In this document: positions 1 through 64,000 of the stretch, one piece after another
Layout: each line of letters begins with the position of its first letter
How positions within the stretch are numbered: the stretch's first letter is position 1
IMG/VR virus record: IMGVR_UViG_3300046005_000547
Span: 1 to 64,000 of that record
Reading direction: 5' to 3' (one strand)
DNA length: 64,000 nt
The notes under the pieces: generated by a model
The model's database searches: none
The model's input: only the letters and a program-made list of their open reading frames with translations
Told to the model about the DNA's origin: nothing
Translations under genes and position numbers: made by a program

Positions 1-345
1 TTCATTATGTGAATGGAAATCCTTTATATTAGATAATACAGTTGAAAATTTTAATGTTGCATTTCCTTTATTAGATTCATCTTGTAGATAATTATCAGAA
101 CCTTTAATTTTGAAATCAACTTCATAAGATGCAGATTTATTTGTATCAGTCAATTTATCTTCATCGATAAATTCTAACCCATCATCAGAAAATGATTTGT
201 TTTTAGTGAAAATCGTTTCATATTCAACATCATCAATCATATAGTAATAATGAAATTTATTCAATTCCTTCTTTGTTCCTATAATTTTTGCTGGTGTTGA
301 ATCCAACGATTCGTTTAATTCTCTCCATTCATTAAACGATAACAT
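1..345 (-). CDS. hypothetical protein (partial, runs off window), candidate internal head protein
   Basis: Manual translation from ATG at 345 (GGAGG RBS at ~353-357): MLSFNEWRELNESLDSTPAK...; frame stays open to base 1; not in the ORF track. Confidence 0.7.
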   Translation of the reverse strand, partial: MLSFNEWRELNESLDSTPAKIIGTKKELNKFHYYYMIDDVEYETIFTKNKSFSDDGLEFIDEDKLTDTNKSASYEVDFKIKGSDNYLQDESNKGNATLKFSTVLSNIKDFHSHNE

Positions 346-412
346 TAGATAACCTCCGTGGAATCAATAACGCTCCATCCTTCTCTATTCATTTTATTCT
401 CCTCTAAACAAA

Positions 413-1795
413 TTATTTATGAATAATACAATTATGCGTAGCTCTACTACAAGCCACATAAAAACTTCTTAATGATTCTTCTTTGTTATGATTACAGAAA
501 ATGTCTTTGGCATGAACTATAACATTTGAATAAGTGGAACCCTGAGAACGATGAGAAGTAATACAATACACTTGTCGAATATCTGTAAAGTGTTTTTGTA
601 CAAGATAGAACAATTCCCAGTTGATTCCAAACATATTAGTTCTAGCACATGTTGACATAAATTCAGTCAACATCTTCAATTCATTCTTATCTGCTGGAAT
701 AACAAATGAATGTCTCGATTTGTCTGATAATTTACATGTAACTAGATATCTCCTGACAACATGTTTAGTAAATATCCATCCTTTGGATATTTGTCTCTGA
801 TTTGGTTCATATACAAATGGTTCGATTTCCTCTAAGGATACAATACTCGCTTCTGTTTCAGTTGGGCAGATAATCTTATCCCATCCTTCATACATGATTT
901 GATTCTTATTGAATTCGACAAATGTACTCACAGTATGCATCGGTTTAGAGAACGCAAAATGTTCACCAATTGCAAATGGTTTGTCCAAATTGGGATACCT
1001 AATCTTCTGTATAGTTTCATTGAACCAATCAACTGTCTTATTACGCCAAGCAATTACTCTAATTAAATCAGGATCTGAATCAAACTTTGGATCTGTAAAT
1101 GCATGGTAGATAATGTTCATCATTTCATGATTATCAACTTCATGAACTCCGATATCTCCAATTTCATTGGTCTTTGTTTCAACTGCAGGCATCTTGTATA
1201 CATTATTATCTAATTGATGCCTAATGGTTGTACACAAATCAAGAATCGGATTACCATGTTTCTGTCTGATGACTTCAGTTAGATAGATCTTATTGTCGAT
1301 ATTAAATGTAGGAGATTCAGTTTCATTCACTGGATTCAACTGATTGTTATCTCCCATGAATATAACTTTGGCATTAGATGAGAACATAACGCCTTTGTTA
1401 ATGTAATCAAACAATTCCGAATCAACCATGGACATCTCATCACAGACCACCAAATCAAATTTATCAAATGATGAATTACCACTTGGTGTCAATTTCTCCT
1501 CACCATTTCTATTGATTTTCATTGTCAAACCGAGTAGTGAATGTATCGTTTTACATTCAACATTTAGTCCTCGTTTGATTGACATATTCTTTAGAACTTT
1601 GGTTGCCTTATTAGTGGGAGAGGTAAAACAAATCTTTAATCCTTCTGGTAAATAGTCAAGGAACTCAACAATGACTGAACTTTTACCAGAACCCGCTGGT
1701 CCAATTAAACAAATGTAATCTTCACGCTTGTTACCAACAAACTCCACTAGATTACCGATTGCTCTATTCTGTTGTGATGTTAATACAATTTTCAT
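413..1795 (-). CDS. dda: Dda-like SF1B DNA helicase
   Basis: GPAGSGKS Walker A, SPTNKA, DEMSMVD, GDNNQLNPV, ITSHRSQGSTY, YVACSRA helicase motifs. Confidence 0.92.
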   Translation of the reverse strand: MKIVLTSQQNRAIGNLVEFVGNKREDYICLIGPAGSGKSSVIVEFLDYLPEGLKICFTSPTNKATKVLKNMSIKRGLNVECKTIHSLLGLTMKINRNGEEKLTPSGNSSFDKFDLVVCDEMSMVDSELFDYINKGVMFSSNAKVIFMGDNNQLNPVNETESPTFNIDNKIYLTEVIRQKHGNPILDLCTTIRHQLDNNVYKMPAVETKTNEIGDIGVHEVDNHEMMNIIYHAFTDPKFDSDPDLIRVIAWRNKTVDWFNETIQKIRYPNLDKPFAIGEHFAFSKPMHTVSTFVEFNKNQIMYEGWDKIICPTETEASIVSLEEIEPFVYEPNQRQISKGWIFTKHVVRRYLVTCKLSDKSRHSFVIPADKNELKMLTEFMSTCARTNMFGINWELFYLVQKHFTDIRQVYCITSHRSQGSTYSNVIVHAKDIFCNHNKEESLRSFYVACSRATHNCIIHK

Positions 1796-1796
1796 A

Positions 1797-2219
1797 TTAT
1801 GGTAAACTTACAAAAATATCGAATGTATATTCAGCAGATTCAACTATAATCTTCTGGGTTCCTAATTTTGCTATATGTTTACCTTTTGGTAAAATTGTTA
1901 TAATGAATAGATGTTTGTTCAATGAATTTGATATTTTCTTATCCACTTTAAAATCACAAACAATCCCGACTTGTTTGCTATTTGAATAGAATAAAAATGC
2001 CGCCGTTTTTTTATCTTTAAATTCATTTTCATGTAAAGACAACCATTCTATACCTTGATTCAATGTTTCTTTTATTTCATCGTCTGAAATATCTCTTTCA
2101 ATTTTTCGTTCGTTAGAATGTGATGTATTATAAACAAAAATTGTTCGTCTATTCATTGTTGATGTCAAAAATGCATTTCTTTCTGCAAGAAATTCTTTAA
2201 ATGTTTTAATAGAATTCAC
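1797..2219 (-). CDS. candidate internal head protein, DUF4258/RNase-toxin-like fold
   Basis: N-terminus MNSIKTFKEFLAE resembles the T4 capsid targeting sequence; HSNERKIERDISDDEI and IITIL segments recall DUF4258-like proteins. Confidence 0.4.
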   Translation of the reverse strand: MNSIKTFKEFLAERNAFLTSTMNRRTIFVYNTSHSNERKIERDISDDEIKETLNQGIEWLSLHENEFKDKKTAAFLFYSNSKQVGIVCDFKVDKKISNSLNKHLFIITILPKGKHIAKLGTQKIIVESAEYTFDIFVSLP

Positions 2220-2430
2220 GTTTTTTAATTTCCTTCAATTTGATTTTAGTTAATTTGTAATCCTTTGATTCTACTATAATAGAATCAATTCCGCAATTAG
2301 GACAACTGTAATAATCATCATCAATTTCAACATCATTTGATGAGAATATAGAACAACAATAATAACATCCACATCTTTTGCTATTTTGTATTTCTTCTAA
2401 TGACAATTTATAATTTGGCATGGTTTTCAT
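2206..2430 (-). CDS. small Cys-rich (Zn-binding) conserved protein
   Basis: CGCYYCCSIF...CPNCGIDS motifs. Confidence 0.6.
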   Translation of the reverse strand: MKTMPNYKLSLEEIQNSKRCGCYYCCSIFSSNDVEIDDDYYSCPNCGIDSIIVESKDYKLTKIKLKEIKKREFY

Positions 2431-2483
2431 AATTTGATAAATTTATAATTTTTAAAGATGACATATAATAATACGTTTTAATA

Positions 2484-2882
2484 CTAAAATAAAGATATTT
2501 TATTTTTATGTTCTAACCATTTATTACGTAATTCCCATAATACAGTTGCCTGACAATTGTTTCCTTCCTTACCAAATATATCAGACAACCCTGAATACTT
2601 TGTTAATTCGTCCAGTAGATAAGGATTCTCCTTGATATATTCAATCCATAAACTTCTATACAATTTTGTACATTCATCCATATTGACAATCTTATGATGT
2701 TTCTGATAAGATTTACATTCCTTTGGTTCTAAACCTGTTACTCCATCATCAAACACTTTAGATGCTTGGTAAATGTTCTCAATTGTATTATGTCTTGATT
2801 TAATGTAAGCAAAGAACGCCGAGAATCGTTTATTTCCTTTGGATGAACATTCCAAGAAGGGGTCTTCTCCGTGTCTAACCAT
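2484..2882 (-). CDS. conserved phage protein, possibly NADAR-like
   Basis: SSKGNKRFSAF...IENIYQASKVF motif; the family assignment is weak. Confidence 0.35.
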   Translation of the reverse strand: MVRHGEDPFLECSSKGNKRFSAFFAYIKSRHNTIENIYQASKVFDDGVTGLEPKECKSYQKHHKIVNMDECTKLYRSLWIEYIKENPYLLDELTKYSGLSDIFGKEGNNCQATVLWELRNKWLEHKNKISLF

Positions 2883-3123
2883 GAATCATCCTTTGTCTAT
2901 ATTTGATTTCTCGATTAACCCAAAATTCAGCAGTTGAACCTAATACATGTTCTAATCTAACTGCCACATTGTATGTTATAGGAACTTCTCCTGATAACAA
3001 TAAACAAATAGAATCATACTGTATTTCCATCAATCTAGCAAACTCTTTATCGTCTATTCCTTTTTCATTGAGTAAATCTTTAATTGTATCTGATGGTGGA
3101 GAATTGTAATCTGGTGTAAACAT
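2875..3123 (-). CDS. HigA-like HTH antitoxin/regulator
   Basis: FTPDYNSPPSDTIKDLL...GEVPITYNVAVRLEHVLGSTAEFW follows the HigA pattern; likely start MFTPDY. Confidence 0.8.
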   Translation of the reverse strand: MFTPDYNSPPSDTIKDLLNEKGIDDKEFARLMEIQYDSICLLLSGEVPITYNVAVRLEHVLGSTAEFWVNREIKYRQRMIHG

Positions 3124-3177
3124 ATAAATCCTAAGCAAATAAAAACCGATATGAACTTAATCATATCGGTTTGGTAA

Positions 3178-4656
3178 TTATAATGATTTGTTGACGAGTT
3201 GTCTAATTTCAGCCAACGTTGTTTCCTTGACCAATTTTCCATCTTTGAATACAACTTCTAAACATCCATGTTTTTCTTGTTTTGCATCAACGTCGTCATT
3301 CAATGTATATTGTCCATTTTCATGAGATACCATCAACAATCCTTTGGCAGATTTTTTGGTTCCATCAGAATCCGTTTTTGGGTCTTTGAAAATTGGTTTA
3401 CCAACTCCATTAACCTTGACGTATGTGGACTTAAACGCAATTCCGAAACTATCTCTTGAGACCATTCCGTAAGTGTACGATCCTACTCCAAATACAATAT
3501 TGTTGGACGCAAATCCTTTTTCCATCAATTTTCGTAGGATAGTGTCCTGACGTTCTAATGTAATTGAATCACCATAGATTGCTCCGATATGTGGGTCTAA
3601 TTCTTTATATCCTTTTGAATTAATTGTACCACCGAATGTTTCCCATAAACATTCAATCAATCCTTTTTGTTCTGGAGATCTACCATTCAATACAGAATAT
3701 GTTCCGCAGATAATATCAACAGGATCCCCCGAATCTGGGCGGATTGTAAGTTTCCCGTTACGATTCATGATTGTATCTTTTAATGCGGGTAGATACTCCG
3801 TAACTAATTGCCAGAAGTCCCACGAATCGGAAACCATTGAGAAGATTCCATCTGGATAAACATCTTCAATTAAATGACGGATTGATTCCAATTCATTTTC
3901 AACTCCGTAAGAAGTCTGGGTACTATGTTCCGAGGCGGGAACCGAGCAACCAACCAATTCTTCATCGATGTTTGCTCCATAATAATCTTCAGCCAATTCA
4001 ATAGCTGGTAATGTATCAGTACCAACAGAACCCATTGCCAATACAGCAAACCCAGATACAGCAGCAGATTGTCTATTCTGCATACCTCTCATACTAAAAT
4101 CATGATTCTGAAATGGAACAAACGAATTATCATTACATGTTAATTCTGAATACTTCAAACTGGTTTTCTTGAATTCCATGTAACGTGTTGCCGAAGCGAT
4201 TCCAAGCCACATTTCACAACTCAATACAGTTTCAATGTAATTAGTCAACCAGAAGAACTCTGGGATATTATTGATTACAGTCAACAAAGGAACTTTAAAA
4301 GGAACAAACGAACCCTCTGGTAATGCTTTGATTGTGATTGGCAAATATCCCAAATCATGTAATACTCCGATATGCGATACATCAACATCAGAATTCAACA
4401 TTTTATCAACAAATCGTTTGTATCGTTTTACGACTTGGTCTCTTGGTTTAGAAAAGAATGATGTATTCCATTCATCAATTAGATATTCCTTTACAAAATG
4501 TTGTAATCCAACAAAATAAACACCTTTACAATCTTTGATTCCTGAATGTTTACCAGAACGAGCGGTGAAGTTTGAATAAACGACTTCCGTACCTTGGATG
4601 TATTGTTTGATGTGTCCTAATTTATAAGCATCTGTTTGTAATAATGCGTTGTTCAT
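3178..4656 (-). CDS. nadV: nicotinamide phosphoribosyltransferase family (Nampt/NadV; Namat-like)
   Basis: TDAYKLGH, DFSMRG, SEHS, VSDSWD, IRPDSGDP, IYGDSIT, FGVGS motifs. Confidence 0.93.
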   Translation of the reverse strand: MNNALLQTDAYKLGHIKQYIQGTEVVYSNFTARSGKHSGIKDCKGVYFVGLQHFVKEYLIDEWNTSFFSKPRDQVVKRYKRFVDKMLNSDVDVSHIGVLHDLGYLPITIKALPEGSFVPFKVPLLTVINNIPEFFWLTNYIETVLSCEMWLGIASATRYMEFKKTSLKYSELTCNDNSFVPFQNHDFSMRGMQNRQSAAVSGFAVLAMGSVGTDTLPAIELAEDYYGANIDEELVGCSVPASEHSTQTSYGVENELESIRHLIEDVYPDGIFSMVSDSWDFWQLVTEYLPALKDTIMNRNGKLTIRPDSGDPVDIICGTYSVLNGRSPEQKGLIECLWETFGGTINSKGYKELDPHIGAIYGDSITLERQDTILRKLMEKGFASNNIVFGVGSYTYGMVSRDSFGIAFKSTYVKVNGVGKPIFKDPKTDSDGTKKSAKGLLMVSHENGQYTLNDDVDAKQEKHGCLEVVFKDGKLVKETTLAEIRQLVNKSL

Positions 4657-5098
4657 TTTACTGTTCCTTATTGTTGTGTTAAATTTGTTGAAACTTTGTA
4701 TTTTGGATTTACAATAGATTCTTTGATTCGATTGTATTCATCTAATGAAATTTGATTCGTTTTACCTTCTGATGTATGTAATGTAAAACTGTTACGAGAA
4801 ATCATATACACAATAATAGAAGGTTCTGACGAATCCTCGTCAAATTCAAATCCTTCAATTTTAGAATCTTTTAATACCAATGTTTTTGTTTTACAGTTAA
4901 ACGTTCTCATGATTTATTTCCTTTGTTTATTAAAAATGTGTTTTAGATTTCGATAACAAATTAAGAATGTCTACGTTTTTAATGGTTTCAACGCCAAACA
5001 ACGGTTGATTTAATTCAACTTTCTTAATTGGTTCATTCTTATTATCGTCTATCTTTTTGTAATAGTCAAGACATTCTTTAAATGTTATTGTATCCATT

Positions 5099-5491
5099 TT
5101 ACTTTCCTCGAACTTTTAATACCAATGATTTACACATTTCAAAAGTATATGCTAAACCAGCTCGATCGTCAAGTAAAACATTGAAGAATGGTTTTCTTGT
5201 TTTAAACAAAGGAGATTCATTAACGTAATCGGGAACAATACCAATTGATTTACAATATTCAACAGCTTCCTGCAATTCATTCCCTTCTCTACATGTAAAC
5301 AGAATCAACTTACAATTAATTGATTTGAGATCATGTAACAATTTAACCATCTCAGGAAACGTATCCCCTAATCCATGTACATCATAAATTGTATTGTCGA
5401 AATCGAATCCAATGTATAATGAACCATGTTTTTTATATTCTTCCAATAATCGTTGGAACGCCGTTGTATCGCTTAAAAATCTATCTTGCAT
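5099..5491 (-). CDS. HAD-superfamily hydrolase
   Basis: FDFDNT motif I, LFTCRE, LLDDRA; likely start MQDRFL with GGAG upstream. Confidence 0.75.
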   Translation of the reverse strand: MQDRFLSDTTAFQRLLEEYKKHGSLYIGFDFDNTIYDVHGLGDTFPEMVKLLHDLKSINCKLILFTCREGNELQEAVEYCKSIGIVPDYVNESPLFKTRKPFFNVLLDDRAGLAYTFEMCKSLVLKVRGK

Positions 5492-5492
5492 A

Positions 5493-5702
5493 TTATACTC
5501 CGAAAACATCATTAACAAATAAACGAGGATCTTCATTTTCATCATCATAGAACGAATTTGTTGTGATAATTAAATCAATACCATCATCAAACAATACATC
5601 TAATCCTTTTGAGAAGATTCCATGTGTTGCGTACAAATACACTTTACCAACATTACGTTGTTTCAACACTTTGACAATTTCTTGGAAGGTTCTACCACCG
5701 TC
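5493..5702 (-). pseudogene. stranded original 3' end of prs (69 codons, no start codon)
   Basis: Translates DGGRTFQEIVKVLKQRNVGKVYLYATHGIFSKGLDVLFDDGIDLIITTNSF...*; 34 of 51 residues identical to the C-terminus of ORF 6688-7542. Confidence 0.9.
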
Positions 5703-5745
5703 GTATTAAATAATTTTATCATAATTTATATAAAAGGAAAAAGTA

Positions 5746-6687
5746 ATGGAAAATTTAAAAGATTTTTTATATCAACAATTATCATCCAAATCTAAAAATA
5801 ATTTTTACACTAAGCGATATATCAATTTCATGATTTCTAGAAACGATAAACCAAAAAATGTATATACGGAATTGCATCATATTTTACCAAAAGCGAAAAC
5901 TCAATTTCCAGAATATAAAAATCTTGTAAAATACCCTTGGAATGGGATCGAATTAACTGGACAAGAACATTTTATAGCACATTGGTTATTATGGAAATCG
6001 CAAGGCGGTTTTATGGCATACGCATTTATTGGTATGAGAAGGTGTAATGATTATCAAACTGATAGATATTTTAAAATTAATGGAAAATCGTACGAAAAAT
6101 TAAAAGAAGATGCATCTGCTGCGCAATCTAATAGAATAATTTTAGAATCCACCAGACAAAAGATTTCCATATCAAATAAATCTAGACCAAAAGGTGTGTG
6201 TCCTCATTGTAATATAGAAATGGATATTTCTAATTTAAAAAAATACCATTTAGATAATTGTAAAGTTTTTACTGGTAAATTGGTTCATGATATTAAACAA
6301 AATTTAGAAATAGGGAATTGTCCTCATTGTGGATTAGAAGGTAAAATGCAAGGATTATTGGCAACCCATTTTGACCATTGTCCAAAAATAAATAATTCTA
6401 GGAAAATAACTAAATTTTTTGATTGTCCTCATTGTAATAAAACTTTACCAGATACGCAAAATGTTAGAAATTTACATTTTGATAATTGTACTGTTTTCAC
6501 GGGTATTAAAAGAGAACCTAGTGATAAATTTAAAGCAGCAAATTCAAAAAGAGGTAAACCTGGGGTACCTAAACCAAAAATACAATGCCCTCATTGTAAT
6601 CATATAGGCACCCCAAAACGTATGTTACAAAATCATTTTGATAATTGCATTGCTAAAACAGATTCTAATTTAGATAATTTTATGTAA
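5746..6687 (+). mobile_element. free-standing HNH homing endonuclease with four CxxC-H-C Zn-finger repeats
   Basis: YTELHHILPK...EHFIAHWLLWK HNH domain; four CPHC...H(L/F)D(N/H)C repeats; inverted relative to neighbouring genes. Confidence 0.85.
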
Positions 6688-7542
6688 CTAATTAAAAATT
6701 TCAATAATATGCAATCTTTCATGGTTTGAATTTTCTATAAAAGAATTTGTCGTAATGATTTTACATATACCTGAATCTAAAATTGGAATGATTCCAATAT
6801 CAAAAATTCCATGAGTTACGTAAAGATATATTTTACCAACATTTCTTTGTGATAGAATTTTAGATATTTCGATAAAAGTTCTACCACCTGAACAGATGTC
6901 GTCTACAATCAATACGTCTTTACCATTGAAATCATCTCTATACACTTCTGTTCTGATGATATGACCGGACGAATCCCTTTCTTTATTTGCTTGGACAACA
7001 TCCAATGAAAGTTTAGATGCCAATTTGTAAATCTTTTTAGATGCACCAAAATCTGGCGATAATAACACTAGATTATCTAAATTGATTTTATCATCCAATT
7101 CATCAATACATTCAGAAGCAATTTGGTATTGTTCAATGTTGATAATGTTATCAAATAAAGCCAGAGATGTATCTGAATGTACATCAAATGTAACAATTCG
7201 ATTGTAATTTTGATTGTTGATTAAATCAGCAAACACTTTCAATGATAATGATTCGCCGTCGTCAGACACTTTATCTTGTCTAGCATACGGTAAATAAGGA
7301 GTGACCAATGTTAATGGTATCTTAGAACCATAATGTAATCTTAATGCGTTTGTTACCATCAACAATTCCATGATGTCATCAGATGATTTAAGTCTGGTCT
7401 GAATTTCAACTTCATATACATTTTTTGGAGTATTCTTCAATTGTACATGAACTTCTCCACCAGAGAATTTGAAGAAATTAACATCTTTCAATACTGCATT
7501 AGATGAATCATCTGTTAGAAAATTTAAACTTACGATACTCAT
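6688..7542 (-). CDS. prs: ribose-phosphate pyrophosphokinase family (Prs; Adps-like)
   Basis: FSGGEVHV, PYLPYARQD, FDVHS, SPDFGA, IVDDICSGGRT, VTHGIF. Confidence 0.92.
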   Translation of the reverse strand: MSIVSLNFLTDDSSNAVLKDVNFFKFSGGEVHVQLKNTPKNVYEVEIQTRLKSSDDIMELLMVTNALRLHYGSKIPLTLVTPYLPYARQDKVSDDGESLSLKVFADLINNQNYNRIVTFDVHSDTSLALFDNIINIEQYQIASECIDELDDKINLDNLVLLSPDFGASKKIYKLASKLSLDVVQANKERDSSGHIIRTEVYRDDFNGKDVLIVDDICSGGRTFIEISKILSQRNVGKIYLYVTHGIFDIGIIPILDSGICKIITTNSFIENSNHERLHIIEIFN

Positions 7543-7596
7543 ATATGTTCCTATAATGTAAAATTAAACAGCAAGGTAATTATAATGTAATTCTGT

Positions 7597-7637
7597 AAAA
7601 AGAAAATGGAATCTAAGACATAATCCTAGATTCCATT
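7597..7637 (-). terminator. intrinsic terminator after terD
   Basis: aatggaatcta/tagattccatt stem followed by a T-run on the minus strand. Confidence 0.7.
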
Positions 7638-7641
7638 CATA

Positions 7642-8217
7642 TTAGATATAGATACCAAATTGATTAGCCAACGCTTTCAATCCACCAGAATATCCTTGAC
7701 CAACTGCTTTGAATTTCCATTCATTATTGTATCGATAAACTTCGCCAAAAATCATGGCAGTCTCAGACGACGCACCTTCCGTTAAATCATAACGTAAGAT
7801 TTCAACGCCAGTGTCTTGGTTAATCAATCGAATATACGCATTATTGACTTGACCGAAGTTCTGACGACGTTGTTCTGCTTCATGGATTGTAACAGTAATA
7901 CTAAATTTATCAACATCTTTATGTGCGAGATTCAATTTGATTACAATTTGTTCATCATCTCCGTCACCAGAACCCGTTAGATTATCGCCAAGATGTTCTG
8001 TTGAACCATCAACTGATTTCAATTGATTATAGAAGATAAAATCCGAGTCAGAACGCGTCTTACCATTTGTCAATAAGAAAGCCGACGCATCCAAATCAAA
8101 CGGAGCCCCATCAGTTGTTCTGGCATCCCAACCTAATCCAACAACGATATTGGTTAATGATGGATCGATTTTTGTTAAAGATAAGTTGTTACCTTTTGTT
8201 AATGTTAAAGATGTCAT
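7642..8217 (-). CDS. terD: TerD-family stress protein
   Basis: LGWD...FDLDASAF...FIFYNQ...[15 protein letters not shown]...WKFKAVGQG. Confidence 0.92.
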
Positions 8218-8226
8218 GATATATTC

Positions 8227-8964
8227 CTATAGATAAGATTTTGAAATTGTTGATACGATGTCGTTTAATGTTACATCGTTGGTTGAGTCACCGATTGCGT
8301 TGAATTTCCATTCATTGTTATGTTTATACAATTTACCAAGAATCATTGAAACTTTATTTTTAAATGTATCGTCTTTAGAGATGTTATAACCGGCAAGAAC
8401 GAAATCTACTCTAGACGGTGTTCCTTCATAGATTCTAATTGACGCAAAAGGAATGTCATTGAATTTTTGACCTCTGTAAGAATTCAATACAACAAAGATT
8501 TGGTCAACATCTGGTTTCAATTCGTTTAATTTAATTGAGATGATTTCATTATCTAATCCATCATCTCCGTTTGAATCACCAACTAAATCATCACCAGAAT
8601 GTGTAATTCCTTTACCTCTTAGATTACCAAAATAGATTAGTTCATCTTTCACTTTGTTTTTAAATGTAATACAACTTACATCTAAATCAACAGCTGTTCT
8701 TCCAATCATACCCCAATTCACGCCAACGCAGATATTGGTTAAAGATTTTCCATCTTTTTCTAATGTAATACGTTGTCCTTTAACCAATGTCAATTTTGGT
8801 TGAACTTGTTGTTTCTGTTTTTCCTGTAGAGCAGCTTTTGTTGCTTCAACAGATGTTTCAATGTTATCGATAACATTTCTAATTGTATTAAAAATACTCA
8901 TGTTCGGATTCTCCGGATTTAAAATTTTGATAAAACAGACGTCATGTTGAATGTAAATTCGCAT
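8227..8964 (-). CDS. TerD/TerZ-like protein with N-terminal coiled coil
   Basis: GVNWG, DLDVSC, GDDLVGDSNGDDGLDNEII, WKFNAIG; probable start at 8901 (MSIFN). Confidence 0.85.
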   Translation of the reverse strand: MRIYIQHDVCFIKILNPENPNMSIFNTIRNVIDNIETSVEATKAALQEKQKQQVQPKLTLVKGQRITLEKDGKSLTNICVGVNWGMIGRTAVDLDVSCITFKNKVKDELIYFGNLRGKGITHSGDDLVGDSNGDDGLDNEIISIKLNELKPDVDQIFVVLNSYRGQKFNDIPFASIRIYEGTPSRVDFVLAGYNISKDDTFKNKVSMILGKLYKHNNEWKFNAIGDSTNDVTLNDIVSTISKSYL

Positions 8965-9281
8965 TCAGTATCATTCACAATACCGATTGACATCATTCTA
9001 GTTTTTGGTAGATAAGGTGAAACTTGTGTGTTCTTGAAAACAATCAAAGCATTTGTCCAATTACATCCATCTTCAGAAACTTCAAGTTTAACTGTGAATG
9101 ATTTGTTGACTGAAGAAGCTCTTTCAAGCAATTCTTTAATTGGATGAGCTTGATGTCTGTTGTCTTCTTTGATAATCATTTCAAGAACTTTGTTTTTGTT
9201 TAATTTTGATGCGTTCATTTTATACCACCTTTGTAATTGATTTAGATTGATTTAAGTTCATTGGATTCTTCCAACTTGAAA

Positions 9282-9314
9282 TCTATTATAATGATTTTTC
9301 TTATCATCGAAAGA
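9282..9314 (-). promoter_or_regulatory. early-type promoter TCTTTCGA-N16-TATAATAGA
   Basis: exact motif, one of 7 copies, upstream of a gene start. Confidence 0.8.
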
Positions 9315-9893
9315 AAAATCTTATTAAATTTTAAACAAAAAGAAACCCCAATTCCTAAGAACTGAGGTTTTTGATTATTCTAATTTGAACTTGGTCAATA
9401 ATTGGACGAATTGTACATATTCATCATCTGTTAATTCACCAATTGCTTTATCCAATAGATACGTTGTACTGAAATAGAACAGATTGTTATCTTCATCATA
9501 AAATTCTAATTCGGATTTCATGTCATTGTATAATACTCTATTCATTTTCGAACACCTCATGTATATAATGTAACATTATATAAGAATCGGTTATGTCTGC
9601 TCCATCAACTAGATAAATCGATTTGGATTCATCAATTCCATATACAGAAATCTCAGTTCCTTCCAATTCAACTACCACGGTATCATTCTTCTTGATAACA
9701 TCTAAACATACATCAACTTTCATTTCTTTTACCGTAATCTAAAATAGTGCATTCGCAAATATATAAATTGTATGAACAAATCAACAATGCTTCTTTAATC
9801 CGTTCCGGCGTCATCTTTTCAATAATCTTTGCCCTGTATAATGCATCATTATTACAACCCGTTAATATCAACAACGATAACAATAAAATAAAT

Positions 9894-10283
9894 TTAATCA
9901 TTAGATGTCCCCGTTATATTCGGAATGAAATTCATTAAATGTTGAAAATTGAAATGATATGGAGGTTTATCTTGATTTGGTGCGATATTTCCAATCAAAC
10001 AAGGATTGAATTTAATCGATGGATTTTCGGTAAGCATATTTCTAAATGAATCGCCAAATGTTGCGTTCAACGGAACAACATCGATATACAATCCATCATC
10101 TAATAATTTGGCATTGGTGACTCTACCAACAATTCTATCAATTCTGATTGAAACTGATGATTCATCATCATCGAATACAATGTATGTATCTCCATGTTCC
10201 TTTAAGATTACATGAATTTGTTCATGCATTTGTTGAATAATATCATCTGTTAATACGTATTGATTTGAAACTACTTTAAACAT
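9894..10283 (-). CDS. hypothetical, paralog of adjacent ORF
   Basis: shares LTDD...GR(V/I)T...DGLY..G with ORF 10276-10659. Confidence 0.6.
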   Translation of the reverse strand: MFKVVSNQYVLTDDIIQQMHEQIHVILKEHGDTYIVFDDDESSVSIRIDRIVGRVTNAKLLDDGLYIDVVPLNATFGDSFRNMLTENPSIKFNPCLIGNIAPNQDKPPYHFNFQHLMNFIPNITGTSND

Positions 10284-10659
10284 TGTAATCCACCCCAGTT
10301 AAGTTAGGGCTTATACAGACAAATACTTTGTAATTGATTTCATATGGTCTTCCTGATGATTGATTTAGAATATCTCCCATCATCACTACATTAAAATCAA
10401 GAGTTTGTTTATTCATCAACTCTTGTAGAAATTTACCGGCATCATTTGTATTGAATGTAAAATCAAAATACAATCCATCTTCTCTATTTTCAATCCGAGT
10501 GATTCGACCACAAGCAGTATTACCGTAGATAAACGATTCATCAGAATCCCCGAAGATAACCAGAGCAGTCTCAGACTGGATATGTCGTTGGATATCTTTA
10601 GTCATTCTTGTTTTGGTGTCATCAGTTAAGATAAAATCATTTGATGTAATTGAATACAT
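10276..10659 (-). CDS. hypothetical, paralog of 9894-10283
   Basis: aligns with the neighbour when started at MYSITS (10659). Confidence 0.6.
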   Translation of the reverse strand: MYSITSNDFILTDDTKTRMTKDIQRHIQSETALVIFGDSDESFIYGNTACGRITRIENREDGLYFDFTFNTNDAGKFLQELMNKQTLDFNVVMMGDILNQSSGRPYEINYKVFVCISPNLTGVDYNV

Positions 10660-10871
10660 TTTTATTTCCTTCAATATGTTGACATAGTTCATCCACCGTA
10701 GCGAATGTATCCCATTCTTCTGAATCGTCATTATAAACAGCCCAATATGATTCACCAACCCATGGCGATACAGACATAATGTTATTATCGAAATATGCTG
10801 TGCCAGAAGCAATATCATAATGGATAATGTCATCGTCAGTTGGGTGTTTTAAGATTTCAAGTAATGTTCTG

Positions 10872-11423
10872 TTATCTTTCATAATTTGTTACCTTATGGT
10901 CTGATTCAATAATCTCTAAAATTGAATCAACTGTTTTTGAAGAAACTATAATTGAATGAAACGATAACTCAGATTTCAATAACAAAGAATGAATATTGTC
11001 GTCAATCAACATTGCTTCTTCAACTGTTTGATTTCTACCATATTCTTGGAACCCATGATGTTCTAAATCTCGTTTCAAGAAGATTTCTGTATTATAAAAC
11101 AAATCATGTGCATCTTTAATCAATTCTTTCAGAATTGGCAAATCATAATCTTCTGAGATATAATTCAATTGCATCAACAATGGTGAATCTGTAATTACAT
11201 AATCGACTTGGTCTTTGAGTCTTCTGATTTTAGATAATTGTTTGGCAAAGACGTATTCTTGATTATTTTTAAGAATGTTATGACGTTTGTCGTAAGTCAA
11301 ATCTTTTGCGTATTCAGATACAAGTTCAACTTTGTATCCTTTTGATTTCATCCGATAGAATAGACCAGCAGCCGTAGTTGATTTACCTGTACCTGGACCA
11401 CCGTATAAATTAATTATTTTCAT
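10872..11423 (-). CDS. P-loop kinase/ATPase (AAA_28, NadR-kinase-like)
   Basis: INLYGGPGTGKSTTAA, ELVSEYAKD, VITDSPLL, GRNQT. Confidence 0.7.
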   Translation of the reverse strand: MKIINLYGGPGTGKSTTAAGLFYRMKSKGYKVELVSEYAKDLTYDKRHNILKNNQEYVFAKQLSKIRRLKDQVDYVITDSPLLMQLNYISEDYDLPILKELIKDAHDLFYNTEIFLKRDLEHHGFQEYGRNQTVEEAMLIDDNIHSLLLKSELSFHSIIVSSKTVDSILEIIESDHKVTNYER

Positions 11424-11626
11424 GAGTTTCGAATCCTTTTAAAAAATTGTCATCTGTATGTAATTTGAGATCACGTATATCTGCTTGGGATAATACACCT
11501 TCTTTATCAACAACAGCTAATTTTGCCATATTATTGACGACAAATACGTCAGATACAATTAAAACAATTTCTGGTTTATTGTATTTGCTTATGATGTATG
11601 TAGCAAATTTACCTTTTAAATTCATT

Positions 11627-12034
11627 TTATCCACCATTCATTTCAATTTTATGTTTGATTTCAGAAATATCTAATTCAGGATGATGCCAGATTGTTCTGA
11701 ATGTAAATGTTGTATCGTCGAATCTTGATTGTAATAATGGAGTAATACTATCATAGCAAACATCACATCCAAGTTTCAATTCATTTTTATAGAATTCTCT
11801 TAGACAATTAAAATACATCTGTTTGAATAGAATATGTTTGTTTCCCATAATATCTTCGACACACCAGACAACACCACCGAATGGTAATCCATCTAATACA
11901 TTCCGAACAACTTGTTTATCCACGATTAAATCTGTATCAACAATGAATTTACCATTATCCATTCTGTTAAAGATTTCAGATAATCTAAATTTATCATCGC
12001 TTGTTCTAAAGTTCTCAATAATCATAATTCCCAT
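11627..12034 (-). CDS. degenerate DUF262 (ParB/GmrS-like) domain protein
   Basis: spacing of VRNVLDGLPF...VED...F.KNEL...Q.RF resembles DUF262, but the DGQQR motif is missing. Confidence 0.35.
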   Translation of the reverse strand: MGIMIIENFRTSDDKFRLSEIFNRMDNGKFIVDTDLIVDKQVVRNVLDGLPFGGVVWCVEDIMGNKHILFKQMYFNCLREFYKNELKLGCDVCYDSITPLLQSRFDDTTFTFRTIWHHPELDISEIKHKIEMNGG

Positions 12035-12893
12035 CCTTCTGTCAAAAAGAATTCTCGTTTTTCTTGTGCTGGATCGAATGAATCCAATTCATTGATATGA
12101 CAACTTGATGACCAAATTGTTAATCCTTGTTCTTCTTCAAACGCTTCGATAATGAATTTGTCGTTCCATGTATCAATTTTAACGCAAATATCATTATCTA
12201 ATACAATGTAATTCAGTTGATTGTTAAAATGTAATACAACTTCTTTGATTTGTTTGTTGAATCGTTTAAACAACATTTCTTTTGCTAATTCATGATTCAT
12301 TTTAACCTCTCGCTAATTGTTTTGTTAATTTTTCAATCAATGTATCTATTCCATATCCATCAAATCCTGTGAACACAATGATACATGTATCGATTTCCAA
12401 TGAATAAAGATTACCAAATGATTCGTTTAATGACACCAATTTACGATGTTCAATAAACAATGAGACAATCTTTAATTCAGAATCCACGAAACTATCTTTA
12501 CAACGATACACTTGTTTTAATTGACCTTTAGAATCATACATGACACAACCTCCATTAAACCAATTCTGTGTAAATTTCAATTGTCTGAAATTCTTCATTG
12601 AAACTAATTTGGGTGTAAATTTCATCACCAAGATGTTTTACAATTTTACAGAAACTCAACAACAAATCTCCAGTTTCGTCATCTTCATCCATTTTGTATT
12701 TCATTTTTGAACATATTGATTCGATTCTTGTTTTAACATTTGTTTCAGGGAAGACGACTTTTAATTCTTCACCCAAATCAGATACAACAATGAATCCTGA
12801 TTTAACCAATTCTGGTAACAATTTTGATTTAACGTCAGTTGTGATGCTCATGATACTCTCCTAAAATTTTAAATGGTAACTTCTTATCTGAAA

Positions 12894-12926
12894 TCTATTA
12901 TAATGTTTTTTAGATTCATCGAAAGA
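12894..12926 (-). promoter_or_regulatory. early-type promoter TCTTTCGA-N16-TATAATAGA
   Basis: exact motif. Confidence 0.8.
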
Positions 12927-13124
12927 ATTATTTTTGTATTTCTAATGAATCGTTTTCTTCAGGACATTGCTTACCGATAATCCTAAGACATTGTTGTTCC
13001 TTTATATAATGGATTTGTTGTCTCATTTTATCGTATATATCAACATAATAACTTGTTGATATTTCTGATGTTAATATCATTAACAATAATACGGTCAATT
13101 CTTTGTAATACATTTTCTTTACTC

Positions 13125-13164
13125 AAAAAGAAACCCGATAGAGATTTTCGCTCTATCGGGTTTT
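13125..13164 (-). terminator. intrinsic terminator
   Basis: aaacccgatagag/ctctatcgggttt 13-bp stem with T-run. Confidence 0.75.
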
Positions 13165-13589
13165 GTTTATTTTGGTTTGAATCCTTCTGTGAACCAGCCA
13201 ACATTCTTAAATTGTTTGTTGATTAGTTCTGCTTTGTAATTGTTTTCAAGTTTCAATGCTGAAGTATGAATAGAAACAAATTGTCTCAAAAATTCTTCAA
13301 ATTTAATTGAAGGAAAATCTTCATCTTCTTTTATCAAATTGAAGAATTCCACCGGTCTCGTGATATACTCTGTTATCTCAAAACGTTTGATTACAATAAT
13401 TTCAAAATAATCATATTCCTCGTTTCTGATTATTGAAATCAATTCAAGACCGTTTGATTTAAAGAAATCCATCCAAGCAATTATATCAGGATTATGTACA
13501 TGTTCAAATCTTTTAAATCGAGAACCATCAGAATTATAAACAGAATACCCAGTTTCTGATTGATATGCTTTCATTTTCATGTTATACTC

Positions 13590-13982
13590 CTATAGTAAAT
13601 CAGCAAATAACAATGCGACACTTAGATACGAAAAACAAGATGAACGTTCTGAAACTTTCCATTCATCACCATCAAACAAATAATTGAATTGTTGTCCATT
13701 GGAAATCATGAATTGTTTGTAAGATTCAATTGAATCAAAATGATTTGGTTTGTTTAAGAACCATGAATCGCCCATATCTCTTGTTCTGAATTCAGATTCA
13801 TCAATAGTTTTACCTAATGATGAAAGATTACCTTTTGAAATCAATTCTTCAACAATTGTTTGATTGTCATAACGTTCAAACAAGATTTTACCATTTGTTG
13901 TTAAATCGCCATCCCAATGACAGAACACTTGCGAAATAGAACCATCTTGTAATTTAACAGAGATTGTAGAATTAGTTGCCAT
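13590..13982 (-). CDS. conserved phage hypothetical protein
   Basis: MAT.S.I...S..VFCHWDG...NGKIL pattern; first gene after a promoter motif. Confidence 0.6.
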   Translation of the reverse strand: MATNSTISVKLQDGSISQVFCHWDGDLTTNGKILFERYDNQTIVEELISKGNLSSLGKTIDESEFRTRDMGDSWFLNKPNHFDSIESYKQFMISNGQQFNYLFDGDEWKVSERSSCFSYLSVALLFADLL

Positions 13983-14023
13983 GATACACCACCCTTATAA
14001 AAGATTAAAATTTAATGTTGAAA

Positions 14024-14056
14024 TCTATTATAAGGGATTTTCGATGTTTCGAAAGA
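14024..14056 (-). promoter_or_regulatory. early-type promoter TCTTTCGA-N16-TATAATAGA
   Basis: exact motif. Confidence 0.8.
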
Positions 14057-14063
14057 TTTATTT

Positions 14064-14483
14064 TTAATTCATTCTTTCTGCGTATTGATGAATTCTAGTG
14101 TTAAATGAATTCACCGTTTCGGAACAATAAACAAGATAATCTGATTGTACAACAGCTAATCCACCTCTTGTATTGATTAAATCAACAACCGCAGATAAAC
14201 TTCTTAATTGGAATTCATCAAATCCATCAGGAACAATACATACAATCGTTTGTTTATTCATATGAACAGAATCAACCATTTCTGCGATTGAGAATACTCC
14301 AGTCATTTCCTTTGTAATACAATATAAATGAATATCACATAATTCTTTCTGTTGTTTTTCAATTTCTTGACATTCTGGCGTCCAGTCTTTTACAACAGGA
14401 TTAAAATAATCAATTCGTAATAATGGAATGAGTTCTTCTCTCCACGTTGTTTTGTTACATGTACCGCCTAAAAACACTTTCAT
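14064..14483 (-). CDS. nucleoside 2-deoxyribosyltransferase-like protein
   Basis: KVFLGGTC...WRE...YFNPVV.DW...GVFSIAE. Confidence 0.7.
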   Translation of the reverse strand: MKVFLGGTCNKTTWREELIPLLRIDYFNPVVKDWTPECQEIEKQQKELCDIHLYCITKEMTGVFSIAEMVDSVHMNKQTIVCIVPDGFDEFQLRSLSAVVDLINTRGGLAVVQSDYLVYCSETVNSFNTRIHQYAERMN

Positions 14484-15023
14484 GATTGTAATTCCTCTAA
14501 TTCTTTATTGATTTGTTTGATGCGTCGTTTTCTGTAAATTTCATCATTGACTTCCCAAGCAAATTTGGCATCAACGAATTGTTCCTTTAACCATTCAATA
14601 CTTTTTGGTGGTAATAACATTGGTTGAGTTTGATAGATTTCAATTCCAGATTTAACTACTTTAACAAATGGTCTAATCTTATCTTCATAAAACGCTTCAA
14701 GTTTTGGTGGTACAATTTCTGGTTGAGTGTATCCTTGTAATGTATATAATTCTTGTTTTAATTCCAAACATTTCAATTCTTTATATACATGAACATTATT
14801 GTTATACACTTTTAATGCTTTGTCTAATGATTCAATTAGAGTGTCAATTTTATCTGGTCGAATGTGATTTCTATTTGGACCATCATCAGACCACAATCTA
14901 GTGCGCGACTCAACTACAATATGTTCTCTTGTGGTATAAACGTACAATCCATGATTGGATACAAAGAACTCAATCAATCCTGTTTTAGAATCATCAGTTT
15001 GCTTCTTAAAGAAATTAAACAAT

Positions 15024-15494
15024 CTATTCATAATCAAATCCTCCACTAACAATTTCATTCACCATATCTTGTAAATTATCATGTACAACAACTTCTGGAC
15101 GAATCAATCCTAATTGGATGATAACATCGTTTCTACGTTGGTAATCAGGATGACATGTAACAAAGATTTGTTTATTTGAACCTGCATGGACTCCTAATTC
15201 ATACAATGTAATTGGACACATTGTCTCAGGAGCAAAATAGAATAATACTGCATCTGCTAAATGTAAATGGTTATATTCCCATTCAATTTGTTCTTTCGAC
15301 ATATCAGGATTAGATACATCAAAATTGGAACGTCTTGGATTCAATAGATCGACATCATAATCATCAAACAGTTGAATGATTTCAGATTGCCAATCAGAAC
15401 AATTTGTGATACCACCAGCAATAAAGATTGATGGAATTTCTTCAGATTTTGTGTAAATTGTTGGACATTGAAATTCTTTCATTTTATTCCCCAT
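15024..15494 (-). CDS. nucleoside 2-deoxyribosyltransferase-like protein
   Basis: SIFIAGGI...DWQ...LNPRR...QIEWEY...CPITLYELG. Confidence 0.8.
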   Translation of the reverse strand: MGNKMKEFQCPTIYTKSEEIPSIFIAGGITNCSDWQSEIIQLFDDYDVDLLNPRRSNFDVSNPDMSKEQIEWEYNHLHLADAVLFYFAPETMCPITLYELGVHAGSNKQIFVTCHPDYQRRNDVIIQLGLIRPEVVVHDNLQDMVNEIVSGGFDYE

Positions 15495-15644
15495 ATTGAT
15501 TTTAATTCTGAGATGACGTTATCTTGCCATTCGTTTGCGATAGATTCAGATAATGTTTTAATACCATTATTAACATATCTATTGTTTTCTCGTTCCACAT
15601 TTTTCCTGGATAATGATAGATTGTTGAATCTTTGTTGTTCTTTA

Positions 15645-18635
15645 TTAATCACAACTACATCCTCCAGAATCACAAGATGACGAACCACTTTCTGAACTAG
15701 ACGAGGATGAATCACATGATGTGGAACCACTATATGAATAATCGTTAGCTTTCAAATACTCGTCGGTTACAACAGAAAATTTTGATACATATTCATCATC
15801 GTTAGAACCACTTCCTCGTTTATCAACCGAAGAAACGATTGAACGTTTAGATGTATCGACTCTTCTGTCAACGGGTTCTTTCCTTACATTATCAATTTTA
15901 ACATATTGTCTTTGTAATTCAATATATTTTACCTTTAATTTACGATATTCCAAAGATAAATCGATTACCAATAATAAAACTACAACCCCAAAACAAAATA
16001 ATAAAATGTTCATACTTGTTCCTTTTTGTTAATGGTTTTTAAGAGTTCATCGATTTGTCTAGTAAATTCATCATTTTCTTTTTTAATTCTATTATTGGTT
16101 AGGACATAATCCCAAATTTCAAAAATTACCAATAGAATTAACAAAATAGTTGTTATCATATTTCTCCATATAAAAGAAATCCTTGACTGCTATTTCTAAC
16201 AATCAAGGATCTGTATTATGCGACCAATAATGGTGCGTCTTGTCCGATACAAACATCAATGGAATCCAACTTTGCTTGTAATCTTTCTTTTTGTTTCATG
16301 ATGATTTCATCGTCTTCTGAATCAACTGGCATGTAAATTTCACAACCTGATTTAGTGAACCCGCGAACAAATACACGTTTCCGATTATTTGGAACTGTAT
16401 CTAATACATCATTATATGATTCATCGTTCATCTGTAATCTCTTATTGAATTGGCAAACAGTATGTTTTAACATGGATGCTTGGATTGATGGGATCCTTCT
16501 TCATGTCATCAATGATAACTTTAGAACCGCGTTCGCAAGTCGCTAGATTTGACATTTCTATCTTAATGGTTTCTAATGCATCATGACCTCCACCAAATAC
16601 AGATAAAATTACAACTAAAACATAAGACATCATTTGATTACTCCAATATAATAATCTAATACAAAAATAGATAAACCAACAAACATATAACTGTTAAGAA
16701 ATACCCAAAGATCGTTTGGTCGTTGTTTGATAATGTTAATCAAATTAAACAACCAAGTAGACACAAGATAAAATACAACAAACGTATTCATCCAACTCAT
16801 TCAGAACCTCTTAATGAATATAACCATGAAATTGCTTCATTCCAATTTTCATCAGCATCTTCTGAATATCCATTCAACCAATTGAAATAAGCCCGTTTCT
16901 CAATAAATTCTCTCATTCCAGGAATCATCAACAAATCATATACAACTGGTGATTGTTTCGTGTAAATCAATCCGTTTCTCATTTTTCTTTACCTTTCAGA
17001 TATTCTTTCAATTCAGAACAAGACATATTTCTGATACGGAAGTATTCATCAACATTTTCACTCAATGAATGTTTATCAGCAAATGATAATTTTACATCAT
17101 ATAAAAACATTTGGAATCCAAGTTTAACTTTTTGTATTAGATACCAAAATAGAAATTTCACATCAACCATATTGTAATCCTTAAAATTTACCAAGAAATA
17201 ACCATAATTGGAACTCCAATTATGTCCATACAAAATGACACTTTAAATCTTAGTTCATTTAATGTTTCTTCTGCGATAATTCTCAATTCTCTAATATCAG
17301 AACCAGACATTCTACGAACATCAATATATGCAGAAACATCAGATTCAACTTTATAATCGCGAATTGAACCATCAATAGTAGGAGTCAAATACTTAATTTT
17401 AACGCATCTTGCCAATTTTTCATTATCTGATATATTTGCAAGTGATGTTGTAATAACATCGTGTTGATATTGTTTCATGTCATTAACGAATTTACCAACA
17501 AACTCATCAGATATCTTACTTAATTCTGTCGCATTTTTCATAATTTGTAACCTTTACATATAAAGTTGATAACAATTTCTATTATACGCTTTTCAATTTT
17601 AAACGAAAGAGAATTCTAATGTATTTGTGGAACAATCTTTTTCAATATATTTCCCTCTTGTTTTATCCCATCCTTCGATACACATATGTCTAACATCCGA
17701 ATCTTGTTTTCTTGGGGATTTAAGATAGAACAATCGAATATCTTCATATCGTTTATGATATGTACAATAGACTTTCTTAGCAATTCTTCTACCAGTTGTT
17801 ATGTCGATAGTGTATAATTCTGATTTTGGAATTACATTTCTATGGACTCTTGGTGTATGTTGATTTCTTTTGTTCATCTTAAATCCTATTTGTTTAATAT
17901 CAGTTGATTTTCATCCAATCACATTTAAAATCAGGAGGAATTGGTTCCATAAAATAACATTCTATCTTGAATGTATGTCTTTCGAAATTATCATCTAAAC
18001 ATTTTATGACATTATCTTTCATACAAAATGTCCAAGTTCCGTTTTCAACATATCCTGTTATATAATCATCCTTGAATTCAACGGAACTTAAATAGAAATC
18101 ATAATATTCTTTGTTTCTATCATTATACCAGAATAGATAACTTGTCATTTTATTTCTTGGATGTTTCTAATGTTAATTCCCAACACCAATTAGAGTTCCA
18201 ATCGTGTAATCTATTTGCATATTGTTTTGGTAAGAACATCATCAATGGATGAACAAATACATTATGTGTGAATTCTTTAATATACTGTTTCATATATTAT
18301 CCTCTGATTGTTTTAAGAGCCCAGAATTCCGGATTAAACAATAATGTGAATATAGTGTCAATATTATCAAATCCAATAATGATAAAAATGAAAGACATAG
18401 TATACATAACAATCAATGCAATACTTTTAATAATTTCTTCATTATCAAAACATCCTTTGAATTTATTGGTTAAATAAATTGTTAATCCAATCCAACCGAT
18501 AATAATCCCATATTGAACAATAATTGAATATAATTCAACCTCCGATTGTTTGATGAGAACCGAATATAATTTATCAGACGCAACATTCAATTTAGAAGAC
18601 AATTCGTCAATTCTGTTTAAAATTTCATTTTCCAT
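15645..18635 (-). other. cluster of small hypothetical and membrane ORFs
   Basis: tightly packed 50-125 aa ORFs with RBSs; several have hydrophobic segments; no recognisable family. Confidence 0.6.
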
Positions 18636-18644
18636 TTTAATTCC

Positions 18645-19285
18645 TTATTTTATATCTTTTAAAATTAATCGAACATGTGCTAATTCTTCATCTCTAGACC
18701 AAACTTGTTTATCAAAATCTGCTTCTTCAATACCTTGATGAATTTCAACATTTTTACTAATATAAGTTTTATCAATTATGTCAATAATATCAACTATTAT
18801 GTCATTAGATTTACTCAATTTACTCCACAAAGCCTAGCTCCAAAATATTGAACTTCATCACCTAGAATAGTCATTTTAAGAGTTTTAACAAGATACAAAT
18901 ATAACGATTTGGCAATACCTTGACCTTGGAATTTTTCTTCAACTCTAACGTCATCTACGTTCCAAACATTATGTAAATCCATTATATCTGGGATTTTTCT
19001 TAATTCAATTGACCCAATAACAGCCAATTTTGTATCGCCATCATCTTTTCTTAATTTACCAATTGAAATAACTTTCTTATTGTTATCCCCCATTACAAAC
19101 ATTTCAAATGATTCGTTTTTAATTTCAAGATTATCTACAAATTTATATTTTAGAGATAACACTTTTGATGTAATAAATCCAAATGCTTTATTATCAACCC
19201 AATCGCCTTCTCCAGCAATTGCCATTTCATTCAATTTTTTATAATCATCAAGCGTTTCTTGAAATTCTTTAAAGGTAAGTAACAT
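18645..19285 (-). pseudogene. GNAT acetyltransferase split by an apparent 1-bp deletion (~18833)
   Basis: VRVEEKFQGQGIAKSLY acetyl-CoA motif; restoring one base joins QYFGAR to LWSKLSK of ORF 18645-18830; start MLLTFKEF at 19285 with AGGAG RBS. Confidence 0.75.
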
Positions 19286-19363
19286 TTTATTTCTCCTATA
19301 AAATATGTTACAATTATAAGATAGAATCATCATAAAAGAAAGATGATTCTATCTATTCAATTC

Positions 19364-20656
19364 CTATTGTTCAGATTCAATATCAGATGTCCCAGTATCC
19401 AACAATTTGGTTTCATATTCCATGAACGCAAATGATTTCAACTTCAATGGAATACAATCATAAAGTTTTTCTTGTCGAATTACAACTCCTTCTGCGGGTT
19501 TACCTTTATTGTATTGACATTTTTTCTCTAAATTATAATCAGTCATCAAACGTTTCAATACATTTTCATTCCAATCTCTATCAACTGGAATGTCTGGGTA
19601 CAAATTTTTGGCAAATCCGTAGTAGAATTCAGGGACATATTTCAACCCAAATTTATTACAGAAATCTTTAATCTGTTGCCATGTATATTCTGTTACAACA
19701 CCATCAGCATTTGTATTAGTGATTCGATACAATCGGAATTCACAAGTGTTTAATTGACATCCGTAAATGTACCCAGGTTGAATTTCTTTACCAGAACCTG
19801 GAATGTATCCAACGATTTCACCATACAATGAAACTCCTTTAGGAATCAAATCTTTCAAATCATTGTTGACGTATCCCCAAACGTCGGTGCCATAGAATCC
19901 TCCGTTAACTTGTTCATTGATGTATTGGTTCTTAACGACCTTACGAGAACTATATACATTACCATATTCAGTTGTTCGTACATTCACTCCAATTTTCAAT
20001 AACAATTTTTCATACCATTTCAATGGAATGTTTGTAATCACATTAGAGAATACAGCTGAAGTTCCATGCCATTTATCGGTAATGTAAATCAAATCATCTG
20101 GTTTGATGTAATCGAAATACTTTTTGGCTTGAATTGAATCAACATGTAAATGGAATTGATTCTCAACCAATCTAGTGAATTTAGGGGCAGAACCTTGACG
20201 GCCTTGTTTATTTGTTTTAGATTCAACTTCTTTGACAATGTATTTACGGCAGATACGTTCTGCCCCCATGTAATCAAATTCAGTACCAACATCCAATGTT
20301 TTTAATTCAGAGTAATCCGAATGTAATTCATCTAATTGTATAAAGAACCCTTCTGACTTATTACCACGCAACTTGACTGCTCGAATACGCCCTGATTGTT
20401 CAAAGAATCCAGCTTTGTCAGGATTCAAATTCTTTGTTTTATCTCTATACAAAGAATGTTTCTGTAGGAATTGGTCACCTAATTGACATTCCAATGGAAA
20501 GAACAATCCTTTTGTTCCATGTTGTAAGTTTTTACCAACAATAACAGAATTACCATAAATGATGGCAGCCTGAAGATTATCTGCATTTTCAATTGGAATC
20601 AATTTGTTAATTTCAACAATAGATGCACAATAGTTAGGATTCACTGGAGCTTTCAT
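19364..20656 (-). CDS. RNA ligase (Rnl2/DRB0094-like) with N-terminal OB-fold
   Basis: PIENADNL...RAVKLRGNKSEG OB domain; KWHGTS motif I, LYGEI, EGVVIR, LKLKS. Confidence 0.85.
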   Translation of the reverse strand: MKAPVNPNYCASIVEINKLIPIENADNLQAAIIYGNSVIVGKNLQHGTKGLFFPLECQLGDQFLQKHSLYRDKTKNLNPDKAGFFEQSGRIRAVKLRGNKSEGFFIQLDELHSDYSELKTLDVGTEFDYMGAERICRKYIVKEVESKTNKQGRQGSAPKFTRLVENQFHLHVDSIQAKKYFDYIKPDDLIYITDKWHGTSAVFSNVITNIPLKWYEKLLLKIGVNVRTTEYGNVYSSRKVVKNQYINEQVNGGFYGTDVWGYVNNDLKDLIPKGVSLYGEIVGYIPGSGKEIQPGYIYGCQLNTCEFRLYRITNTNADGVVTEYTWQQIKDFCNKFGLKYVPEFYYGFAKNLYPDIPVDRDWNENVLKRLMTDYNLEKKCQYNKGKPAEGVVIRQEKLYDCIPLKLKSFAFMEYETKLLDTGTSDIESEQ

Positions 20657-21935
20657 AATATAATTTCCTTTATCAAATAATTTTCATTTGTTGAACTAAA
20701 TGAAGACACAACGTCATATAATCATCAACGATTTCTTTATCTTGTTGTTCGGATTCACCAAAATCGCATTCATTGATTCCTTGTAACGTATCACAAGCAG
20801 AACAACTACCATAATATGCTTTGGTTGTTAGATAAGAGTTAGGTTGGTATCCTTCTTCACCAATGACAAACAATTTGGTTCCTTGATAATCACCTTCATC
20901 AATTTCTGTAATACGTTCTGGATCCCATCTATCATTCTTATGAAGATTTGTATTCAATTCCTCAATTAGAATCTTAACGATTTCCGAATAATCATATACA
21001 TGATTGTTTAAAAATTTATCACGTAATGATTCTTCTGATTTATGGAATGCTTGTACAATTGAATCAATCATCTTATACCCCTAAATGTTTACCAATAACT
21101 TCACAAACCCAACTTGGGTTATCTGTTTCTTCTGAGATATAAGTTCCAATTGTTTCAACAATTTCATTGAATGTTGAACCTTTCTTAACCATAAGACGAA
21201 CAGGTGATTTGTCCAAACGATTAAATGCGATATTCTTACCAACTTTCTTACGATAGACATCTTTGTTGTTAGATAATGCATATCCAAATCTGATTACATC
21301 AAACCCGTCTTCTTTTTCGATAAAACTTGCCATTGTTACGACATTTGTATATGCTTTAGATACATCGCCGAAATAATGATATTTTAAATTTGACATTTTC
21401 GATATTCCTATTTTCTTGGTTTACGATAAGTTTTTGGAGATCTAATTGATTTTGTTTCTAATGATTCAATATCATCTTTTGCTTCTTTTAATTGTAATCT
21501 AAGTTTAACATCTTCTGATTTCAACATATTGTTTTCAGAAGTCAATCGTTCAATTTCATCTTGGTCTGAATTAAAGGTTTTATACCAAATTTGTAATAAA
21601 ATCCAATGTTCTAATAAGATACCAATAATAACTGTTAATACATAATAATTCATTTGTGTCTCCGTTTTGGTTTAATAAATTTAGATAGAAAAGTGTGTGC
21701 TGGTATTGATGTAACAGTTCCAACTACACCACCGATTAAAAATCCTAGATTGTCTGCCATCGTAGAATCATGCGCAACTTTGTATAAAAATAATTGACTT
21801 ATCCCAACCAATGTACTTGTACATAAAGATGGAATGTACAATTTTTGTCTCACGTATTGACTTTGCAAACCCAACAAGAATACAATGGAGAATGACGACA
21901 AGAACATCATACCAACAGATTCATAATTAACATTT

Positions 21936-22469
21936 TCAAACATTCAACATCCTCGTATTATCATTAACAAACATACCAACGATATTCTGGTATATAGTCT
22001 TACTATTGGCAAACCTAGAAGGATAATTCTTAATCAACCAATATCGAACTTTAACATACATTCTTAACGCACTAACATTTTCAATGTCAACATGACCTTT
22101 CAATCTATTGCATTGAGAACACATAATTTGATAATTATCGATAGAATCTTCACCTCCATGATATTTTGGTTTGATATGGTCGATTGTCAATTCTTTACCA
22201 TTTGATGCGATTGGTCTCAATCCTGTTTTTTCATTGAAACTAATTGATTTTGCTTTAGAATCACAACATATGCATTTCAATGGAATTTTCTTGGTGTTCA
22301 ACAATGTAATCATAGCTGCCGTACTACGATTACGTTTTCCAGAAAGATAAATTCGTTTTGAATCAATATCATAAAAGTAAGAACGATTTTCTTTATCTCT
22401 ACGTTCCCCTGATGGATTGAGTTTAACATTTGATAAAAATTCATCAACTTGTATATATTTGTTTGACAT
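21936..22469 (-). CDS. HNH endonuclease (McrA-like core)
   Basis: CICC...LTIDHIKPKYHGGEDSIDNYQIMCSQCNRLKG. Confidence 0.85.
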   Translation of the reverse strand: MSNKYIQVDEFLSNVKLNPSGERRDKENRSYFYDIDSKRIYLSGKRNRSTAAMITLLNTKKIPLKCICCDSKAKSISFNEKTGLRPIASNGKELTIDHIKPKYHGGEDSIDNYQIMCSQCNRLKGHVDIENVSALRMYVKVRYWLIKNYPSRFANSKTIYQNIVGMFVNDNTRMLNV

Positions 22470-22514
22470 CAGAACACTCCCTAAAATAAAAATTATAAAC
22501 TATTCAAATACAAA

Positions 22515-23108
22515 TTAAAAGGAATATTTTAATGTTTTTGGAACATCATAACTTTCAGTCGATTCATTGTATTTCAATGTAAATTTAGTTTTACCTTCTT
22601 TTACAATCAAATCAGAGAATCCAGATTTATCCATCTTACCAATATCGATTGAACGTTTAATTGTTGAATCTTCATCATTCAACTCCACACCAATATCAGA
22701 AGCAACTGGAATCAAGTCTTGACCTTTCATGATGTATAATGTTCTGTTTGTATAATTACCATTATTGATGTCAACACCAAATGCTATGTCATTTGAATTC
22801 AATTTATAATTGACCGTATCAATAGACAAGCCAAATGTATCTTTTAGTAATTTAATTTTATCCATGTTGACAATTGTTCCAGATTCATTTACAACTAGAA
22901 TATCTAAATCAATTTCAGTTGATGGGCCAGCGTCAGATGGAATCAAGAAGATCGTCAAGTCCTTCTGATTTGGCATCACTTTACATTGGATGAATTCCAA
23001 ATGAGAAGTTGGTTGTAGATAGTTATCCAACAACGGACTTTTACAAACAGCAACAGCAGAATTTGACATTAACAATAGAGCAGATACAAGCAATGTTTTC
23101 TTAAACAT
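22515..23108 (-). CDS. exported (signal-peptide) protein
   Basis: MFKKTLLVSALLLMSNSAVA is a typical Sec signal peptide. Confidence 0.65.
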   Translation of the reverse strand: MFKKTLLVSALLLMSNSAVAVCKSPLLDNYLQPTSHLEFIQCKVMPNQKDLTIFLIPSDAGPSTEIDLDILVVNESGTIVNMDKIKLLKDTFGLSIDTVNYKLNSNDIAFGVDINNGNYTNRTLYIMKGQDLIPVASDIGVELNDEDSTIKRSIDIGKMDKSGFSDLIVKEGKTKFTLKYNESTESYDVPKTLKYSF

Positions 23109-23261
23109 GATACGATTCCTATAACAATTCTTTAACGATTAAACCAACGAAAATAAACATTGGTACAACAACCCAACCAGCAAACAACATGAACGATAAA
23201 CTTTCTAATTTTTTCATAAGAATTTCTTTGTTTTGGTAAGAGTGAATCCCTTAATTCAGAA

Positions 23262-23294
23262 TCTATTATAAAGATTTTATCGTTCATCGAAAGA
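23262..23294 (-). promoter_or_regulatory. early-type promoter TCTTTCGA-N16-TATAATAGA
   Basis: exact motif. Confidence 0.8.
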
Positions 23295-24467
23295 TTTATT
23301 TTTAGATTGATTTAAGATAGTTGATTCTATCTTTATTATCTACAATAGATTCAGTGTTAATAAATTCCAACGCCTCTTTTTCTTTCTTATATTGTTCTGT
23401 TCTTGATTTGAATACATTATCATAATTTGTTAATGTCTTCTTGAATTTAATCTTTGTCAATTCCAAATCATATTTTGCCATTGTACAACTATATGCATCT
23501 AATTTCAAATTTATGTTATTCATAGTTTGCTGTTGTTTCAACATGTTATGTACATAATTGAATTTAGAGATAACATCATTCAATACATTGATGATTTCTG
23601 TAACAGATTTGTATTCATAATTGGCAATTTCATATTTGAAACAATTATCATCAAACATTGCCTGAGTAAGGGTTCCGTCTTCTAATTCCTGAAACCATTC
23701 TTCTAAGATAGACGAATTGTATGTAGTCAACGTAAGTTTCTTCTGTTCATATTCTTTCAAATCGTGTTTAGCTTGAATCAATTTGTTTGCGTTAGATAAC
23801 ATCAATTTATCGATTTCTTCATTGTTCAACTCTTCAAGGATGTCAGGATTTTCCTCTAAGAAATCTAATGTGATATTTTTGATTTTACGTTTGGTTGATT
23901 TACCGAAAATTTTAAAAATGTTCATTGTTTTATCTCTCTAATTTTGTCATTAAAATGATTGTTTATTTCTCCAAATATCATTGGTAATCCGCATGATGAT
24001 ATAATACCAGAACAACAGATTAACAACCAAATTGGTACATCATTAGGATGTTCTGAATTAAAAACTTCGATATAGAAGAACCTAAAAGATCCAGCAAATA
24101 ATATCACATACCAGAATATCTTCCAGAATACTTTCTTATACCCTAGGATCTTCTTCTTTTTGTTCACATTAACCGATAATCTGTTGTACAAATCTTCTCT
24201 GAGTTTCTTATACAACAAATCATTAGTTGATGTTTCTGAACCATCATTTATTGCATACAATTTACCTTCATATTTCAATGTCTTATATTCAAATCCATGT
24301 TTGAATACTCTATCGTTATATTCAGATAATGTTTTTGATAACAGAATTTCTTCAGGATCTCTATATACAATTTGTTTATTCTGTAAAATTGTGTCGAAAA
24401 TAATTATATCTTCAAACATATCACCCTCCATCTAAGAAAAACATATTATACATGTAAATCAATCTCT

Positions 24468-24848
24468 TTAAAAGGATTCCAGATTATTATTTTCCGATAT
24501 TCTTCTGCTTGCTATGTTATAATAAGTTTCATCTAATTCACAACCAATGAAATCCCTATTGGTATTCATACAAGCAATTGCCGTGGTTCCAGAACCCATA
24601 CAATTATCCAATATCAAATCACCTTCATCAGAATACGTCTTAATCAACCATTCAAATAAGGCAATAGGTTTCTGGGTAGGGTGTAAATTTGATTTCAACG
24701 TATCTCGTTTGAATTTCAACACTTGAGTCGGATACCTTGTTCCATTATCTTCATACGGTTTGACTTTCATCTTACCAGAATCAACCAATGTCCCTAATTT
24801 ACCATTTCTAACCCCATTAGATACCAACTTACCTTCATGTTTAATCAT
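24468..24848 (-). pseudogene. orphan C-terminal half of a beta-class DNA methyltransferase
   Basis: YPTQVLKF, HPTQKPIALFEWLIKTY, DNCMGSGTT, GCELD present; no DPPY; ATG overlaps the upstream stop. Confidence 0.85.
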
Positions 24849-25613
24849 ACAATTCCAAGTTGCAATGAGAATCAATTCTGTCTAATGATTTTGTATACAT
24901 TTCAGAATCTAATTCGCATCCGATATAAATTCTATTGGTATTCATACAAGCGATGGCAGTTGAACCAGAACCCATAAATCCATCGAATACAACATCATTT
25001 TCGTTAGTGTATGTTTTAACAAGATATTCTAGTAAGGGTACGGGTTTCTGGTTGGATGGAATTGGGTCTTGGGGGATTCATTAGAGAATTTAAGAATGTT
25101 GGTGGGATAATTTGCTCCATCTTGTTCATATTCTGTTCCTACTTCATGTCCACCAGAATATGCAGATGTTGTCTTGACATAATTGATACGTTTCTTATTG
25201 AATTCAACAACACCTTGTGGATTGTATAACATTGGATTTGTTGAATTACGACGTATCGCTCCTTTAGAGAATACTGATATGTTTTCGGTTTCACGTAATG
25301 GCATTCCTTTGGCGTGAACAAATCCATTCTTCCTTGATTTGTGCCAAAGGAAATTATACTTGAAATCAGATAAATTAGAACAAATCAATCTGCTGGTAAA
25401 AGGATCCGTTCCGAATAATACAATAGATCCGTTTGGTTTCAATACTCTAAACCATTCAATCCAAAGTTCATCTATCTTTGACATTAGATCCCATTCCCAT
25501 TTACATGCTGTTGTATTATAAGGTGGATCTTGTAAAATCAATTGTACAGAATCATCTGGTAATGTTTTAAGATATTCTATACAATCAATGTTGTAAATTT
25601 TATTCAATTCCAT
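24841..25613 (-). CDS. beta-class N4-C/N6-A DNA methyltransferase, apparent 1-bp frameshift at ~25050
   Basis: DPPY motif IV; adding one C (CCAACC to CCAACCC) gives HPTQKPVPLLEYLVKTYT...DGFMGSGSTA...GCELD, stop at 24841. Confidence 0.88.
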
Positions 25614-25674
25614 ACTATCCTCAAAATGAAAAAGTCTGATGACAATTTAATGCCATCAGACTACATATTAATCG

Positions 25675-28266
25675 TTATCCGAAGAACTCATCCAAATTTG
25701 ATTTTGCTTCAGTGTTCCATCCCAAAGGTTCAATCATATTCTTCATCTTAGACAAAAATGCCTTCTCAAACTGTAAATCATAATCAACAAATCTATCCAA
25801 ACCAAATTCCTTTGGAATATCATCAACAAACGCAATCACATTTTCCTTCAACGGATTTGGTGTCTTCAGATACGTAAATTTAATCTTATCACCATTCTTA
25901 ATCAATTGATGCGTCTTCTCCAATCCATGTTTCTTAATCATCTGATTGTACATGATTGAACCTCTAACGTGAATAGGTGTTCCTGATGCGTATCCACTTG
26001 GAGTCACAAATTTATCAATATCAGATACACCAGATGGATTAGCAATTTCTGGTATAGACATATTCATGAATTGAGTTTTAATTCCCTCAACATATGAATG
26101 AATATCTGATTCTTCCTTGTAGAATAAAATTGGTAATGATTCCTTCAATAATGATCTAATCAATTTTGGTGTTGATGATTTAACTAGGTCTAATCCCATG
26201 ACCTTCAATTTTGGTTTCTCGTATCTAACTCCCTCTGATTCCCATACGTTAATCGCGTAACGTTTCTTCGAAATCCACACACCTACGTCAAAAATGCACT
26301 CGAGTTTCATCGACATCTTGTTTTCGTATGCGTGCATATAATCAGTCATATTATCGAATGATTTCTTAATAACATTTTGTAACACTTTTGTACAGAATTC
26401 ATTTAAGAAATCAGTAGTTTCCTGAATAGATTTATCAGAATATCCTGCCATCTCAACAAGTTTTATCAATTCAATGTAAATACTATCCGTATCACTATAT
26501 GCAACATAATCAACATTAGATGTTTTTAATGATTTATTCAAAAATGCATTAACATCATTGGCAACCCATTGGATAGCAAGCCGTCCACCTGACGTAATAC
26601 TCTCAGCCATTCTAACATCGAAGTATCTAAAGTATGGCGAACCCAGCGATCCGTACGCCGAATTTAATAAAATTTTTAATGCCATTTGGAAAATATACAA
26701 TCTTGAAATCTCTTTTTCAAGATGTTTCTTCATTTTTTCATCAGTAGCAGATTCATATTCTTTTTCTAATGAAATTTGTTGTTTCTTTTTAGTAGATCTA
26801 TCAACATACATGTTATCCATTAACACAGAGAAGAAACATTTTACATCTTTACGATAACACCAACCATTAGCGGCAATCGATAATCCATTATCAGGTAATT
26901 CTTTTTTAGCTAACAAATAATCAACATCAATGTCTAATTTTGTTGAAGTTAATGTTTCAACACCTACATTATAATGTTGAATTAAATGAGGATACAAAGA
27001 TGCCAAATCGAACGATACACCCCATTTATATCTTCCAGGTTTGGGTTGTTTAACATACGCACCATCAAATTGTTCCGTTTTACCTCCATATGTTTGAAAT
27101 GGAGTGACTACAGAACGTTCTTCTTTAAGATAATTATGGATGATTGCATCCCAAGTATGAATAGGAGAAAATACATCTTCATAATTGATTCTGGCGTAAT
27201 ACGCGATGAACACTTGTAAAGAAATCATATTGAGTTTCTCTTCAAGTTGAATAATCAAATCTGCGTCGATGATGTTATAATCAGTGAATTTGTTCCAGCA
27301 TTTTTGTTTCAGTTCCGAATTTAGATTTATCCATTCTTCAGAAATATCTGGATGGAGATTACGTTCATACGCTAATTGTTGAAGTTCGTTACCATTTTTA
27401 TCTGGTTTTGGTTCTCCAGTGACAAAATCATTAAATGTTAAGAATTCATCATGATTCAATTTAGCATGACCAAGAACTTTCTCTGCGATGGCATCTAATT
27501 TATAGGATTCTTCGGAACCATATGAATACTTTTTGTATAGAGCAAGATAATCTAATTGAGAGATACCAAATATATTAACAGTGCATCTATCTGGTTGTTT
27601 GTTGTCAATTTTTACTTTGACTACACCCCATGGAGATAATTGACTGGTTGTTTTTTCACCGAGGACAGCAACCATTCTATGATAGATGTACGGGATATCG
27701 AAGAAGTCTGTGTTCCAACCAGTGATTATGTCAGGAATGTTTTCCTTCCAGAACGATAAGAATTCTCTGAATAGATGTTCTTCATTATCGCATTGATGAT
27801 AGATTACATTTTGGTCTGATGTATATGATTTACAACCCCAAGTATGTTTCTGTTTGGATTGCATATCGACAATTGTAATTAGGACAACTTCTTCGACAGG
27901 ATTGAACCAGTTGGGGAAGCCGTGGACTACAGATGTCTCTGCATCTAACGCATAGATTTTAACTTTCTCAAAATCATAACTTGTTACAATTGAATTTTCA
28001 TATCGTTCAGAAAGGAATTGGTCACACCATGAAGTATATCCATATAATTTTACACCAGAAATTCCTTTATATTGTTCAATGAATTCTTTACAGTCTTTGA
28101 TGGTTCCAGGTTTGATTTCATGTACAGGAATATCATCTAATGTCTTCCATTTTGTTGATTGATTTTTACCAGTCATGAATAATGTTGGTTGAAATTCAAT
28201 GATTTCTTTACCTTCTGGAGTTCTTAGATAGACATTATTTCCTGATACATAAGCATTTGTGTACAT
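25675..28266 (-). CDS. 43: T4 gp43-like family B DNA polymerase
   Basis: DAET exo I, TGWNTDFFDIPY, FDLASLYP, KILLNSAYG, YSDTDS; likely start MYTNAY. Confidence 0.97.
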   Translation of the reverse strand: MYTNAYVSGNNVYLRTPEGKEIIEFQPTLFMTGKNQSTKWKTLDDIPVHEIKPGTIKDCKEFIEQYKGISGVKLYGYTSWCDQFLSERYENSIVTSYDFEKVKIYALDAETSVVHGFPNWFNPVEEVVLITIVDMQSKQKHTWGCKSYTSDQNVIYHQCDNEEHLFREFLSFWKENIPDIITGWNTDFFDIPYIYHRMVAVLGEKTTSQLSPWGVVKVKIDNKQPDRCTVNIFGISQLDYLALYKKYSYGSEESYKLDAIAEKVLGHAKLNHDEFLTFNDFVTGEPKPDKNGNELQQLAYERNLHPDISEEWINLNSELKQKCWNKFTDYNIIDADLIIQLEEKLNMISLQVFIAYYARINYEDVFSPIHTWDAIIHNYLKEERSVVTPFQTYGGKTEQFDGAYVKQPKPGRYKWGVSFDLASLYPHLIQHYNVGVETLTSTKLDIDVDYLLAKKELPDNGLSIAANGWCYRKDVKCFFSVLMDNMYVDRSTKKKQQISLEKEYESATDEKMKKHLEKEISRLYIFQMALKILLNSAYGSLGSPYFRYFDVRMAESITSGGRLAIQWVANDVNAFLNKSLKTSNVDYVAYSDTDSIYIELIKLVEMAGYSDKSIQETTDFLNEFCTKVLQNVIKKSFDNMTDYMHAYENKMSMKLECIFDVGVWISKKRYAINVWESEGVRYEKPKLKVMGLDLVKSSTPKLIRSLLKESLPILFYKEESDIHSYVEGIKTQFMNMSIPEIANPSGVSDIDKFVTPSGYASGTPIHVRGSIMYNQMIKKHGLEKTHQLIKNGDKIKFTYLKTPNPLKENVIAFVDDIPKEFGLDRFVDYDLQFEKAFLSKMKNMIEPLGWNTEAKSNLDEFFG

Positions 28267-28730
28267 AATTTTTCCTTTCAAAATAAGAATTGAATCCAGA
28301 CCATCCTTATTGTCATTGTTTCCTTGTCGACGGCAATTCTTTAACCGTTTAACATTTTCGTCGTCCAATAAAAAAGCGAGATATTTTAATTAATATCTCG
28401 CTTCAATTTATTTGTTGGATGTTATTTCTTTGTGAATGTCATCCAGTATTTACCTAGTTTCCAATCGTACATTTCTTCAAAAATGTATAAATCTTTGAAT
28501 TTCAAATCCATTGCTCTTATCATTTCATCTCTGTATAAAGAAGTTACAATAGGAAATGTCACACCTTTTTCTTCAAATTTAATGTAACTTTCTTCAACAG
28601 TCTTTTTAAATTTATCTGCTTCAGATACAACTGGAGTTGAAGATTTGTAATTTGTATATTTTCTCATTGTATACCAACCTTTATAATAATTTGTTTGATT
28701 TAAAGTTCATTGGATTGTTCCAACTTGAAA

Positions 28731-28763
28731 TCTATTATAAAGGGTTTTTAAAACATCGAAAGA
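28731..28763 (-). promoter_or_regulatory. early-type promoter TCTTTCGA-N16-TATAATAGA
   Basis: exact motif. Confidence 0.8.
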
Positions 28764-29378
28764 AAAATCTTATTCCCAAAGATAAGCTCGATACTTAATC
28801 AATTGACATAACATTTGAGTGTCCGTGTCAAAGATTTGTTTCTCAAGTAAATCAATACGTTTAGAATGTTCATCCCCATATGATACATATTTGCCATACA
28901 ACTCTGATATTTCAATTTCCAATTTTGGTCTATCAACGTTCCACCATACATAACATTCCTTTATGAATCTAATGACATTTCGATGATTCTCAGAATAATC
29001 CCAATCAGTTGTACCATGGAAGATTATTTCTTCATAGAAATCAGTGACTAATTGGAAACATGAATGTAACAATAACGTATCCGTGTCATGATATTGTATA
29101 TTCAATGTAGAAGGTTTGACCGACCAGTATTTGAAATAATTTGGATGACATCTATACAATACCCAATACTTGAAATCTCTTATATCGGATTTGATATTGT
29201 ATAAAATGCCATTAAACCAGTCTATTACATTTTCCATTAGATAACGAGTAATGACAACGGTGACGCAATTACAGTTGCCAATAAATGTTTTACTCTTAAT
29301 CTCAATTCCCATTTTAGTTCATCTTTGAAATCATATACATTCAAATCAAAGAGTGAACGATTTAATAACTCTTTCATC

Positions 29379-29954
29379 TTATACTCCAGCTAGAATTTGA
29401 ACCATATCGTAACAAACATCGGCGACGGGATCGTGCTTAATTACTTTATTGATATTGAAATCAGGACATTTTGATACATCAATGTTACAATATCCTCTTT
29501 CGGTTGTATAGAAACAATCTAACAACGTACGAACATCTCGATAATTATAATATGGCACTAATTTGTCTTCACCAATTGATTTACATAGACTATCCATACA
29601 CATTTGGTCTAACGATCCTCTTGTGAAAATGGTCATCTTATTATAATTAGGAATCTTAGACAACCATTGTTTAATCAATTTGATACCATCCTTTGCGGAT
29701 ACATCATTTGTTGATGGTAATAAAGATCGTTGTCTGGCAAAATCGCATTGACCATTCCACCAATTTAATGTATCCTTATCGGTTGTTCTATTGTATAGTT
29801 GGATCTGTTCTTTTGCGTCAAATTTAACAAAGATACTTCTGTCCACTAATCCTTGATAAGATAATGGTTGTGTTGAATCATAAAACGTAAGAGCAGCCGA
29901 TAATACAACAGCAGTTGATTCTGTTCCAGTTGTTTCAATATCAAGACATAACAT
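29379..29954 (-). CDS. dexA: DexA-like 3'-5' exonuclease
   Basis: LDIETTG...VLS, TRGS.D, RDVRT, HDPVADVCYD (DEDDh family). Confidence 0.85.
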   Translation of the reverse strand: MLCLDIETTGTESTAVVLSAALTFYDSTQPLSYQGLVDRSIFVKFDAKEQIQLYNRTTDKDTLNWWNGQCDFARQRSLLPSTNDVSAKDGIKLIKQWLSKIPNYNKMTIFTRGSLDQMCMDSLCKSIGEDKLVPYYNYRDVRTLLDCFYTTERGYCNIDVSKCPDFNINKVIKHDPVADVCYDMVQILAGV

Positions 29955-31858
29955 TAGTCGATATCCTTCAAATTGTTAAATTTGTCATGTAATTCCAATA
30001 CAGAATCTAATACATTTAAAATTGAATGTTCCATATTGACGTCATATTTTAATGACAATTCACCGACATTGATTGTATTACTTTTTTCATTCAATTGGAT
30101 TGAGATTTGTAATTTATCAGAGTTTCTGTATCCAATAAGAATAAAGTTACCTGTTATTGAATCATTTTTAACGTCAAATGTATATGAGTCTTGTAAATCT
30201 TTAAATTGTTGTGTATAAAATGTAGTCATGTTATTTCTTTGCCATTGTTTTAGCTGCGTGTAAAAGTTCAATACATAATGTTTGGTATGTAATGTCGTAA
30301 TCATTCACTTGTAATTTGCTTGGAGTCACAAGAATCATATAGACTCGTTGAGACCATTTCAACGATGCTTTGATTGCTTTACCATTTTCGATATTGTCTT
30401 TGTAATCAGCAACTTCAAAATGATAGAATGGTAATAGTTCATCTTGATTAATGATACCATCAACAATGTTTGCTACATCATTGTTTGCTTTGATTGTTTC
30501 TGGATTGACACGTACAACATACCATCGTTTATCTACATTTACAACAACATCGCCAATATACGCTTCTACGACTTCATTATAACCGTCGATGAATTGAATT
30601 TTGTCATCATATTTGACTTGATTTAAACCCGATAATGTAATTCTAACTTTATCGATGTTTTGTTTGGCAATTCTAATTGTTTCAATTTCGTTCATAATTT
30701 TCTCTCGTCATTTGTTTACCACATTTACATCTAATATGTTCTTTCCCATATATAAGACCGACAGATTCATACGAATGAACATGAGTTTCTACGTCGGCAT
30801 TATTTGCTTTAAAACAATCGTCATGGAAACAAAAATCGTTACCATTACAATTTGTCACAATACCCCATTTCACTCTATGATTTAACCCAGAAGGACACAT
30901 AGGATAAATGTAATCAATAATCTTCTTAAACATTATCATCCCCTAACAATTTACTGATGAACGATTTGATAAATGATTTTTGTTCAACAATAATTTCTTG
31001 TTCATATTCTTCCAGTGTTATTTCATCATTATCAATTGGTTTTAAAATATCAGAGATAATCCCAGATATCTCGTCGGATACATTTTCTTTATCATACAAT
31101 TCCAACAATTTTGTCTCAACTTCAGATTCAATCATTTTAATTTCAAATGTATCAGAATATCCTTCTTTTTCAATTACATATCCAAATGATACATGTATGG
31201 TATTGTTTTTGACTTCATAAATTAAATGTTCAATCATATTATCAACATGTAAAATATGGTCTTCAAATATATTTTCATTGACAAATTTATATTGAAGATT
31301 ATTAACAGAATTAACAATATCAATAAATGTTTGTTTGATTGAAGGTAACATTTTCTTATTGTTTGACATATTTCTCCTTTCCAATATCAAAGAATATAAT
31401 TTTACTGAATAAATCAGAAACAGTCAATCTTTCCATAAATCCTAAGAAGACATCCGTTTCTCCGTCAATTTCAAAATCATCCAATTTGTTATAATAAATG
31501 TCATTCTTGGTTATAATATGTTCAAGAAACGATTTACCATATAATGATTGTACGTATGTTTTCAATTCGCCAACTGTTGACTCATCATCATAAATTGATA
31601 ATCCAATTTCATTGGTTTGATACATAGGGTATCTTCTATTGATGAGTAGAGTTTTACATTTCAAATTTGGATTGATGTATGTCAGGCAATAGACTAATTC
31701 ACTTAATGTCATATGAACTCCTTTAATAAAAATTCTATTATACTCTTATTTACATCTTTAGAAAGAACTTTCTATTTTCTACATTAAATCAATACATTAA
31801 GAGTTTTTCTCAATTTCTAAGAATTCTACCCACATAAACCTCCATCAAAAAATATATT

Positions 31859-31936
31859 TTTATAACTTATTGTTTTTATTGATAAAAATTATATTATCAA
31901 ACAAAAATAAATCCTGTAAAAACAATAAGTTATAAA
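31859..31936. repeat. 20-bp perfect inverted repeat
   Basis: tttataacttattgttttta (31859-31878) / taaaaacaataagttataaa (31917-31936). Confidence 0.9.
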
Positions 31937-31958
31937 TTCAGTATAAAATTTACAAGAA

Positions 31959-31990
31959 AAATGCCTCAAACTTTTTGGTAAGAGGCATTT
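31959..31990 (-). terminator. intrinsic terminator
   Basis: aaatgcctc/gaggcattt stem with T-run on the minus strand. Confidence 0.7.
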
Positions 31991-31994
31991 AGAG

Positions 31995-32170
31995 TAGTTG
32001 CTGCGATATATCCACACGAACATTACAGAATATTCGATTCATATTCAAATTGATATAATGTCTGTACAAAATCAATTATCACTTCAGCAATTTGTATAGC
32101 GGGAGAACGATTAAACAATGGGCAAGTCTACTAAATTTCATAGTGGAGCAAAAGTTTAATCGTTCACAAG
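31995..32170 (-). ncRNA. candidate structured RNA
   Basis: non-coding stretch with nested inverted repeats, including a 12-bp gaacgattaaac/gtttaatcgttc stem; ends at a terminator. Confidence 0.35.
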
Positions 32171-32181
32171 ACCACTAAATT

Positions 32182-32481
32182 TTATACAATAATCTTTTGA
32201 GGTTGAATCAATTCGATTAAAGGTTCATCAAACGATCTATTATATTCATCAGCTAATTGTTTGACTGGAGTGGATCTAAACGATAATGATGATTTCAATA
32301 ATTCAATCGTATCTTCTTCAGCATACGGTAATAAAGGCGATAATGATACACCTTGTTGTTCACCATTGCTTGTGACCATAATGAGTACGGGATTTTTAAC
32401 AAAGTAGGAGTCTGTCGATTCTGAAATAACGGTTGCCATTAATTCATCACCATTCACCGTTTTGAACGCTTTAACTGTCAT
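32182..32481 (-). CDS. conserved T4-like hypothetical (Sm-like beta fold)
   Basis: FKTVNGDELMA...NPV...LSPLLPYAE pattern. Confidence 0.55.
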   Translation of the reverse strand: MTVKAFKTVNGDELMATVISESTDSYFVKNPVLIMVTSNGEQQGVSLSPLLPYAEEDTIELLKSSLSFRSTPVKQLADEYNRSFDEPLIELIQPQKIIV

Positions 32482-32497
32482 AATATATTCTCAATTG

Positions 32498-32902
32498 TTA
32501 TTCTGTTAGAAATTGTTTAGTTTTGGTTGACCCAATTTCAATCTTCTTTGGTTTCATTTCATCTGGGATAACTTTTTCAAGTAAGATACTTAAAATGCCA
32601 TTTTCCATTTCAGCCGAAACGACTTTGATGTATTCATGTAATTTGAATTGTCGTTTAAATGATTTGTTTGAAATACCTTTGAAGAAGTATGTTTGTTCAT
32701 CTTTTTCTGCTTGGAACGAAATTGATAATTGATTTTTAGAAAACTCAATATCAATATCTTCCTTAGGAATACCAGCCAAAGCAATTTCAATCATTGTTTT
32801 ATCTTCATCAATTTTTTTCAAATTGAAATGAGGGTATTGATTGTTTTGGTTGTTCAAGATTTCATGGAACAAAAATAATTGGTCGAATTTTGTTGGTAAC
32901 AT
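32498..32902 (-). CDS. small heat-shock protein (Hsp20/IbpA-like)
   Basis: YPHFNL, IEIALAG, YFFKGIS.KSF.RQF.L, AEMENGILSI. Confidence 0.92.
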   Translation of the reverse strand: MLPTKFDQLFLFHEILNNQNNQYPHFNLKKIDEDKTMIEIALAGIPKEDIDIEFSKNQLSISFQAEKDEQTYFFKGISNKSFKRQFKLHEYIKVVSAEMENGILSILLEKVIPDEMKPKKIEIGSTKTKQFLTE

Positions 32903-33070
32903 GTTGAATTTCTCCTTAGAAATTAAGCAAGAATGTTGCGTTTAGAGTTGTTCTACAACGCGTGTTAAAATGATTCTGGTCACTGTTCCAGAGACTTCTT
33001 ATAGTAAAGTCAGATAATCCCAAGGATTCACTCTCTAGATCCCTCTAGAAGATTCATCCTTGATTTTATT
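32903..33070 (-). promoter_or_regulatory. ROSE-like RNA thermometer leader of hsp20
   Basis: UUCUUGCUUA-loop-UAAGGAGAA hairpin places UUGCU opposite the SD with a bulged G; several further hairpins lie upstream. Confidence 0.65.
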
Positions 33071-33735
33071 TAGTCATTTAAACCAATTCCGAATCATTGG
33101 CAGATTCAACTGGTTTATCTTTAATTTGAGGAATTCCTTGTTGTCTAATATTGGTAATCAATTCATGAACTTCTTCAAATGGTCGTTTTGCCAATGCATC
33201 TAACACTTGATTCACTTGGTCTAATTCTAGTTCTAATTTAATCATATTCTATCCTAATTCAATAATCATACTATGTTGAAATAATCTTAATTCTCTATAC
33301 ATCATTTCTTTGATGTTCTTGTCCATAAACGAGGAATCATCAATAAAGATTTTATCGAATTTACATCCTCTCAATCTATCTCTAATGACTTCTTCTGAAG
33401 TGAACACTCTTTTGATTCCATTATATAGGAAATTTCGTATAGTTGGATTATTGACGATAATAACATCTTTTTCTGTAATCAACTCTTTGATGATAGAAGT
33501 CTTAAATGTGCATCTACCAATATCCAATTTCAATACGTTATTACCACAAACTGGTAATCTAGAATCAATTGAATTTTCACTTCTTTTAATGAATTTCTCT
33601 TTCAATGAAATTGCTTGTTTCACTAAGTTCAAACTCAACAGATATAGATCTTCAGATTCTTGTGGTCTTTCTGTATTCAATTTTTCAAATAACAGATAAT
33701 CAGGGCCTTTTGATGTATCCAATTCAATTGTAATT

Positions 33736-34206
33736 TTAGCCATTACATTCACCACCACATTGTTTATAAAATGCCAATAATGTTTTCATTGGAACTGTAT
33801 GTTGTCCGTACCTAGATTTACCCGTTTTTGGATCTGGGAAACTCGCCCAGATATTACAACATTTACCGATAGCAGTTTGGAAATCGCCGTTCTCAATATC
33901 TTGAATTGCCTTACGTTCTTTGATTTGCTGGATGGCAATTTTGTCTTGAGAATCAGGGCTGAAATCCAACAATCCTAATTGTCTACGGTAAGCGTCGTAA
34001 TACTTACTCAACAACTGGTAACGACCTGCTGCAGTCGAAGATAATGTTGGATTCAATTTAATCAATTTTCTTGGATGGTCTGCATAAGATTTGAATTGAC
34101 TACCACCAACAATTGTATTGTACCCTTTGTTTGGATATCTATCAGTTCCTTCAGAATGACTGATTGTATCCAGAAACGCTTTCATATTTTTACTAATTTC
34201 ACTCAT
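33736..34206 (-). CDS. endolysin, lambda R-like (GH104) lytic transglycosylase
   Basis: AFLDTI..SEGT, HPR, STAAGRYQ, FSPDSQD, WASFP, YGQ. Confidence 0.9.
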   Translation of the reverse strand: MSEISKNMKAFLDTISHSEGTDRYPNKGYNTIVGGSQFKSYADHPRKLIKLNPTLSSTAAGRYQLLSKYYDAYRRQLGLLDFSPDSQDKIAIQQIKERKAIQDIENGDFQTAIGKCCNIWASFPDPKTGKSRYGQHTVPMKTLLAFYKQCGGECNG

Positions 34207-34215
34207 GATATAATG

Positions 34216-34623
34216 TTATCTCCGAAGATTGTTACCTAATGTATATTTTTGAGTCAATTTCCATTCAGACTTTTCTTTATGGGATAAAATCTTAATGTGA
34301 CTGATATTACATAAATCCGTTTTTACTTCAGGAATTTTAATCAATTCCCATTCTTCCAATAATCTCGCTATTGTATTACGTCGTTTAATATCATCATATT
34401 CAATATCTGTTCTTCTACCATCAAGATAAAATAATTCCTTGAAATGTACAATATAATACAATCCTTGTTTATGTAAAATATGACATGATTGAAATAATTC
34501 TTTTGTTTTTCTGGAAGCAATACCAATTCTGGTGAGTGTTTCTTTACATTTCAAAAAAGAATCATCGTCAATCAGTTCAATCCGTAACATGTCCTTTCTT
34601 GAATATCTATATTCATTATCCAT
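34216..34623 (-). CDS. regA: RegA translational repressor
   Basis: FLKCKETLTRIGIAS...LFQSCHILHKQGLYYIVHFKELF. Confidence 0.95.
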   Translation of the reverse strand: MDNEYRYSRKDMLRIELIDDDSFLKCKETLTRIGIASRKTKELFQSCHILHKQGLYYIVHFKELFYLDGRRTDIEYDDIKRRNTIARLLEEWELIKIPEVKTDLCNISHIKILSHKEKSEWKLTQKYTLGNNLRR

Positions 34624-34664
34624 TGTAATCCCTCAAATTTGATTTATATCAAATTATTTAAAGA

Positions 34665-35054
34665 TTACTTTGTTTTACCACCAGTGTACATCTTCTGACG
34701 AATTACATCTAATTGTTCTTTTGTTAAAATGGATAAAGCAATTTCAGCTTTTTTATGATTGAATCCATAATACTCTTGAATCAATTTAATATCATCTGTT
34801 GATTCAGATTTTTTTGACCATTTTGAAAAACGTTTCTTCTTCTTAATTGAATTTAACAAGAAATCATTTATCATCTTCTTTGACAATTCTGGCTTACCAT
34901 TCATCTCATTGGCTTGTAGGACAGTATCAGTGTAATATGATAATCCTCTTAATATCATGAATGTTGGAAATGCTTTTATAGATTCATCATCAACCAATAG
35001 ATCTTGTTTTGTATTATTGATTGCATCTAAGAATTCAAATAATCCTGTTGACAT
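34665..35054 (-). CDS. 62: clamp loader small subunit gp62
   Basis: FMILRGLSY..DTVL.ANEMN...KKKRFSKW; position in the operon. Confidence 0.9.
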   Translation of the reverse strand: MSTGLFEFLDAINNTKQDLLVDDESIKAFPTFMILRGLSYYTDTVLQANEMNGKPELSKKMINDFLLNSIKKKKRFSKWSKKSESTDDIKLIQEYYGFNHKKAEIALSILTKEQLDVIRQKMYTGGKTK

Positions 35055-35316
35055 ATAATTCCTTATGCATAATAGATTACATGGTCGTTATATTCTGTTT
35101 CAATTTTATCAACCAATTCATCAACATTTGATGCGTCTGCCAAGAATTTTGTTGAACGAATTTCATACGCAAAGAATCGTTCATCCTCAAATTCAATCAC
35201 AACAAACAATTCCTTCTCTGGTTCTTTCTCTTGTTTGGTGTAAGATCCGTTGTAATATCCAAACATGTATGCTGATATAATCCAGCAGATAAAACTAATC
35301 AATTCCATGTTTTTCC

Positions 35317-36267
35317 TTATTTAAATACACAACTAGACATAATCTCAACCATTGATGCCATGATATTCAATTCAGCATCAGCAACAAATGCTGCTTTATG
35401 TTGATAATCAGCTAGAATGAGAATCAATTGCGGTATTGATTGTGGTTCAAAATACATTGATGAGTTCTCATAGAAATCTCTGAACAAGGCAACAGAATCT
35501 GTATCATTTGTTCCAACCCATTTTCTTACTTCAGTGAAATTCTTTGCTTTCAGGAATGCAACTAATTCTTTATAGGAATCAGCAGATTGATTGATAAGAA
35601 TTCCTGTATCAATTTTACCAGAAACAGAGTAACGTTGTAATTCATTTAGAATCTTTCTAAAATCAGGAAAATGTTTGGTTACAACTTCGGCGACTACTTT
35701 AGGATCAAATTCAATTTGTTCCTGTTTAAGAATTTCAGTAGTTCGTTTGAAGAATTTGGCGGCTAATGCTTGTTTTTCATCTTTATCAACCACATAATCA
35801 ACATTGACTAATCTGCTGTGTAATGGAGCAGATAATTTTGATTTTGTATTACATGTTAAGATGAATCTACAATTTGATGAGAATGTTTCAATCTGAGCAC
35901 GTAATGCATTTTGGAATGCCGAAGTTGTGGCATCAGATTCGTCTAAGATGATAATCTTTTTACCGTCACCGAACGACACTGTTGACGCAAACTGTTCAAT
36001 TTTGACTCTAAGAGTTTCAATACCATTTTCAAGACTACTGTTAATGAATAATACATCAGCGTCTAATTCATTACATAAAGCCCAAGCAGCGGTGGTCTTA
36101 CCAGAACCTTGTATTCCACTTAGAAGTAAATTTGGAATCTCACCCTTGGACACAATATCCTTAAACATTGATTTCATTTTTTCTGGTAATATACATTCAT
36201 CAATTTTTGACGGTCTGTATTTCTGACTCCATAAAAATTCATCTTCATTTGTAGTTAATTCACTCAT
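35317..36267 (-). CDS. 44: clamp loader large subunit gp44
   Basis: LWSQKYRPSKIDECILP, GSGKTT, ILDESD, SRL, FPDFR. Confidence 0.95.
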   Translation of the reverse strand: MSELTTNEDEFLWSQKYRPSKIDECILPEKMKSMFKDIVSKGEIPNLLLSGIQGSGKTTAAWALCNELDADVLFINSSLENGIETLRVKIEQFASTVSFGDGKKIIILDESDATTSAFQNALRAQIETFSSNCRFILTCNTKSKLSAPLHSRLVNVDYVVDKDEKQALAAKFFKRTTEILKQEQIEFDPKVVAEVVTKHFPDFRKILNELQRYSVSGKIDTGILINQSADSYKELVAFLKAKNFTEVRKWVGTNDTDSVALFRDFYENSSMYFEPQSIPQLILILADYQHKAAFVADAELNIMASMVEIMSSCVFK

Positions 36268-36362
36268 TCACTTTCCTCATAACAAAAATAATGGAGAACA
36301 ACTTATCATTGTTCTCCTTTGTATCTTACTCGATAGATTAACTATCTATCATAACTCCTTGA

Positions 36363-37019
36363 TTAAAACTGAGAATCAGACTCAACTGCTAGGAAGTAAT
36401 TCACTGGTCTAGTTGTATGTTGGAACTTCGAGATTTTTTTGCTTGAGATTGAAACATTGTAATCACCAGAAATCAATTTCAACAATTCAACTTTAAGATT
36501 CACTGTAAATGTTTTATCAGTTTCGCCAATTTCAGTTGAATATGAATTGGCAGATGACAATTTCTTATTACCAATAACCAATGTGATTGTTGAACCGTCA
36601 CCAACGAATGAGATGTCAGCAACTTTCAACACAGAAGCAGTTTTATGGATTACGTCAATTTGACTTGCTGGTAGATGGAATTCAATTTCTGGTTCTGGGA
36701 ATTTGATTTCTTTGGTTGGGAATGATAATACATTTTCTTCAGCAGAATAGTATTTGATGCTGTTTTTGCCTTCTTTGATATGTACGAATTTTTCATTGAA
36801 TTCTAATTCAGGATCGCTGAATAATGATAAAGCCCCAAGGAATTCATTTACATCATAGATACCAAATTGTACAGGAAATTCTTCTACAACAGAAGCATCA
36901 GACATAATGTTTTTTGCTGTTGAGATAGTAGATAATGTACCACCAGCTTTGATTAACAAATTGCTGTTGATTGATGCGTAGTTTTTTAAGATTGCTTTTG
37001 TTTCTGTAGATAATTTCAT
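36363..37019 (-). CDS. 45: sliding clamp gp45
   Basis: MKLSTET.AILKNYASINSNL...FGIYDVNEFL. Confidence 0.95.
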   Translation of the reverse strand: MKLSTETKAILKNYASINSNLLIKAGGTLSTISTAKNIMSDASVVEEFPVQFGIYDVNEFLGALSLFSDPELEFNEKFVHIKEGKNSIKYYSAEENVLSFPTKEIKFPEPEIEFHLPASQIDVIHKTASVLKVADISFVGDGSTITLVIGNKKLSSANSYSTEIGETDKTFTVNLKVELLKLISGDYNVSISSKKISKFQHTTRPVNYFLAVESDSQF

Positions 37020-37078
37020 TTTGTATTTCCAATAATAAAGTTCAAAGTTGATGTATAATATAAATCAAGAGTAATTTG

Positions 37079-37151
37079 TGGGACTACTTGGATTCAAACC
37101 AAGAATTGCTTCGCTTATGAGGCGAGTCCTTTTTCATTAAGGTATAGTCCC
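37079..37151 (-). tRNA. tRNA with CAT anticodon (Met or Ile2), atypical
   Basis: GGGACTA/TAGTCCC acceptor stem, CTCATAA loop, CTTGG-TTTGAAT-CCAAG T arm; D loop lacks GG; no encoded CCA. Confidence 0.75.
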
Positions 37152-37167
37152 ACAAATTACTCTCAAA

Positions 37168-37196
37168 ATTATATATAACATCTATAATAAAGTCAA
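37168..37196 (-). promoter_or_regulatory. sigma70-like promoter of the tRNA
   Basis: TTGACT-N17-TATAAT directly upstream. Confidence 0.7.
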
Positions 37197-37281
37197 ATTA
37201 AACATTTTTGAAGAGAATGTTCATAAACTCTTTACAATTATATATAATTGTAATTTTAAATCAATTCTTTTTAATAAAAAT

Positions 37282-38082
37282 ATGTTAAACATAAAACAAT
37301 TGTTCGCGCAATATGGTGTAATAGTGAAAGAATCAAAATATCTTAAAATATATGAATCTTTAATGAATTCTCCTCCTGATACAGAAGGATATACCGAAAC
37401 GCATCATATAATACCAAAATGTATTTCTAACGATAACAAAAAATCTAATTTAATTGAAATTTCAGGAAGAAAACATTTTATATGTCATTACTTGTTATGT
37501 AAAATACTTGAAAAAGATACAAAATTTTGGTATAAATTAAATCACGCATTTATTAGATTTGGTTCGAATAATCTAAGTGGTAGATATTATAATTCTAGAT
37601 TATATGAATCTAAACGTAAAAATTTCTCTTCGGTTATGTCAAAATGTCAATCCGGTGAATTAAATTCACAATACGGTAAAATATGGATTTGTCATCCATA
37701 TTCAATTAAACCAACCATAATTTCACCAAATATGTTTGATGAATACTATAATCAAGGATGGTTATTAGGTAGGACAATAAAACATCCAAAAATTAAAAAA
37801 ATTTCTAAACGCGAAATGGAAAATTATGTAGATCCATATAAAGAAAGAGCATTAAAAACAATTTCTTTATTTTTATCTGGTGAATTTTATTCGATAAAAG
37901 AATTTGTAGAAACATCCAATGACAACACTTTAACAGTAAGCAATTTATCTGTACTATGGAGTTCAAAATTTCCTGATTATAAATCGTTCGCAAAATCAAA
38001 TATGGGTGTTAGGAAATCTTCAAAATATTGTAGAGAGTTCCTAAATCATTTAATTGACGACAAATTTATAGAATTAAATTAA
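37282..38082 (+). mobile_element. free-standing HNH homing endonuclease
   Basis: YTETHHIIPK...HFICHYLL..., SQYGKIWICH (NUMOD-like); inverted relative to neighbours. Confidence 0.85.
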
Positions 38083-38240
38083 AAATATCAAATTGGATGT
38101 CAGTAATATCTCAACTCATCGCTGCATTTAAAATGAGGTTCATCACTATATACCGCACAATCCATTTGATAAATTTAAAATTCATTTTTGAAGAGAACGA
38201 ATCAAACTCTTATGTTATTATATATTAAAATTTAAGAAGG

Positions 38241-38597
38241 TCAAATCTTATTTTTAACATATGGTAATTCATTCAGGAACATCAGACAACATACAGCATG
38301 AGCTAGATGAGATAGTCCTGTTTCAGAATCTGTTAATTCCCCGCGTTTCCAAGCCCACATATGACGTTGTGCTGCGTCAAAGTAACGATTCTCTCCGTCT
38401 TCAACATACATCCAATTATTTTCTGAATATTTCTGAGACCCAAATGTAAGTACCTTAACGACTTCATCTAATGAAATTGGAGGTAACAATCCATATTTGT
38501 TTTTACCAACATCAAACTTTCTACCAATTTCAGGGACATCTTGTTTAACATCATTCTTCATTTCATTGGATTGTTCCACATTTTGCTCCTTTAACAA
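38241..38597 (-). CDS. dATP/dGTP diphosphohydrolase (DUF5664-like)
   Basis: GRKFD.GK..YGLLP...FGSQKY..NNW...RH...GLSHLAHA.CCLMFL. Confidence 0.85.
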   Translation of the reverse strand: MLKEQNVEQSNEMKNDVKQDVPEIGRKFDVGKNKYGLLPPISLDEVVKVLTFGSQKYSENNWMYVEDGENRYFDAAQRHMWAWKRGELTDSETGLSHLAHAVCCLMFLNELPYVKNKI

Positions 38598-41500
38598 TAG
38601 AGATATCCCCTGTTAATACATTTTGATATGCCATACCATATTCAACAAATTTATCCGATTCCATCTGAGATAATTTAGTGTCAGTTTGTTTGTCTAACAT
38701 CGGTTTAAAGTAATCGGATACATTTTGTTGCGTTGAGTCATCATAATTGAATTGAATGCTTCCAACTGTATATTCTTCTTTAATTACAACAGGAGTCGTT
38801 TGATAATTGTTCGATTCATCAAACGAACGTAATTTGTTGATTGTAGTCTGATTCATTTTCTATCCTTCTGTTGGTCCATGGTAAATAGAGATTCTAATTT
38901 TATCGCCGTAGCTGATTCTTCTCATGTAGTATCGTTTTACCCGTTTCATATCAATTCTGACTTTCTTTTTAGAATGTCTTGGTTTTCTGATTGGGTGGAT
39001 ACCAAATACAAATTCTAACATTGGGTGTTGTAATACATTTGCCGACATTTTGATTCCTCTCTTAATTTAATAACAATGATACCATTCGAATTGTTAAAAC
39101 AAGTTTATTACCATATTTTCTTTCATAACCAACAGAACCGTTTTCCATCAACTTTTTATGAACATTTGTTGGAATATCGTCTAATCCTGTATGTTCACGA
39201 AACTCAATTAAAGATGGTTCGTCGGCAAAGAGTTTTACAACAGGATTATTATACCATCCTTCTATAGTTACACAATATACATAAGAAGATGTTTCTGGTT
39301 TTGATAATTCCTTTTGATATTGTTTTAAAATATCAACGACATCTGATACGTCTTCATTTCTAACGATTAGTTCTGAATTAACACCAACTATTTCAATATC
39401 ACATTTAGATTTGTATACATTGAAATCTTTATATGTTTCGAACTTAGTTATTTGTTCATTTTTCTTTTGGTAGAAATCATATTTGAATGTTCCTGAACCT
39501 AATGTTCCGATCCAATCATAATTAGATATAGACTCTTCAACATTTTCAATCAATTCTGAGGTTGAACCGATATACATTATTTTGTTTGAAATGATATTGC
39601 GAGCAAATGCTTCATATCCATTTTTCTGGAACACTTCAGGATCTTGATTCTTTTTAAAGATGTCAAATAATTGTTCTATTTCAGATTTCATGTAATTCCT
39701 CTTTCAGTTAATTTAAACAACAAATCTATTCTACTACATTTTAGTTCGAAAGTAAAGTCTTTATTTTAATCTTACCCAAGCCTTACTTGATGTGTAATCA
39801 TGGAACCTAATGAACAAATTTATTTTGTAAAATGATAATGTCGTGAATTAGAGCCCAGATTAGATTCTGTTTGTAATTTACACAATAAACGTTAGGATCT
39901 TTCTTCATAACAATCCTTTAATTTCATCGAAGAAGGTGTTAAAATGAATCTTTGGTATTGTTACCCCATTTCCATCAGATTCATTTAATATAAAGATATT
40001 GTCATCATAATCCGATAATTGGAATGATTCATTTAATGTTCTCATTTCAACATATTTACCAACTCTGTAAATCATTACATGTTGAACATCGTTTTGTTGG
40101 AACTTATCTATAAATTTGAATTCGGAATCTAATGTTAAAACAACAATATGTAGTGAATCTTCATATTCAAAGAAAGAACCAATTTGGTCAGAATCATCTA
40201 ACACTAATCCGACGGTAGAGTTTTCAACATATTCTAACGTAAATCCAGATTTGTTGAATTCTTTAATTGATACAACAATTTTATCACAAGACATCGTGTT
40301 TCCCTTGTAAGAAATTGGACGAAGACATTAATACGCATCCAAACATTATCGCATAAGATTGCCAATGTAAAAATGGTTGTTCATAAATTATCATTAATGT
40401 AACAATCACTAACGATAATCCAAACATCTCAATCGATTTATATATTTTCATAACTTATCTCTTATGTCAAGTAACCAATTTCGCAATTTTTTATCTTTGT
40501 TGGTTATATGTTTGAGTAGGATACCATCAGCAATTTGTTCATGTATATACCAGAACGGATACGTAATGAAATATGTTATACCACCAAATAATGCCAACGG
40601 AGAAATTGTAATTGCGTAGATAACCCAATAGATTAAATGTAAAATTCTATTCTTCATTATTGTTCCCAATATCCGATTTCATTTAAGATTAAAAATCGTT
40701 TAATTTCAACACTATGTCCAGGCGTTACTATAACGTAAAAGTTTGTTTCTTCGCCAGAATCATCCTCTTCTACTCCAACTCTGAACGATAACGTATCATT
40801 GAGATACAAATCCATTTTCTTATCACCAGAAGGTTCTTCTTTTGTTACAACATATCTGACACCAGGAATCTTTAATGTTTGTTCTTTGTTAAAACGTAAC
40901 ATGTTAATCTTCATAAGATTCTCTGTAAATTACGACAATATCACCAGATTCCATCAATTGTACAACTTTCTGGACATTTTCTTCATGCATCTCATCAGCT
41001 TGATTATCCATGTCATCCCGTAATTCCGATTTAGATAATCCTCTGTTACAATTCAAGTAGATTTCTTTGGTTACATCTGTTTCAATATATCCATTTTCTT
41101 CGACAGCAAAGAATGTCATTGTTTCGTATACTCTATCGCATCCAATTTCAAGTAATGTTTCTGTTGAATTTCCATTTGAATCTAAACGAACCATATTACC
41201 AACAGAACTCACTACAACTTGATATGTTCCATCTGAGATAAGAGTGTTACGACGATACAAACATCTATCTGCGCAGATAAAATGACCAGCCCATCCGCGT
41301 TCTTTAATTGTAATACCCATTTATTTCTCCTCGACACATTTAATGTAATTGAATGATTTTTGTAATTTGATTGGAACATTTTTATTGTAATCAGATAATG
41401 ATTTATTCGCTCTGATGATTTCCTTCTTACATTCAGGAACAGTCTTAAATGTTTTATCATTATTAAATGTAACAATTTGTTGATTGAATACATTTATGAT

Positions 41501-41599
41501 TAAGAATATCAATTTGATTTTCATATAAACCTCGCTTGTTAAGTTGAAAGTATTATAAATGTTAAAATGTATCTTAGAAAGATAAACATAATAATTAAA

Positions 41600-43780
41600 G
41601 TCGAGGAAGACACTATAAGAATATAAAGAAAACTTAATTGAATCTATAGAACTAACTCAAACCGTCGACATAGTCTAGTATACTGTCTTTTTATCGATTT
41701 CGAAAGGAGTTTCTAGATGGATGTAATTTACACATTCGATGTCCTTAAGACTCTTTCGATACGTGATTATAATTGATTCGATGTTGTCGTTTAAAATGAC
41801 CGTCCATATTTGGATTTTAAGGTGTATTAAATGTATCCTGTAGAGTTGATTGGTGTATATTGGAAACGTTCCATTAAGGTGGATTATTGGACAAATAATG
41901 GATGTTAACGAATCAACATAGACTATTATAATATGAAATTGAATCTAATAAAAATCCTGATGGAATGGTTGGTTCTCATCAGGATTTGGAAGCAGAGATT
42001 TTAATGTTGAATTATTGTATAGAATATACTCGATAAAGACAATAATATGTTCTTGTAGTAATATATTAATGTCTATAAAGAATCTAAAAGAATATTAGAA
42101 AAGCAATAGATACACTAACTGAAACGTCGACATAGTCTAGTATACTGTCTTTTCTAGGATTTCGAAAGGAGTTTCTAATCGTTGATGTTTACATACTCGA
42201 TGTTAAAGATTATCGAATGTCATCTTAAGACTCTTTCGATACATGATGTTTACAGTTTCGATGTAATCGTTAAATCCTGCCCAATTATTTGTTGATTTAA
42301 GAACGATTCATTGTATCTTGTAGACTTGATTGGCATAATACAGAAAAATTCCACTAGAGTCCATTAACGAGCAAATAATGGATGTTAATGATTCGTCCAA
42401 CAATATCAATTCTTAAAATTTCAAACAATAAAAATCCCGACAGAATTTGTTCATTCTTATCGGGATCTGATACGCAGAGATTATATGTTGTTTAATTGTA
42501 TAGAATATTACTATAATAATTCGATAAAGAGTCTTGAAGTAATATAATAAAATCTAAAAGTGTTATTAAAGGTAATAACTGAAACGTCGACATAGTCTAC
42601 TATAACGATATTTCCTCGAAAAGTCAAGAAGTATTTTTATGTTGATATTTACATACTCGATGCCTTAGATTATCCTTCGATGTTCTTGTATGTCTTTCAA
42701 TACATGATTATAGTTGATTCGATGTTATCATTAAATCCTACATGGAAATTTGCCAATATAAGACGAGTTAAATGTATCCTGTAAGTTGATTGACATAATA
42801 CAGGAATATTCCACTAGGATGGATTAACGAGCAAATAATGGACATTAACAATTCAACATAGAACCAATATATTGTAAATTTTATCTAATAAAAATCCCGA
42901 AAGAACTTTTGATTCAATCGGGATCTGACGCGCAGAGATTTTAATGTTGAATAATTACTCGATAAAGACATATTAATACTCTTGTAGTAATATAATAAAG
43001 TCTATAAAGAGTCTTGAAGTAATATAGAAAAATACTAAAAACCATTAATAACTCTACCTGAAACATCGACATAGTCTAGTATACTGTCTTTTTATCGATT
43101 TCGAAAGGATTAACTTTACCCTGTAATATACATACTCGATATCCTTTTCATCTTTAAGACTCTTTCGATACATGATTATTACTCATTCGATGTTAACAAT
43201 TATTATAGACATCCATATTTGGATTTTAAGATGGGTTATATTGTTGACATAGAGTTGATTGTTATAACATGAAAAGATTCCATTAAGATGGATTAACGAG
43301 CAAATAATGGATGATATAGAAGTAATATACAATTACAAAATCTGTAAATTTTATCTAATAAAAATCCCGACAGAATTGTTCATTCTTATCGGGATCTGAG
43401 ACTCAGAGATTTTATGTTCTTTAATTGTATAGAATATTGATATATTAATGCATATAAAGAACCTTGTAGTAATATAGAAGACAATAAAAGAAAACCTAAA
43501 AACAATAGATACATTAACTGAAACGTCGACATAGTCTAGTATATCCGAGTTTTATCGATTTCGAAAGGATTATCTTTACCCTGTAATAATCAAACTCGAT
43601 GTTTAAGATTATCGAATGTCATCTTTAAGACTCTTTCGATACATGATTATAGTTGATTCGATGTTAACATTTAATCCTACATGGAAATTTGCCAATATAA
43701 GATGGATTCAGAATATCCTGTAGAGTTGATTGATGTATATCATTAAAATCATTTTAACTTGGATTAACATTCAAATTTAC
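41600..43780. repeat. array of five ~460-480 bp degenerate tandem repeats (non-coding)
   Basis: core (g/a)tcgacatagtcta at 41664, 42126, 42586, 43065, 43525; recurring gactctttcgatac, gagttgattg, caaataatgga and aataaaaatccYga..tcRggat motifs. Confidence 0.92.
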
Positions 43781-43836
43781 ATCATAAATAATCTTATTGT
43801 ATACATTAAATCATAGACTACATGAACACTTTGATT

Positions 43837-43845
43837 TAATAAATA
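43837..43845 (+). promoter_or_regulatory. T4-late-like promoter TAATAAATA
   Basis: upstream of gp18; the same 9-mer precedes gp19 (46174) and gp22 (50983). Confidence 0.6.
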
Positions 43846-43890
43846 ATAATAAAGAACAAATATATCTCATACACAATAAGGAATTCCTAT

Positions 43891-46107
43891 ATGTCATACC
43901 AAATTTCACCTGGAATCGTGTCTAACGAAATCGATAATGCTATCGTAACAGTAGCCGTGAAATCTCCAGCTGCCGCTTTTGCTGGCGTCTATAGATGGGG
44001 TCCTGTTATGGAACCAACTACCATCAATTCAGAAAAAGCATTGTTGGAACAATTCTTCAAACCAAACAACGTAGATAACGTAACACGAGATTTCCATACG
44101 GCATCGAATTTCTTATCATATTCTGATAATTTATTAAATGTTCGATTAGATACTCTTGGTAACAGAAACGCAGTTGCTCGTCCTTTAATTACAACGAATG
44201 ATTCAATTAAATTCACTGTAACAGGTGGAACTGAAAAAACATTTACCGTTACAACACAAACAACCATTGCTGAAATCGTCACCGAAATTAATGCAGATGT
44301 TGTTTTGAATTTATTGGTACAAGCCAAAGAATTCAAAGGTAAATTAATCTTAACATCAGTTGACACAGCAAAATCTGTTATTGGTAGTTATTTCAGTGGT
44401 GCTACTTTAGTTACCGCCGGCGTAACGACTCCTGTTAATGGTCCAACTGCTGGTTTCGTTACCATCTTACCTGGATCTTCAATTAAAGTCAACAACGATG
44501 ACGCTTACGAAACAAGTTACATCAATGGTGAAGCAAACATCGGCGAATTCATTGCCAAATATCCTGGAACAATTGGTAACTCTATCGGTGTTATCGTTTT
44601 AGATAACAATACATTCGATTACAGTACATTAACTGGTTCGATTACTTCAATTGTAAGTTCTAAAGTTGTCACTGGTTCTGATACTTTATTCACAAAAGAA
44701 TTAGTTCCAGGATCTATTGTTAAATCATCTGCTGGTTCTGTAATTGGCACTGTATCTTCTGTTGAATCTGATACATCATTGACTTTGACCTTGGAAACAC
44801 AAACTCCAGTTTCCGCTATGACAAATGCAAGAGTATCGATTGCTGAAGAATATTCTGCTCTATTCAAAAAACCTTCTACAACTCTTTATGCTAAATCAAG
44901 AAACGTTACCAACGCTCTTGATGAAATTCATATCTTGGTTATCGATAAAGAAGGTACAATCACAGGTGTTCCAGGTTCTATCTTAGAAAAATACTCTTAT
45001 CTTTCTAAAGCAGCTGACGCAAGAAAAGAAGACGGCACTTCTGCTTATTACAAATCTGTAATCAACGCAAGTTCTGATTATATCCGTTGGACAGACCACC
45101 CAACTTCTTTAGGTTCTACTGGATATATCTGGGGTTCTAGATTAGAAGATATGCCCGCTGATTCTTCGTTCAAAACATTAGTTCGTCCGCTCAACATTCA
45201 ATTTGTTGGTGGTAAAGATGATTTTGAAGTTCTTGAAGCAAACATCTTAGATGCATATGCTTTATTGAAAAACAAAGAACAATTCAAATTCAAATTCTTA
45301 ATTACGGGTAAAGCGACTTCTGTTGTAGCAAAATATGCTATCCAAAGTGTCGCTGAATTCAGAAGAAACTGTGTTGCATTTATCTCCCCAATTGATGCCA
45401 TCACAGATGAAATCATTATTGGTAATACTTCTTCTGCTGTAACTAAAATCATTGAATTTAGAGATACATTACCATCAAGTTCATGGGGTGTATTAGATTC
45501 AGGATACAAATACCAATACGATCGTTTCAATGATAAATTCATCTGGGTTCCATTGAATGGTGATATTGCTGGTTTAGCTGCTAGAGTAAATGAACCTTGG
45601 GATTCTCCTGCCGGTTTCTCTAAAGGTCAAATCAAAAATGTTGTGAAATTAGCTGTTAATCCAAACAAAGCCGATAGAGACGCATTATATCCAAGTGGTA
45701 TCAATCCAGTTGTTTCTTTCAAAGGTCAAGGCACTATTCTATATGGTGATAAAACATTATTAGATAAACCTTCAACATTTGATAGAATCGGTACAAGAAT
45801 GTTATTCATCTTCTTAGAAGAATCTATTGAAAAAACAGCTCAATATACATTGTTTGAAATGAATGATGAATTTACAAGAACTCAATTCCGTAATGCGGTA
45901 GAACCTTTCTTGAAAGACATCAAAGGTCGTCGAGGCGTTTATGATTTTAAAGTGATTTGTGATTCTACGAATAACACTGCTGGTGTAGTTGAAACAAATA
46001 ACTTCGTAAGTGATATTATGATTAAACCACAATATAGCATCTCATTTATCACCCTCAACTTTATTGCCACTCGTCAATCTGCGTCATTCTCGACAACTGG
46101 TGCATAA
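43891..46107 (+). CDS. 18: tail sheath gp18
   Basis: SPGI...E.D, WGP, KYPGTIGN, SGYKYQYDRFND, PAGFSKG, RDALY..GINPV, GDKT. Confidence 0.97.
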   Translation: MSYQISPGIVSNEIDNAIVTVAVKSPAAAFAGVYRWGPVMEPTTINSEKALLEQFFKPNNVDNVTRDFHTASNFLSYSDNLLNVRLDTLGNRNAVARPLITTNDSIKFTVTGGTEKTFTVTTQTTIAEIVTEINADVVLNLLVQAKEFKGKLILTSVDTAKSVIGSYFSGATLVTAGVTTPVNGPTAGFVTILPGSSIKVNNDDAYETSYINGEANIGEFIAKYPGTIGNSIGVIVLDNNTFDYSTLTGSITSIVSSKVVTGSDTLFTKELVPGSIVKSSAGSVIGTVSSVESDTSLTLTLETQTPVSAMTNARVSIAEEYSALFKKPSTTLYAKSRNVTNALDEIHILVIDKEGTITGVPGSILEKYSYLSKAADARKEDGTSAYYKSVINASSDYIRWTDHPTSLGSTGYIWGSRLEDMPADSSFKTLVRPLNIQFVGGKDDFEVLEANILDAYALLKNKEQFKFKFLITGKATSVVAKYAIQSVAEFRRNCVAFISPIDAITDEIIIGNTSSAVTKIIEFRDTLPSSSWGVLDSGYKYQYDRFNDKFIWVPLNGDIAGLAARVNEPWDSPAGFSKGQIKNVVKLAVNPNKADRDALYPSGINPVVSFKGQGTILYGDKTLLDKPSTFDRIGTRMLFIFLEESIEKTAQYTLFEMNDEFTRTQFRNAVEPFLKDIKGRRGVYDFKVICDSTNNTAGVVETNNFVSDIMIKPQYSISFITLNFIATRQSASFSTTGA

Positions 46108-46206
46108 TTTACAATTATGACAAGGAGAATCTTGGGAACAATAATACGTTCTCAAGATCTCTGTAATCTTATGTAATAAATAAAATAAAACAAATAAGGA
46201 ACAATA

Positions 46207-46839
46207 ATGGCTAACACTATTGAAAATTTCAAATCGCAATTAAAACGCGGTGGTGCCAGAGCAAACCAATATCGTGTTGGTATTACAGCAAACACTGCTG
46301 CTGCGGATTCAACTATTGTACCAACTGGATTTGATACCACTGGTAATTTACTTTTATGTAAAGCGTCTTCAATCCCATCTTATACAATTGCTCCAGTTGA
46401 AGCAAAGTATAGAGGTAAGACTGTTTATTTCGCTGGTGAAAAATCATTCACTCCATGGACATTAACATTCTATAACAATAATGCATTTGAATTACGCGGA
46501 TTGTTTGAGAATTGGTCTTATACGATTGCTGAAAACGATTCAATCGGTGGTGAATTAACGCATTCGGCTTATTCTGCTATGTTACATGTAGACCAAATGG
46601 ATCGTAACGGTGGTTTGTTAAGAACATATACATTCCATAATGCATTTCCGACTAATGTTGGCGAAATTGCCTTGGGATACGACAACGAAAATGCTATCGA
46701 AGAATTTGATGTGGAATTCACATACGATTATTTTGTTGACATGGATAACAAAAATTCAAGTAAAGTAACTAAAACGAAAGACAATACAATTCATTCTCCT
46801 TCTGAAGGATTTGAAAATTCAGCATCTACTGAAGGTTAA
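46207..46839 (+). CDS. 19: tail tube gp19
   Basis: FKSQL.RGGARANQY, LCKASSIP, GEKSFTPW, IEEFDVEFTYDYF. Confidence 0.95.
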   Translation: MANTIENFKSQLKRGGARANQYRVGITANTAAADSTIVPTGFDTTGNLLLCKASSIPSYTIAPVEAKYRGKTVYFAGEKSFTPWTLTFYNNNAFELRGLFENWSYTIAENDSIGGELTHSAYSAMLHVDQMDRNGGLLRTYTFHNAFPTNVGEIALGYDNENAIEEFDVEFTYDYFVDMDNKNSSKVTKTKDNTIHSPSEGFENSASTEG

Positions 46840-46841
46840 TT

Positions 46842-49727
46842 ATGGATATTTTCGGAATTTCTATTAAAAAGAAATCCGATAAAATGAAGAGGGTGGATTC
46901 ATTTATTCCACCTTCTAATGATGATGGTTCTATTGTATCAACTTCTTCATTTTACGGATTATCATTAGATTTAGATGGAGCTGTAAAAGATGAAAATGAA
47001 TTAATTAGAAGATATAGACAAGCCGCAGAATATCCTGATTGTTCTAATGCCGTAGAGGAAATCGTTAATGAAGCAATTTCCGTTTCGTCTGATGATGCTC
47101 CTGTTACATTAAATCTTAATCATATCGAATCTTTATCTGAAAATGTAAAGAAAGCTATGGCAAAGGAATTCAGCATTATCTTGGATCTATTTGATTTTCA
47201 AGATAAAGGATACGATACATTCAGACAATGGTATATTGACGGTAAGGTTTATTTCCATGCCGTAGTTGACACTGAATCTCCAAAAAAAGGTATCCAGGAA
47301 TTAAGATATGTGGATCCAAGGAAGATTAGAAAAATCAAGGAAATGGTTGTTGAAAAGGATTCCCATGGTAACGATATTAAAAAGTCGGGTGAAACGTATT
47401 ACTTGTTTAATGATTCTGGTATCAATGCTGCAGCCAAATCTGGTGTTAAACTATCTTTAGAATCTGTTTTCTGCGCTACGTCTGGTATCGTTGATTATAA
47501 CACAGGAATGATTAGAAGCCATTTACATAATTCCATCAAAATTATCAATTCATTAAAATATACAGAAGAATCGCTGGTAATCTATAGAGTATCTAGAGCA
47601 CCTGAACGTAGAGTATTTTACATCGATGTAGGTAATTTAAATAAAGCTAAGGCAGACCAATATATCCAAGATACAATGGCTCGGTTTAGAAATAAATTAG
47701 TTTTCAACAGCACAACTGGTGAAATTAATGATAATAAACAGAACCAATCAATGATGGAAGACTATTGGTTACCTCGTAGAGATAATTCAAAAACAACTGA
47801 AATCACTACGTTACCAGGCGGATGTCTATCAATGGACACTAAAGTTTCATTATTAGATGGTAGAGAAATTACAATTTCTGAAATTGAACAAGAAATGAAA
47901 ACTGGTAAAGAACTTTGGGTTTATTCTTGCGATGAATTTACTGGTCAAATAAAACCTGGATTGATTACTTGGGCTGGAACGACGCAGAAATCTGCTAAAG
48001 TTATGAAAATAACATTAGATAATGGTGAATCTTTAATTTGTACACCAGACCATAAATTTCCAATTTATGGTAAAGGATTTGTTGAAGCGAAAGATTTAAT
48101 GATTGATGAATCGATGATACCATTATATCGGAAACACGAACAAATATCAAAAGCAAAAAAACGAGGATATGAACAATTTTTCGATAATCATAAAAAAGAA
48201 TGGGTATTCACTCATAGAATGGTTTGTGATGAATTGAAAGATAAGAAGATTTTCGATTATGTATATGATGAAGAATACAAAGATAGAACTAAAAATGTAA
48301 GACATCATATTGATTGTAATAGATTCAATAATAATCCAAACAATTTATGTTTTATGTCTTGGGATGACCATGCTAAACTTCATTCAGATTTATCGTTTAG
48401 TGAAGAAGCATACATGCTCGGAACTAGAGCTGCGGCGGAAAAACTTCGTATAATGAAAATTGAAGATCCAGATGCATATAAAAAACGTTCTGATGAAATT
48501 GGATTAAGAACCATGGAATGGCATGCTTCATTGAATGAAACGGAAAAACAAGAATTTATTGAATCTTTAAAAAAAGGTAATACTGAATATTGGGAAAATA
48601 TTTCTGAAGATTTGAGGGAACATAGAGCTAATGTATCTAGAACAAATGCATATTTGGGTATGTTATCGACTCAACACAAGTTACAAACAGATCCAATTTT
48701 TTATGAATTTTTTTGCGAACAAAATCGTAAATCTTGGGATGATGAACGTAGATTAAAATCCGCAAATATTACCAAAATAATTAGTACAGAACGATGGTTG
48801 TTGAGAGGTGACGAATTAAGAAAAAAACACAAAGAAAATCAAAAACTAGAAATTGATAATTTTATTTTCAAGAAAATAGTGGATTTAATCGCAAATAAAT
48901 CAACGTATAAAATTACATTAGAAGATGTAGTCAATTCATTAAATAATAATGAAGAATGCGTGTCTAGATTGATTGAATTGAACCAACATAAACATATTCC
49001 CAATTATGATGTGTTGGAAGGATTCACTAACAATAATGTTTCTAGATGTGTTAAAGATTATGGATATAAACATTGGATGGATTTTAGACAGAAATTCAAA
49101 TATCACAATCACAGAATTATTGATATTGAATATCTAGATGAAGAAATTGAAGTTGGTACATTAACTATCGACGGAGACGAATTATATCATAATCATCATA
49201 CATTTGCTTTGACTTGTGGAATTTTCACTAAAAATTCGAATTTGTCCGACATATCGGATGTAACTTACTTCCAGAATAAATTGTTTAGATCTCTTCATGT
49301 GCCTATTACAAGATTGATTCCTGAACAATCATTTTCTATTGGTAGAGCAGGTGAAATCACCAGAGATGAAATTAAATTCTCTAAATTCATCACTAGATTA
49401 CGTTCTAAATTTTCAAAAATCTTCATGGAAGCATTGAGATTACAATGTGTTCTGAAAGGAATTATATCTTATGAAGATTTCTCTACGATAGAAAAACAAA
49501 TTAGATTCAACTTTCATGATGATAATCATTTTGCTGAATTATCTGAATCTGAAGTCCTACAAAATAGATTAGCTACATTACAACTTGTTGATACATACGT
49601 TGGTAAATACTTCGATACAAATTGGGTCAAGAAAAATATATTGAAACAATCTGATGAAGAAATTCAAGAAATCCAAGAACGGATGGACGAAGAAAAACCA
49701 CTTATGGAACCAACCGAAGAAGAATAA
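46842..49727 (+). CDS. 20: portal gp20 containing an intein
   Basis: WYIDG, YRVSRAPERRVFYIDVGNL, EDYWLPRR, EITTLPGG; ~490 aa after removing the intein. Confidence 0.97.
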   Translation: MDIFGISIKKKSDKMKRVDSFIPPSNDDGSIVSTSSFYGLSLDLDGAVKDENELIRRYRQAAEYPDCSNAVEEIVNEAISVSSDDAPVTLNLNHIESLSENVKKAMAKEFSIILDLFDFQDKGYDTFRQWYIDGKVYFHAVVDTESPKKGIQELRYVDPRKIRKIKEMVVEKDSHGNDIKKSGETYYLFNDSGINAAAKSGVKLSLESVFCATSGIVDYNTGMIRSHLHNSIKIINSLKYTEESLVIYRVSRAPERRVFYIDVGNLNKAKADQYIQDTMARFRNKLVFNSTTGEINDNKQNQSMMEDYWLPRRDNSKTTEITTLPGGCLSMDTKVSLLDGREITISEIEQEMKTGKELWVYSCDEFTGQIKPGLITWAGTTQKSAKVMKITLDNGESLICTPDHKFPIYGKGFVEAKDLMIDESMIPLYRKHEQISKAKKRGYEQFFDNHKKEWVFTHRMVCDELKDKKIFDYVYDEEYKDRTKNVRHHIDCNRFNNNPNNLCFMSWDDHAKLHSDLSFSEEAYMLGTRAAAEKLRIMKIEDPDAYKKRSDEIGLRTMEWHASLNETEKQEFIESLKKGNTEYWENISEDLREHRANVSRTNAYLGMLSTQHKLQTDPIFYEFFCEQNRKSWDDERRLKSANITKIISTERWLLRGDELRKKHKENQKLEIDNFIFKKIVDLIANKSTYKITLEDVVNSLNNNEECVSRLIELNQHKHIPNYDVLEGFTNNNVSRCVKDYGYKHWMDFRQKFKYHNHRIIDIEYLDEEIEVGTLTIDGDELYHNHHTFALTCGIFTKNSNLSDISDVTYFQNKLFRSLHVPITRLIPEQSFSIGRAGEITRDEIKFSKFITRLRSKFSKIFMEALRLQCVLKGIISYEDFSTIEKQIRFNFHDDNHFAELSESEVLQNRLATLQLVDTYVGKYFDTNWVKKNILKQSDEEIQEIQERMDEEKPLMEPTEEE
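47823..49235 (+). mobile_element. 471-aa intein with HNH endonuclease
   Basis: starts CLSMDT, block B TPDH, ends FTKN followed by Ser; internal RHHIDCNRFNNNPNNL. Confidence 0.92.
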
Positions 49728-49740
49728 CACGGAGAAACAC

Positions 49741-49893
49741 ATGGAAAACGAATTATTAACTGCATTAGAAAATGGCGACGTTTTACAAATTCAAGAATCT
49801 TTTGATAAAATTATGTTAGACAAAGTTGGTCAACGCATGAATGAAAAAAAGAAAGAAATCGCCAAAACATTATTCAATAAAACAGAAGAATAA
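49741..49893 (+). CDS. small prohead core protein (gp67-like by position)
   Basis: MENELL...helical 50 aa between gp20 and gp21. Confidence 0.55.
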   Translation: MENELLTALENGDVLQIQESFDKIMLDKVGQRMNEKKKEIAKTLFNKTEE

Positions 49894-49895
49894 AA

Positions 49896-50321
49896 ATGGC
49901 ATTCCAAAAACAAATAATCAAGATTTCGTCTAAGGAATGTTGGGTTAAAGTTTGGGGTACTGATGGAGATTCTGGAACTGTTCTATTATCGGAATTAAAA
50001 ACTGCGGATGAAGACATTGTTGGTACCCCAAGAGCAAATATCGCTGGGTATCAATACACTGGTGATAATACCACAACATTCTACATAACGAGAAATGGAA
50101 CTCAAATTGCCACATTTAGTTCTAGTACCATTTCTGTTATAGAAATGACTGGAGCAACTTGTCCACCAGACCCAGTTCAAAATGACCAAAATGTAACTAT
50201 AACAATTCTTGGTGGTAACGGGGAATTATTCCTTAGATTACGGAAACAAGAAGGTTATGTTTCAAAAATAGAAACATCTACATATGGTGCTTATGATAAC
50301 AAAACCGCAGTGGGTTCATAA
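49896..50321 (+). CDS. head-module protein (gp68-like by position)
   Basis: position just before gp21; stop overlaps the gp21 start. Confidence 0.45.
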   Translation: MAFQKQIIKISSKECWVKVWGTDGDSGTVLLSELKTADEDIVGTPRANIAGYQYTGDNTTTFYITRNGTQIATFSSSTISVIEMTGATCPPDPVQNDQNVTITILGGNGELFLRLRKQEGYVSKIETSTYGAYDNKTAVGS

Positions 50322-50974
50322 TGAAACTAATCACAGAATTATCGGAATCCGTTACGTATATTACGGAATCAATCGGCACCAACGATAAAAAACAATACTT
50401 TATCGAAGGTTGTTTTTTACAAGCGGAAACTCCAAACAGAAATGGTCGAAATTATCCCAAACATGTAATGGAACGCGAAGTAAAAAACTTCCAAACATTA
50501 ATCAAAGAAAATCGTTCTACTGGTGAATTGGGACATCCTGATACATTAAACGTAATGCCTGAAAACATTTCTCATCTAATCACTGAATTGAAATTTGATG
50601 GTAACAATGTAATTGGTAAAGCTAAAATCCTAGAATCAATGCCAAAAGGATATATCGCCAAATGTCTATTAGATGAAGGTGTTAAAATTGGCGTTTCTTC
50701 AAGAGGTGTGGGTTCTTTATCTCAACGTAAAGACGGTATCAATGAAGTCCAGGATGACTTCTATCTACGTACAATTGACATTGTATCAGAACCATCTGGC
50801 ATTGATTGCTGGGTTAATGGTATCATGGAAGGCGTTGAATGGGTTAATGTTAATGGCATTTTCACTCAAAAACAATTAGACGAATCAAAACGAATTATCA
50901 AAAAAACTTCATCTTCTGACCTACAAAAAGTTTGTCTTGAACAATTCCAACATTTTCTCAATTCTATCAAGTGA
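50321..50974 (+). CDS. 21: prohead protease gp21
   Basis: MKLITE, NRNGRNY, GELGHP, SH, GVSSRGVGS, DIVSEPS. Confidence 0.96.
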   Translation: MKLITELSESVTYITESIGTNDKKQYFIEGCFLQAETPNRNGRNYPKHVMEREVKNFQTLIKENRSTGELGHPDTLNVMPENISHLITELKFDGNNVIGKAKILESMPKGYIAKCLLDEGVKIGVSSRGVGSLSQRKDGINEVQDDFYLRTIDIVSEPSGIDCWVNGIMEGVEWVNVNGIFTQKQLDESKRIIKKTSSSDLQKVCLEQFQHFLNSIK

Positions 50975-51021
50975 AAATAATTTAATAAATAATTGAATAT
51001 GAATAAAGAATGGAGAATTTA

Positions 51022-51930
51022 ATGACCATCGAACAAAAATTACTAGAGTCGTTACAAAACGGCGAAGCAACGGGAAAAACTATTATGGAATCAATTAGCA
51101 GTTTATTCGAAGGTGAAGAATTTACCGACGACTTTAAAGCTAAAGCATCGGCGATCTTTGAATCTGCTGTTGTCAACAAAGCTAAATCTATGACCGATGA
51201 ATTAGAATCAATCTATGAATCTAAATATTCTGAATTAGAATCATCTTATGAAACTAAACATGAAGAATTAAGTTCAATCTATGAATCTAAATTTGATGAA
51301 TTAGAAACAACTTTCGAAACCAAATTCATTGATTTCCAACAAGTTAATGAAGCTGTATTCAACAAACAACATGAAGCATTATCTGAACAAATTGATGGAT
51401 ACTTAGATTATGCGTCTCAATCTTGGATTGATGCAAACAAAGTTGCTGTTGAATCAGGTTTGAAATCTGAAATTGTTGAAGGTTTCATTACCAACATGAA
51501 AGGTCTTTTTGAATCAAGTTACATCGATCTTCCATCTGCTCAATTAGATGTTGTCAAAGAATTAACTGAAGAAAATGAAACTCTCAAAGCTCAGTTAAAA
51601 GAAACTGTTGATTCTACAATCAAATACAAACGTGAAATTGAATCTACCAAACGTTCTGCTATCATTGAAGAATTCACTTCTGCATTAACATTAGTTGAAG
51701 CAGACAAATTCCGCGAATTGGCTTCTGAATTATCTTTCACGGATAATGACAAATTCCGCACAAAATTACATACAATCACTGAACACTACTTCAAGAAAGA
51801 TACCAAACCAACTGGCATCTCTCCTGTAACAGATACTCCTGTTTTAACTGAAGAATTTATCGTTACTCCAACAAGTTCAGATTCAAATGTCTCAGCATAT
51901 GTTGCTGCTCTTAGCCGTTACACAAACTAA
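51022..51930 (+). CDS. 22: prohead scaffold gp22
   Basis: acidic coiled coil, FKAKASAIFESAV, DGYLDY; likely start MTIEQ after GGAG. Confidence 0.9.
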   Translation: MTIEQKLLESLQNGEATGKTIMESISSLFEGEEFTDDFKAKASAIFESAVVNKAKSMTDELESIYESKYSELESSYETKHEELSSIYESKFDELETTFETKFIDFQQVNEAVFNKQHEALSEQIDGYLDYASQSWIDANKVAVESGLKSEIVEGFITNMKGLFESSYIDLPSAQLDVVKELTEENETLKAQLKETVDSTIKYKREIESTKRSAIIEEFTSALTLVEADKFRELASELSFTDNDKFRTKLHTITEHYFKKDTKPTGISPVTDTPVLTEEFIVTPTSSDSNVSAYVAALSRYTN

Positions 51931-51957
51931 TACTATACCAAAAAGGAATTATACAAA

Positions 51958-53274
51958 ATGACTACTCGTTCAGAATTAATTAAAAAATGGGCTCCAATTT
52001 TAGAACATGAAGGTTCTCCTAAAATTGCTGATAAAACCCGTCGCGAAGTTACTGCCCAATTATTAGAAAACCAAGAAAAATTCTTACAAGAAGCTGCTCC
52101 AGCTAACGGCGGTGGTGCTGGTATTGGTTTAGGCGGCGCTGGTGCGGCAACAGGTGGTGTTGCCGGTTACGATCCTATTCTTATCAGTTTAGTTCGTCGT
52201 GCGATGCCACAATTGATTGCATATGACATCTGTGGTGTTCAACCAATGAACCAACCTACTGGTTTGATTTTCGCAATGAAATCGCGTTATGCTACTCAAA
52301 ATGGTGCCGAAGCGTTATACAATGAAGCAAACACAGAAGCTTCTGGTAAATTAAACGCATTGTTTGATGGTACAGCAACTCCTGTTAATGGTAACCAAAC
52401 TGGCACAAACCCATTCGCTGCTGGTTATAACACTGGTGTTGGTATGTCTACTGCAGATAAAGAAGCATTGGGTAGTGCTGGTGCGGACCCTTATGGTGAA
52501 ATGGCATTCAGCATCGAAAAAACTTCTGTTGTCGCTAAATCTCGCGCATTAAAGGCAGAATACACAAACGAATTGGCACAAGATTTACAAGCTGTTCATG
52601 GTTTAGATGCTGAAGCAGAATTGATTAACATTTTGTCAACTGAAATTCTTGCTGAACAAAACCGTGAAATCATCCGTACTGTTTATTTGTCTGCTATGCC
52701 TGGTGCTGTTAATGGCACGGCAGTTGCTGGTACATTCGATTTAGACGTTGACTCTAATGGTCGTTGGTCTGTTGAAAAATTCAAAGGTTTGTTATTCCAA
52801 ATTGAACGCGAAGCAAACGCTATCGGTCACATGACACGTCGCGGTCGCGGTAACTTCATCATCTGTTCTGCTGACGTTGCTAGTGCATTGTCAATGGCTG
52901 GTGCTTTAGATTATGCTCCTGCGTTAAACACAAATTTGAATGTTGATGACACAAGTACAACTTTTGCTGGTGTATTGAATGGTCGTTATAAAGTATTCAT
53001 CGATCCATATTCAAGCAACATGAGTGACCAGCAGTATTTAGTTGTAGGTTACAAAGGTCAAAGTCAGATGGATGGAGGTCTCTACTTTTGTCCTTATATT
53101 CCCCTCGAATTGCGCCGCGCTGTAGATCCGAGCACATTCCAACCAAAAATTGGCTTCACAACTCGTTATGGTTTGGTTGCTAATCCATTTGCCGCAACTA
53201 ACGTTGGCGACAATGGTTTGTATGCCGGTTCAAATTGCTACTTCCGGAAGCTGAAGGTTACAAATATTATGTAG
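51958..53274 (+). CDS. 23: major capsid protein gp23
   Basis: KKWAPIL, LISLVRRAMP, GVQPMNQPTGLIFA, KSRALKAEY, FQPKIGF.TRYG. Confidence 0.98.
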   Translation: MTTRSELIKKWAPILEHEGSPKIADKTRREVTAQLLENQEKFLQEAAPANGGGAGIGLGGAGAATGGVAGYDPILISLVRRAMPQLIAYDICGVQPMNQPTGLIFAMKSRYATQNGAEALYNEANTEASGKLNALFDGTATPVNGNQTGTNPFAAGYNTGVGMSTADKEALGSAGADPYGEMAFSIEKTSVVAKSRALKAEYTNELAQDLQAVHGLDAEAELINILSTEILAEQNREIIRTVYLSAMPGAVNGTAVAGTFDLDVDSNGRWSVEKFKGLLFQIEREANAIGHMTRRGRGNFIICSADVASALSMAGALDYAPALNTNLNVDDTSTTFAGVLNGRYKVFIDPYSSNMSDQQYLVVGYKGQSQMDGGLYFCPYIPLELRRAVDPSTFQPKIGFTTRYGLVANPFAATNVGDNGLYAGSNCYFRKLKVTNIM

Positions 53275-53310
53275 ACCTTTGATTTATAACAAGTTTTTAT
53301 AAATCATTCA

Positions 53311-53345
53311 AATCCCAAGCGATGAAAGTCGTCTTGGGATTTTTA
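53311..53345 (+). terminator. intrinsic terminator after gp23
   Basis: atcccaag/cttgggat stem followed by T-run. Confidence 0.8.
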
Positions 53346-53407
53346 TTGTCTTTCGTTTTGTAATGATACGTAATATAATATAAAATTATTTTAAGAGGAG
53401 AATCAAA

Positions 53408-54667
53408 ATGGAAATTTTAGACTTGTTATTATCAAAATCGTGTAATGTACATTATGTAAAACGATATTACAAATTTATAAATTATTGCAAAGAACAAAAT
53501 AAAAATTTAATTGACGAATATACAGAAACACACCACATTTTACCAAAAGCAGAAGATTTGTTTCCGGAGTATGAAAATTTAAAAGAATATCCTTGGAATT
53601 ATATAGAATTGACATTTAAACAACATTTAATCGCTCATGTTATTTTATGGAAATCTTATAAAGGATCCCAATCAATGGCATTAGAATGTATGTTGGGTAA
53701 TTTTAATTCAGAAACAAATTCATTATTATCTCATAGAAAAATACCAACTAAAACTAAATTACAATTTTTAGATAAAGTTAAAAAAGACGCAAACCTTAGA
53801 AGAAGTGTAGTCCAACAAGGATATGCAACATATAAAGATTCATCCGATAACAAATACTTCTTACATTATTCGGATCCAAAGATACAAGAATTGAATTTGG
53901 TTGGTAATAATACTGGATTATTACATTCCGAAGACACAAAATTAAAAATGTCTGAATCTAAATTGAAATATAGAATGGTTGAATTATTTTTCTTAGATAA
54001 TTCAGTTAATGTTAGATTGATGTCGCCAGAATATGTTGAATACCTTAATCAAGGATGGGTTGTTGGATTAACAGGAGAAGATAGAACATATCGAGATGGA
54101 TTGAAATATGAAAAGGTTTCTGCTTCAATGGAAAATAGATATGCATATTTGTACCCTAATGGAGATTATTATGGTTATATTAACATAGACGATCCTGTGA
54201 TTAAAGAAATAGGATTGATACAGAAACCAAAGACTGATAAACAGATGGAACAATATGAATCTATTTCAAGGATGGGTGCAGAATACAACAAAAATAAATG
54301 TGCATATAATAATGGAGAAATTGAACGTAATTATACTCCAGGAACTGAACCAGAAGGATGGGTTAAAGGGGGATTGACTAGAAAACCGTATGAGATTGTT
54401 GTAACTCAAAATGGTTCAACTATGTGGAATGATGGTGTTAAAAATTATAGAATAAAAGATGGAGAATTCCCTAAAGAAGGGTGGATTCGAGGTATAATAA
54501 CTAAAAAACGAGATAAACCTGTACATAATAAAAATAAGGTAAAGATTGTAAATATCAAAGATAAAACAGATTATAGATTTATCGTTTTGGATGAACATTA
54601 TGAATTACCAGAAGGTTATAAATTTTGTAATAATAAAAATATCTCTAGATTAAAGAAAAGTATATAA
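53408..54667 (+). mobile_element. HNH homing endonuclease
   Basis: YTETHHILPK...HLIAHVILWK; repeated NNG/NDG..PEGW DNA-binding modules. Confidence 0.85.
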
Positions 54668-54686
54668 TATCATTTTATTAACAAAT

Positions 54687-55871
54687 ATGAGATTTTATAT
54701 TATGGAAAGTGAATTTACACCAAGAAGATTATACATTAAACAACATTCTGTTACTGGAATGAGATACTTTGGACAGACTGTATCTGAAGATATAGACAAA
54801 TACAAAGGTTCAGGAACGTATTGGGTTAGACATATTAAGAAACATGGAGTTGAACATGTAATCAACGAATGGATTTCAGAATGGTTCTATGAACCAGAAA
54901 CAATAAGTGATTTTGCTTTAGAATTTTCCGAACAATATGATATTGTAAATTCAAAAGAATGGGCTAATTTAATTCCAGAAGATGGTCTAGGTGGATGGGA
55001 TAGATTTAATGATATTAGAGGGAATTACGATGAAGATTTAGCATTTATTCGTATGAAAGAAAATGGAACATATGAAGGATGGTTGGAAAAGATAACAATC
55101 GCATCAACTGGAGAAAATAATCCAGCATATGGTACAAAATGGATATTCAATCCTGATATTCCAAATTCCAGCAAATTATTATATTCTGGAGAAGAATTAC
55201 CAGAAGGATATTTGTTTGGTATGGATTTCGAACGCAGACAAAAGATGGTTGAATCTAATGTTGGTAAAAATTTAGGTTCTAAATTATATTACAACCCAGA
55301 AACATTAGAAACAGTTAGAATACAATTAAATCAACAAATACCAGAAGGATATATTAATGGTATTGGTATGACGGAAGAACAAAGAACAGAATGGTCTGGA
55401 GATCGTTCTGGTGAAAATAATGGCAATTATGGAAAACATCCATATTATAATTATGAAACTGATGAAATAATGTATTTTGAATCGGACGAAACTGCTCAAG
55501 AAGGATTCACCAAAGGATTACCATCAACCCAATATAATAGTATTAGAGGAGAAAATAATCCAAAATATGGTAGTGATTGGTATTATCATCCCGTAACTAT
55601 GCATGAATTTTTAATGAATCTTAAAGATAAACATTTGTATCCTGAATACATTAAAGGTAGACCATCAAATTCATCGGATGAACGTAAAGCAAAATTAAAA
55701 GCAGCAAGAGCAAATTCTGCGATATCCTTTAAAGGACAAGCACAAATTGTTAACATAAACGATTCAAAAGATATAAAATGGTTTGACGTAGTTAATGAAT
55801 ATGAACTACCAGAAGGATATAAATTTAGAAATGAGAAAAATGCTTTGAAATTAAAGAAAAGAGATGTATAA
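54687..55871 (+). mobile_element. GIY-YIG (Seg-like) homing endonuclease
   Basis: LYIKQH..TGMRYFGQT...YKGSGTYW...WANL; GENNP repeats. Confidence 0.85.
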
Positions 55872-55901
55872 TAGAATTTTTAAATTAACTGGAGAACAAA
55901 A

Positions 55902-58900
55902 ATGAAAGAAATTATTGAAGAATATCAACAAACTAAAGATTTTGAAAATGTGGTGTATAGAAACGGATTGAATTTGTTGGTCGTTTCTAAATTGTCCGAA
56001 TGTAAATATGAATTGAAATATCAAGGTAATCATAATGAAACTAAAATTATGATTTCATATGTTGATAAAGTGAATGCCGATAATGTTATTGGATACATCA
56101 GTAATTATTACGATGTATTTGAATATGAATCATTCGAAGAAGATGATAAAATTTATATTGTATTTTCTAAAAATGAAATGTACAGTTACGTTCAAGAACA
56201 TAAAAGATTAACAAACAATTATTGTCTGGATAAAGATCCTTCTGTGTTTGAAGGATACCCGTTGGTTTGTTATAGACTTTGTATGTATAATGATACCGAT
56301 ATTGTTATTGAAAATGTATCAAATAGTGAAAAACATAAATTCAATATGCCAAATTCTGATTTTTCTTCATATCAATTGTATGATTATGCAGAAGGATATT
56401 TGAAAGGAATGTCAAACAGTAATTTAGAAGTTACCAGATGTTTTTGTTTAGATGGGACGATGTATCTATTATGTTTTGATATTAACAATAAATTTTATAG
56501 TTCATAATAAATGGAATTTTACTACATACAGGAAATTGTAAATGAATCATAAATGTATAGATTTCAAAAGAATAGACGACGACTTATTTTGCGTCGATTG
56601 TAAGAAACTTATAGACGTTCCAGTTAAAATTGAAGTTGGAAAATGTTATCAGAAATTTGGAACTGAAGATGTATACGAAGCAACTTCATCTAGTGTGGAA
56701 AATGGAGTTGAAAAATTCACACTCATTGGATTAAAGGATAGACATGTAACATTCTATAGGAATTTAGAACCAAGAGATTTGGTGACAAATAGACAATACA
56801 ATCAGATACCAGAATTTTTCAATAAGGAAGTGATTAAACCATTTTACGTTTCCAAGGTTGGTATCTATAAAACGGTTATCGGTGATACTGCGTTGATTAA
56901 ACAGATTGGTGACAAAGATTTATGTTATGGTAGATTGATTGGCGATACGCAAAATCGAAAATGGTATAGAACTGGGAAGGAATCATGTCCACCGGACACT
57001 AGAAATAACAGTTTGATTGAATTTATTGAAGAAGTTACGCTTTACAGTTGAGAATGAATATGATTACAGCATTAGAAGCGTATAAATTGGGTAATACAAA
57101 GAAGCAGATGGAATCTGAACGAATCGATGGATTGGTTGAACAGATGATTACTCGTAAGATTGAACCGTTGGTTAGAAGTAAATCTGCGGACATGAAATGT
57201 GTATTTACATGGCAGCATTTTTCTGATTTTGTTGGTCAAGATGATTTATTTCATTGTTTCAATATATTGAAGGAAAGATTGTTAGGATACGGATACTCGG
57301 TTACCGTATCTGGTAACAGAACAGACCCATTAAAAACAGAGATGTTGGTTAAATGGGAAGAACCTAGAGAAATTGCCAAAGAATATAGTAATACAACAAT
57401 CTCTGAATATGGTAATAATTATGAAAAAGTCTAAGATTACATTAGAATCATTGGTTGAATCGTATAAATTATCTGGTGATGATTCGTTATTATTGGATAA
57501 TGCAGTTACAATAGTTGATGTTAATTGTTCTGGAGACGATATTTTATTGAATTTTGAAGATTACGAATCAACATGGATTAAACATGTTGATAAAATTGAT
57601 ATGGAAACGGATATCCAAGTAGTCATTAGATTTTTGCGTAAAGAATATAATGTAACCGAATATGAAGTGTTCAGAACAAAAGAAGATAAATTAAAATTGG
57701 TATTTGTTCGATATAAGATCGATTCAGATAATTGGAAAACTGAATTGGAAATTATTAAATTTTATCAAACTGGTGATGTTAAATCGTTTGATTTTGATGG
57801 TAAGAAAGTGTTTAGATTATACATCGATGAAATGGAGGATGAAGATTCTAAATACATTATGGATGCCATTGATATTGAAACCGACGAACCAATAATGGGA
57901 TTTTCATATTTGGAAGATAAGGAAACGATAGATTCCGAAGAAGGATTAGATTATCATTTGGGGTTTATTAAGGAAATCGTAAGAGAGGAAACAGGATTAG
58001 TTTGGCATAGAATATTTGATTATGAAGGATATATTCATGTAATGTTCTTGGATAATTTGAATGTTGTAAATTTATCTGATGAATGTATTGAAATTACAGA
58101 CGGTGAAGAACGGGTTATTATTCCCAAGCAGAATATCTTTTGGTTGATTAATCAGATAATGATTATGAGTGGATACGAAAGAGACGATTAAACATGGAAA
58201 ACTGCTTGATAGTGGAATGTTTATAATATATGTCAATCAACTCTACAGGATAACAAAAACAAACATTAATGGAGGATTAAAATGAATTTTACAAAGGTGT
58301 ATTCAAAACAGAGAGGTATCCATCACATATCAGATGACGTTGATGGTTGGATCTTTTTGATTATCGAATCAAAAAGAGGTGGATTCAATTTGTTTTCCAG
58401 TGAAGGTGAACGGAGACAGAATCTAAGGAAAGTTGGGAATTTCAATGATATTGGATCTGCAAAACGATTTGCCATTAAAACAATAGGTGTCTAATGAATA
58501 ATAGAGTATATTTTACATTATTGAATGGAACAGAAACTTGGTTAGGGTGTAATGATATTATTGATGTAATATATGAAAACGATTTGTTGACTAGAATCGA
58601 GTATGAAGACCAAGGTGATTTATTTCCTTATGTAAGAATTAGTCATATAATTGTTATTGGCGGTAAAGAAGATATTCTAAAGAGGATTGAAAATGTTAGG
58701 CAAAAATGATATGGAATTTGTATTGATATTATTATTGTGTGCTAATGTAGGATGATATGTTTAAAATTAAAGTGATTGACCAAGAATTTGATATCAAAGA
58801 AGATGAGATAATCAATACATTGAGAGTTGATATTTCTGGATTGGAAGAAGAATACGATTATGTTTGTCTAGGATCCGGTCAGACAAGAAATAAAATATAT

Positions 58901-59994
58901 GAAGATGGGATTGATGAATTACATTTTGTCGCAGATGAAGATCCGTTTCATGTATTATATGATAATATGAAACAATATGATTTTGAAGTAGAAGAGTATG
59001 TATTTACGGAGATTCCTTATTATTATGCGTATCATACAGAAATGGGAATCAATGTAAAAGGGGATTACATAAAGAAGGATATAGAGAAATTCATTACCAA
59101 ACATTCTCCGTATCTAGAACTTGTTGTTGAACAAAGATTACAATCGTATAAGAAGGTGTAAAATGTATAGAAATCATGTTGCGTTAAATCCTCTGTTGAA
59201 AAAATCTCATGTACATACAGAGAAAGAAGAATCTGTTGATGATATGATAGAAGAAGGTATTGATGAATACTATGATATGTATCAGGAGTATCTTGAATAC
59301 CATAAAGATGGAAATGAAAGAATGATTTGTGGTAGAATCATGAGAATCAATCCGACATCGTTTGAACCTCCTGAATTATTTTTAGTAAATTTAAATTTCA
59401 AAACAGAAAAAGATATAATTGATTATTGTTCAGATTTAAATCTAACTAGACCAAATTATTATCATTATTGGGAAACAACTCAATGAAAAAGATAATTCAT
59501 ATCAATCAACATGTAATTAAAAATAACACTAAGACAGGAGAAAGAGACCCTGTTATTACATGTAAAACATATAAAGAAAACGTATACGGACGTCGCGTTA
59601 AATTTACAAATGGTGAAGTTGTTTATTCTCCTGACAAACCATTATCATGCGGTGCTAAAGTTTGGATTGAAACCGAAGATGTTATCAACATATTAACTGA
59701 AGAAGGATGGAAAGAATTATGATTGAAATTGGTTCAAATTTATTGACATTAATGAATCATCTAGTGTCTGCTTCTATATACATTATTGTTATTCGATACG
59801 TTTATTTGTTCTTGGTATATTGTATAGATAATAATGTTAAAATCGTCAACATTGATATACCAGAATTAAAGATACCAAAGATTGACGAATTTGGATTACA
59901 AAAAGTTGAATCTGCACCGAAGACGCCTAAGGTTAAACCGGTTAAGAAAGAATCAATTATTGCTGGATATGAAAACGGAGTTGAAACCATTTAA
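55902..59994 (+). other. block of plus-strand hypothetical ORFs
   Basis: contiguous ORFs with RBSs; 59468-59722 (IHINQH...CGAKVWIET) looks like a widespread phage family. Confidence 0.6.
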
Positions 59995-60028
59995 ATAATC
60001 TCATACAATAACATATTATGAGATTATC

Positions 60029-60544
60029 ATGGCATTATTACCAACACCAACATTACATAATGTAAATCCTTTGGCATCTAACGGATTCCAATTTACAATC
60101 AATAAGATACCAGAGATTAGTTACTTTTCAACAAATGTAAATTTACCAGATATTTCATTACCAGCAATTGAAGCTTCCAATTCATTTTCAAAAATTTATG
60201 AAACTGGAGATACGTTAGATTATTCAGATTTCACTGTAAATTTTATTGTTGATGAAGATCTAGGTAATTATCTAGCAATTTATAAATGGATGGTTGGATT
60301 AGGATTTCCTGAGAATTACACTCAATTTAATAATGTACAATTAGACGATCCGTTGAATGAATCTTCTGATGGTGCTTTACATATTCTTTCATCATCTAAT
60401 AACATAATTAGAACCATTTTATTTCATGACATGAGACCAGTGTTCCTAGGTGGATGGGAAATGAATACAACATCAACTGACGTAGAATACATAACTTGTT
60501 CCGCAACATTTAGATACCATATTTTTACATTTGATAACATTTAG
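60029..60544 (+). CDS. 3: tail completion/tube terminator gp3
   Basis: NPL.SNGFQF.I.KIP.ISYF...VNLP.ISL...F.VDEDL.NY..IY.W. Confidence 0.85.
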   Translation: MALLPTPTLHNVNPLASNGFQFTINKIPEISYFSTNVNLPDISLPAIEASNSFSKIYETGDTLDYSDFTVNFIVDEDLGNYLAIYKWMVGLGFPENYTQFNNVQLDDPLNESSDGALHILSSSNNIIRTILFHDMRPVFLGGWEMNTTSTDVEYITCSATFRYHIFTFDNI

Positions 60545-60550
60545 GAATAG

Positions 60551-60988
60551 ATGAATATACAAGAAATTCAAGATATGTGGGATTCTGATTCCGAATTAGA
60601 TTCATCCAAACTTGGTGATGAATCATTGAAGACTCCTAAATTACATGCCAAATATGTTAGGATTTTAATTGATTCTAAAATGAAATTGATTAAATTGAAA
60701 ACAGATTATTCTGTTATGCGTCAATTAAAGTTTCGTTATTATCGAGGGGAATTAACCAGACAGGAACTCCAAGACAATAATTTAGAACAATGGGGTTATG
60801 CAAAACCCATTAAATCTGAGATGGATGAACATCTGAAGGGTGACAAAGATCTTGCTCAGATAGAAGCAAGAATTGAATACATGAACATAATGGTTGGCCT
60901 AGTTGAATCAATCATGAATGCAATCAAATCAAGACAATGGGATATCCGTAACAGCATAGACCATATGAAATTCATGGCAGGGGGATAA
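60551..60988 (+). CDS. uvsY: UvsY recombination mediator
   Basis: W..DS..D...L..ESL..PKLHAKY...YYRG...I.SRQWDIRN.I....F.AG. Confidence 0.93.
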   Translation: MNIQEIQDMWDSDSELDSSKLGDESLKTPKLHAKYVRILIDSKMKLIKLKTDYSVMRQLKFRYYRGELTRQELQDNNLEQWGYAKPIKSEMDEHLKGDKDLAQIEARIEYMNIMVGLVESIMNAIKSRQWDIRNSIDHMKFMAGG

Positions 60989-60989
60989 C

Positions 60990-61358
60990 ATGTTATCATT
61001 TTTAGAGTATTGGAAATTGATTGAGGGTGTTGATTTATCAATTCAATCGTTAAAGATGTCGTTAGAAAATCTTGGAGTTGCTGTCAATATATTCCAAAAG
61101 AATAACATCATTGAATTAACAAAAATTGTTGTTCCAAAAGAATCAAGAAATCAAGGTCTTGGTTCTAAAGCAATGAAACGTATAGTTGATTATGCAGATA
61201 ATTCCAAACAATTAATTGTATTGACTCCATCGGATGAGTTCGGCGGCAATGTCAACAAATTGATTAAATTTTATAAGAAGTTCGATTTTGTTGAAAACAA
61301 AGGTAAGAACAAAGACTTTGAAATCTCTGAATCAATGTACAGATTTCCAAAGAAATAA
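60990..61358 (+). CDS. GNAT acetyltransferase-like protein
   Basis: IVVPKESRNQGLGSKAM...LIKFYKKFDF. Confidence 0.85.
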   Translation: MLSFLEYWKLIEGVDLSIQSLKMSLENLGVAVNIFQKNNIIELTKIVVPKESRNQGLGSKAMKRIVDYADNSKQLIVLTPSDEFGGNVNKLIKFYKKFDFVENKGKNKDFEISESMYRFPKK

Positions 61359-61363
61359 CAAAA

Positions 61364-61400
61364 ATCCCATTAGATGTAAAATTCTAATGGGATTTTTATT
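61364..61400 (+). terminator. intrinsic terminator
   Basis: aatcccattag/ctaatgggatt stem followed by T-run. Confidence 0.75.
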
Positions 61401-61413
61401 GGATAAAGAAAAG

Positions 61414-61446
61414 TCTTTCGATGTTTGACAAAATCGTTATAATAGA
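61414..61446 (+). promoter_or_regulatory. early-type promoter TCTTTCGA-N16-TATAATAGA
   Basis: exact motif. Confidence 0.8.
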
Positions 61447-62036
61447 ATCATCAATAACATTTTAGAGGTAAACAAAATGAAATCATTACAATTTTTCTCA
61501 GGTCATGATTCCTTTGGTAGACAAGTTCATGTATCTCAAGGCGAAAATCAATCATGGTATTACAGAATGTATGGATTTAATGGTTTCGGTAAAGGGTGGA
61601 GTAAATGGGAAATGTTAAAAGATTTCATCCCAACATTCAAAACAAAGATTGTCAATGTATATGATTCTTCGGAAACAGAAATTGAATATGGTGAATTATT
61701 GGAATGGGGATTTACATCTTTACATAAAATTGAAGATGTTAAAGTTAGACTACCAAATAACTAAGGAACAAAAATGAAGAAAGAACCCATTTTAATTTAC
61801 ATGATTTACGTTTCGTCTGTTGATGGTATTACAAACATTGCATCATTTTATAAGTTTCTGACATTCGAAGATCTAAGGGGAAATATCAGTTCGAAATATA
61901 TCACTGACGAAATTCTTAAATGTTTTGTTAACAATAATGGATACGCTAAATTCATGAATTGTGGAATAGAACAAAAATTAAAGATAGATAGAATGTTTTT
62001 AAATGACAATAGATTATAAATTTAAAGAGAGAATAA

Positions 62037-63575
62037 ATGATTATCGGAATTACAGGACCTGTCGCATCAGGCAAATCAAAAGCGATTCAGATGTTGAAAT
62101 CAAGAAATGATACTACAATATCAGCAACATATCACGATTTAGATGAATATTGTAAATCATTTAATGTTGACAAAGTATCGTTCTTCCAGAAACATTTTAA
62201 TGTAGATACTATGTCAAAAGAAAGAATCATTAAAGAAGTGTTTTCAGACATGAAATTGTACAATGAATATTGTCAATTATTTGAAGAAGATTTAATTGAT
62301 TTGTTGAATCAATTTACAAATGGTATCCATATAGTGGAAGCATCTGCGTTGTTTTCATATCCGAATCTCATTAAGAAATTCGATAAGATTATCTGTATAG
62401 ATCCAAAATCAAATCATAAAGAAAACAAATCAAAACGTAAGATTGATACAACAATTTTTGACGACATCTATTGGAGAAATTATACATGTAATTCTTTGAA
62501 GAATGATTTGAATGACATAAGATTGGAAACGGGAACGTTAATGGAATTACGTTCAAAAATTGAACAAGCAATTATTTCCATTGTCGATGAAGAATCGTGT
62601 ATCAATGAATTGTTCAATACAATAAATCGGTGGGAAACATTTAAAGATTTATCTCATGGATATTCAACTAATCCGTATCATAATCTTGACCATACTCGTT
62701 CTGTATTAACGGATTTGTACTATCAAGATAATTACACAAGAACATTAGGCGAATTGACATTGTATCATGATTTCCAATACGATCCAAAATTGATTTGTAA
62801 TGAAGATTTAGCTTCCAATTTCATCAAGTATCATTCGGATTTAATTCATGAAGATGTAGACATCGATCTTCTATGTCGTTTAATAAGATCGACTGATTAT
62901 AAAGTTATTGACCCAAAGATTTCCAACTTCTTCCTTTCGGATATCTCTCATTGGATTAGAACAGATGAAGAAATCATCGAAGTTGAACAATTAATGTTTA
63001 AAGAGTATCAACATATTGATTGGGTTGATTACAGAGCAGGAAGAATTAAAATTTTAAATGGATTGATAGATAAGATAATTTCAACATATCCTACAACAAT
63101 TTCGTGTTCTTATATCAGAGGAATTGAATTATCAATTTCATGGTTGAATACATTTAATCCAAAAATTGGTTGGTTCTGTGGTTCATTTAATCCATTTACA
63201 ATTGGTCATATGGATGTATTAACTAAAGCAGAACGATTATTCGATAAGGTTGTTCTTGTACAAGGAGTGAATCCAAACAAAGATTCAAGTCAATTTAATC
63301 TGAATTCAACTAAAACATTGGTGAAATATGAACAACATTTAGATGTTAAATGTATTCCTGATTTGATTCAATCTGTTGGGTATCAACCAATTTTGATTAG
63401 AGGGATTAGAAATGTACAAGATTACAATGAATCAAGCGAATGGCATCAACAAATTAAAGAGTTTGTGTATGTTGATATGGTTCTGATTGATTCAGATTTA
63501 AGACATATTAGTTCATCGTTTGTCAGAGGAGCTGGTAAATTAAATTTGGACACCAAACGATTTATTGTAAAATAA
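62037..63575 (+). CDS. CoaE-like kinase / HD domain / CoaD-like nucleotidyltransferase fusion
   Basis: IIGITGPVASGKS; YHNLDH...LYHD...NE; GSFNPFTIGH (HxGH), IRGIRN, HISSS. Confidence 0.8.
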   Translation: MIIGITGPVASGKSKAIQMLKSRNDTTISATYHDLDEYCKSFNVDKVSFFQKHFNVDTMSKERIIKEVFSDMKLYNEYCQLFEEDLIDLLNQFTNGIHIVEASALFSYPNLIKKFDKIICIDPKSNHKENKSKRKIDTTIFDDIYWRNYTCNSLKNDLNDIRLETGTLMELRSKIEQAIISIVDEESCINELFNTINRWETFKDLSHGYSTNPYHNLDHTRSVLTDLYYQDNYTRTLGELTLYHDFQYDPKLICNEDLASNFIKYHSDLIHEDVDIDLLCRLIRSTDYKVIDPKISNFFLSDISHWIRTDEEIIEVEQLMFKEYQHIDWVDYRAGRIKILNGLIDKIISTYPTTISCSYIRGIELSISWLNTFNPKIGWFCGSFNPFTIGHMDVLTKAERLFDKVVLVQGVNPNKDSSQFNLNSTKTLVKYEQHLDVKCIPDLIQSVGYQPILIRGIRNVQDYNESSEWHQQIKEFVYVDMVLIDSDLRHISSSFVRGAGKLNLDTKRFIVK

Positions 63576-63576
63576 T

Positions 63577-63609
63577 TCTTTCGATATTCATGAATTGAAA
63601 TATAATAGA
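63577..63609 (+). promoter_or_regulatory. early-type promoter TCTTTCGA-N16-TATAATAGA
   Basis: exact motif. Confidence 0.8.
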
Positions 63610-64000
63610 ACATATTATTTTTAATTGGAGGAATTTAAAATGTCATTCTCAAATCCGTTGTTTGATAAATATACAGCAATCTACACCGTAGATAAAAGTA
63701 AGAAACATGATAGAGTTACCATCAGACATATTGAACAAGATGTTTACGAAGCAGTTATCATCATTGCTGGAGTTCAACAATCATCGACAAGAAGATTACC
63801 AGCATTAAAATTGTATCTATCTGAACAATTAATGACTATCTCTGATGCAATTAGTGGTAAAGAATCAAGTCTTGAATCATTGAAATCAAGATTGAAACTC
63901 CGTAAAGGAACAGATATTTTATTTGGAAAAACATATGAGACAACAAATTTTACAACAACTTGTTGATTATTTTGGATACGAAGAAGAACCAGATGAATCT

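What the first reader, a model, noticed from the sequence alone, without database searches (positions are those of the whole stretch)
3178..7542. Prs + Nampt operon resembling the NARP1 NAD-reconstitution anti-defence pathway
Seen: prs-like and nampt-like genes in one operon with a HAD hydrolase between them and no NMNAT nearby. Established: phage NARP1 uses a Prs-like Adps and a Nampt-like Namat to rebuild NAD+ from ADP-ribose, countering NAD-depleting defences (Thoeris, DSR, SIR2-HerA); NARP2 uses Nampt + NMNAT. Inference: this is NARP1-like. It has been invaded by a homing endonuclease that preserved the gene.
Basis: partly seen in the sequence, partly recalled or inferred. Interest (0 to 1): 0.6.

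Follow-up and report, generated by a model that had tools for sequence, protein, structure and literature searches.

The report
Phage NAD-rebuilding operon with extras
A lake-water jumbo phage carries a genuine NARP1 operon (the two enzymes that rebuild NAD+ after bacterial defences destroy it), with two additions: a small phosphatase gene that repeatedly travels with this pathway, and a selfish endonuclease cassette that swapped the tail of one enzyme gene at its active-site codon.

Summary
On the minus strand, between two terminator-like hairpins, lie a Prs-like gene (7542..6688), an antisense homing-endonuclease gene (5746..6687), a small HAD phosphatase (5491..5099), two tiny ORFs and a Nampt-like gene (4656..3178).

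Both enzymes pass the sequence tests for NARP1:
- The Nampt-like protein is 55-57% identical to characterised Namat and 36% to the NARP2 Nampt of KVP40. It carries the 11-residue Namat clamp motif.
- The Prs-like protein falls in the phage Adps clade and has the Adps PP-loop signature.
- No NMNAT or Macro domain was found in the 234.7-kb genome.

1. The endonuclease arrived as a cassette with its own replacement 3' end of adps. The native 3' end survives downstream as a relic (5702..5493).
2. The junction is the codon of a near-invariant PP-loop Asp, now Ser (TCA). An unrelated phage has the same architecture, and the sister phage has a mirror-image event in namat.
3. The HAD gene is a recurrent NARP1 companion that I found in no paper: 43 of 80 loci, 22 clusters, several gene orders.

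Its function, possibly an analogue of the Macro phosphatase Adpp, is inferred only.

The parts
6688..7542 (-). adps: Prs-like ADP-ribose pyrophosphokinase, 284 aa, a chimeric gene. The 5' part (7542..6892) is native. The 3' part from the Ser codon to the stop (6891..6688) is read as imported with the endonuclease gene.
   Evidence: Pfam and PHROG matches. It lies in the phage Adps clade with ICP1 Adps, separated from gammaproteobacterial Prs at SH-aLRT 100. The PP loop is DDICSGGRTF, against Adps DD[IL]CDGGxTF and canonical DDMIDTGGTL. Equivalents of F18, R87, H121, D161, K185, D212 and D213 are kept. It is 284 aa against 315 aa for E. coli Prs.
6889..6891 (-). TCA (Ser) codon replacing the near-invariant PP-loop Asp (ICP1 D216). 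It is the first codon of the imported module and the left junction of the cassette.
   Evidence: Among 114 close homologues the residue is Asp in 108 and Ser in 3. All Ser alleles use TCA, three base changes away from GAC/GAT. The intact and relic copies are aligned.
5746..6687 (+). Free-standing homing endonuclease gene (313 aa), antisense to the operon. Its stop codon directly abuts the adps stop codon.
   Evidence: phrog_655 at E 5e-34 and phrog_12434, HNH endonuclease. It has an HNH-like motif HHILPK...PWNG...EHFIAH and four CPHC-x-H[FL]D[NH]C zinc ribbons. It is 47-48% identical to endonucleases in the same position in L176 and L177.
5703..5745 (.). Right end of the cassette: 43 bp upstream of the endonuclease start, with no homology to adps.
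   Evidence: Sequence read. Homology to adps begins only at 5702.
5493..5702 (-). Relic of the native adps 3' end (69 codons plus stop). It starts exactly at the PP-loop Asp codon (DGGRTFQEIV...) and is still an open frame. Its stop lies one base before the HAD start, as in the endonuclease-free relative L006.
   Evidence: The relic is 67.6% identical to L006 Adps, the same as the native N-part (67.6%). The current C-part of the gene is 57.6% identical.
5099..5491 (-). Capless (C0) HAD-superfamily phosphatase, 130 aa, of the BT0820 family. PHROGs and RefSeq label this family 'phosphoheptose isomerase', against the HAD evidence here.
   Evidence: NCBIfam NF046079 at E 1.3e-9 and phrog_1238. Invariant D30, D32, T34, T66, K100, D108 and D109. 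AF2 pLDDT 95.4. Foldseek best match 2obb at E 6e-6, followed by weak HAD-fold matches (E 0.02-0.05): KdsC, the T4 PNKP phosphatase domain and phage AfhF, an arabinose-1,5-bisphosphate phosphatase. It is linked to Namat/Adps in 43 of 80 IMG/VR loci.
4930..5097 (-). orf55, unknown. It is conserved next to the HAD gene in L006 (43% identity).
4668..4910 (-). orf80, unknown. No homologue in L006.
3178..4656 (-). namat: nicotinamide ADP-ribose transferase (Nampt-like), 492 aa.
   Evidence: PDB 9W5X/9W5W (SpbetaL1 Namat) at E 3e-148 against mammalian Nampt at 4e-69. 55% identical to ICP1 Namat and 36% to KVP40 Nampt. Clamp motif GSYTYGMVSRD at residues 392-402 and the SCL stretch SGK-H. The catalytic blocks HDFSMRGM, GTDT, EHS and IRPDSGDP are identical to SpbetaL1.
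7604..7638 (-). Terminator-like hairpin (16-bp stem plus T run) between the TerD genes and adps.
3143..3172 (-). Terminator-like hairpin (12-bp stem plus T run) just after the namat stop codon.

Best explanation
This is a NARP1 NAD+-reconstitution operon of an uncultured lake-water jumbo phage.

**Pathway (inferred from homology).** Adps uses ATP to pyrophosphorylate ADP-ribose, the product of SIR2/TIR/SEFIR-type NADase defences, giving ADPR-PP. Namat joins ADPR-PP to nicotinamide to give NAD+ and PPi. This lets the phage replicate in cells whose defence has depleted NAD+.

**Endonuclease cassette (shown by comparative anatomy).** The adps gene carries a homing-endonuclease cassette of the kind known from fungal mitochondria as a 'mORF gene hybrid'. 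The cassette consists of a replacement 3' end of adps, starting with a Ser codon in place of the PP-loop Asp codon, and an antisense HNH-type endonuclease gene. It is inserted exactly at that Asp codon. The gene stays full length and the native 3' end is pushed downstream as an untranslated relic.

My inference for how it moves: the enzyme cuts the very conserved PP-loop coding sequence of naive adps alleles. Repair copies the cassette, using the 5' part of adps and the relic as the two homology arms. Insertion splits the target site, which protects the carrier.

**HAD phosphatase (association shown, function inferred).** The 130-aa HAD phosphatase is an accessory NARP1 enzyme that is conserved across many phage lineages. 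Its chemistry is not known. My best guess is that it removes a phosphate from ADPR-derived or pentose-phosphate species that Adps cannot use, such as ADPR-1''-phosphate or 2'-phospho-ADPR. That would make it a non-homologous counterpart of the Macro-domain Adpp of NARP1-AP.
For: **Namat identity**
- Best PDB matches are the SpbetaL1 Namat structures, at 497 bits against 236 bits for mammalian Nampt (PDB codes confirmed).
- 55% identical to ICP1 Namat and 36% to KVP40 Nampt.
- It has the 11-residue SCH motif described in PMC12774641.

**Adps identity**
- Clade with the verified ICP1 Adps and a Justusliebigvirus Adps.
- PP-loop signature DD[IL]C.GG.TF, shorter RF loop, conserved catalytic Lys, short C-terminus (PMC13586617).

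**Layout and genome content**
- The unit is bounded by terminator-like hairpins.
- No NMNAT and no Macro domain were found in the complete genome.

**Cassette**
- A relic sits at 5702..5493.
- Ser alleles are rare (3 of 114) and all use TCA.
- The independent lineage L177/L178, whose Adps is 45% identical, has the same order: adps(Ser), antisense endonuclease (47% identical), then a relic starting at the same Asp codon. L176 has the same endonuclease position, but its contig ends there.
- None of 118 Asp-type loci has an abutting endonuclease gene, Fisher p = 0.0008.
- Sister phage L006 has the mirror case in namat. Its 5' relic is 80% identical to the window's Namat, while its current N-part is 57.5% identical, p = 9e-6.
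- The arrangement is identical in lake metagenomes from 2016 to 2025.

**HAD**
- The motifs are intact.
- 43 of 80 family loci lie directly beside Namat/Adps, in 22 clusters at 70% identity and at least four gene orders.
- It also sits beside the NARP1 genes in Bacillus Wphvirus, Aeromonas PhAER-3, crAss-like DAC15 and Tenacibaculum PTm1.
- NARP linkage is spread over the whole HAD tree.
Against: - No enzyme activity, expression or anti-defence phenotype was measured.
- The Asp replaced by Ser corresponds to ICP1 D216, which the structural paper lists among the conserved substrate-recognition residues. Adps could therefore be weakened.
- Namat clamp position 7 is Met rather than the usual Tyr/Phe, and T398 is Ser.
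- The Prs outgroup in the tree was only gammaproteobacterial. 'Adps clade' therefore rests on nesting with verified Adps and on motifs, not on a broad Prs phylogeny.
- For the window alone, the relic-versus-import identity difference is not significant (46/68 against 38/66, p = 0.28). The argument leans on L006, L177 and the shared TCA codon.
- The HAD family also occurs in phages without any Namat: 4 of 5 non-linked genomes checked, and one clade of 25 non-linked loci. Its chemistry need not be specific to ADPR.
Confidence: 0.72

Rival explanations
1. This is an ordinary PRPP-based salvage module. The Prs-like enzyme makes PRPP, the Nampt-like enzyme makes NMN, and a host NMN adenylyltransferase finishes NAD+. 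That would be a NARP2-like route without a phage NMNAT.
For: Both proteins pass generic family thresholds: TIGR01251 at 173 bits and PRK09198 at 536 bits. Namat retains about half of Nampt's PRPP activity in vitro (PMC12774641). Clamp position 7 is not aromatic.
Against: The Nampt-like protein is 36% identical to the NARP2 Nampt and 55-57% to verified Namat. It carries the Namat clamp motif, not GGGLLQQLDRD. The Prs-like protein fails every Prs equivalog cut-off and has the Adps PP loop, RF loop and short C-terminus. No phage NMNAT was found. In published surveys 94% of NARP2-type Nampt phages encode an Nmnat.
Confidence: 0.08
2. The endonuclease invasion damaged the pathway. The Asp-to-Ser change in the PP loop cripples Adps, so the operon is decaying or only Namat still works.
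For: The position is Asp in 108 of 114 homologues, in all 37 other phage sequences aligned and in all canonical Prs aligned. The Adps structure paper lists D216 among the conserved substrate-recognition and phosphate-coordinating residues.
Against: Ser alleles are full-length open frames in four lineages that are only 34-49% identical to each other. That is hard to reconcile with dead genes. All other catalytic residues are intact. The locus is sequence-identical in samples taken years apart. In type I phosphoribosyltransferases generally this position is not fixed as Asp; this last point is from my own knowledge and was not tested here.
Confidence: 0.15
3. The cluster is part of a Ter-type stress or superinfection system. 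A phosphoribosyltransferase and a HAD phosphoesterase make a nucleoside-like signal that the two adjacent TerD proteins sense.
For: Two TerD genes flank the operon here and in L006, and a TerD-like hit lies near the NARP1+HAD locus L073. Iyer et al. 2021 describe Ter systems with PRTases, HAD enzymes and TerD in jumbo phages (PMC7824862).
Against: A strong terminator-like hairpin separates TerD from adps. The TerD pair sits on opposite sides of the operon in the two sister phages. 40 of 43 HAD+NARP1 loci have no TerD within 6 kb. The two enzymes are specifically Adps and Namat, not generic nucleobase PRTases.
Confidence: 0.04
4. Other roles for the HAD enzyme: (a) an inorganic pyrophosphatase that pulls the Namat reaction forward; (b) a nucleotidase that destroys a defence trigger such as m6dAMP, the activator of Metis, whose NAD+ cleavage NARP1 cannot repair; (c) a general nucleotide phosphatase with no tie to NAD+.
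For: The family occurs in phages without Namat, and one database source calls a member a 5'-nucleotidase. MisB, a HAD phosphatase, dephosphorylates m6dAMP (10.1101/2025.11.05.686725). PPi is a product of Namat.
Against: The tight adjacency is kept through at least four gene orders in 22 clusters. The HAD-fold structural matches act on sugar phosphates or nucleic-acid ends (KdsC, AfhF, T4 PNKP), but apart from BT0820 they are weak. No HAD+NARP1 operon also carries a Macro phosphatase: 0 of 43 in the operon with PF01661, where about 15% is expected, P about 0.03 for 22 independent clusters.
Confidence: 0.3

Closest known systems
NARP1 (Adps + Namat) of phages Bas63, SpbetaL1 and ICP1 (Osterman et al. 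2024; PMC12774641; PMC13586617)
   Same: A two-enzyme pair in one unit. The Namat clamp motif, the Adps PP-loop, RF-loop and hairpin features, and the absence of an NMNAT all match. Identity is 46-57% to characterised members.
   Different: The two genes are 2 kb apart, not adjacent. Between them lie an endonuclease cassette, a gene relic, a HAD phosphatase and two small ORFs. The PP-loop Asp is Ser, and clamp position 7 is Met.
NARP1-AP (Adps, Macro-domain Adpp, Namat) of Vibrio phage Gary (10.64898/2026.01.28.702374)
   Same: A three-gene layout with a phosphatase gene between, or beside, adps and namat. The phosphatase is a recurrent accessory of the pathway.
   Different: The phosphatase here has a HAD fold, not a Macro domain, so it is not homologous. 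Its substrate is unknown. No Macro domain was found in this genome.
NARP2 (Nampt + Nmnat) of Vibrio phage KVP40
   Same: A Nampt-family enzyme used for NAD+ restoration.
   Different: Only 36% identity. KVP40 has the GGGLLQQLDRD motif instead of the aromatic clamp. This genome has no Nmnat, and it does have an Adps.
Fungal mitochondrial mORF gene hybrids (Allomyces macrogynus atp6; Glomus atp6, atp9, cox2, nad3; PMC3630166)
   Same: A mobile endonuclease ORF travels with a foreign C-terminal gene segment that replaces the resident one. The native C-terminus stays downstream as an unexpressed duplicate, and the native copy resembles close relatives more than the inserted one does.
   Different: The host is a phage anti-defence gene rather than a mitochondrial respiratory gene. 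The enzyme is HNH-type with zinc-ribbon repeats rather than LAGLIDADG or GIY-YIG, and its ORF is antisense. The insertion point is an active-site codon. A mirror-image 5' version exists in the sister phage.
Free-standing Seg/Mob endonucleases of T4-like phages, 'intronless homing' (PMC2988022)
   Same: A free-standing HNH-type gene with a separate C-terminal DNA-binding region lies beside the target gene. Flanking sequence is co-converted, giving chimeric genes.
   Different: T4 elements replace flanking markers without leaving a duplicate. Here the displaced native end is retained each time, and I propose that it serves as the second homology arm.
BT0820-family capless HAD phosphatases (PDB 2obb) and phage AfhF arabinose-1,5-bisphosphate phosphatase (9iqw)
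   Same: The fold, about 130 aa, no cap domain and all four HAD motifs.
   Different: About 30% identity to BT0820, whose own substrate is unknown. The match to AfhF is weak (Foldseek E 0.05, 17% identity). There is no evidence that the substrate is shared with either.

Membership tests
NARP1: Namat | Closer to characterised Namat than to PRPP-specific Nampt | tested here: met
   497 bits to SpbetaL1 Namat (9W5X/9W5W) against 236 bits to mammalian Nampt. 55% identity to ICP1 Namat against 36% to KVP40 Nampt.
NARP1: Namat | [quoted passage not shown] | tested here: inconclusive
   The window has GSYTYGMVSRD. Length and positions 1-5 fit, position 3 is Tyr, and R-D is kept. Position 7 is Met (also seen in L037; Leu in L044) and T is replaced by S. 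KVP40 has GGGLLQQLDRD.
NARP1: Namat | SCL loop supplies a stacking residue: the third residue is R, K or Y, and if it is K or Y the fourth residue stacks | tested here: inconclusive
   The window has ...RSGK-HSG..., aligned with ICP1 ...RHGK-YSN.... Lys followed by His fits the pattern, but the loop was not modelled with ligand.
NARP1: Namat | Nampt-like catalytic core (F189, R192, D215, catalytic His, R306, D308) | tested here: met
   The blocks HDFSMRGM, GTDT, EHS and IRPDSGDP are identical to SpbetaL1 Namat in the HMMER alignment.
NARP1: Adps | Member of the phage Adps clade, separate from cellular Prs | tested here: met
   All 38 phage sequences, including verified ICP1 Adps, separate from 6 gammaproteobacterial Prs at SH-aLRT 100. 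Caveat: the outgroup is narrow. The protein fails all Prs equivalog cut-offs.
NARP1: Adps | Remodelled PP loop (ICP1 C215-S220; DDIC-D-x-x-x-[ST]-F) and Phe lid, in place of canonical DDMIDTGGTL | tested here: inconclusive
   The window has DDICSGGRTF. The Cys and Phe of Adps are present, but the Asp (D216) is Ser.
NARP1: Adps | Catalytic Lys185 and acceptor-site residues F18, R87, H121, D161, D212, D213 | tested here: met
   All are conserved in the alignment. F92 is variable across the family.
NARP1: Adps | Loss of the C-terminal alpha11-alpha12 regulatory module (about 280 aa) | tested here: met
   284 aa against 315 aa for E. coli Prs; ICP1 Adps is 280 aa.
NARP1 | adps and namat in close proximity in one unit | tested here: met
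   Same strand, 2 kb apart, bounded by terminator-like hairpins. In the relative L006 adps and HAD are contiguous.
NARP1 | ADPR + ATP gives ADPR-PP; ADPR-PP + nicotinamide gives NAD+; rescue from NADase defences | not testable with these tools
   Needs biochemistry and infection assays.
NARP1-AP | Macro-domain ADPR-1''-phosphate phosphatase (Adpp) in the operon | tested here: not met
   No PF01661 match in the genome, with a working control. PF14519 gave no match, but its control also failed to ring. The phosphatase present has a HAD fold.
NARP2 | PRPP-type Nampt together with a phage Nmnat | tested here: not met
   The single CTP_transf_like domain in 234.7 kb is PPAT-like. The Nampt-like protein is of Namat type.
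HAD superfamily phosphatase | Motifs I (DxDxT), II (S/T), III (K) and IV (DD) on a Rossmann-like fold | tested here: met
   Invariant D30, D32, T34, T66, K100, D108 and D109 in 28 sequences. AF2 pLDDT 95.4. Best PDB match 2obb, then weak matches to other HAD folds.
mORF-type endonuclease gene hybrid | Endonuclease ORF, plus an inserted foreign gene terminus in frame with the host gene, plus the displaced native terminus downstream | tested here: met
   The same architecture recurs in L177/L178, and the mirror image in L006 namat.
HNH homing endonuclease | HNH (beta-beta-alpha-Me) catalytic motif; site-specific cleavage of the endonuclease-free allele | tested here: inconclusive
   PHROG families 655 and 12434 match and an HH..P...N...H..H motif is present. 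No Pfam HNH model passed. Cleavage cannot be tested here.

The most novel reading that the evidence does not exclude
The 130-aa capless HAD phosphatase is a dedicated third enzyme of many NARP1 operons. It would be a convergent, non-Macro counterpart of Adpp that returns phosphorylated ADP-ribose species to the Adps substrate pool: ADPR-1''-phosphate from RES-type NADases, 2'-phospho-ADPR from NADP+ cleavage, or breakdown products of ADPR-PP. That would widen the range of NAD+-depleting defences the phage can beat. Separately, adps and namat are homing sites for a phage version of the fungal-mitochondrial mORF element, which inserts at an active-site codon and brings its own replacement gene end.
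Probability: 0.3. Interest if true: 0.75.

Novelty: new variant of a known kind. Interest (0 to 1): 0.58.

Why it matters
NARP1 is an established and common phage counter-defence, so one more copy would be routine. Two things go beyond that.

1. A small HAD phosphatase is tied to NARP1 in at least 22 sequence clusters from very different phages: crAss-like, Bacillus Herelleviridae, Aeromonas and Tenacibaculum phages, and jumbo phages. RefSeq and PHROGs label it 'phosphoheptose isomerase', against the HAD evidence here, and none of the papers I could search mentions it with NARP1. After the discovery that a Macro phosphatase extends NARP1 against RES-type defences, a second, unrelated phosphatase in the same position is a directly testable lead. 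It may point to another round of the NAD+ arms race.

2. The locus shows, in several independent cases, how a homing endonuclease can colonise the most conserved active-site codon of an anti-defence gene without destroying it, by carrying a spare gene end. This produces chimeric anti-defence genes. It also brings to phages an element type that I found described only in fungal mitochondria.

Tried and rejected
- **Megablast of the locus against isolated phages:** no match. The Dda-like helicase is at most 30% identical to any isolate. Phage taxon and host therefore remain unknown.
- **PDB sequence search with Adps:** found only canonical Prs. The ICP1 Adps structures are not in the copy.
- **Genome-contig scan with E. 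coli Prs:** returned only gammaproteobacterial Prs, so the tree has a narrow outgroup.
- **Macro_2 (PF14519) searches:** no positive control rang, so they are uninformative. I could not fetch Vibrio phage Gary as a control because its accession is not in the text.
- **Laying contigs of four lake runs:** I looked for an endonuclease-free allele. There were no joints, only identical pieces. No RNA run holds the locus.
- **Promoter scan:** at chance level.
- **Atlas, Pfam and PHROG searches of orf80 and orf55:** nothing usable.
- **Paper searches for 'partial duplication' with homing endonuclease:** irrelevant hits.
- **512-aa ORF with a CTP_transf_like domain as a hidden NMNAT:** considered and rejected, because it is PPAT-like.
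- **In-situ tandem duplication as the origin of the relic:** considered and rejected. The non-functional copy is the one that looks native, and the same junction recurs in an unrelated lineage.

The large representative-protein search and complex prediction were not used. No claim here rests on absence of relatives or on protein binding.

Full report
**1. What is there**

The window is the first 64 kb of a 234,735-bp virus record with direct terminal repeats, judged complete. It has about 30% G+C. It comes from lake-water metagenomes and has no close isolate.

Reading the minus strand from 9.0 kb down to 2.4 kb, the genes are:

| Position | Feature |
|---|---|
| 8964..8227 and 8217..7642 | two TerD genes |
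| 7638..7604 | terminator-like hairpin |
| 7542..6688 | Prs-like gene, 284 aa |
| 5746..6687 (plus strand) | 313-aa homing-endonuclease gene; its stop codon abuts the Prs-like stop |
| 5702..5493 | 70-codon fragment that repeats the 3' end of the Prs-like gene |
| 5491..5099 | HAD phosphatase, 130 aa |
| 5097..4930 | orf55 |
| 4910..4668 | orf80 |
| 4656..3178 | Nampt-like gene, 492 aa |
| 3172..3143 | terminator-like hairpin |
| 3138..2875 | HTH protein |
| 2882..2484 | NADAR protein |

The two hairpins bracket exactly the finding's coordinates. The only corrections are the HAD start and the unnoticed relic.

**2. Are the two enzymes NARP1 enzymes?**

*Published criteria.* Osterman et al. showed that Adps forms a phage clade apart from Prs, and that Namat and NARP2-type Nampt form separate clades. 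PMC12774641 defined the Namat 'selectivity clamp', an 11-residue motif GS-X-phi-X-phi-X-phi-TRD plus a variable loop. PMC13586617 defined the Adps donor site from the ICP1 enzyme: PP loop C215-S220, K185, and loss of the C-terminal helices.

*Nampt-like protein.*
- Its best solved relatives are the SpbetaL1 Namat structures 9W5X/9W5W, at E 3e-148, against 4e-69 for mammalian Nampt.
- It is 55% identical to ICP1 Namat and 36% to KVP40 Nampt.
- In an alignment of 41 sequences it carries GSYTYGMVSRD. All NARP1-linked proteins there have GS[YF][TSA][YFL]x[YFLM]x[TS]RD, and KVP40 has GGGLLQQLDRD.
- The catalytic blocks are identical to SpbetaL1.
- Deviations: Met at clamp position 7, and Ser for Thr.

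*Prs-like protein.*
- It is 46-47% identical to Justusliebigvirus Adps and about 31% to E. coli Prs.
- It groups with ICP1 and Bas61 Adps, away from six gammaproteobacterial Prs.
- It shares DD[IL]C.GG.TF, the shorter RF loop, the hairpin Lys and the short length.

*Genome content.* No NMNAT was found; the one CTP_transf_like domain is PPAT-like. No Macro domain was found.

On sequence criteria this is NARP1, not NARP2. The chemistry itself is inferred.

**3. The endonuclease cassette**

*The relic.* The fragment at 5702..5493 reads DGGRTFQEIV... through to a stop codon. It aligns with the last 67 residues of the intact gene. Homology starts exactly at the PP-loop Asp codon (GAC). At that point the intact gene has TCA, Ser.

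*The relic is the native end.*
- It is 67.6% identical to the Adps of the sister phage L006, the same value as the native N-part.
- The gene's present C-part is 57.6% identical.
- The relic's stop sits one base before the HAD start, exactly as the adps stop does in L006, where no endonuclease intervenes.
- On its own this identity difference is not significant (p = 0.28).

Three further results make the case.

1. *Ser is rare and shares one codon.* Ser at this position occurs in 3 of 114 close homologues. All Ser alleles use TCA, three substitutions away from GAC/GAT, and share a GIFD[IFY]G signature. Asp alleles and both relics have GIFS[KR]G.

2. *The architecture recurs in an unrelated phage.* L177/L178 has an Adps only 45% identical to the window's. 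It has the same order: adps(Ser), antisense endonuclease (47% identical), then a relic beginning at the same Asp codon (DGGATF...), followed by namat. L176 also has the endonuclease in the same position, but its contig ends there. None of 118 Asp-type loci has an abutting endonuclease gene, p = 0.0008. Two Ser lineages, L175 and L180, lack the endonuclease. They may have lost it.

3. *Sister phage L006 carries the mirror image in namat.*
   - The order is a 5' relic of about 160 codons, a related endonuclease (its N-terminal 80 residues are 51% identical), then a full namat.
   - The relic is 80.3% identical to the window's Namat.
   - The current N-part is 57.5% identical and the rest of the gene 70.5%, p = 9e-6.

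*The enzyme.* It has an HNH-like motif and four CPHC...HFDNC zinc ribbons; the L176 enzyme has five.

*Precedents.* The layout is that of fungal mitochondrial mORF gene hybrids (PMC3630166). It also fits the logic of free-standing phage endonucleases (PMC2988022).

*Proposed mechanism (inferred).*
- The enzyme recognises the conserved PP-loop coding sequence.
- Insertion splits that site.
- The relic of a donor is homologous to the 3' end of a naive recipient, so it can serve as the second recombination arm.

This would explain why a native-looking relic with the same boundary appears after each event.

*Stability.* The allele is identical in short contigs from three other lake or freshwater runs dated 2016-2025, and no endonuclease-free joint was seen.

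**4. The HAD phosphatase**

*What it is.*
- The family alignment keeps all four HAD motifs.
- The model is confident.
- It is closest to BT0820, a capless HAD of unknown substrate.
- Other capless HADs follow only as weak matches (Foldseek E 0.02-0.05): KdsC, the T4 PNKP phosphatase domain and the phage arabinose-1,5-bisphosphate phosphatase AfhF.

*Where it occurs.*
- Of the 80 best family loci in IMG/VR, 43 have a Namat homologue beside the HAD gene, usually within tens of bases.
- Those checked at lower stringency also have an Adps.
- The 43 loci fall into 22 clusters at 70% identity.

| Gene order | Loci |
|---|---|
| Namat-HAD-Adps | 22 |
| Namat-HAD (Adps below the tblastn threshold) | 9 |
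| Adps-HAD-Namat | 10 |
| Namat-Adps-HAD | 2 |

(Counts.)

- Isolated phages show the same linkage: Bacillus Wphvirus NotTheCreek (Adps-Namat-HAD), Aeromonas PhAER-3, crAss-like DAC15 and Tenacibaculum PTm1.
- On the HAD tree the NARP-linked state covers most of the diversity. Most unlinked cases form one clade of 25.
- Four of five unlinked genomes have no Namat at all, so the family is not exclusive to NARP1.
- No HAD+NARP1 operon has a PF01661 Macro domain. One hit in 43 records lies 80 kb away in a provirus record. The published background is 15%, giving P about 0.03 for 22 clusters. This is suggestive only, because the published survey used more sensitive HHpred detection.

*Literature.* The only paper in the library holding both 'NARP1' and 'haloacid dehalogenase' concerns an unrelated HAD. 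The aRES paper mentions no HAD.

*Reading.* I take the HAD as an accessory NARP1 enzyme. A role like Adpp is my best guess, at about 0.3-0.4. Pyrophosphatase or signal-nucleotidase roles remain open.

**5. Verdict**

The locus is a true member of NARP1 by sequence criteria, and NARP1 is a known system. It is a new variant in two respects: the recurrent HAD accessory gene, and the mORF-like cassette at the active-site codon of adps. The open risk is whether the Ser-type Adps is fully active.

Noticed in passing
window 2484-2882 (-) and 2875-3138 (-): Just downstream of namat lie an HTH protein (phrog_1381/2439) and a NADAR-domain protein (PF22397, the DarT1-associated NADAR antitoxin family, E 7e-11). 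NADAR enzymes remove ADP-ribose from guanine, so this may be an anti-DarT counter-defence beside the NAD+ operon. L006 keeps an 81%-identical copy nearby.
   Followed up: partly
window 7642-8217 (-) and 8227-8964 (-): Two tandem TerD-domain genes flank the operon. In the sister phage L006 the same pair lies on the other side of the operon, and a TerD-like hit lies near the NARP1+HAD locus L073. Possibly a Ter-type module; function unknown.
   Followed up: partly
L006 7491-10767 (IMGVR_UViG_3300046008_000242): In the sister jumbo phage the namat gene, not adps, carries a related endonuclease cassette, in mirror image: a native 5' relic (186-aa ORF), a 421-aa endonuclease on the same strand, then a chimeric full-length namat.
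   Followed up: yes
window 62037-63575 (+): A 512-aa ORF has an N-terminal P-loop hint and a C-terminal nucleotidyltransferase domain closest to phosphopantetheine adenylyltransferase (CoaD; PDB 3nd5, E 4e-9). It is the only CTP_transf_like domain in the genome and is probably not an NMNAT. Its substrate is unknown.
   Followed up: partly
window 10872-11423 (-): A 183-aa P-loop kinase with an AAA_28 match (E 5.5e-12; from my own knowledge, not checked here, the domain family of the NadR ribosylnicotinamide kinase). PHROGs calls the family thymidylate kinase. It could be a nucleoside or nucleotide kinase relevant to NAD+ or dNTP salvage.
   Followed up: no
window 5099-5548 (-); RefSeq phage records such as NC_031049 gp068: Members of this HAD family are annotated 'phosphoheptose isomerase' in PHROGs (phrog_1238) and in many RefSeq phage records. 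The motifs and the fold say HAD phosphatase. The mechanical 149-aa ORF here is over-extended into the relic.
   Followed up: yes
L175 4001-8129 and L180 504-3686: Two further Ser-type (TCA) adps alleles have no endonuclease and no relic, and both have the HAD gene. They may be descendants that lost the endonuclease and remain immune to it.
   Followed up: partly
window 1797-2219 (-) and 413-1795 (-): A DUF4258-like 140-aa ORF (weak, E 2.5e-4) and a Dda-like SF1 helicase lie downstream of the NADAR gene.
   Followed up: no
window 2800-8200: One lake-water run holds the whole stretch in a single contig at word depth of about 980, so the phage was abundant there. Runs from other studies (2016, 2024, 2025) hold identical short pieces.
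   Followed up: partly

What the first reader, a model, noticed from the sequence alone, without database searches (positions are those of the whole stretch)
5493..6895. Homing endonuclease cassette that swaps in a new 3' end for prs and strands the old one
Seen: prs (6688-7542) ends with ...DDIC-SGGRTFIEISKIL...TTNSF. Its stop codon abuts the stop of an inverted HNH gene. Just beyond the HNH start lies a start-less copy of the same segment, DGGRTFQEIVKVL...TTNSF (34/51 identical), whose stop sits 1 nt from the next gene's ATG, as expected for the original gene end. The breakpoint is exactly in the PRPP-binding DDICDGG motif, and the live copy is recoded there (D to S). There are only ~45 nt between the HNH and the remnant and no group I features, so this is not an intron. 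Inference: a non-splicing mobile cassette that cuts prs at its conserved motif and repairs the gene with its own cleavage-resistant C-terminus. A similar 3'-end replacement is known from fungal mitochondria (e.g. Allomyces atp6); I do not know of one in a phage NAD gene.
Basis: partly seen in the sequence, partly recalled or inferred. Interest (0 to 1): 0.85.

Follow-up and report, generated by a model that had tools for sequence, protein, structure and literature searches.

The report
Homing endonuclease cassette replacing a gene end
A selfish nuclease gene in an uncultivated T4-like phage sits inside a prs-like NAD-pathway gene without breaking it, because it carries its own substitute for the gene's last 67 codons and leaves the original end stranded beside it; this trick is known from fungal mitochondria, and here it proves recurrent in phages.

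Summary
The prs-like gene (6688-7542, minus strand) is full length. A Mob-type HNH homing endonuclease gene (5746-6687, plus strand) abuts its stop codon. A start-less copy of the last 69 codons (5493-5702) lies 43 nt beyond the nuclease start.

The stranded copy matches the nuclease-free relative L003 as well as the rest of the gene does (about 70% nt identity, same pS and pN). The live end is far more diverged (57% nt, saturated synonymous sites, 24.5% GC).

All nine nuclease lineages with readable context lie tail-to-tail with prs. Three independent loci carry remnants (window, L004, L091/L092), and each starts exactly at the Asp codon of DGG(R/A)T. A near-isogenic filled/empty pair (L092 against L177 and L175) shows a clean 1269-nt insertion between the Cys and Asp codons.

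Live alleles are non-consensus at the motif in 8 of 9 lineages. No intron RNA was detected.

The same nuclease domain flanks partial duplicates of Namat/nadV, phoH, topoisomerase II, queD and others. This is the phage counterpart of the mitochondrial "mORF" gene hybrids. Cleavage, resistance and absence of splicing remain untested.

The parts
6892..7542 (-). Resident 5' part of the prs-like (Prs/Adps family) gene, codons 1-217, ending ...IVDDIC
   Evidence: ORF and translation. Pfam Pribosyltran_N and Pribosyltran. 68.4% aa and 69.6% nt identity to nuclease-free L003, pS 0.616, pN 0.221. The boundary is placed by analogy with the L092/L177 alignment.
6688..6891 (-). Replacement 3' end of prs carried by the cassette, codons 218-284 plus TAG. 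It begins with the recoded Ser codon TCA (SGGRTF instead of DGGRTF).
   Evidence: In frame with the upstream part. Only 56.7% aa and 57.2% nt identity to L003, pS 0.87; GC 24.5% against 31.6% upstream. Less like 86 of 96 family members than the remnant is.
5746..6687 (+). Free-standing Mob-type HNH homing endonuclease gene (313 aa), convergent with prs: an N-terminal nuclease domain followed by five CPHC...HFDNC zinc-finger repeats
   Evidence: phrog_655 at 5e-34. Conserved E42, H44, H45, N66, H75, H79. The N-domain model has pLDDT 84 and gives BFVD hits to MobE and MobD-like endonucleases, TM 0.6-0.76. The C-terminal array resembles CTCF zinc-finger arrays. All full-length relatives lie at prs 3' ends.
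5703..5745 (.). 43-nt cassette spacer between the nuclease ATG and the remnant. It holds the nuclease's Shine-Dalgarno sequence (AAGGA) on the + strand and the in-frame TAA that closes the remnant frame on the - strand.
   Evidence: Sequence. No homology to prs upstream of the remnant. No promoter signal above chance.
5493..5702 (-). Stranded original 3' end of prs (69 codons plus TAA). It has no start codon and ends 1 nt before the ATG of the next gene.
   Evidence: E 4e-23 to the live end. 70.6% aa and nt identity to L003, pS 0.615, pN 0.207, the same as the resident 5' part. It has the same stop, 1 nt, ATG junction as in L003.
5099..5491 (-). Downstream neighbour, a HAD-type phosphatase-like gene whose true start is the ATG at 5491. 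It marks the original end of the prs locus.
   Evidence: Homologue directly follows prs in L003. NF046079 and phrog_1238. 74.4% nt identity to L003.
3178..4656 (-). NAMPT/Namat-like gene, the likely pathway partner of the prs-like gene. Context only; it is not part of the cassette.
   Evidence: PF04095 and PF18127. The Prs-like plus Nampt-like pair is NARP1 (bioRxiv 10.1101/2024.02.11.579819).

Best explanation
The segment 5703-6891 (1189 nt) is a splicing-independent homing cassette. It consists of a Mob-type HNH homing endonuclease gene in inverted orientation plus a foreign, diverged copy of the last 67 codons of the prs-like gene.

Inferred mechanism: the nuclease recognises the DNA that encodes the diphosphate-binding loop DDIC-DGGRT in cassette-free alleles. 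Its tandem zinc fingers probably do the reading. It cuts at or next to the Cys|Asp codon boundary. Recombinational repair in this T4-like phage then copies the cassette from a co-infecting donor.

The cassette brings its own in-frame gene end, so the enzyme stays whole without an intron or intein. The first cassette codons are changed (Asp to Ser here), which should destroy the target and protect the carrier. The resident 3' end is pushed downstream, where it loses its start and stays as a silent remnant still attached to the next gene. The remnant is a by-product that can also serve as the right-hand homology arm for further homing. With time it is deleted, which gives the remnant-free arrangement seen in most lineages.

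Shown: the anatomy, the foreign origin of the live end, the native origin of the remnant, the exact and recurrent insertion point, the presence/absence polymorphism, and the association with motif changes.

Inferred: the cleavage site, the resistance of the recoded allele, the repair pathway, and the silence of the remnant.
For: - Anatomy.
- Native remnant, foreign live end: the remnant is 70.6% identical to nuclease-free L003, the live end 56.7%, the upstream part 68.4%. NG86 gives remnant pS 0.615 / pN 0.207, upstream part 0.616 / 0.221, live end 0.87 / 0.306. GC is 24.5% (live end), 28.0% (nuclease), 31.6% and 32.9% (resident parts). The remnant is closer than the live end to 86 of 96 family members, and the reverse holds in 6.
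- Same synteny junction (stop, 1 nt, ATG) in L003.
- All 9 nuclease lineages with context are convergent with the prs 3' end.
- Three independent remnants (window, L004, L091/92) all start at the Asp codon, with no homology upstream.
- Near-isogenic pair: the L091 prs N-part is 99% identical to nuclease-free P0113 and P0119, whose C-ends match the remnant at 84-92% and the live end at 60-66%.
- In the DNA alignment the live copy is identical to the empty alleles up to TGT and diverges from the next codon. Remnant homology resumes at the Asp codon.
- Motif DGG occurs in 112 of 119 database relatives but in only 1 of 9 nuclease-linked live alleles, Fisher p = 4e-8.
- The L004-L005 pair has nuclease 71%, prs C-end 73.5% and prs N-part 49% identity.
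- No intron family detected.
- The nuclease keeps its catalytic residues and folds like Mob endonucleases.
- The same architecture occurs at other genes with the same nuclease domain.
Against: - No cleavage, expression or splicing data exist.
- Five of eight nuclease lineages with both flanks readable have no remnant (L005, L010, L169, L171, L173), so insertion with stranding is not the only outcome.
- One nuclease-linked allele (L171) keeps the consensus DGGRT.
- Across eight lineages, nuclease similarity does not correlate with similarity of the live prs end (rho 0.17, n.s.), so long-term co-transfer is not demonstrated.
- For the window itself the only nuclease-free relative is 30% diverged. 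The exact left boundary is therefore inferred from L092.
- The lineages in the Fisher test are not fully independent.
- No PDB fold match and no Pfam HNH match for the nuclease domain.
Confidence: 0.8

Rival explanations
1. Ordinary free-standing endonuclease with co-conversion. The nuclease lives in the intergenic space downstream of prs, as T4 seg and mob genes do. It cuts prs at a distance, and repair co-converts the prs 3' end. The remnant is a rare accident of illegitimate end joining with no role, so there is no precisely bounded cassette.
For: Five of eight lineages with both flanks readable have no remnant, and the nuclease simply lies between prs and the next gene. [quoted passage not shown]
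Against: Three independent remnants share the same first codon. In L092 both edges of the foreign DNA fall at one and the same codon boundary, and the left flank is identical to the empty alleles right up to it, with no graded co-conversion tract. This model differs from the best explanation mainly in emphasis: whether the remnant is a functional homology arm or an accident.
Confidence: 0.12
2. In-situ tandem duplication of the prs 3' end, with a nuclease gene landing between the copies later. The live copy then diverged quickly, for example under selection for resistance.
For: The two copies are homologous and in the same orientation. In L092 a patch of about 45 nt near the 3' end is shared by the live copy and the remnant against the empty alleles, which shows that the copies can exchange sequence.
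Against: The live end differs from the remnant at pS 0.62 and from L003 at pS 0.87, and it has a different GC content, while the remnant shows no excess divergence. In L092 the flanks are 89-94% identical to the empty alleles, yet the live end is only 60-66% identical at the protein level. That much divergence cannot have arisen in place.
Confidence: 0.03
3. The insert is an intron (group I or II) or another bypassed element. The mature product joins codon 217 to the remnant, and the in-frame 'live' end is incidental.
For: The insertion lies in a conserved active-site motif, as is typical of mobile introns. Phage HNH insertions in nadV-like genes have been described as introns (PMC7344957).
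Against: No Rfam intron or other RNA family was found at E <= 1 in 4500-8500, or at gathering score in L092, L004 and L003. The nuclease is on the opposite strand. Only 43 nt of non-coding DNA are available. The live end is a complete, profile-matching C-terminus with its own stop.
Confidence: 0.03

Closest known systems
Mitochondrial mobile-ORF (mORF) gene hybrids: Allomyces macrogynus atp6; Glomus sp. atp6, atp9, cox2, nad3; Rhizopus atp9; Mortierella cox2 (Paquin et al. 1994 as cited in PMC3630166; also PMC6279837)
   Same: An endonuclease ORF is inserted in a protein-coding gene without an intron. It brings a foreign in-frame C-terminal segment, and the native C-terminus is kept downstream as a duplicate. 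The native copy matches ORF-less relatives better than the inserted copy does. This is the logic found here.
   Different: The genome here is a phage, not an organelle. The nuclease is a Mob-type HNH domain with a zinc-finger array, not LAGLIDADG or GIY-YIG. The nuclease gene is inverted and convergent rather than co-oriented or in phase. The target is an NAD-pathway or anti-defence enzyme motif. Mirror-image 5'-end replacements also occur (L003 nadV, L101 topoisomerase).
T4 free-standing Mob and Seg homing endonucleases and intronless homing (MobE, SegF, SegG; PMC2790892, PMC2988022)
   Same: Same nuclease fold family (BFVD hits to MobE and MobD-like) and a T4-like phage host (major capsid protein 61% identical to T4-like cyanomyoviruses). 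The gene is free-standing, targets a conserved neighbouring gene, and is expected to spread by double-strand-break repair with co-conversion.
   Different: T4 examples sit between intact genes, and no stranded duplicate of the target gene is described. The term 'duplicat' is absent from the T4 mobile-DNA review. Here the insertion point is inside the coding sequence, and the gene end is replaced.
Genes split by endonuclease insertion without splicing: Aeh1 nrdA/mobE; Pectobacterium phage CB7 nicotinamide phosphoribosyltransferase/HNH CB7_245 (PMC3045599, PMC7344957)
   Same: An HNH endonuclease gene lies inside a phage metabolic gene with no splicing. The NAD-pathway genes prs and nadV are the hosts.
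   Different: In those cases the gene is cut into two complementary pieces that must reassemble. Here nothing is split: one full-length gene plus a redundant dead end.
NARP1 NAD+ reconstitution operon (Adps plus Namat) of phages (bioRxiv 10.1101/2024.02.11.579819; PMC13586617)
   Same: A Prs-family gene (PF14572) lies next to a Nampt-family gene. The breakpoint falls in the loop equivalent to the Adps PP loop, Cys215-Ser220, which binds the ATP phosphates.
   Different: This concerns the identity of the host gene, not the mobile element. Adps activity was not tested here. The best PDB sequence matches are cellular PRPP synthetases.

Membership tests
Mob-type HNH free-standing homing endonuclease | HNH (beta-beta-alpha-metal) catalytic motif and fold | tested here: met
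   Conserved H44, H45, N66, H75, H79 in 20-21 sequences. The model has strands 42-45 and 67-70 and helix 72-86. Foldseek against BFVD matches MobE, MobD-like and 'HNHc' proteins, E down to 1.7e-8, TM 0.6-0.76. phrog_655 and phrog_12434 match. Caveat: no Pfam HNH hit and no PDB hit.
Mob-type HNH free-standing homing endonuclease | Not embedded in an intron or intein; has its own start and ribosome-binding site | tested here: met
   No Rfam family. It lies on the opposite strand to the host gene and has AAGGA 7 nt upstream of its ATG.
Mob-type HNH free-standing homing endonuclease | Presence/absence polymorphism between related genomes at the same locus | tested here: met
   Window against L003. 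L092 against L177 and L175 at 89-94% flank identity.
Mob-type HNH free-standing homing endonuclease | Site-specific cleavage of the nuclease-free allele and super-Mendelian inheritance | not testable with these tools
   Needs enzyme assays and phage crosses.
mORF-type gene hybrid (endonuclease cassette with replacement gene end) | Foreign C-terminal segment in frame with the native upstream part, giving a full-length product | tested here: met
   Single 284-aa ORF. TIGR01251 covers residues 13-282.
mORF-type gene hybrid (endonuclease cassette with replacement gene end) | Native C-terminus retained downstream and closer to ORF-less relatives than the inserted one | tested here: met
   window; L091/L092.
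mORF-type gene hybrid (endonuclease cassette with replacement gene end) | Native remnant not part of the mature mRNA or protein | not testable with these tools
   An in-frame TAA precedes it and it has no start codon. Expression was not measured.
mORF-type gene hybrid (endonuclease cassette with replacement gene end) | Endonuclease ORF co-oriented or in phase with the host gene, as in Allomyces and Glomus atp6 | tested here: not met
   The nuclease gene is inverted and convergent in all nine prs-linked lineages.
Group I or group II intron carrying an endonuclease gene | Ribozyme core recognisable by covariance models | tested here: not met
   No hit at E <= 1 in 4500-8500, and none at gathering score in L092, L004 and L003.
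Split gene (genes-in-pieces, Aeh1 nrdA type) | Two complementary, non-overlapping gene pieces on either side of the endonuclease | tested here: not met
   The pieces overlap completely: the remnant duplicates residues 218-284 of an already complete gene.
NARP1 Adps (host gene identity) | Prs-family protein encoded within ten genes of a Nampt/Namat homologue in a phage | tested here: met
   prs-like gene at 6688-7542 and NAMPT-like gene at 3178-4656.
NARP1 Adps (host gene identity) | Pyrophosphorylates ADP-ribose rather than ribose-5-phosphate | not testable with these tools
   Biochemical assay needed.

The most novel reading that the evidence does not exclude
Phages harbour a general, so far undescribed class of 'exon-carrying' intron-less homing cassettes. 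Mob-type HNH nucleases with interchangeable DNA-binding modules insert at the DNA that encodes active-site motifs: the Adps/Prs PP loop, the Namat WLPITSATR motif, the PhoH Walker B motif, topoisomerase II, QueD and a P-loop kinase. They keep the gene alive by bringing a substitute 3' or 5' gene end. The stranded native end serves as the homology arm for the next homing event. This would make homing endonucleases a routine engine of chimeric enzyme formation in phage auxiliary and anti-defence genes, and a weapon against cassette-free competitors.
Probability: 0.55. Interest if true: 0.7.

Novelty: new variant of a known kind. Interest (0 to 1): 0.62.

Why it matters
It shows a third way, besides introns/inteins and gene splitting, for a homing endonuclease to occupy the most conserved part of a phage gene without killing it: it brings a spare gene end.

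The precisely bounded empty/filled pairs found here make target site, immunity and homing directly testable with a PCR product and one expressed protein.

[quoted passage not shown] The cassettes therefore reshuffle active-site segments of an anti-defence system between phages.

Stranded gene ends next to nuclease genes are also a practical marker. They allow recent homing events to be dated, and they explain start-less pseudo-ORFs in phage annotation.

Tried and rejected
- Megablast of the locus against INPHARED phages found no match, so no close cultured relative exists. The best cultured prs is only 47% identical.
- Rfam at E <= 1 gave only two chance-level hits to eukaryotic families.
- Pfam and NCBIfam do not recognise the nuclease.
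- A PDB sequence profile search gave only weak zinc-finger matches.
- Foldseek against PDB gave only CTCF-like zinc-finger arrays for the whole model (E 1e-3, low TM) and nothing for the N-domain. Only the BFVD library identified the fold.
- The promoter and terminator scan found nothing above chance around the nuclease gene.
- I tested whether nuclease similarity predicts similarity of the live prs end across eight lineages. It does not (rho 0.17, n.s.).
- An exact-match search of IMG/VR for the reconstructed empty junction of this phage found nothing.
- An apparent extension of the L004 remnant upstream of the Asp codon (VFIA/SSL) is not above shuffled controls.
- The metagenome and IMG/VR scans with the nuclease alignment mostly returned proteins that share only the N-terminal nuclease domain. 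These turned out to be useful for the wider survey.
- The first regex count of motif variants was contaminated by an upstream DDF.GKD match. It was redone.
Full report
**1. What is there**

On the minus strand the window encodes a 284-aa Prs-family protein (6688-7542). It matches Pfam Pribosyltran_N, Pribosyltran and Pribosyl_synth. TIGR01251 scores 173 bits against a cutoff of 113 and covers residues 13-282.

Its TAG abuts the TAA of a 313-aa ORF on the plus strand (5746-6687). Forty-three nucleotides beyond that ORF's ATG, again on the minus strand, lies a frame of 69 codons plus stop (5493-5702). An in-frame TAA and one unrelated codon precede it. This frame repeats the last 67 residues of the live protein (38/67 identical, E 4e-23) and matches the prs family on its own (phrog_619, E 6e-16). 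Its stop is followed by one nucleotide and the ATG of a HAD-phosphatase-like gene.

**2. Which end is the original**

IMG/VR holds two contigs identical to the window (L001, L002) and one relative, L003, whose prs is 65% identical and has no nuclease gene. In L003 prs ends ...DDICDGGRTFQEIAKVLKQRNVGK... and is followed by one nucleotide and the ATG of the same HAD-like gene. This is the junction the window keeps at the end of its remnant.

| Comparison with L003 | aa identity | nt identity | pS | pN |
|---|---|---|---|---|
| Resident 5' part | 68.4% | 69.6% | 0.616 | 0.221 |
| Remnant | 70.6% | 70.6% | 0.615 | 0.207 |
| Live end | 56.7% | 57.2% | 0.87 | 0.306 |

GC content is 24.5% in the live end and 28.0% in the nuclease gene, against 31.6% and 32.9% in the resident parts. 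Across 96 database relatives the remnant is the closer copy in 86 and the live end in 6.

The remnant is therefore the native gene end, stranded recently enough to show no extra decay. The live end is foreign.

**3. The nuclease and its habit**

Pfam, NCBIfam and PDB sequence searches do not recognise the protein. PHROGs calls it a homing endonuclease. Twenty relatives conserve E42, H44, H45, N66, H75 and H79 in the N-terminal 130 residues, followed by four to six CPHC...HFDNC repeats.

An AlphaFold model of the N-domain (pLDDT 84) has a beta-beta-alpha core. It matches MobE, MobD-like and other T4-type HNH homing endonucleases in BFVD (E down to 1.7e-8, TM 0.6-0.76). It has no PDB match. The C-terminal array weakly resembles CTCF zinc-finger arrays.

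Every full-length relative for which context could be fetched lies tail-to-tail with a prs gene, abutting or overlapping its 3' end. That makes nine lineages: window, L004, L005-7, L009, L010, L091/92, L169/170, L171/172 and L173/174. This is a prs-specific endonuclease family.

**4. The insertion point is exact and recurrent**

Remnants are present in three independent lineages (window, L004, L091/L092). Their nucleases are 48-59% identical and their prs N-parts 41-48% identical. All three remnants begin at the Asp codon of DGG(R/A)T, and none has significant homology upstream.

L091/L092 has near-isogenic cassette-free counterparts. P0113 and P0119 (loci L175, L177) are 99% identical in the prs N-part. 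Their C-ends match the L091 remnant at 84-92% but its live end at only 60-66%. In the DNA alignment the live copy is identical to the empty alleles up to ...GAT GAT ATT TGT and diverges from the very next codon (TCA GGC GGT ATG against GAC GGT GGT CGC). Remnant homology resumes at the Asp codon.

The insert is thus a discrete 1269-nt block in L092, 1189 nt in the window and 1373 nt in L004. It sits between the Cys and Asp codons, as sharply bounded as an intron or intein. No intron RNA family is detectable in any of these loci.

**5. Recoding**

The live alleles linked to the nuclease read as follows:

| Live motif | Loci |
|---|---|
| SGGRT | window |
| SGGMT | L091 |
| DFGTT | L004, L005, L009 |
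| DYGRT | L010 |
| DYGNT | L173 |
| DGLRT | L169 |
| DGGRT | L171 |

Among 119 database relatives, 112 have DGG (Fisher p = 4e-8, lineages not fully independent). The changes cluster in the first three cassette codons. This fits a target that spans this site and immunity by recoding.

The loop corresponds to the PP loop (Cys215-Ser220) that binds the ATP phosphates in phage Adps (PMC13586617). Cleavage and resistance themselves are not shown.

**6. Limits**

- Five of the eight lineages with both flanks readable have no remnant (L005, L010, L169, L171, L173). Either it was deleted later, or repair used downstream homology. The remnant is therefore a by-product, possibly useful as a homology arm, and not a required part.
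- Nuclease similarity does not predict similarity of the live prs end across lineages (rho 0.17). Only L004-L005 shows the expected pattern (nuclease 71%, C-end 73.5%, N-part 49%).
- For the window itself, the left boundary rests on analogy with L092.

**7. Generality**

I scanned all fetched loci that carry this nuclease domain for protein-level duplicates on both sides of the nuclease gene. The same architecture appeared at other genes:

| Locus | Gene | Arrangement |
|---|---|---|
| L098, L029/30 | phoH | Convergent nuclease, remnant starting at the QN of the DEFQN Walker B motif |
| L162 | P-loop nucleotide kinase | Convergent nuclease, 3' remnant |
| L032 | queD/PTPS | Co-oriented nuclease, 3' remnant |
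| L101-106 | topoisomerase II large subunit | 5' fragment stranded |
| L031/111 | HD-domain gene | 5' fragment stranded |
| L003 | NAMPT/Namat-like partner gene | 5' fragment stranded |

In L003 a stranded 5' fragment (codons 1-160) is 85% identical to the window's gene. The live gene's N-part is 57% identical and the rest 69.5%. The break lies at WLPITSATR.

**8. Comparison with what is known**

The logic is that of the mitochondrial mORF gene hybrids (Allomyces atp6; Glomus atp6, atp9, cox2, nad3). There an endonuclease ORF brings a foreign C-terminus, and the native one stays downstream and matches ORF-less relatives (PMC3630166; PMC6279837).

The nuclease belongs to the T4 Mob family, and the phage is T4-like. 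Double-strand-break repair homing, as established for T4, is therefore the natural mechanism (PMC2988022).

I found no description of such stranded gene ends in phages in the T4 mobile-DNA review, the ICP1 nuclease survey or full-text searches. Phage cases described so far are introns, inteins, intergenic free-standing genes or split genes. The last group includes an unspliced HNH in the nadV-like gene of phage CB7.

The prs-like plus NAMPT-like pair most likely is NARP1, that is Adps plus Namat. The activity is untested.

**9. Verdict**

This is a new phage variant of a mechanism known from organelles, documented here with unusually clean empty/filled comparisons. It is apparently widespread.

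Noticed in passing
L003:6491-9767: Mirror-image event in the partner gene. A stranded 5' fragment of the NAMPT/Namat-like gene (6491-~6970) is 85% identical to the window's gene. It is followed by a co-oriented Mob-type HNH gene with a different DNA-binding domain (7011-8276), then a full-length gene (8286-9767) whose first 165 residues are only 57% identical to the window's. The break lies at the conserved WLPITSATR motif.
   Followed up: partly
L098:3741-5735; L029:3312-5412 (same arrangement in L030): phoH genes with the same architecture as the window: a convergent nuclease gene overlapping the live 3' end, and a start-less remnant of the last ~80 codons beside the nuclease start. The remnant begins at the QN of the DEFQN Walker B motif. 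The live copies read QSTS and QNSS there.
   Followed up: partly
L162:3627-5295; L032:3380-5135; L101:2085-5255 (also L102, L104-L106); L031:3482-4784 (also L111): Further partial duplicates flanking nuclease genes with the same N-domain: a P-loop nucleotide kinase (3' remnant of 114 aa), queD/PTPS (3' remnant, nuclease co-oriented), a topoisomerase II large subunit (5' fragment) and an HD-domain gene (5' fragment).
   Followed up: partly
L092:3655-3960 against L177 and L175:4560-4880: The first 12 nt of the L092 remnant carry 6 substitutions relative to the empty alleles (GAT GGC GGA GCT against GAC GGT GGT CGC), while the next ~35 nt are nearly identical. Near the 3' end, a patch of about 45 nt is shared by the live copy and the remnant against both empty alleles. 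This suggests a donor-derived junction and gene conversion between the two copies.
   Followed up: no
window 37282-38082 (+), 53408-54667 (+), 54687-55871 (+): Three more putative homing endonuclease genes. A Mob-like HNH lies beside the sliding-clamp and clamp-loader genes. A Mob-like HNH lies directly after the major capsid gene. Next to it is an ORF that resembles GIY-YIG nucleases by eye only; it had no NCBIfam hit and was not run against Pfam. No stranded gene fragments were detected around the two Mob-like genes. The third was not screened.
   Followed up: partly
window, whole 64 kb: TATAAATA, the T4 late-promoter consensus, is absent (0 found, 12 +/- 3.7 expected from shuffles). Its core TAAATA is depleted (35 observed, 87 expected), as are the AT-rich palindromes AATATT, ATTAAT, GATATC, TTTAAA and CAATTG.
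   Followed up: partly
L175:4946-7908 against L177:4946-6637; also L169:1674-3955: The NAMPT/Namat-like gene is intact in L177 (563 aa). In the near-isogenic L175 an extra 381-aa ORF interrupts it between the NAMPT_N and NAPRTase parts. In L169 it is split by a 152-aa ORF. This gives a second insertion hot spot in the same operon and recalls the unspliced HNH in the nadV-like gene of phage CB7.
   Followed up: no
window 5099-5548 (-): The mechanical ORF call of 149 aa for the HAD-like gene runs back into the prs remnant. Comparison with L003 places the real start at the ATG at 5491. The extra upstream codons overlap the remnant in another frame and are probably not coding.
   Followed up: partly
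L008:4001-4861 (protein P0037): A prs-like gene without an adjacent nuclease gene carries the SGG variant and a GIFDFG motif, like the window's live end. It may represent the kind of lineage from which resistant gene ends are drawn, or a former carrier that lost the nuclease gene.
   Followed up: no

Follow-up and report, generated by a model that had tools for sequence, protein, structure and literature searches.

The untranslated leader of a small heat-shock gene (hsp20) in a lake phage carries a predicted hairpin masking the ribosome binding site, with the geometry of the ROSE-like RNA thermometers that bacteria place in front of small heat-shock genes. Leaders with the same motif precede hsp20, dnaK and groES genes on many other viral contigs, and comparison with them supports the pairing as a real, conserved, previously unannotated structure. 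By analogy with the bacterial elements, phages probably gate the synthesis of their chaperones by temperature, although this function is inferred and rests on no experiment. [quoted passage not shown] Its interpretation as a ROSE-type thermometer with which a phage captured or kept temperature-gated translation of Hsp20 was only partly supported: geometry, register and conservation hold, while temperature gating remains an analogy and the Rfam thresholds for ROSE are not reached.

The hsp20 leader and its predicted structures

The window analysed here comprises the first 64,000 nucleotides of a 234,735-bp IMG/VR phage genome with direct terminal repeats and 31.5% G+C, assembled from lake-water metagenomes. 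The region is a T4-type replication module, containing clamp loader gp44 (35317-36267), gp62 (34665-35054), RegA (34216-34623, Pfam 3.5e-43) and an endolysin-like gene (33736-34206), followed by two small ORFs and then by hsp20. The features of the leader, all on the minus strand, are these:

32498..32902 (-), hsp20, IbpA-type small heat-shock protein of 134 aa (Pfam HSP20, 4.5e-15), the gene that the leader would regulate; ATG at 32902-32900
32910..32933 (-), predicted ROSE-like hairpin (fold A): 5' arm UUCUUGCUUA (UUCUU-G-CUUA, 32933-32924, bulged G at 32928), loop AUUUC (32923-32919), 3' arm UAAGGAGAA (32918-32910) holding the SD AAGGAG (32917-32912), then AUUCAAC and the ATG
32898..32937 (-), predicted competing fold B, specific to this lineage: AAUUUCU (32924-32918) with AGAAAUU (32913-32907), loop AAGG, extended by UUG/CAA and by AACAU (32937-32933) with AUGUU (32902-32898), which would also pair the start codon
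32938..32961 (-), predicted hairpin equivalent to hairpin I of the family (GCGUU-G-UAGA, loop ACAAC, UCUA-AACGC)
32975..32992 (-), predicted hairpin UCUGG-AACAGUGA-CCAGA followed by AUCAUUUUAA, a leader hairpin or a weak terminator-like site
32993..33011 (-), predicted hairpin GACUUU-ACUAUAA-GAAGUC in the fully conserved block CTTTACTATAAGAAG
33021..33062 (-), strong predicted hairpin of about 20 bp directly after the stop codon (33078-33080) of the upstream 55-aa ORF, possibly a transcript 3' end or a processing or stability element

In fold A nine pairs can form (U-A, U-A, C-G, U-A, U-G, then C-G, U-A, U-A, A-U) with G32928 unpaired, UUGCU (32930-32926) lies opposite AAGGAG, and the motif ends 8 nt before the ATG. 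Its predicted energy is -3.0 kcal/mol at 37 C and -4.9 at 25 C. Four more hairpins are predicted between the upstream stop codon and fold A, and four between 33011 and 32910, two of them with supporting substitutions, although the number actually present in the leader depends on a transcript 5' end that is not mapped. The whole intergenic region folds better than all 200 shuffles (z = -3.28).

Taken by itself, however, the site is weak and not beyond chance. The Rfam covariance search, which had been named beforehand as a test, aligned the leader to ROSE_3 (RF02523) in exactly the expected register, but at 15.5 bits (E 0.33 on 131 nt) against a gathering score of 43. ROSE (RF00435) and ROSE_2 (RF01832) gave no match at E<=10, and the other sub-threshold Rfam hits (plastid UTR motifs, snoRNAs) are noise. 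With the whole genome as search space ROSE_3 returned nothing at E<=10, while all 14 control genomes gave sub-threshold matches, so weak ROSE_3 hits alone mean little. Against 390 crude gene calls of the same genome, SD pairing of hsp20 is at the median and pairing of the whole ribosome binding site is in the top 9-13%, and single-sequence folding is not diagnostic. A strict descriptor hits only this site in the 234.7-kb genome, but 0.35 hits are expected by chance. UUUGCU...AGGAG also lies at 13581-13606 (-) before a 137-aa ORF of unknown function (13167-13580), and the count of such core motifs is within chance expectation (3 found, 3.8 expected). Moreover, fold B is the minimum-energy fold at 0-50 C and takes 0.81-0.98 of the ensemble, against 0.02-0.16 for fold A, and the predicted opening of the SD stays costly up to 50 C.

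Scans of the leader for promoters and terminators found no sigma-70-like site on the minus strand, one weak terminator-like hairpin and no TATAAATA, although relatives have one. Comparison by eye with the heat-shock sigma-32 consensus gave no convincing match, and the candidate is not conserved in the related phage described below. In the whole genome TATAAATA occurs only 11 times, against about 94 expected from base composition, and 6 of the 11 lie within 150 nt upstream of called gene starts, which fits a T4-type late promoter that is avoided elsewhere. Among the contigs of public runs, one of 269 nt from an RNA library spans 32774-33038, but it cannot show a start, a strand or transcription.

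Occurrence and conservation of the motif

A nucleotide search of the locus against 50,697 phage records gave no match, and close relatives came from IMG/VR, where only three contigs were found; a word-index protein search found only one relative above 42% identity. In a related phage contig (L007), whose Hsp20 is 83% identical, the leader is conserved (81.6% over 662 aligned bases spanning the leader and the hsp20 coding sequence) although the upstream gene differs, conservation beginning at ACTAAATAAAA. An extra small ORF (680-860, minus strand) is inserted in L007 between the homologue of the 55-aa ORF and the hsp20 leader, and a hairpin of different sequence lies at the place of 33021-33062; the leader behaves as a unit with hsp20. 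The differences in L007 and in lake strains seen in public runs fall in loops or linkers, apart from a compensatory double change in the hairpin at 33011-32993, where pair A33010-U32994 is U-A in L007. That hairpin, whose loop holds TATAAG, may be an RNA hairpin, a promoter region, or both. In the hairpin at 32938-32961 the differences fall in the loop only, and in that at 32975-32992 loop position 32981 varies (G in the window, C in L007, A in lake strains) while the stem is kept. None of the differences lies in 32903-32934. This supports a structured leader but cannot separate the two folds, because both are kept.

More distant relatives decide which pairing is the conserved one. T4-like contigs whose Hsp20 is only about 41% identical, in the same gp44-gp62-regA...gp43 neighbourhood, read TATAAATA, a hairpin, the 12-mer AUUCUUGCUUAA, AUAA, AAGGAGA and AUG. 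We scanned IMG/VR for TTCTTGCTT-N3-12-AAGGAG and obtained 119 matches, of which 36 lie 4-9 nt before an Hsp20 ATG, 7 before DnaK (Pfam 1.7e-256) and 1 before GroES (1.4e-30), that is, 44 before chaperone genes. The same scan of one genome per prokaryote species gave 120 matches, of which 1 lies before an Hsp20 (Fisher p = 1e-14). The GroES (Cpn10) gene, at 9172-9549 (-) of a contig (L121) classed as viral, has the leader UUCUUGCUU...AAGGAG; whether of phage or host DNA, this contig is the only groES case among the 119 matches. To remove the bias of the pattern, viral loci were also fetched by protein alone. Of 80 Hsp20 loci, 55 (strict pattern) to 70 (relaxed pattern) have U(U/C)GCU a few bases before the SD, as do 54 of 56 distinct DnaK leaders, and 72 of 80 DnaK loci carry a second copy on the hsp20 that follows. 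Many freshwater viral contigs (L017:685-3162, L092, L100 and L340-L419) carry a dnaK-hsp20 cassette in which each gene has its own ROSE-like leader, mostly behind GATAAATA or TATAAATA; in L017, MazG lies before the cassette and a ClpS-like gene after it.

The single cellular match before hsp20 lies in a genuine contig of a marine alphaproteobacterial genome ('Rickettsiales') assembled from a metagenome (5899-5988), but only 2 of 61 of its relatives have the pattern; no host can be named. This leader also gives a sub-threshold hit to Rfam freshwater-2 RNA (RF02980; 24.2 bits against 49.9), whose consensus likewise ends in AAGGAGAAAA..AUG and which was not seen on the 11 phage loci scanned for it.

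The usual architecture in the family is a promoter-like NATAAATA or TTGACA-N17-TATAAT, then a G+C-rich hairpin I with a UUCG or GNRA loop, then 5-9 nt, then hairpin II. On relatives RNAalifold predicts CUY-(G)-CUW / WAG-GAG. Alignments of whole leaders with MAFFT misalign the SD because loop lengths differ, and we therefore used anchored counts and a subset with equal spacing. The helix ends covary: the outer pair is C-G 20, U-A 12, A-U 5 and U-G 4 (42 of 63 paired against 25.9 in shuffles), and the inner pair is A-U 19 and U-A 16 (35 of 44 against 21.8). Separate counts agree, with 95.8% against 89.5% and 92.4% against 84.0% of cells paired and 38 against 16.5 cells changed on both sides; 0 of 500 shuffles reach these values, and slid controls give 52-71%. 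Cyanophage S-TIM5 has a variant leader 60 nt before hsp20, in which the SD itself is changed to GGUGG and the anti-SD follows it, CCAC(G)CUU pairing with AAGGUGG. All 104 distinct leaders kept by the motif anchor have G at the bulged position, but the anchor itself requires that G, and among the 56 DnaK leaders chosen by protein alone one (L414) has A there; the non-canonical geometry cannot be seen from sequence.

ROSE_3 hits phage leaders repeatedly in the right place but below threshold: Melnitz 34.1 bits, Atu_ph07 28.0, a dnaK leader (L014) 23.9, S-RIM32 19.1, S-CREM1 19.0 and Syn19 17.5. Its hairpin I consensus, GAUGCCGAA..CGGGUC, matches phage hairpin I. As a control, the validated E. 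coli ibpA leader scores 100.4 bits against ROSE_2 but only 20.8 against ROSE_3. The Rfam models are narrow, and a sub-threshold score does not exclude the class. A covariance model (R1) built from 24 phage leaders, with the window excluded, finds the hsp20 leader (32900-32937) as the single hit in the 234.7-kb genome (20.8 bits, E 0.011-0.016; next best 12.2 bits). It matches only the hairpin II half, since hairpin I of the window lacks the UGCC...GGG motif of typical family members. R1 scores L007 at 27.4 bits, the marine bacterial leader at 41.4 and, weakly, the leaders of E. coli ibpA (14.3) and ibpB (14.5, at 2896-2957, minus strand, of the E. coli locus).

Interpretation and alternative readings

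We think that the hsp20 leader ends in a ROSE-like hairpin that would act as a thermometer, with a probability of roughly 0.62. In this view the anti-SD pairs imperfectly with the SD at low temperature, with G32928 bulged, and this closed hairpin, or its local competitor fold B, hides the ribosome binding site; warming would melt the weak, A/U-rich helix, so that 30S subunits could bind and Hsp20 be made. The analysis itself demonstrates the motif and its register, its membership of a large family of leaders on phage hsp20, dnaK and groES genes with a short two-hairpin architecture, often directly behind a T4-type late promoter NATAAATA, and selection on the helix, as seen in the covarying helix ends and, within the limits of the anchor, the bulged G. 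That the helix forms in vivo in this leader, that it represses translation, that temperature is the signal and that 30S binding rises with it are inferences. Capture of the element from a host is plausible on sequence grounds alone, since hairpin I of the phage family matches the ROSE_3 consensus and one marine alphaproteobacterial hsp20 has the same leader.

The conserved hairpin could also mask the ribosome site without sensing temperature, either setting a constitutively low translation rate or being opened or closed by a factor, such as a phage or host protein like the RegA translational repressor encoded 1.3 kb upstream, an RNA helicase, ribosomal protein S1, or an RNase that cuts GGAG. 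Covariation shows a helix and not what opens it, RegA is encoded in this module here and in relatives, the predicted opening cost changes little between 10 and 42 C, and lake and ocean hosts seldom meet 37-42 C. A hairpin as stable as that of E. coli looks too stable for lake temperatures, unless the non-canonical pairs weaken it or ribosomes and other factors help, and this keeps a temperature-independent attenuator alive as a reading. We nevertheless consider it unlikely. The same leader occurs across phages of cyanobacteria, Pelagibacter, Methylophilales and Agrobacterium and in a bacterial hsp20, which argues for a mechanism that needs no factor; it is also restricted to chaperone genes, and its geometry and predicted energy equal those of validated thermometers.

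It is more doubtful still that in this particular phage fold B is the working structure, a generic hairpin occluding SD and AUG, with the UUGCU/SD complementarity an inherited relic. Fold B is favoured by the energy model and its 7-bp core is kept in L007 through an indel plus a substitution. But it is absent from the wider family, where the ROSE-like helix covaries, its AUG-pairing extension is lost in L007, energy models do not score the non-canonical pairs that characterise ROSE hairpins (PMC3669281), and the anti-SD 12-mer is kept at 41% protein identity. As fold B also masks the ribosome site, the qualitative outcome would be the same. A DNA signal in place of an RNA structure is very unlikely. 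TGCTT is the core of the T4 MotA box and the TTGCTT core lies in a replication-gene module, but the T/C variation at the position before GC and the compensatory changes with bases flanking the SD fit RNA pairing and not a DNA box, a promoter here would start inside the coding region, and in most relatives the promoters lie upstream of hairpin I. No MotA domain was found in the genome, in a search without a positive control. Chance resemblance in an A/U-rich leader, to which the weak single-sequence statistics would point (including fold z-scores between -2.4 and +0.5 for the short leaders of the window and three relatives), is contradicted by the enrichment before chaperone genes, the conservation at 41% protein identity, the covariation and the single genome-wide hit of R1.

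Literature searches found no description of ROSE elements in phages, and a published Rfam annotation of S-CREM1 lists four RNAs without its hsp20 leader. RNA thermometers of the ROSE class are described for small heat-shock genes of alpha- and gamma-proteobacteria, whereas the present data put the motif on hundreds of phage contigs and on the cultured phages Syn19, P-RSM4, S-CREM1, S-RIM32, Melnitz and Atu_ph07, extend it to dnaK and groES and bring it into phages whose hosts are cyanobacteria. It is tempting to propose, as a hypothesis about as likely as not, that a phage-borne clade of ROSE-like thermometers missed by Rfam thresholds gates translation of a whole chaperone set (hsp20, dnaK, groES) in T4-like and other phages of cyanobacteria and proteobacteria, often directly behind late promoters. 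Lytic phages would then sense temperature in cis, independently of the host heat-shock regulon, and make their own chaperones only when virion assembly is at risk from heat. This would be the first ROSE-like control of dnaK and groES, and the first to work in cyanobacterial hosts. If the leaders do sense temperature, abundant aquatic phages carry a built-in, host-independent switch for proteostasis, which bears on how infection yield responds to warming water. The family also offers a large natural series of short thermometers with graded stability for biophysics and synthetic biology. In practice, the ROSE models of Rfam are too narrow, and a new family model would annotate these leaders in phage genomes.

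Comparison with known RNA thermometers

The closest known systems are the short ROSE-like thermometers of Pseudomonas ibpA (ROSE_3; Krajewski et al. 2013, PMC3669281). The literature defines the ROSE-like class by a U(U/C)GCU anti-SD, paired imperfectly with the SD in the 3'-proximal hairpin of small heat-shock leaders, a conserved G bulged opposite the SD with non-canonical pairs, two to four hairpins in the leader, and translation and 30S binding that rise with temperature. The phage family shares with the Pseudomonas elements a leader of about 60 nt with two hairpins, a stable G+C-rich hairpin I with the GAUGCCG...CGGGUC consensus, a hairpin II in which U(U/C)GCU would pair imperfectly with the SD and leave a G bulged, an unpaired AUG and an IbpA-type gene. 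It differs in scoring below the family threshold (window 15.5 bits, best phage leader 34.1), in a consensus N-C-U-Y-G-C-U-W with A/U-rich flanks and not G-C clamps, in promoters of phage late or sigma-70 type and not sigma-32, and in occurring also on dnaK and groES. The leader of the window is longer and its hairpin I is atypical. The class is described from alpha- and gamma-proteobacteria and this element is on a lake phage, with relatives on phages of cyanobacteria, Methylophilales, Pelagibacter and Agrobacterium, but this is a distribution and not a mechanistic criterion.

The E. coli ibpA element (ROSE_2) reads ACAUUCUCGCUGAUUUCAGGAG, against ACAUUCUUGCUUAAUUUCUAAGGAG in the window. Register, bulged G and U-rich loop are the same, and so is the predicted hairpin energy (-2.9 in E. 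coli against -3.0 kcal/mol at 37 C, and -4.8 against -4.9 at 25 C). However, the window gives no ROSE_2 hit, and E. coli has three hairpins of unrelated sequence and a host sigma-32 promoter. The classical ROSE of rhizobia (ROSE1 of Bradyrhizobium hspA; RF00435) has three to four hairpins, with the SD in the last one and a U(U/C)GCU anti-SD (PMC3669281). The leader of the window may hold four, but the upstream hairpins are unrelated in sequence and RF00435 gives no hit.

Thermometers of other classes occur in phages, such as the fourU element in the blyA leader of prophage SPbeta (PMC10586365). Another is that of lambda cIII. In both, translation of a phage gene depends on a temperature-labile leader structure, but they belong to different structural classes, regulate other genes (lysis, lysogeny), and neither is ROSE-like or sits on a chaperone gene. 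Finally, the cyanobacterial hsp17-type thermometers (PMC4152365, PMC4477652) control small heat-shock genes in the hosts of many phages that carry this element. They are a single short hairpin with an internal bulge and no U(U/C)GCU motif, whereas the cyanophage hsp20 leaders follow the proteobacterial ROSE-like plan.

What the first reader, a model, noticed from the sequence alone, without database searches (positions are those of the whole stretch)
41600..43780. Five-unit non-coding array of promoter / short-transcript / terminator cassettes at the strand switch
Seen: 2.2 kb with no ORF of 60 aa or more, made of five ~460-480 bp diverged units. Each unit core reads on the minus strand like a promoter: CTTTCGA-N17-TATACTAGA in units 1, 2 and 4, a close variant in unit 5, and TTGACT-N17-TATAGT in unit 3. 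All five are followed by ATGTCGA. About 165-185 nt downstream of units 2-5 lies a hairpin plus T-run. That stem is atcctga/tcaggat at 41954-41985 but atcccga/tcgggat at ~42434, ~42894 and ~43364, a compensatory double change indicating selection on RNA structure. Inference: a tandem array of small-RNA genes (decoy or sponge RNAs, or R-loop primers), or an iteron-type replication origin. T4 origins use promoter-primed R-loops (established). The ATG-initiated ORFs vary from 4 to 48 aa, so a conserved peptide is unlikely. I know of no described element with this layout.
Basis: partly seen in the sequence, partly recalled or inferred. Interest (0 to 1): 0.88.

Follow-up and report, generated by a model that had tools for sequence, protein, structure and literature searches.

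The report
Repeated promoter-terminator modules in T4-like phage
The 2.2-kb gene-free stretch is one of seven or eight scattered arrays of a ~470-base non-coding unit (regulated promoter, short leader, terminator); the arrays sit at the head of operons of an uncultured T4-like phage and mark where its genome has been reshuffled, but what they do beyond starting transcription is not settled.

Summary
Window 41589-43768 holds five diverged direct units (period 460-480 bp) with no ORF of 60 aa or more. On the minus strand each unit has a promoter-like core. Units 2-5 each give a predicted 167-187-nt transcript that ends at a hairpin plus U-run.

The array is not unique. The unit occurs about 24 times in each of two related 235-250-kb T4-like phage contigs, in 7-8 arrays spaced 20-40 kb apart. 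Arrays point into an adjacent gene cluster. In all seven arrays of the window's phage the last unit lacks the terminator and reads into a gene; one of these reads antisense into the terminase gene.

The unit's promoter is a variant of a phage-wide class, TTTCGATG-N12-TTATAAT-AGA, found upstream of 25 genes. Upstream of it lie 3-4 TCGAT boxes about 21 bp apart, a second promoter-like box and TCCA/TGGA repeats.

The hairpin stems covary. The RNA body is the least conserved part, shows no fold signal and has no conserved ORF.

Breakpoints between the two phages fall at arrays, including a ~29-kb late-gene inversion.

Best reading: cis-acting promoter/terminator "homologous regions". An origin role is not excluded. 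A structured small RNA or a peptide is unlikely. Closest known are the PeSL cassettes and the repeat regions of Campylobacter group II phages.

The parts
41589..43768 (-). Whole array: five tandem ~470-bp non-coding units; the functional strand is minus
   Evidence: nhmmer profile hits; direct-repeat families D1-D13; no ORF of 60 aa or more
41589..41926 (-). Unit 1, the downstream-most unit; it has no terminator
   Evidence: Covers profile positions 108-468. Its transcript runs on into the gene at 41524
41947..42423 (-). Unit 2 (complete)
42426..42885 (-). Unit 3 (complete; P1 of the TTGACT subtype)
42887..43354 (-). Unit 4 (complete)
43357..43768 (-). Unit 5, the upstream-most unit; its distal TCCA/TGGA block is degenerate
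   Evidence: Covers profile positions 2-430; alignment
41677..41705 (-). P1 promoter of unit 1: TTTCGA-N17-TATACT, then AGA
   Evidence: same class as 25 gene-proximal promoters
42139..42167 (-). P1 promoter of unit 2
42599..42627 (-). P1 promoter of unit 3: TTGACT-N17-TATAGT, with TTTCGA shifted into the spacer
43078..43106 (-). P1 promoter of unit 4
43538..43566 (-). P1 promoter of unit 5
41947..42133 (-). Predicted 187-nt terminated non-coding transcript of unit 2. The first ~20 nt are conserved; the body is U-rich and G-poor
42427..42593 (-). Predicted 167-nt transcript of unit 3
42887..43072 (-). Predicted 186-nt transcript of unit 4
43357..43532 (-). Predicted 176-nt transcript of unit 5
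41945..41987 (-). Intrinsic terminator ending the unit 2 transcript (hairpin plus UUUUUAUU)
   Evidence: -15.4 kcal/mol, z -5.9; covariation
42425..42468 (-). Intrinsic terminator ending the unit 3 transcript
   Evidence: -18.1 kcal/mol, z -5.0, against -12.6 on the plus strand
42885..42926 (-). Intrinsic terminator ending the unit 4 transcript
   Evidence: -16.0 kcal/mol, z -4.4
43355..43397 (-). Intrinsic terminator ending the unit 5 transcript
   Evidence: -17.8 kcal/mol, z -5.2
41736..41782 (+). TCGAT box cluster of unit 1, at about -61 to -124 from the P1 start. Boxes read on the plus strand and lie about 21 bp apart
42197..42262 (+). TCGAT box cluster of unit 2
42657..42723 (+). TCGAT box cluster of unit 3
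43136..43191 (+). TCGAT box cluster of unit 4
43596..43662 (+). TCGAT box cluster of unit 5
41841..41852 (-). P2 box of unit 1. On the minus strand it reads CAATCAACTCTA, followed after 5-7 nt by a TAnnnT-like hexamer in most copies. The same box lies at 42321-42332, 43250-43261 and 43721-43732; unit 3 has a copy with a one-base deletion near 42781
   Evidence: Solo copies sit about 35-50 nt upstream of start codons
41870..41905 (.). TCCA/TGGA tetramer block of unit 1: 3-4 tetramers about 10-11 bp apart in variable orientation. The equivalent block of unit 2 is at 42350-42384, and units 3 and 4 have one as well
   Evidence: Alignment of 55 copies; 77% identical within a phage and 76% between phages
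41552..41580 (-). Gene-proximal promoter-like site (TTTCTA-N17-TATAAT) between the unit 1 P1 and the first gene
   Evidence: Read from the sequence. Other arrays have a standard-class promoter at this place
41321..41524 (-). First gene (67 aa, no family match) of the minus-strand gene cluster fed by the array. Its ortholog follows the matching array in the sister phage
43891..46107 (+). Tail sheath gene (gp18) on the far side of the array. It is not driven by the array and has its own late-type motif TAATAAATAA at 43837-43846
58234..58246 (-). Solo copy of the P2 box outside the array, about 45 nt upstream of a plus-strand start codon near 58292

Best explanation
The region is one array of a dispersed non-coding repeat family, a phage "homologous region". 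Each ~470-bp unit is a self-contained transcription module on the minus strand.

Unit anatomy, read 5' to 3' on the minus strand:
1. A block of TCCA/TGGA tetramers.
2. A second-class promoter-like box (CAATCAACTCTA-N5-TAnnnT).
3. Three to four TCGAT boxes on one face of the helix, at about -61, -82, -101 and -124.
4. Promoter P1, a variant of the phage's main TTTCGA...TATAAT-AGA class.
5. A 20-nt conserved start of the transcript.
6. A ~130-nt variable U-rich body.
7. An intrinsic terminator.

How it most likely works. RNA polymerase starts at every unit, probably with a factor that recognises the TCGAT box; this box also forms the -35 region of the phage's ordinary promoters. Internal units are insulated from one another by their terminators and yield only short non-coding RNAs of about 130-200 nt. 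The last unit has no terminator and reads, together with a gene-proximal promoter, into the operon. The stack therefore acts as a cis-regulatory hub at operon heads.

Because the arrays are dispersed homologous sequences in both orientations, they are also the substrates at which homologous recombination has inverted and moved genome modules.

Shown: the anatomy, the family size, the position and orientation relative to operons, the promoter-class membership by sequence, the terminator covariation and the breakpoints.

Inferred: that P1 and P2 fire, that a protein binds the boxes, and that the benefit is transcriptional.
For: Family and distribution:
- The core motif gives about 24 exact copies in each of two contigs.
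- The unit profile finds 7 arrays in the window's phage and 8 in its relative, plus solo fragments.

Orientation and linkage:
- In all seven arrays of the window's phage the downstream-most unit lacks a terminator and reads into a gene with a ribosome-binding site and ATG.
- The array-to-first-gene linkage is conserved between the two phages.

Promoter:
- TTTCGA-N16/17-TATAMT occurs 11 times in the window against 0.21 expected.
- 25 gene-proximal members of the class lie roughly 30-80 nt upstream of start codons, in the gene direction, including upstream of the DNA polymerase gene.
- P1 shares the -35 element, the -10 element and the AGA that follows.

Terminator:
- Strong hairpins followed by a U-run on the minus strand only. 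Three of four are more stable as minus-strand RNA.
- Compensatory pairs, and G-U pairs that are valid only on that strand.

Boxes:
- TCGA is six-fold enriched: 15.6 per kb against 2.6 per kb elsewhere.
- TYCGATR boxes lie 12:2 on one strand.
- Their spacing peaks at 20-22 and 39-42 bp.

Conservation:
- It is highest at the core and transcript start (92% within a phage, 83% between phages), the P2 box, the TCCA/TGGA block and the terminator.
- The RNA body (69% / 62%) is only about as conserved as the unit's spacer segments.

Recombination:
- The ~29-kb late-gene segment is inverted between the two phages and is bounded by inverted arrays. Further breakpoints also fall at arrays.
Against: - There are no expression data. 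The host is unknown and the phage is uncultured.
- TTTCGA matches only 3 of 6 positions of the usual sigma-70 -35 hexamer, so the polymerase or factor requirement is unknown.
- The model does not explain why 2-5 insulated, apparently unproductive units are kept at each site, each under its own purifying selection.
- Phased boxes next to a 23% G+C stretch are also the classic layout of a replication origin.
- The P2 box is followed by a gene in only about half of its solo copies.
- Two units fire antisense into the 3' end of the terminase gene instead of into an operon.
- Only two phage lineages carry the family, so comparative power is limited.
Confidence: 0.5

Rival explanations
1. Replication origins. 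Each unit is an origin module: phased TCGAT iterons bind an initiator. The adjacent promoter activates or primes replication, and the 130-bp AT-rich transcribed stretch is the unwinding element. Seven or eight arrays would give a multi-origin genome, as in T4.
For: - Boxes lie about 21 bp apart on one helix face.
- The transcribed body is 23% G+C against 31% for the window.
- A promoter followed by an AT-rich region is the layout of the T7 primary origin and of T4 oriF/oriG (established knowledge).
- One array per ~30 kb is close to the origin density of T4 (established knowledge).
- Baculovirus hr arrays are both enhancers and origins (established knowledge).
Against: - The conserved part of each box is only 8-10 nt, and the same box serves as the -35 region of 25 ordinary promoters.
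- No initiator gene was recognised among the ten genes next to the array.
- The RNA is 8% G and 46% U, which is a poor composition for a persistent R-loop.
- A selected terminator is not needed for an origin.
- GC skew does not switch at arrays flanked by co-directional genes. This test is weak for T4-like phages.
Confidence: 0.2
2. Small-RNA genes. The ~130-200-nt terminated transcripts are the product. They would act in trans as decoys or sponges (for example for an RNA chaperone, an RNase or a leader-binding factor) or as antisense regulators.
For: - Promoter and terminator are both kept under selection in every internal unit.
- The first 20 nt of the RNA are the best conserved part of the unit.
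- Copy number is high, with at least 15 terminated units in the window's phage.
Against: - The RNA body (69% within a phage, 62% between) is no better conserved than the unit's spacer segments, far below the core.
- The body is built of a variable number of ~30-nt sub-repeats.
- It shows no thermodynamic fold signal: mean z -0.09 over 29 RNAs, and the antisense strand is the same.
- RNAalifold finds only the terminator.
- There is no Rfam match.
- The conserved 5' end overlaps the promoter and start site, so it may be a DNA signal.
Confidence: 0.13
3. Mostly passive repeats. The arrays would be empty regulatory cassettes left by PeSL-like gain and loss of small genes and kept by recombination, with no function of their own beyond that of the last promoter.
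For: - Some arrays do hold genes between units: homing-endonuclease genes and a small conserved gene.
- Unit numbers differ between matching arrays of the two phages.
- Breakpoints fall at arrays.
Against: - Units are old: about 70% identical, and no more alike within an array than between arrays.
- Yet each unit keeps the same conserved blocks and a compensated hairpin. That pattern indicates purifying selection on individual internal units.
- Both lineages keep about 4% of the genome in this form.
Confidence: 0.12
4. Array of small peptide genes, for example leaderless hydrophobic peptides starting at the conserved ATG, or type I toxin-antitoxin-like repeats such as the E. coli LDR loci.
For: - The ATG lies at the predicted transcript start.
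- Units 3-5 have 33-48-codon hydrophobic ORFs from it.
Against: - ORF length runs 4, 12, 33, 43 and 48 codons within this array.
- Nearly all copies in the sister phage, and the terminal units, stop after 4 codons.
- No frame on either strand is open and conserved across the 55 copies.
- The hydrophobic look follows from an RNA that is 46% U.
Confidence: 0.03

Closest known systems
PeSL (promoter-early stem-loop) cassettes of T4-type phages RB49/phi1 (Arbiol et al. 2010, PMC2839356)
   Same: A repeated intergenic family in a T4-type genome that combines a sigma-70-like promoter with a terminator stem-loop. It insulates neighbouring transcription units and serves as a substrate for homologous recombination that reshuffles the genome.
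   Different: - PeSLs are compact single cassettes, with the stem-loop within or next to the promoter, and they flank individual small genes.
- Here the unit is ~470 bp and occurs in tandem arrays, mostly without genes.
- The terminator lies ~170 nt downstream of the promoter.
- The unit carries extra elements: phased TCGAT boxes, a second promoter-like box and a TCCA/TGGA block.
- Mini-circles were not testable.
Repeat regions RR1-RR4 of Campylobacter group II T4-related phages CP21/CP220/CPt10 (Hammerl et al. 2015, PMC4546147)
   Same: Several closely related non-coding repeat regions of 1-3 kb divide a low-G+C T4-related genome into modules of tens of kb. Some enclose genes. Unit numbers vary. 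Modules are inverted between related phages. Single units occur elsewhere in the genome. The function is unknown.
   Different: - Their units are 72-86 bp with the core AAACTTAAAGCAA, which is absent here. Here the units are 460-480 bp.
- No promoter/terminator anatomy was described for them.
- They have four regions against seven or eight here.
- The phages are only distantly related (no DNA match; sheath identity below 50%).
Baculovirus homologous regions (hrs)
   Same: Dispersed arrays of tandem repeats at about eight sites around a large viral genome. They bind a viral transactivator, enhance early promoters, act as origins in assays and are recombination sites. This is the best functional analogy. 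It rests on established knowledge and was not tested here.
   Different: Eukaryotic virus; ~70-bp units with an imperfect palindrome; no built-in promoter/terminator pair; no sequence relation.
Transcription-primed phage origins (T4 oriF/oriG, T4 oriE, T7 primary origin)
   Same: A promoter followed by an AT-rich stretch. T7 uses two tandem promoters. T4 oriE is reported to lie among short repeats. T4 has several origins per genome (established knowledge).
   Different: Those are single sites, not arrays of 2-5 terminated units. The RNA here is G-poor and ends at a selected terminator. No origin activity is known.

Membership tests
PeSL regulatory cassette (T4-type phages) | Strong sigma-70-like early promoter in a repeated intergenic motif | tested here: met
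   P1 is present in all five units and belongs to a class with 25 gene-proximal members. Activity was not measured.
PeSL regulatory cassette (T4-type phages) | Stem-loop terminator inside or directly beside the promoter elements (compact cassette) | tested here: not met
   The hairpin lies 165-185 nt downstream of P1 and about 280 nt upstream of the next P1.
PeSL regulatory cassette (T4-type phages) | Cassettes flank individual small genes in hyperplastic regions | tested here: not met
   Units are head-to-tail without conserved ORFs. Only a few arrays enclose a gene.
PeSL regulatory cassette (T4-type phages) | Recombination between copies reshuffles the genome | tested here: met
   The inversion and translocation breakpoints between the two phages coincide with arrays.
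Campylobacter group II phage repeat regions | Several related repeat regions split a T4-related genome into modules; modules are inverted between relatives | tested here: met
   7-8 arrays per genome, 20-40 kb apart; a ~29-kb module is inverted.
Campylobacter group II phage repeat regions | 72-86-bp units with the 13-nt core AAACTTAAAGCAA | tested here: not met
   Units are 460-480 bp. The core is absent from the window even with one mismatch allowed.
Iteron-type replication origin | Three or more direct repeats in helical phase | tested here: inconclusive
   3-4 TCGAT boxes lie 20-22 bp apart. However, only 8-10 nt of each is conserved, and the box doubles as the -35 element of ordinary promoters.
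Iteron-type replication origin | Adjacent AT-rich unwinding element | tested here: met
   The transcribed body is 23% G+C over about 130 bp.
Iteron-type replication origin | Cognate initiator and measurable origin activity | not testable with these tools
   No initiator-like family was found in the ten adjacent genes. There is no skew switch. No experimental data exist.
Bacterial or phage small regulatory RNA | Own promoter and intrinsic terminator | tested here: met
Bacterial or phage small regulatory RNA | Conserved sequence or structure in the RNA body | tested here: not met
   Mean z is -0.09. Only the terminator is found by RNAalifold. The body is 62-69% identical, the level of the unit's spacer segments. 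There is no Rfam hit.
Type I toxin-antitoxin / LDR-like repeats | Conserved small hydrophobic ORF in each repeat | tested here: not met

The most novel reading that the evidence does not exclude
The arrays are the phage counterpart of baculovirus hrs. A phage-encoded protein would bind the phased TCGAT boxes, the same box that marks the phage's own promoters. The 7-8 arrays would then work as combined enhancer hubs and transcription-activated replication origins. Through their dispersed homology they would also seed recombination-dependent replication and module flipping. A variant of this reading: the abundant U-rich terminated RNAs titrate a host RNA-binding factor.
Probability: 0.22. Interest if true: 0.8.

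Novelty: new variant of a known kind. Interest (0 to 1): 0.55.

Why it matters
Phage genomes are normally packed with genes. Here two related 235-250-kb T4-like phages each keep about 4% of their DNA as some 24 copies of a long non-coding unit, with signs of selection on each copy.

The arrays show, in one sequence family, three things that are usually studied apart:
- how a large lytic phage organises the heads of its operons;
- which short box defines its own promoter class;
- where its genome breaks and rejoins during evolution.

If the arrays also proved to be origins or enhancer hubs, they would offer a bacterial-virus model for the hr elements of large eukaryotic viruses. They might also explain the so far unexplained repeat regions of Campylobacter T4-like phages.

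On the practical side, such arrays break assemblies and can mislead synteny-based classification of uncultured jumbo phages.

Tried and rejected
- Leaderless peptide or type I toxin-like reading of the conserved ATG. Rejected: ORF lengths run from 4 to 55 codons. The sister phage and the terminal units stop after 4 codons. No frame is conserved.
- Plus-strand promoter TTAAGA-N17-TATAAT found by the consensus scan. Rejected: its -10 region is not conserved across copies, and the hairpins have no U-run on that strand.
- Conserved fold in the RNA body. None was found. Rfam gave no match at E up to 1.
- Long-range pairing between the inverted motif copies that flank P1 (pairs I2-I9). Rejected: complementarity within a unit equals that between units (10.1 against 10.2 of 14). 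It is a shared DNA motif, not a stem.
- GC-skew switch at arrays with co-directional flanks. None was found.
- Close or distant DNA relatives among GenBank phages. None were found.
- More distant carriers of the family. Two pattern scans of viral contigs and one of metagenome contigs gave only the two lineages plus chance hits.
- Paralogy of the first genes behind the arrays. None, apart from one weak pair.
- Pfam families in the ten genes downstream of this array. Only one real hit, a dATP/dGTP diphosphohydrolase domain.
- The core of the Campylobacter phage repeats. Absent.
- The built-in terminator scan found nothing, because these hairpins have interrupted stems and larger loops than it allows. 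Direct folding recovers them.
Full report
**What is there.** The window is the first 64 kb of a 234,735-bp IMG/VR contig (IMGVR_UViG_3300046005_000547; coordinates coincide). It belongs to an uncultured T4-like myovirus of about 31% G+C.
- Right of the finding lie tail sheath, tail tube, portal and major capsid genes on the plus strand. A gp43-type DNA polymerase gene lies on the minus strand.
- No GenBank phage matches the region at DNA level.
- The sheath is less than 50% identical to any GenBank phage. The capsid protein is about 60% identical to those of cyanomyoviruses.

- Between the minus-strand gene that starts at 41524 and gp18 at 43891 there is no ORF of 60 aa or more.
- The stretch consists of five diverged direct units with a 460-480-bp period.
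- The array is identical in three independent assemblies.

**It is a family, not a one-off.**
- The core motif TCGACATAGTCTANNATA has about 24 exact copies in this contig and 24 in a 249,362-bp contig of a sister phage with 90% sheath identity. Single hits in other contigs are chance: none matches a profile of the unit.
- The profile places seven arrays in the window's phage (phage A), at about 42, 73, 105, 141, 162, 196 and 229 kb, with 2-5 units each. It places eight arrays in the sister phage (phage B), plus a few solo fragments. This is roughly 4% of each genome.
- Inside the 64-kb window this is the only array. One solo fragment lies at 58234-58246.

**Anatomy of the unit (minus strand).** Alignment of 55 copies shows conserved blocks separated by variable spacers.
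- *P1.* It reads TTTCGA-N17-TATACT followed by AGA. It is a variant of a sharply defined phage promoter class, tcTTTCGATG-N12-TTATAAT-AGATTTCAAGTTGG.
  - The class pattern occurs 11 times in the window against 0.21 expected.
  - In the pieces of both genomes that I hold, 25 members lie roughly 30-80 nt upstream of a start codon, most with a recognisable Shine-Dalgarno motif, in the gene direction. One lies upstream of the DNA polymerase gene.
- *Core and transcript start.* The -10 region and the first 20 transcribed bases are the best conserved part of the unit: 92% within a phage and 83% between phages.
- *TCGAT boxes.* Three to four boxes read on the opposite strand, at about -61, -82, -101 and -124.
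  - Their spacing peaks at 20-22 and 39-42 bp.
  - TCGA is six-fold enriched in the array.
  - The box is the same as the -35 region of the standard promoters.
- *P2 box.* Further upstream lies CAATCAACTCTA-N5-TAnnnT. Solo copies sit about 35-50 nt before start codons in about half of the cases.
- *TCCA/TGGA block.* Three to four tetramers lie about one helical turn apart.
- *RNA body.* Downstream of P1 the transcript body is about 130 nt and 23% G+C. As RNA it is 46% U and 8% G. It is built from a variable number of ~30-nt sub-repeats.
- *Terminator.* The hairpin plus UUUUUAUU folds at -15 to -18 kcal/mol with z of -4.4 to -5.9. Three of four are more stable as minus-strand RNA than as plus-strand RNA.
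  - Across 29 copies the stem is kept through CG/UA/AU, GC/AU/GU and AU/CG/UA exchanges.
  - One copy pairs only through a G-U that exists on the minus-strand RNA.
  - Other terminators of this phage have the same ATCCC...GGGAT plus U-run style.

**What it is not.**
- No reading frame on either strand is open and conserved.
- The ATG at the start site opens ORFs of 4-55 codons in the window's phage, but of only 4 codons in nearly all copies of the sister phage and in the terminal units.
- The RNA body folds no better than shuffled sequence (mean z -0.09).
- RNAalifold recovers only the terminator. Rfam has no match.
- The body is only about as conserved as the unit's spacer segments, far below the core.
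- The inverted motif copies that flank P1 do not co-vary within units.

**Context.**
- Arrays face an adjacent gene cluster. Three of the seven arrays of the window's phage sit at divergent strand switches (this one, about 105 kb and about 229 kb); the two at about 162 and 196 kb sit between co-directional genes.
- In all seven arrays of the window's phage the downstream-most unit lacks the terminator.
  - Its ~100-150-nt leader, often with a standard-class promoter inside it, runs into a ribosome-binding site and ATG.
  - Here the unit 1 P1 at 41677-41705 leads to the 67-aa gene at 41524.
- The first genes are unrelated between arrays, but each is orthologous between the two phages. An array and its operon therefore stay together.
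- The genes behind this array have no family match, except one dATP/dGTP diphosphohydrolase domain. That would fit an early, host-takeover type region.
- The exception is the unit beside the large terminase gene. In both phages it fires antisense into the 3' end of that gene.
- A few arrays enclose genes, mostly homing endonucleases.

**Rearrangements.** I compared the pieces of the two genomes.
- The early-gene flank (A 34.7-38.7 kb = B 2.7-7.3 kb) and the terminase flank (A 73.9-75.1 kb = B 40.6-41.8 kb) keep their orientation.
- The ~29-kb late-gene segment between them (A 43.8-72.5 kb) is inverted in B.
- The segment is bounded in both phages by arrays in inverted orientation.
- Further breakpoints also fall at arrays (A 106.2-110.7 kb = B 174.7-170.2 kb; A 158.7-160.9 kb = B 79.9-77.7 kb).
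- Units are old: 71% identical within A, 68% within B and 65% between. They are no more alike within an array than between arrays.

**Interpretation.**
- The best-supported reading is a cis-acting regulatory repeat: stacks of insulated, box-controlled promoter modules at operon heads. Being dispersed homologous DNA, they also serve as recombination substrates.
- I rate this at 0.5. Transcription is inferred from sequence only, and the model does not explain why internal, apparently unproductive units are individually conserved.
- The origin reading (0.2) fits the layout: phased boxes, a promoter and an AT-rich stretch, with about one array per 30 kb.
  - It has no positive evidence.
  - The G-poor RNA, the selected terminator, the double use of the box as a -35 element and the lack of a skew switch count mildly against it.
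- A trans-acting RNA (0.13) is weakened by the poor conservation and lack of structure of the body.
- Passive cassette remnants (0.12) are weakened by block-wise conservation in old copies.
- Peptides are essentially excluded (0.03).

**Comparison with what is known.**
- PeSL cassettes of RB49/phi1 combine a strong sigma-70-like promoter with a terminator stem-loop. They insulate genes and mediate modular shuffling (PMC2839356). The present units share these functions but fail the compact-cassette and gene-flanking features.
- The closest phenomenon at genome scale is the set of repeat regions of Campylobacter group II T4-related phages.
  - Four related 1-2.9-kb regions of 72-86-bp units split the genome into modules.
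  - Some modules are inverted between phages, and the function is unknown (PMC4546147).
  - Unit size and core differ here, and a promoter/terminator anatomy was not described there.
- Baculovirus hrs are the best functional analogy. This rests on my own knowledge and was not tested.
- I therefore file the finding as a new variant of a known kind. It is not categorically new, and its role beyond transcription initiation and termination is open.

Noticed in passing
window 9285-9312, 12897-12924, 14027-14054, 23265-23292, 28734-28761 (minus); 61416-61443, 63579-63606 (plus): A sharply conserved promoter class, tcTTTCGATG-N12-TTATAAT-AGATTTCAAGTTGG. It is often followed by a conserved leader with a small hairpin (TTGG...CCAA). 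It lies roughly 30-80 nt upstream of start codons, including that of the DNA polymerase gene. The -35 part is unlike TTGACA, so a phage factor may be needed.
   Followed up: partly
window 43837-43846; also upstream of the genes starting at 46207, 51010 and 56542: A TAATAAATAA-like motif about 35-50 nt upstream of structural genes. It is a likely late promoter, a variant of the T4 TATAAATA.
   Followed up: no
contig A 43.8-72.5 kb versus contig B 12-39.8 kb (window 43834-55859 = L002/B 39802-29169, reversed): The ~29-kb late-gene module (sheath, tube, portal, capsid and others) is inverted between the two sister phages while both outer flanks keep their orientation. Arrays in inverted orientation bound it.
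   Followed up: yes
L002 9060-9160 (sister phage) and L099 about 1530-1680 (contig A about 73.9-74.0 kb): In both phages a unit promoter without a terminator fires antisense into the 3' end of the large terminase gene. This is a conserved early antisense arrangement against a late gene.
   Followed up: partly
window 46842-49727 (+): The portal gene is 961 aa. HNH-endonuclease-like matches fall at residues ~433-570, between two portal-matching stretches. This is a possible intein or inserted homing endonuclease.
   Followed up: no
window 37282-38082 (+), 53408-54667 (+), possibly 54687-55871 (+); L002 6331-7482; contig A 72942-73583: Several free-standing homing-endonuclease-like genes. Two of them (in L002 and in contig A array 2) lie between repeat units. 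The window genes at 53408 and 54687 end in similar sequence and may be tandem paralogs.
   Followed up: partly
window 38241-38597 (-): A 118-aa protein with a clear dATP/dGTP diphosphohydrolase N-terminal domain (Pfam PF18909, E 1e-31). To my knowledge this domain is known from phages that modify their purines. No partner genes were looked for.
   Followed up: no
window 37078-37151 (-): A single tRNA-Met (CAT) gene in the minus-strand early region.
   Followed up: no
window 53334-53347 region (after the capsid gene), 61387-61400; contig A 233170-233205 and 233340-233385: Terminators across the genome share the same stem ends and tail (ATCCC...GGGAT plus TTTTTATT), as if they were one family. 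Some are bidirectional.
   Followed up: no
window 41669-41671 and equivalents; L002 5950-5960, 9110-9120, 9590-9600: In terminal units, and in nearly all units of the sister phage, the conserved ATG at the predicted transcript start opens a 4-codon mini-ORF (ATG TCG AYN NTT TGA). In internal units of the window's phage the stop is lost through a G-to-C change.
   Followed up: partly
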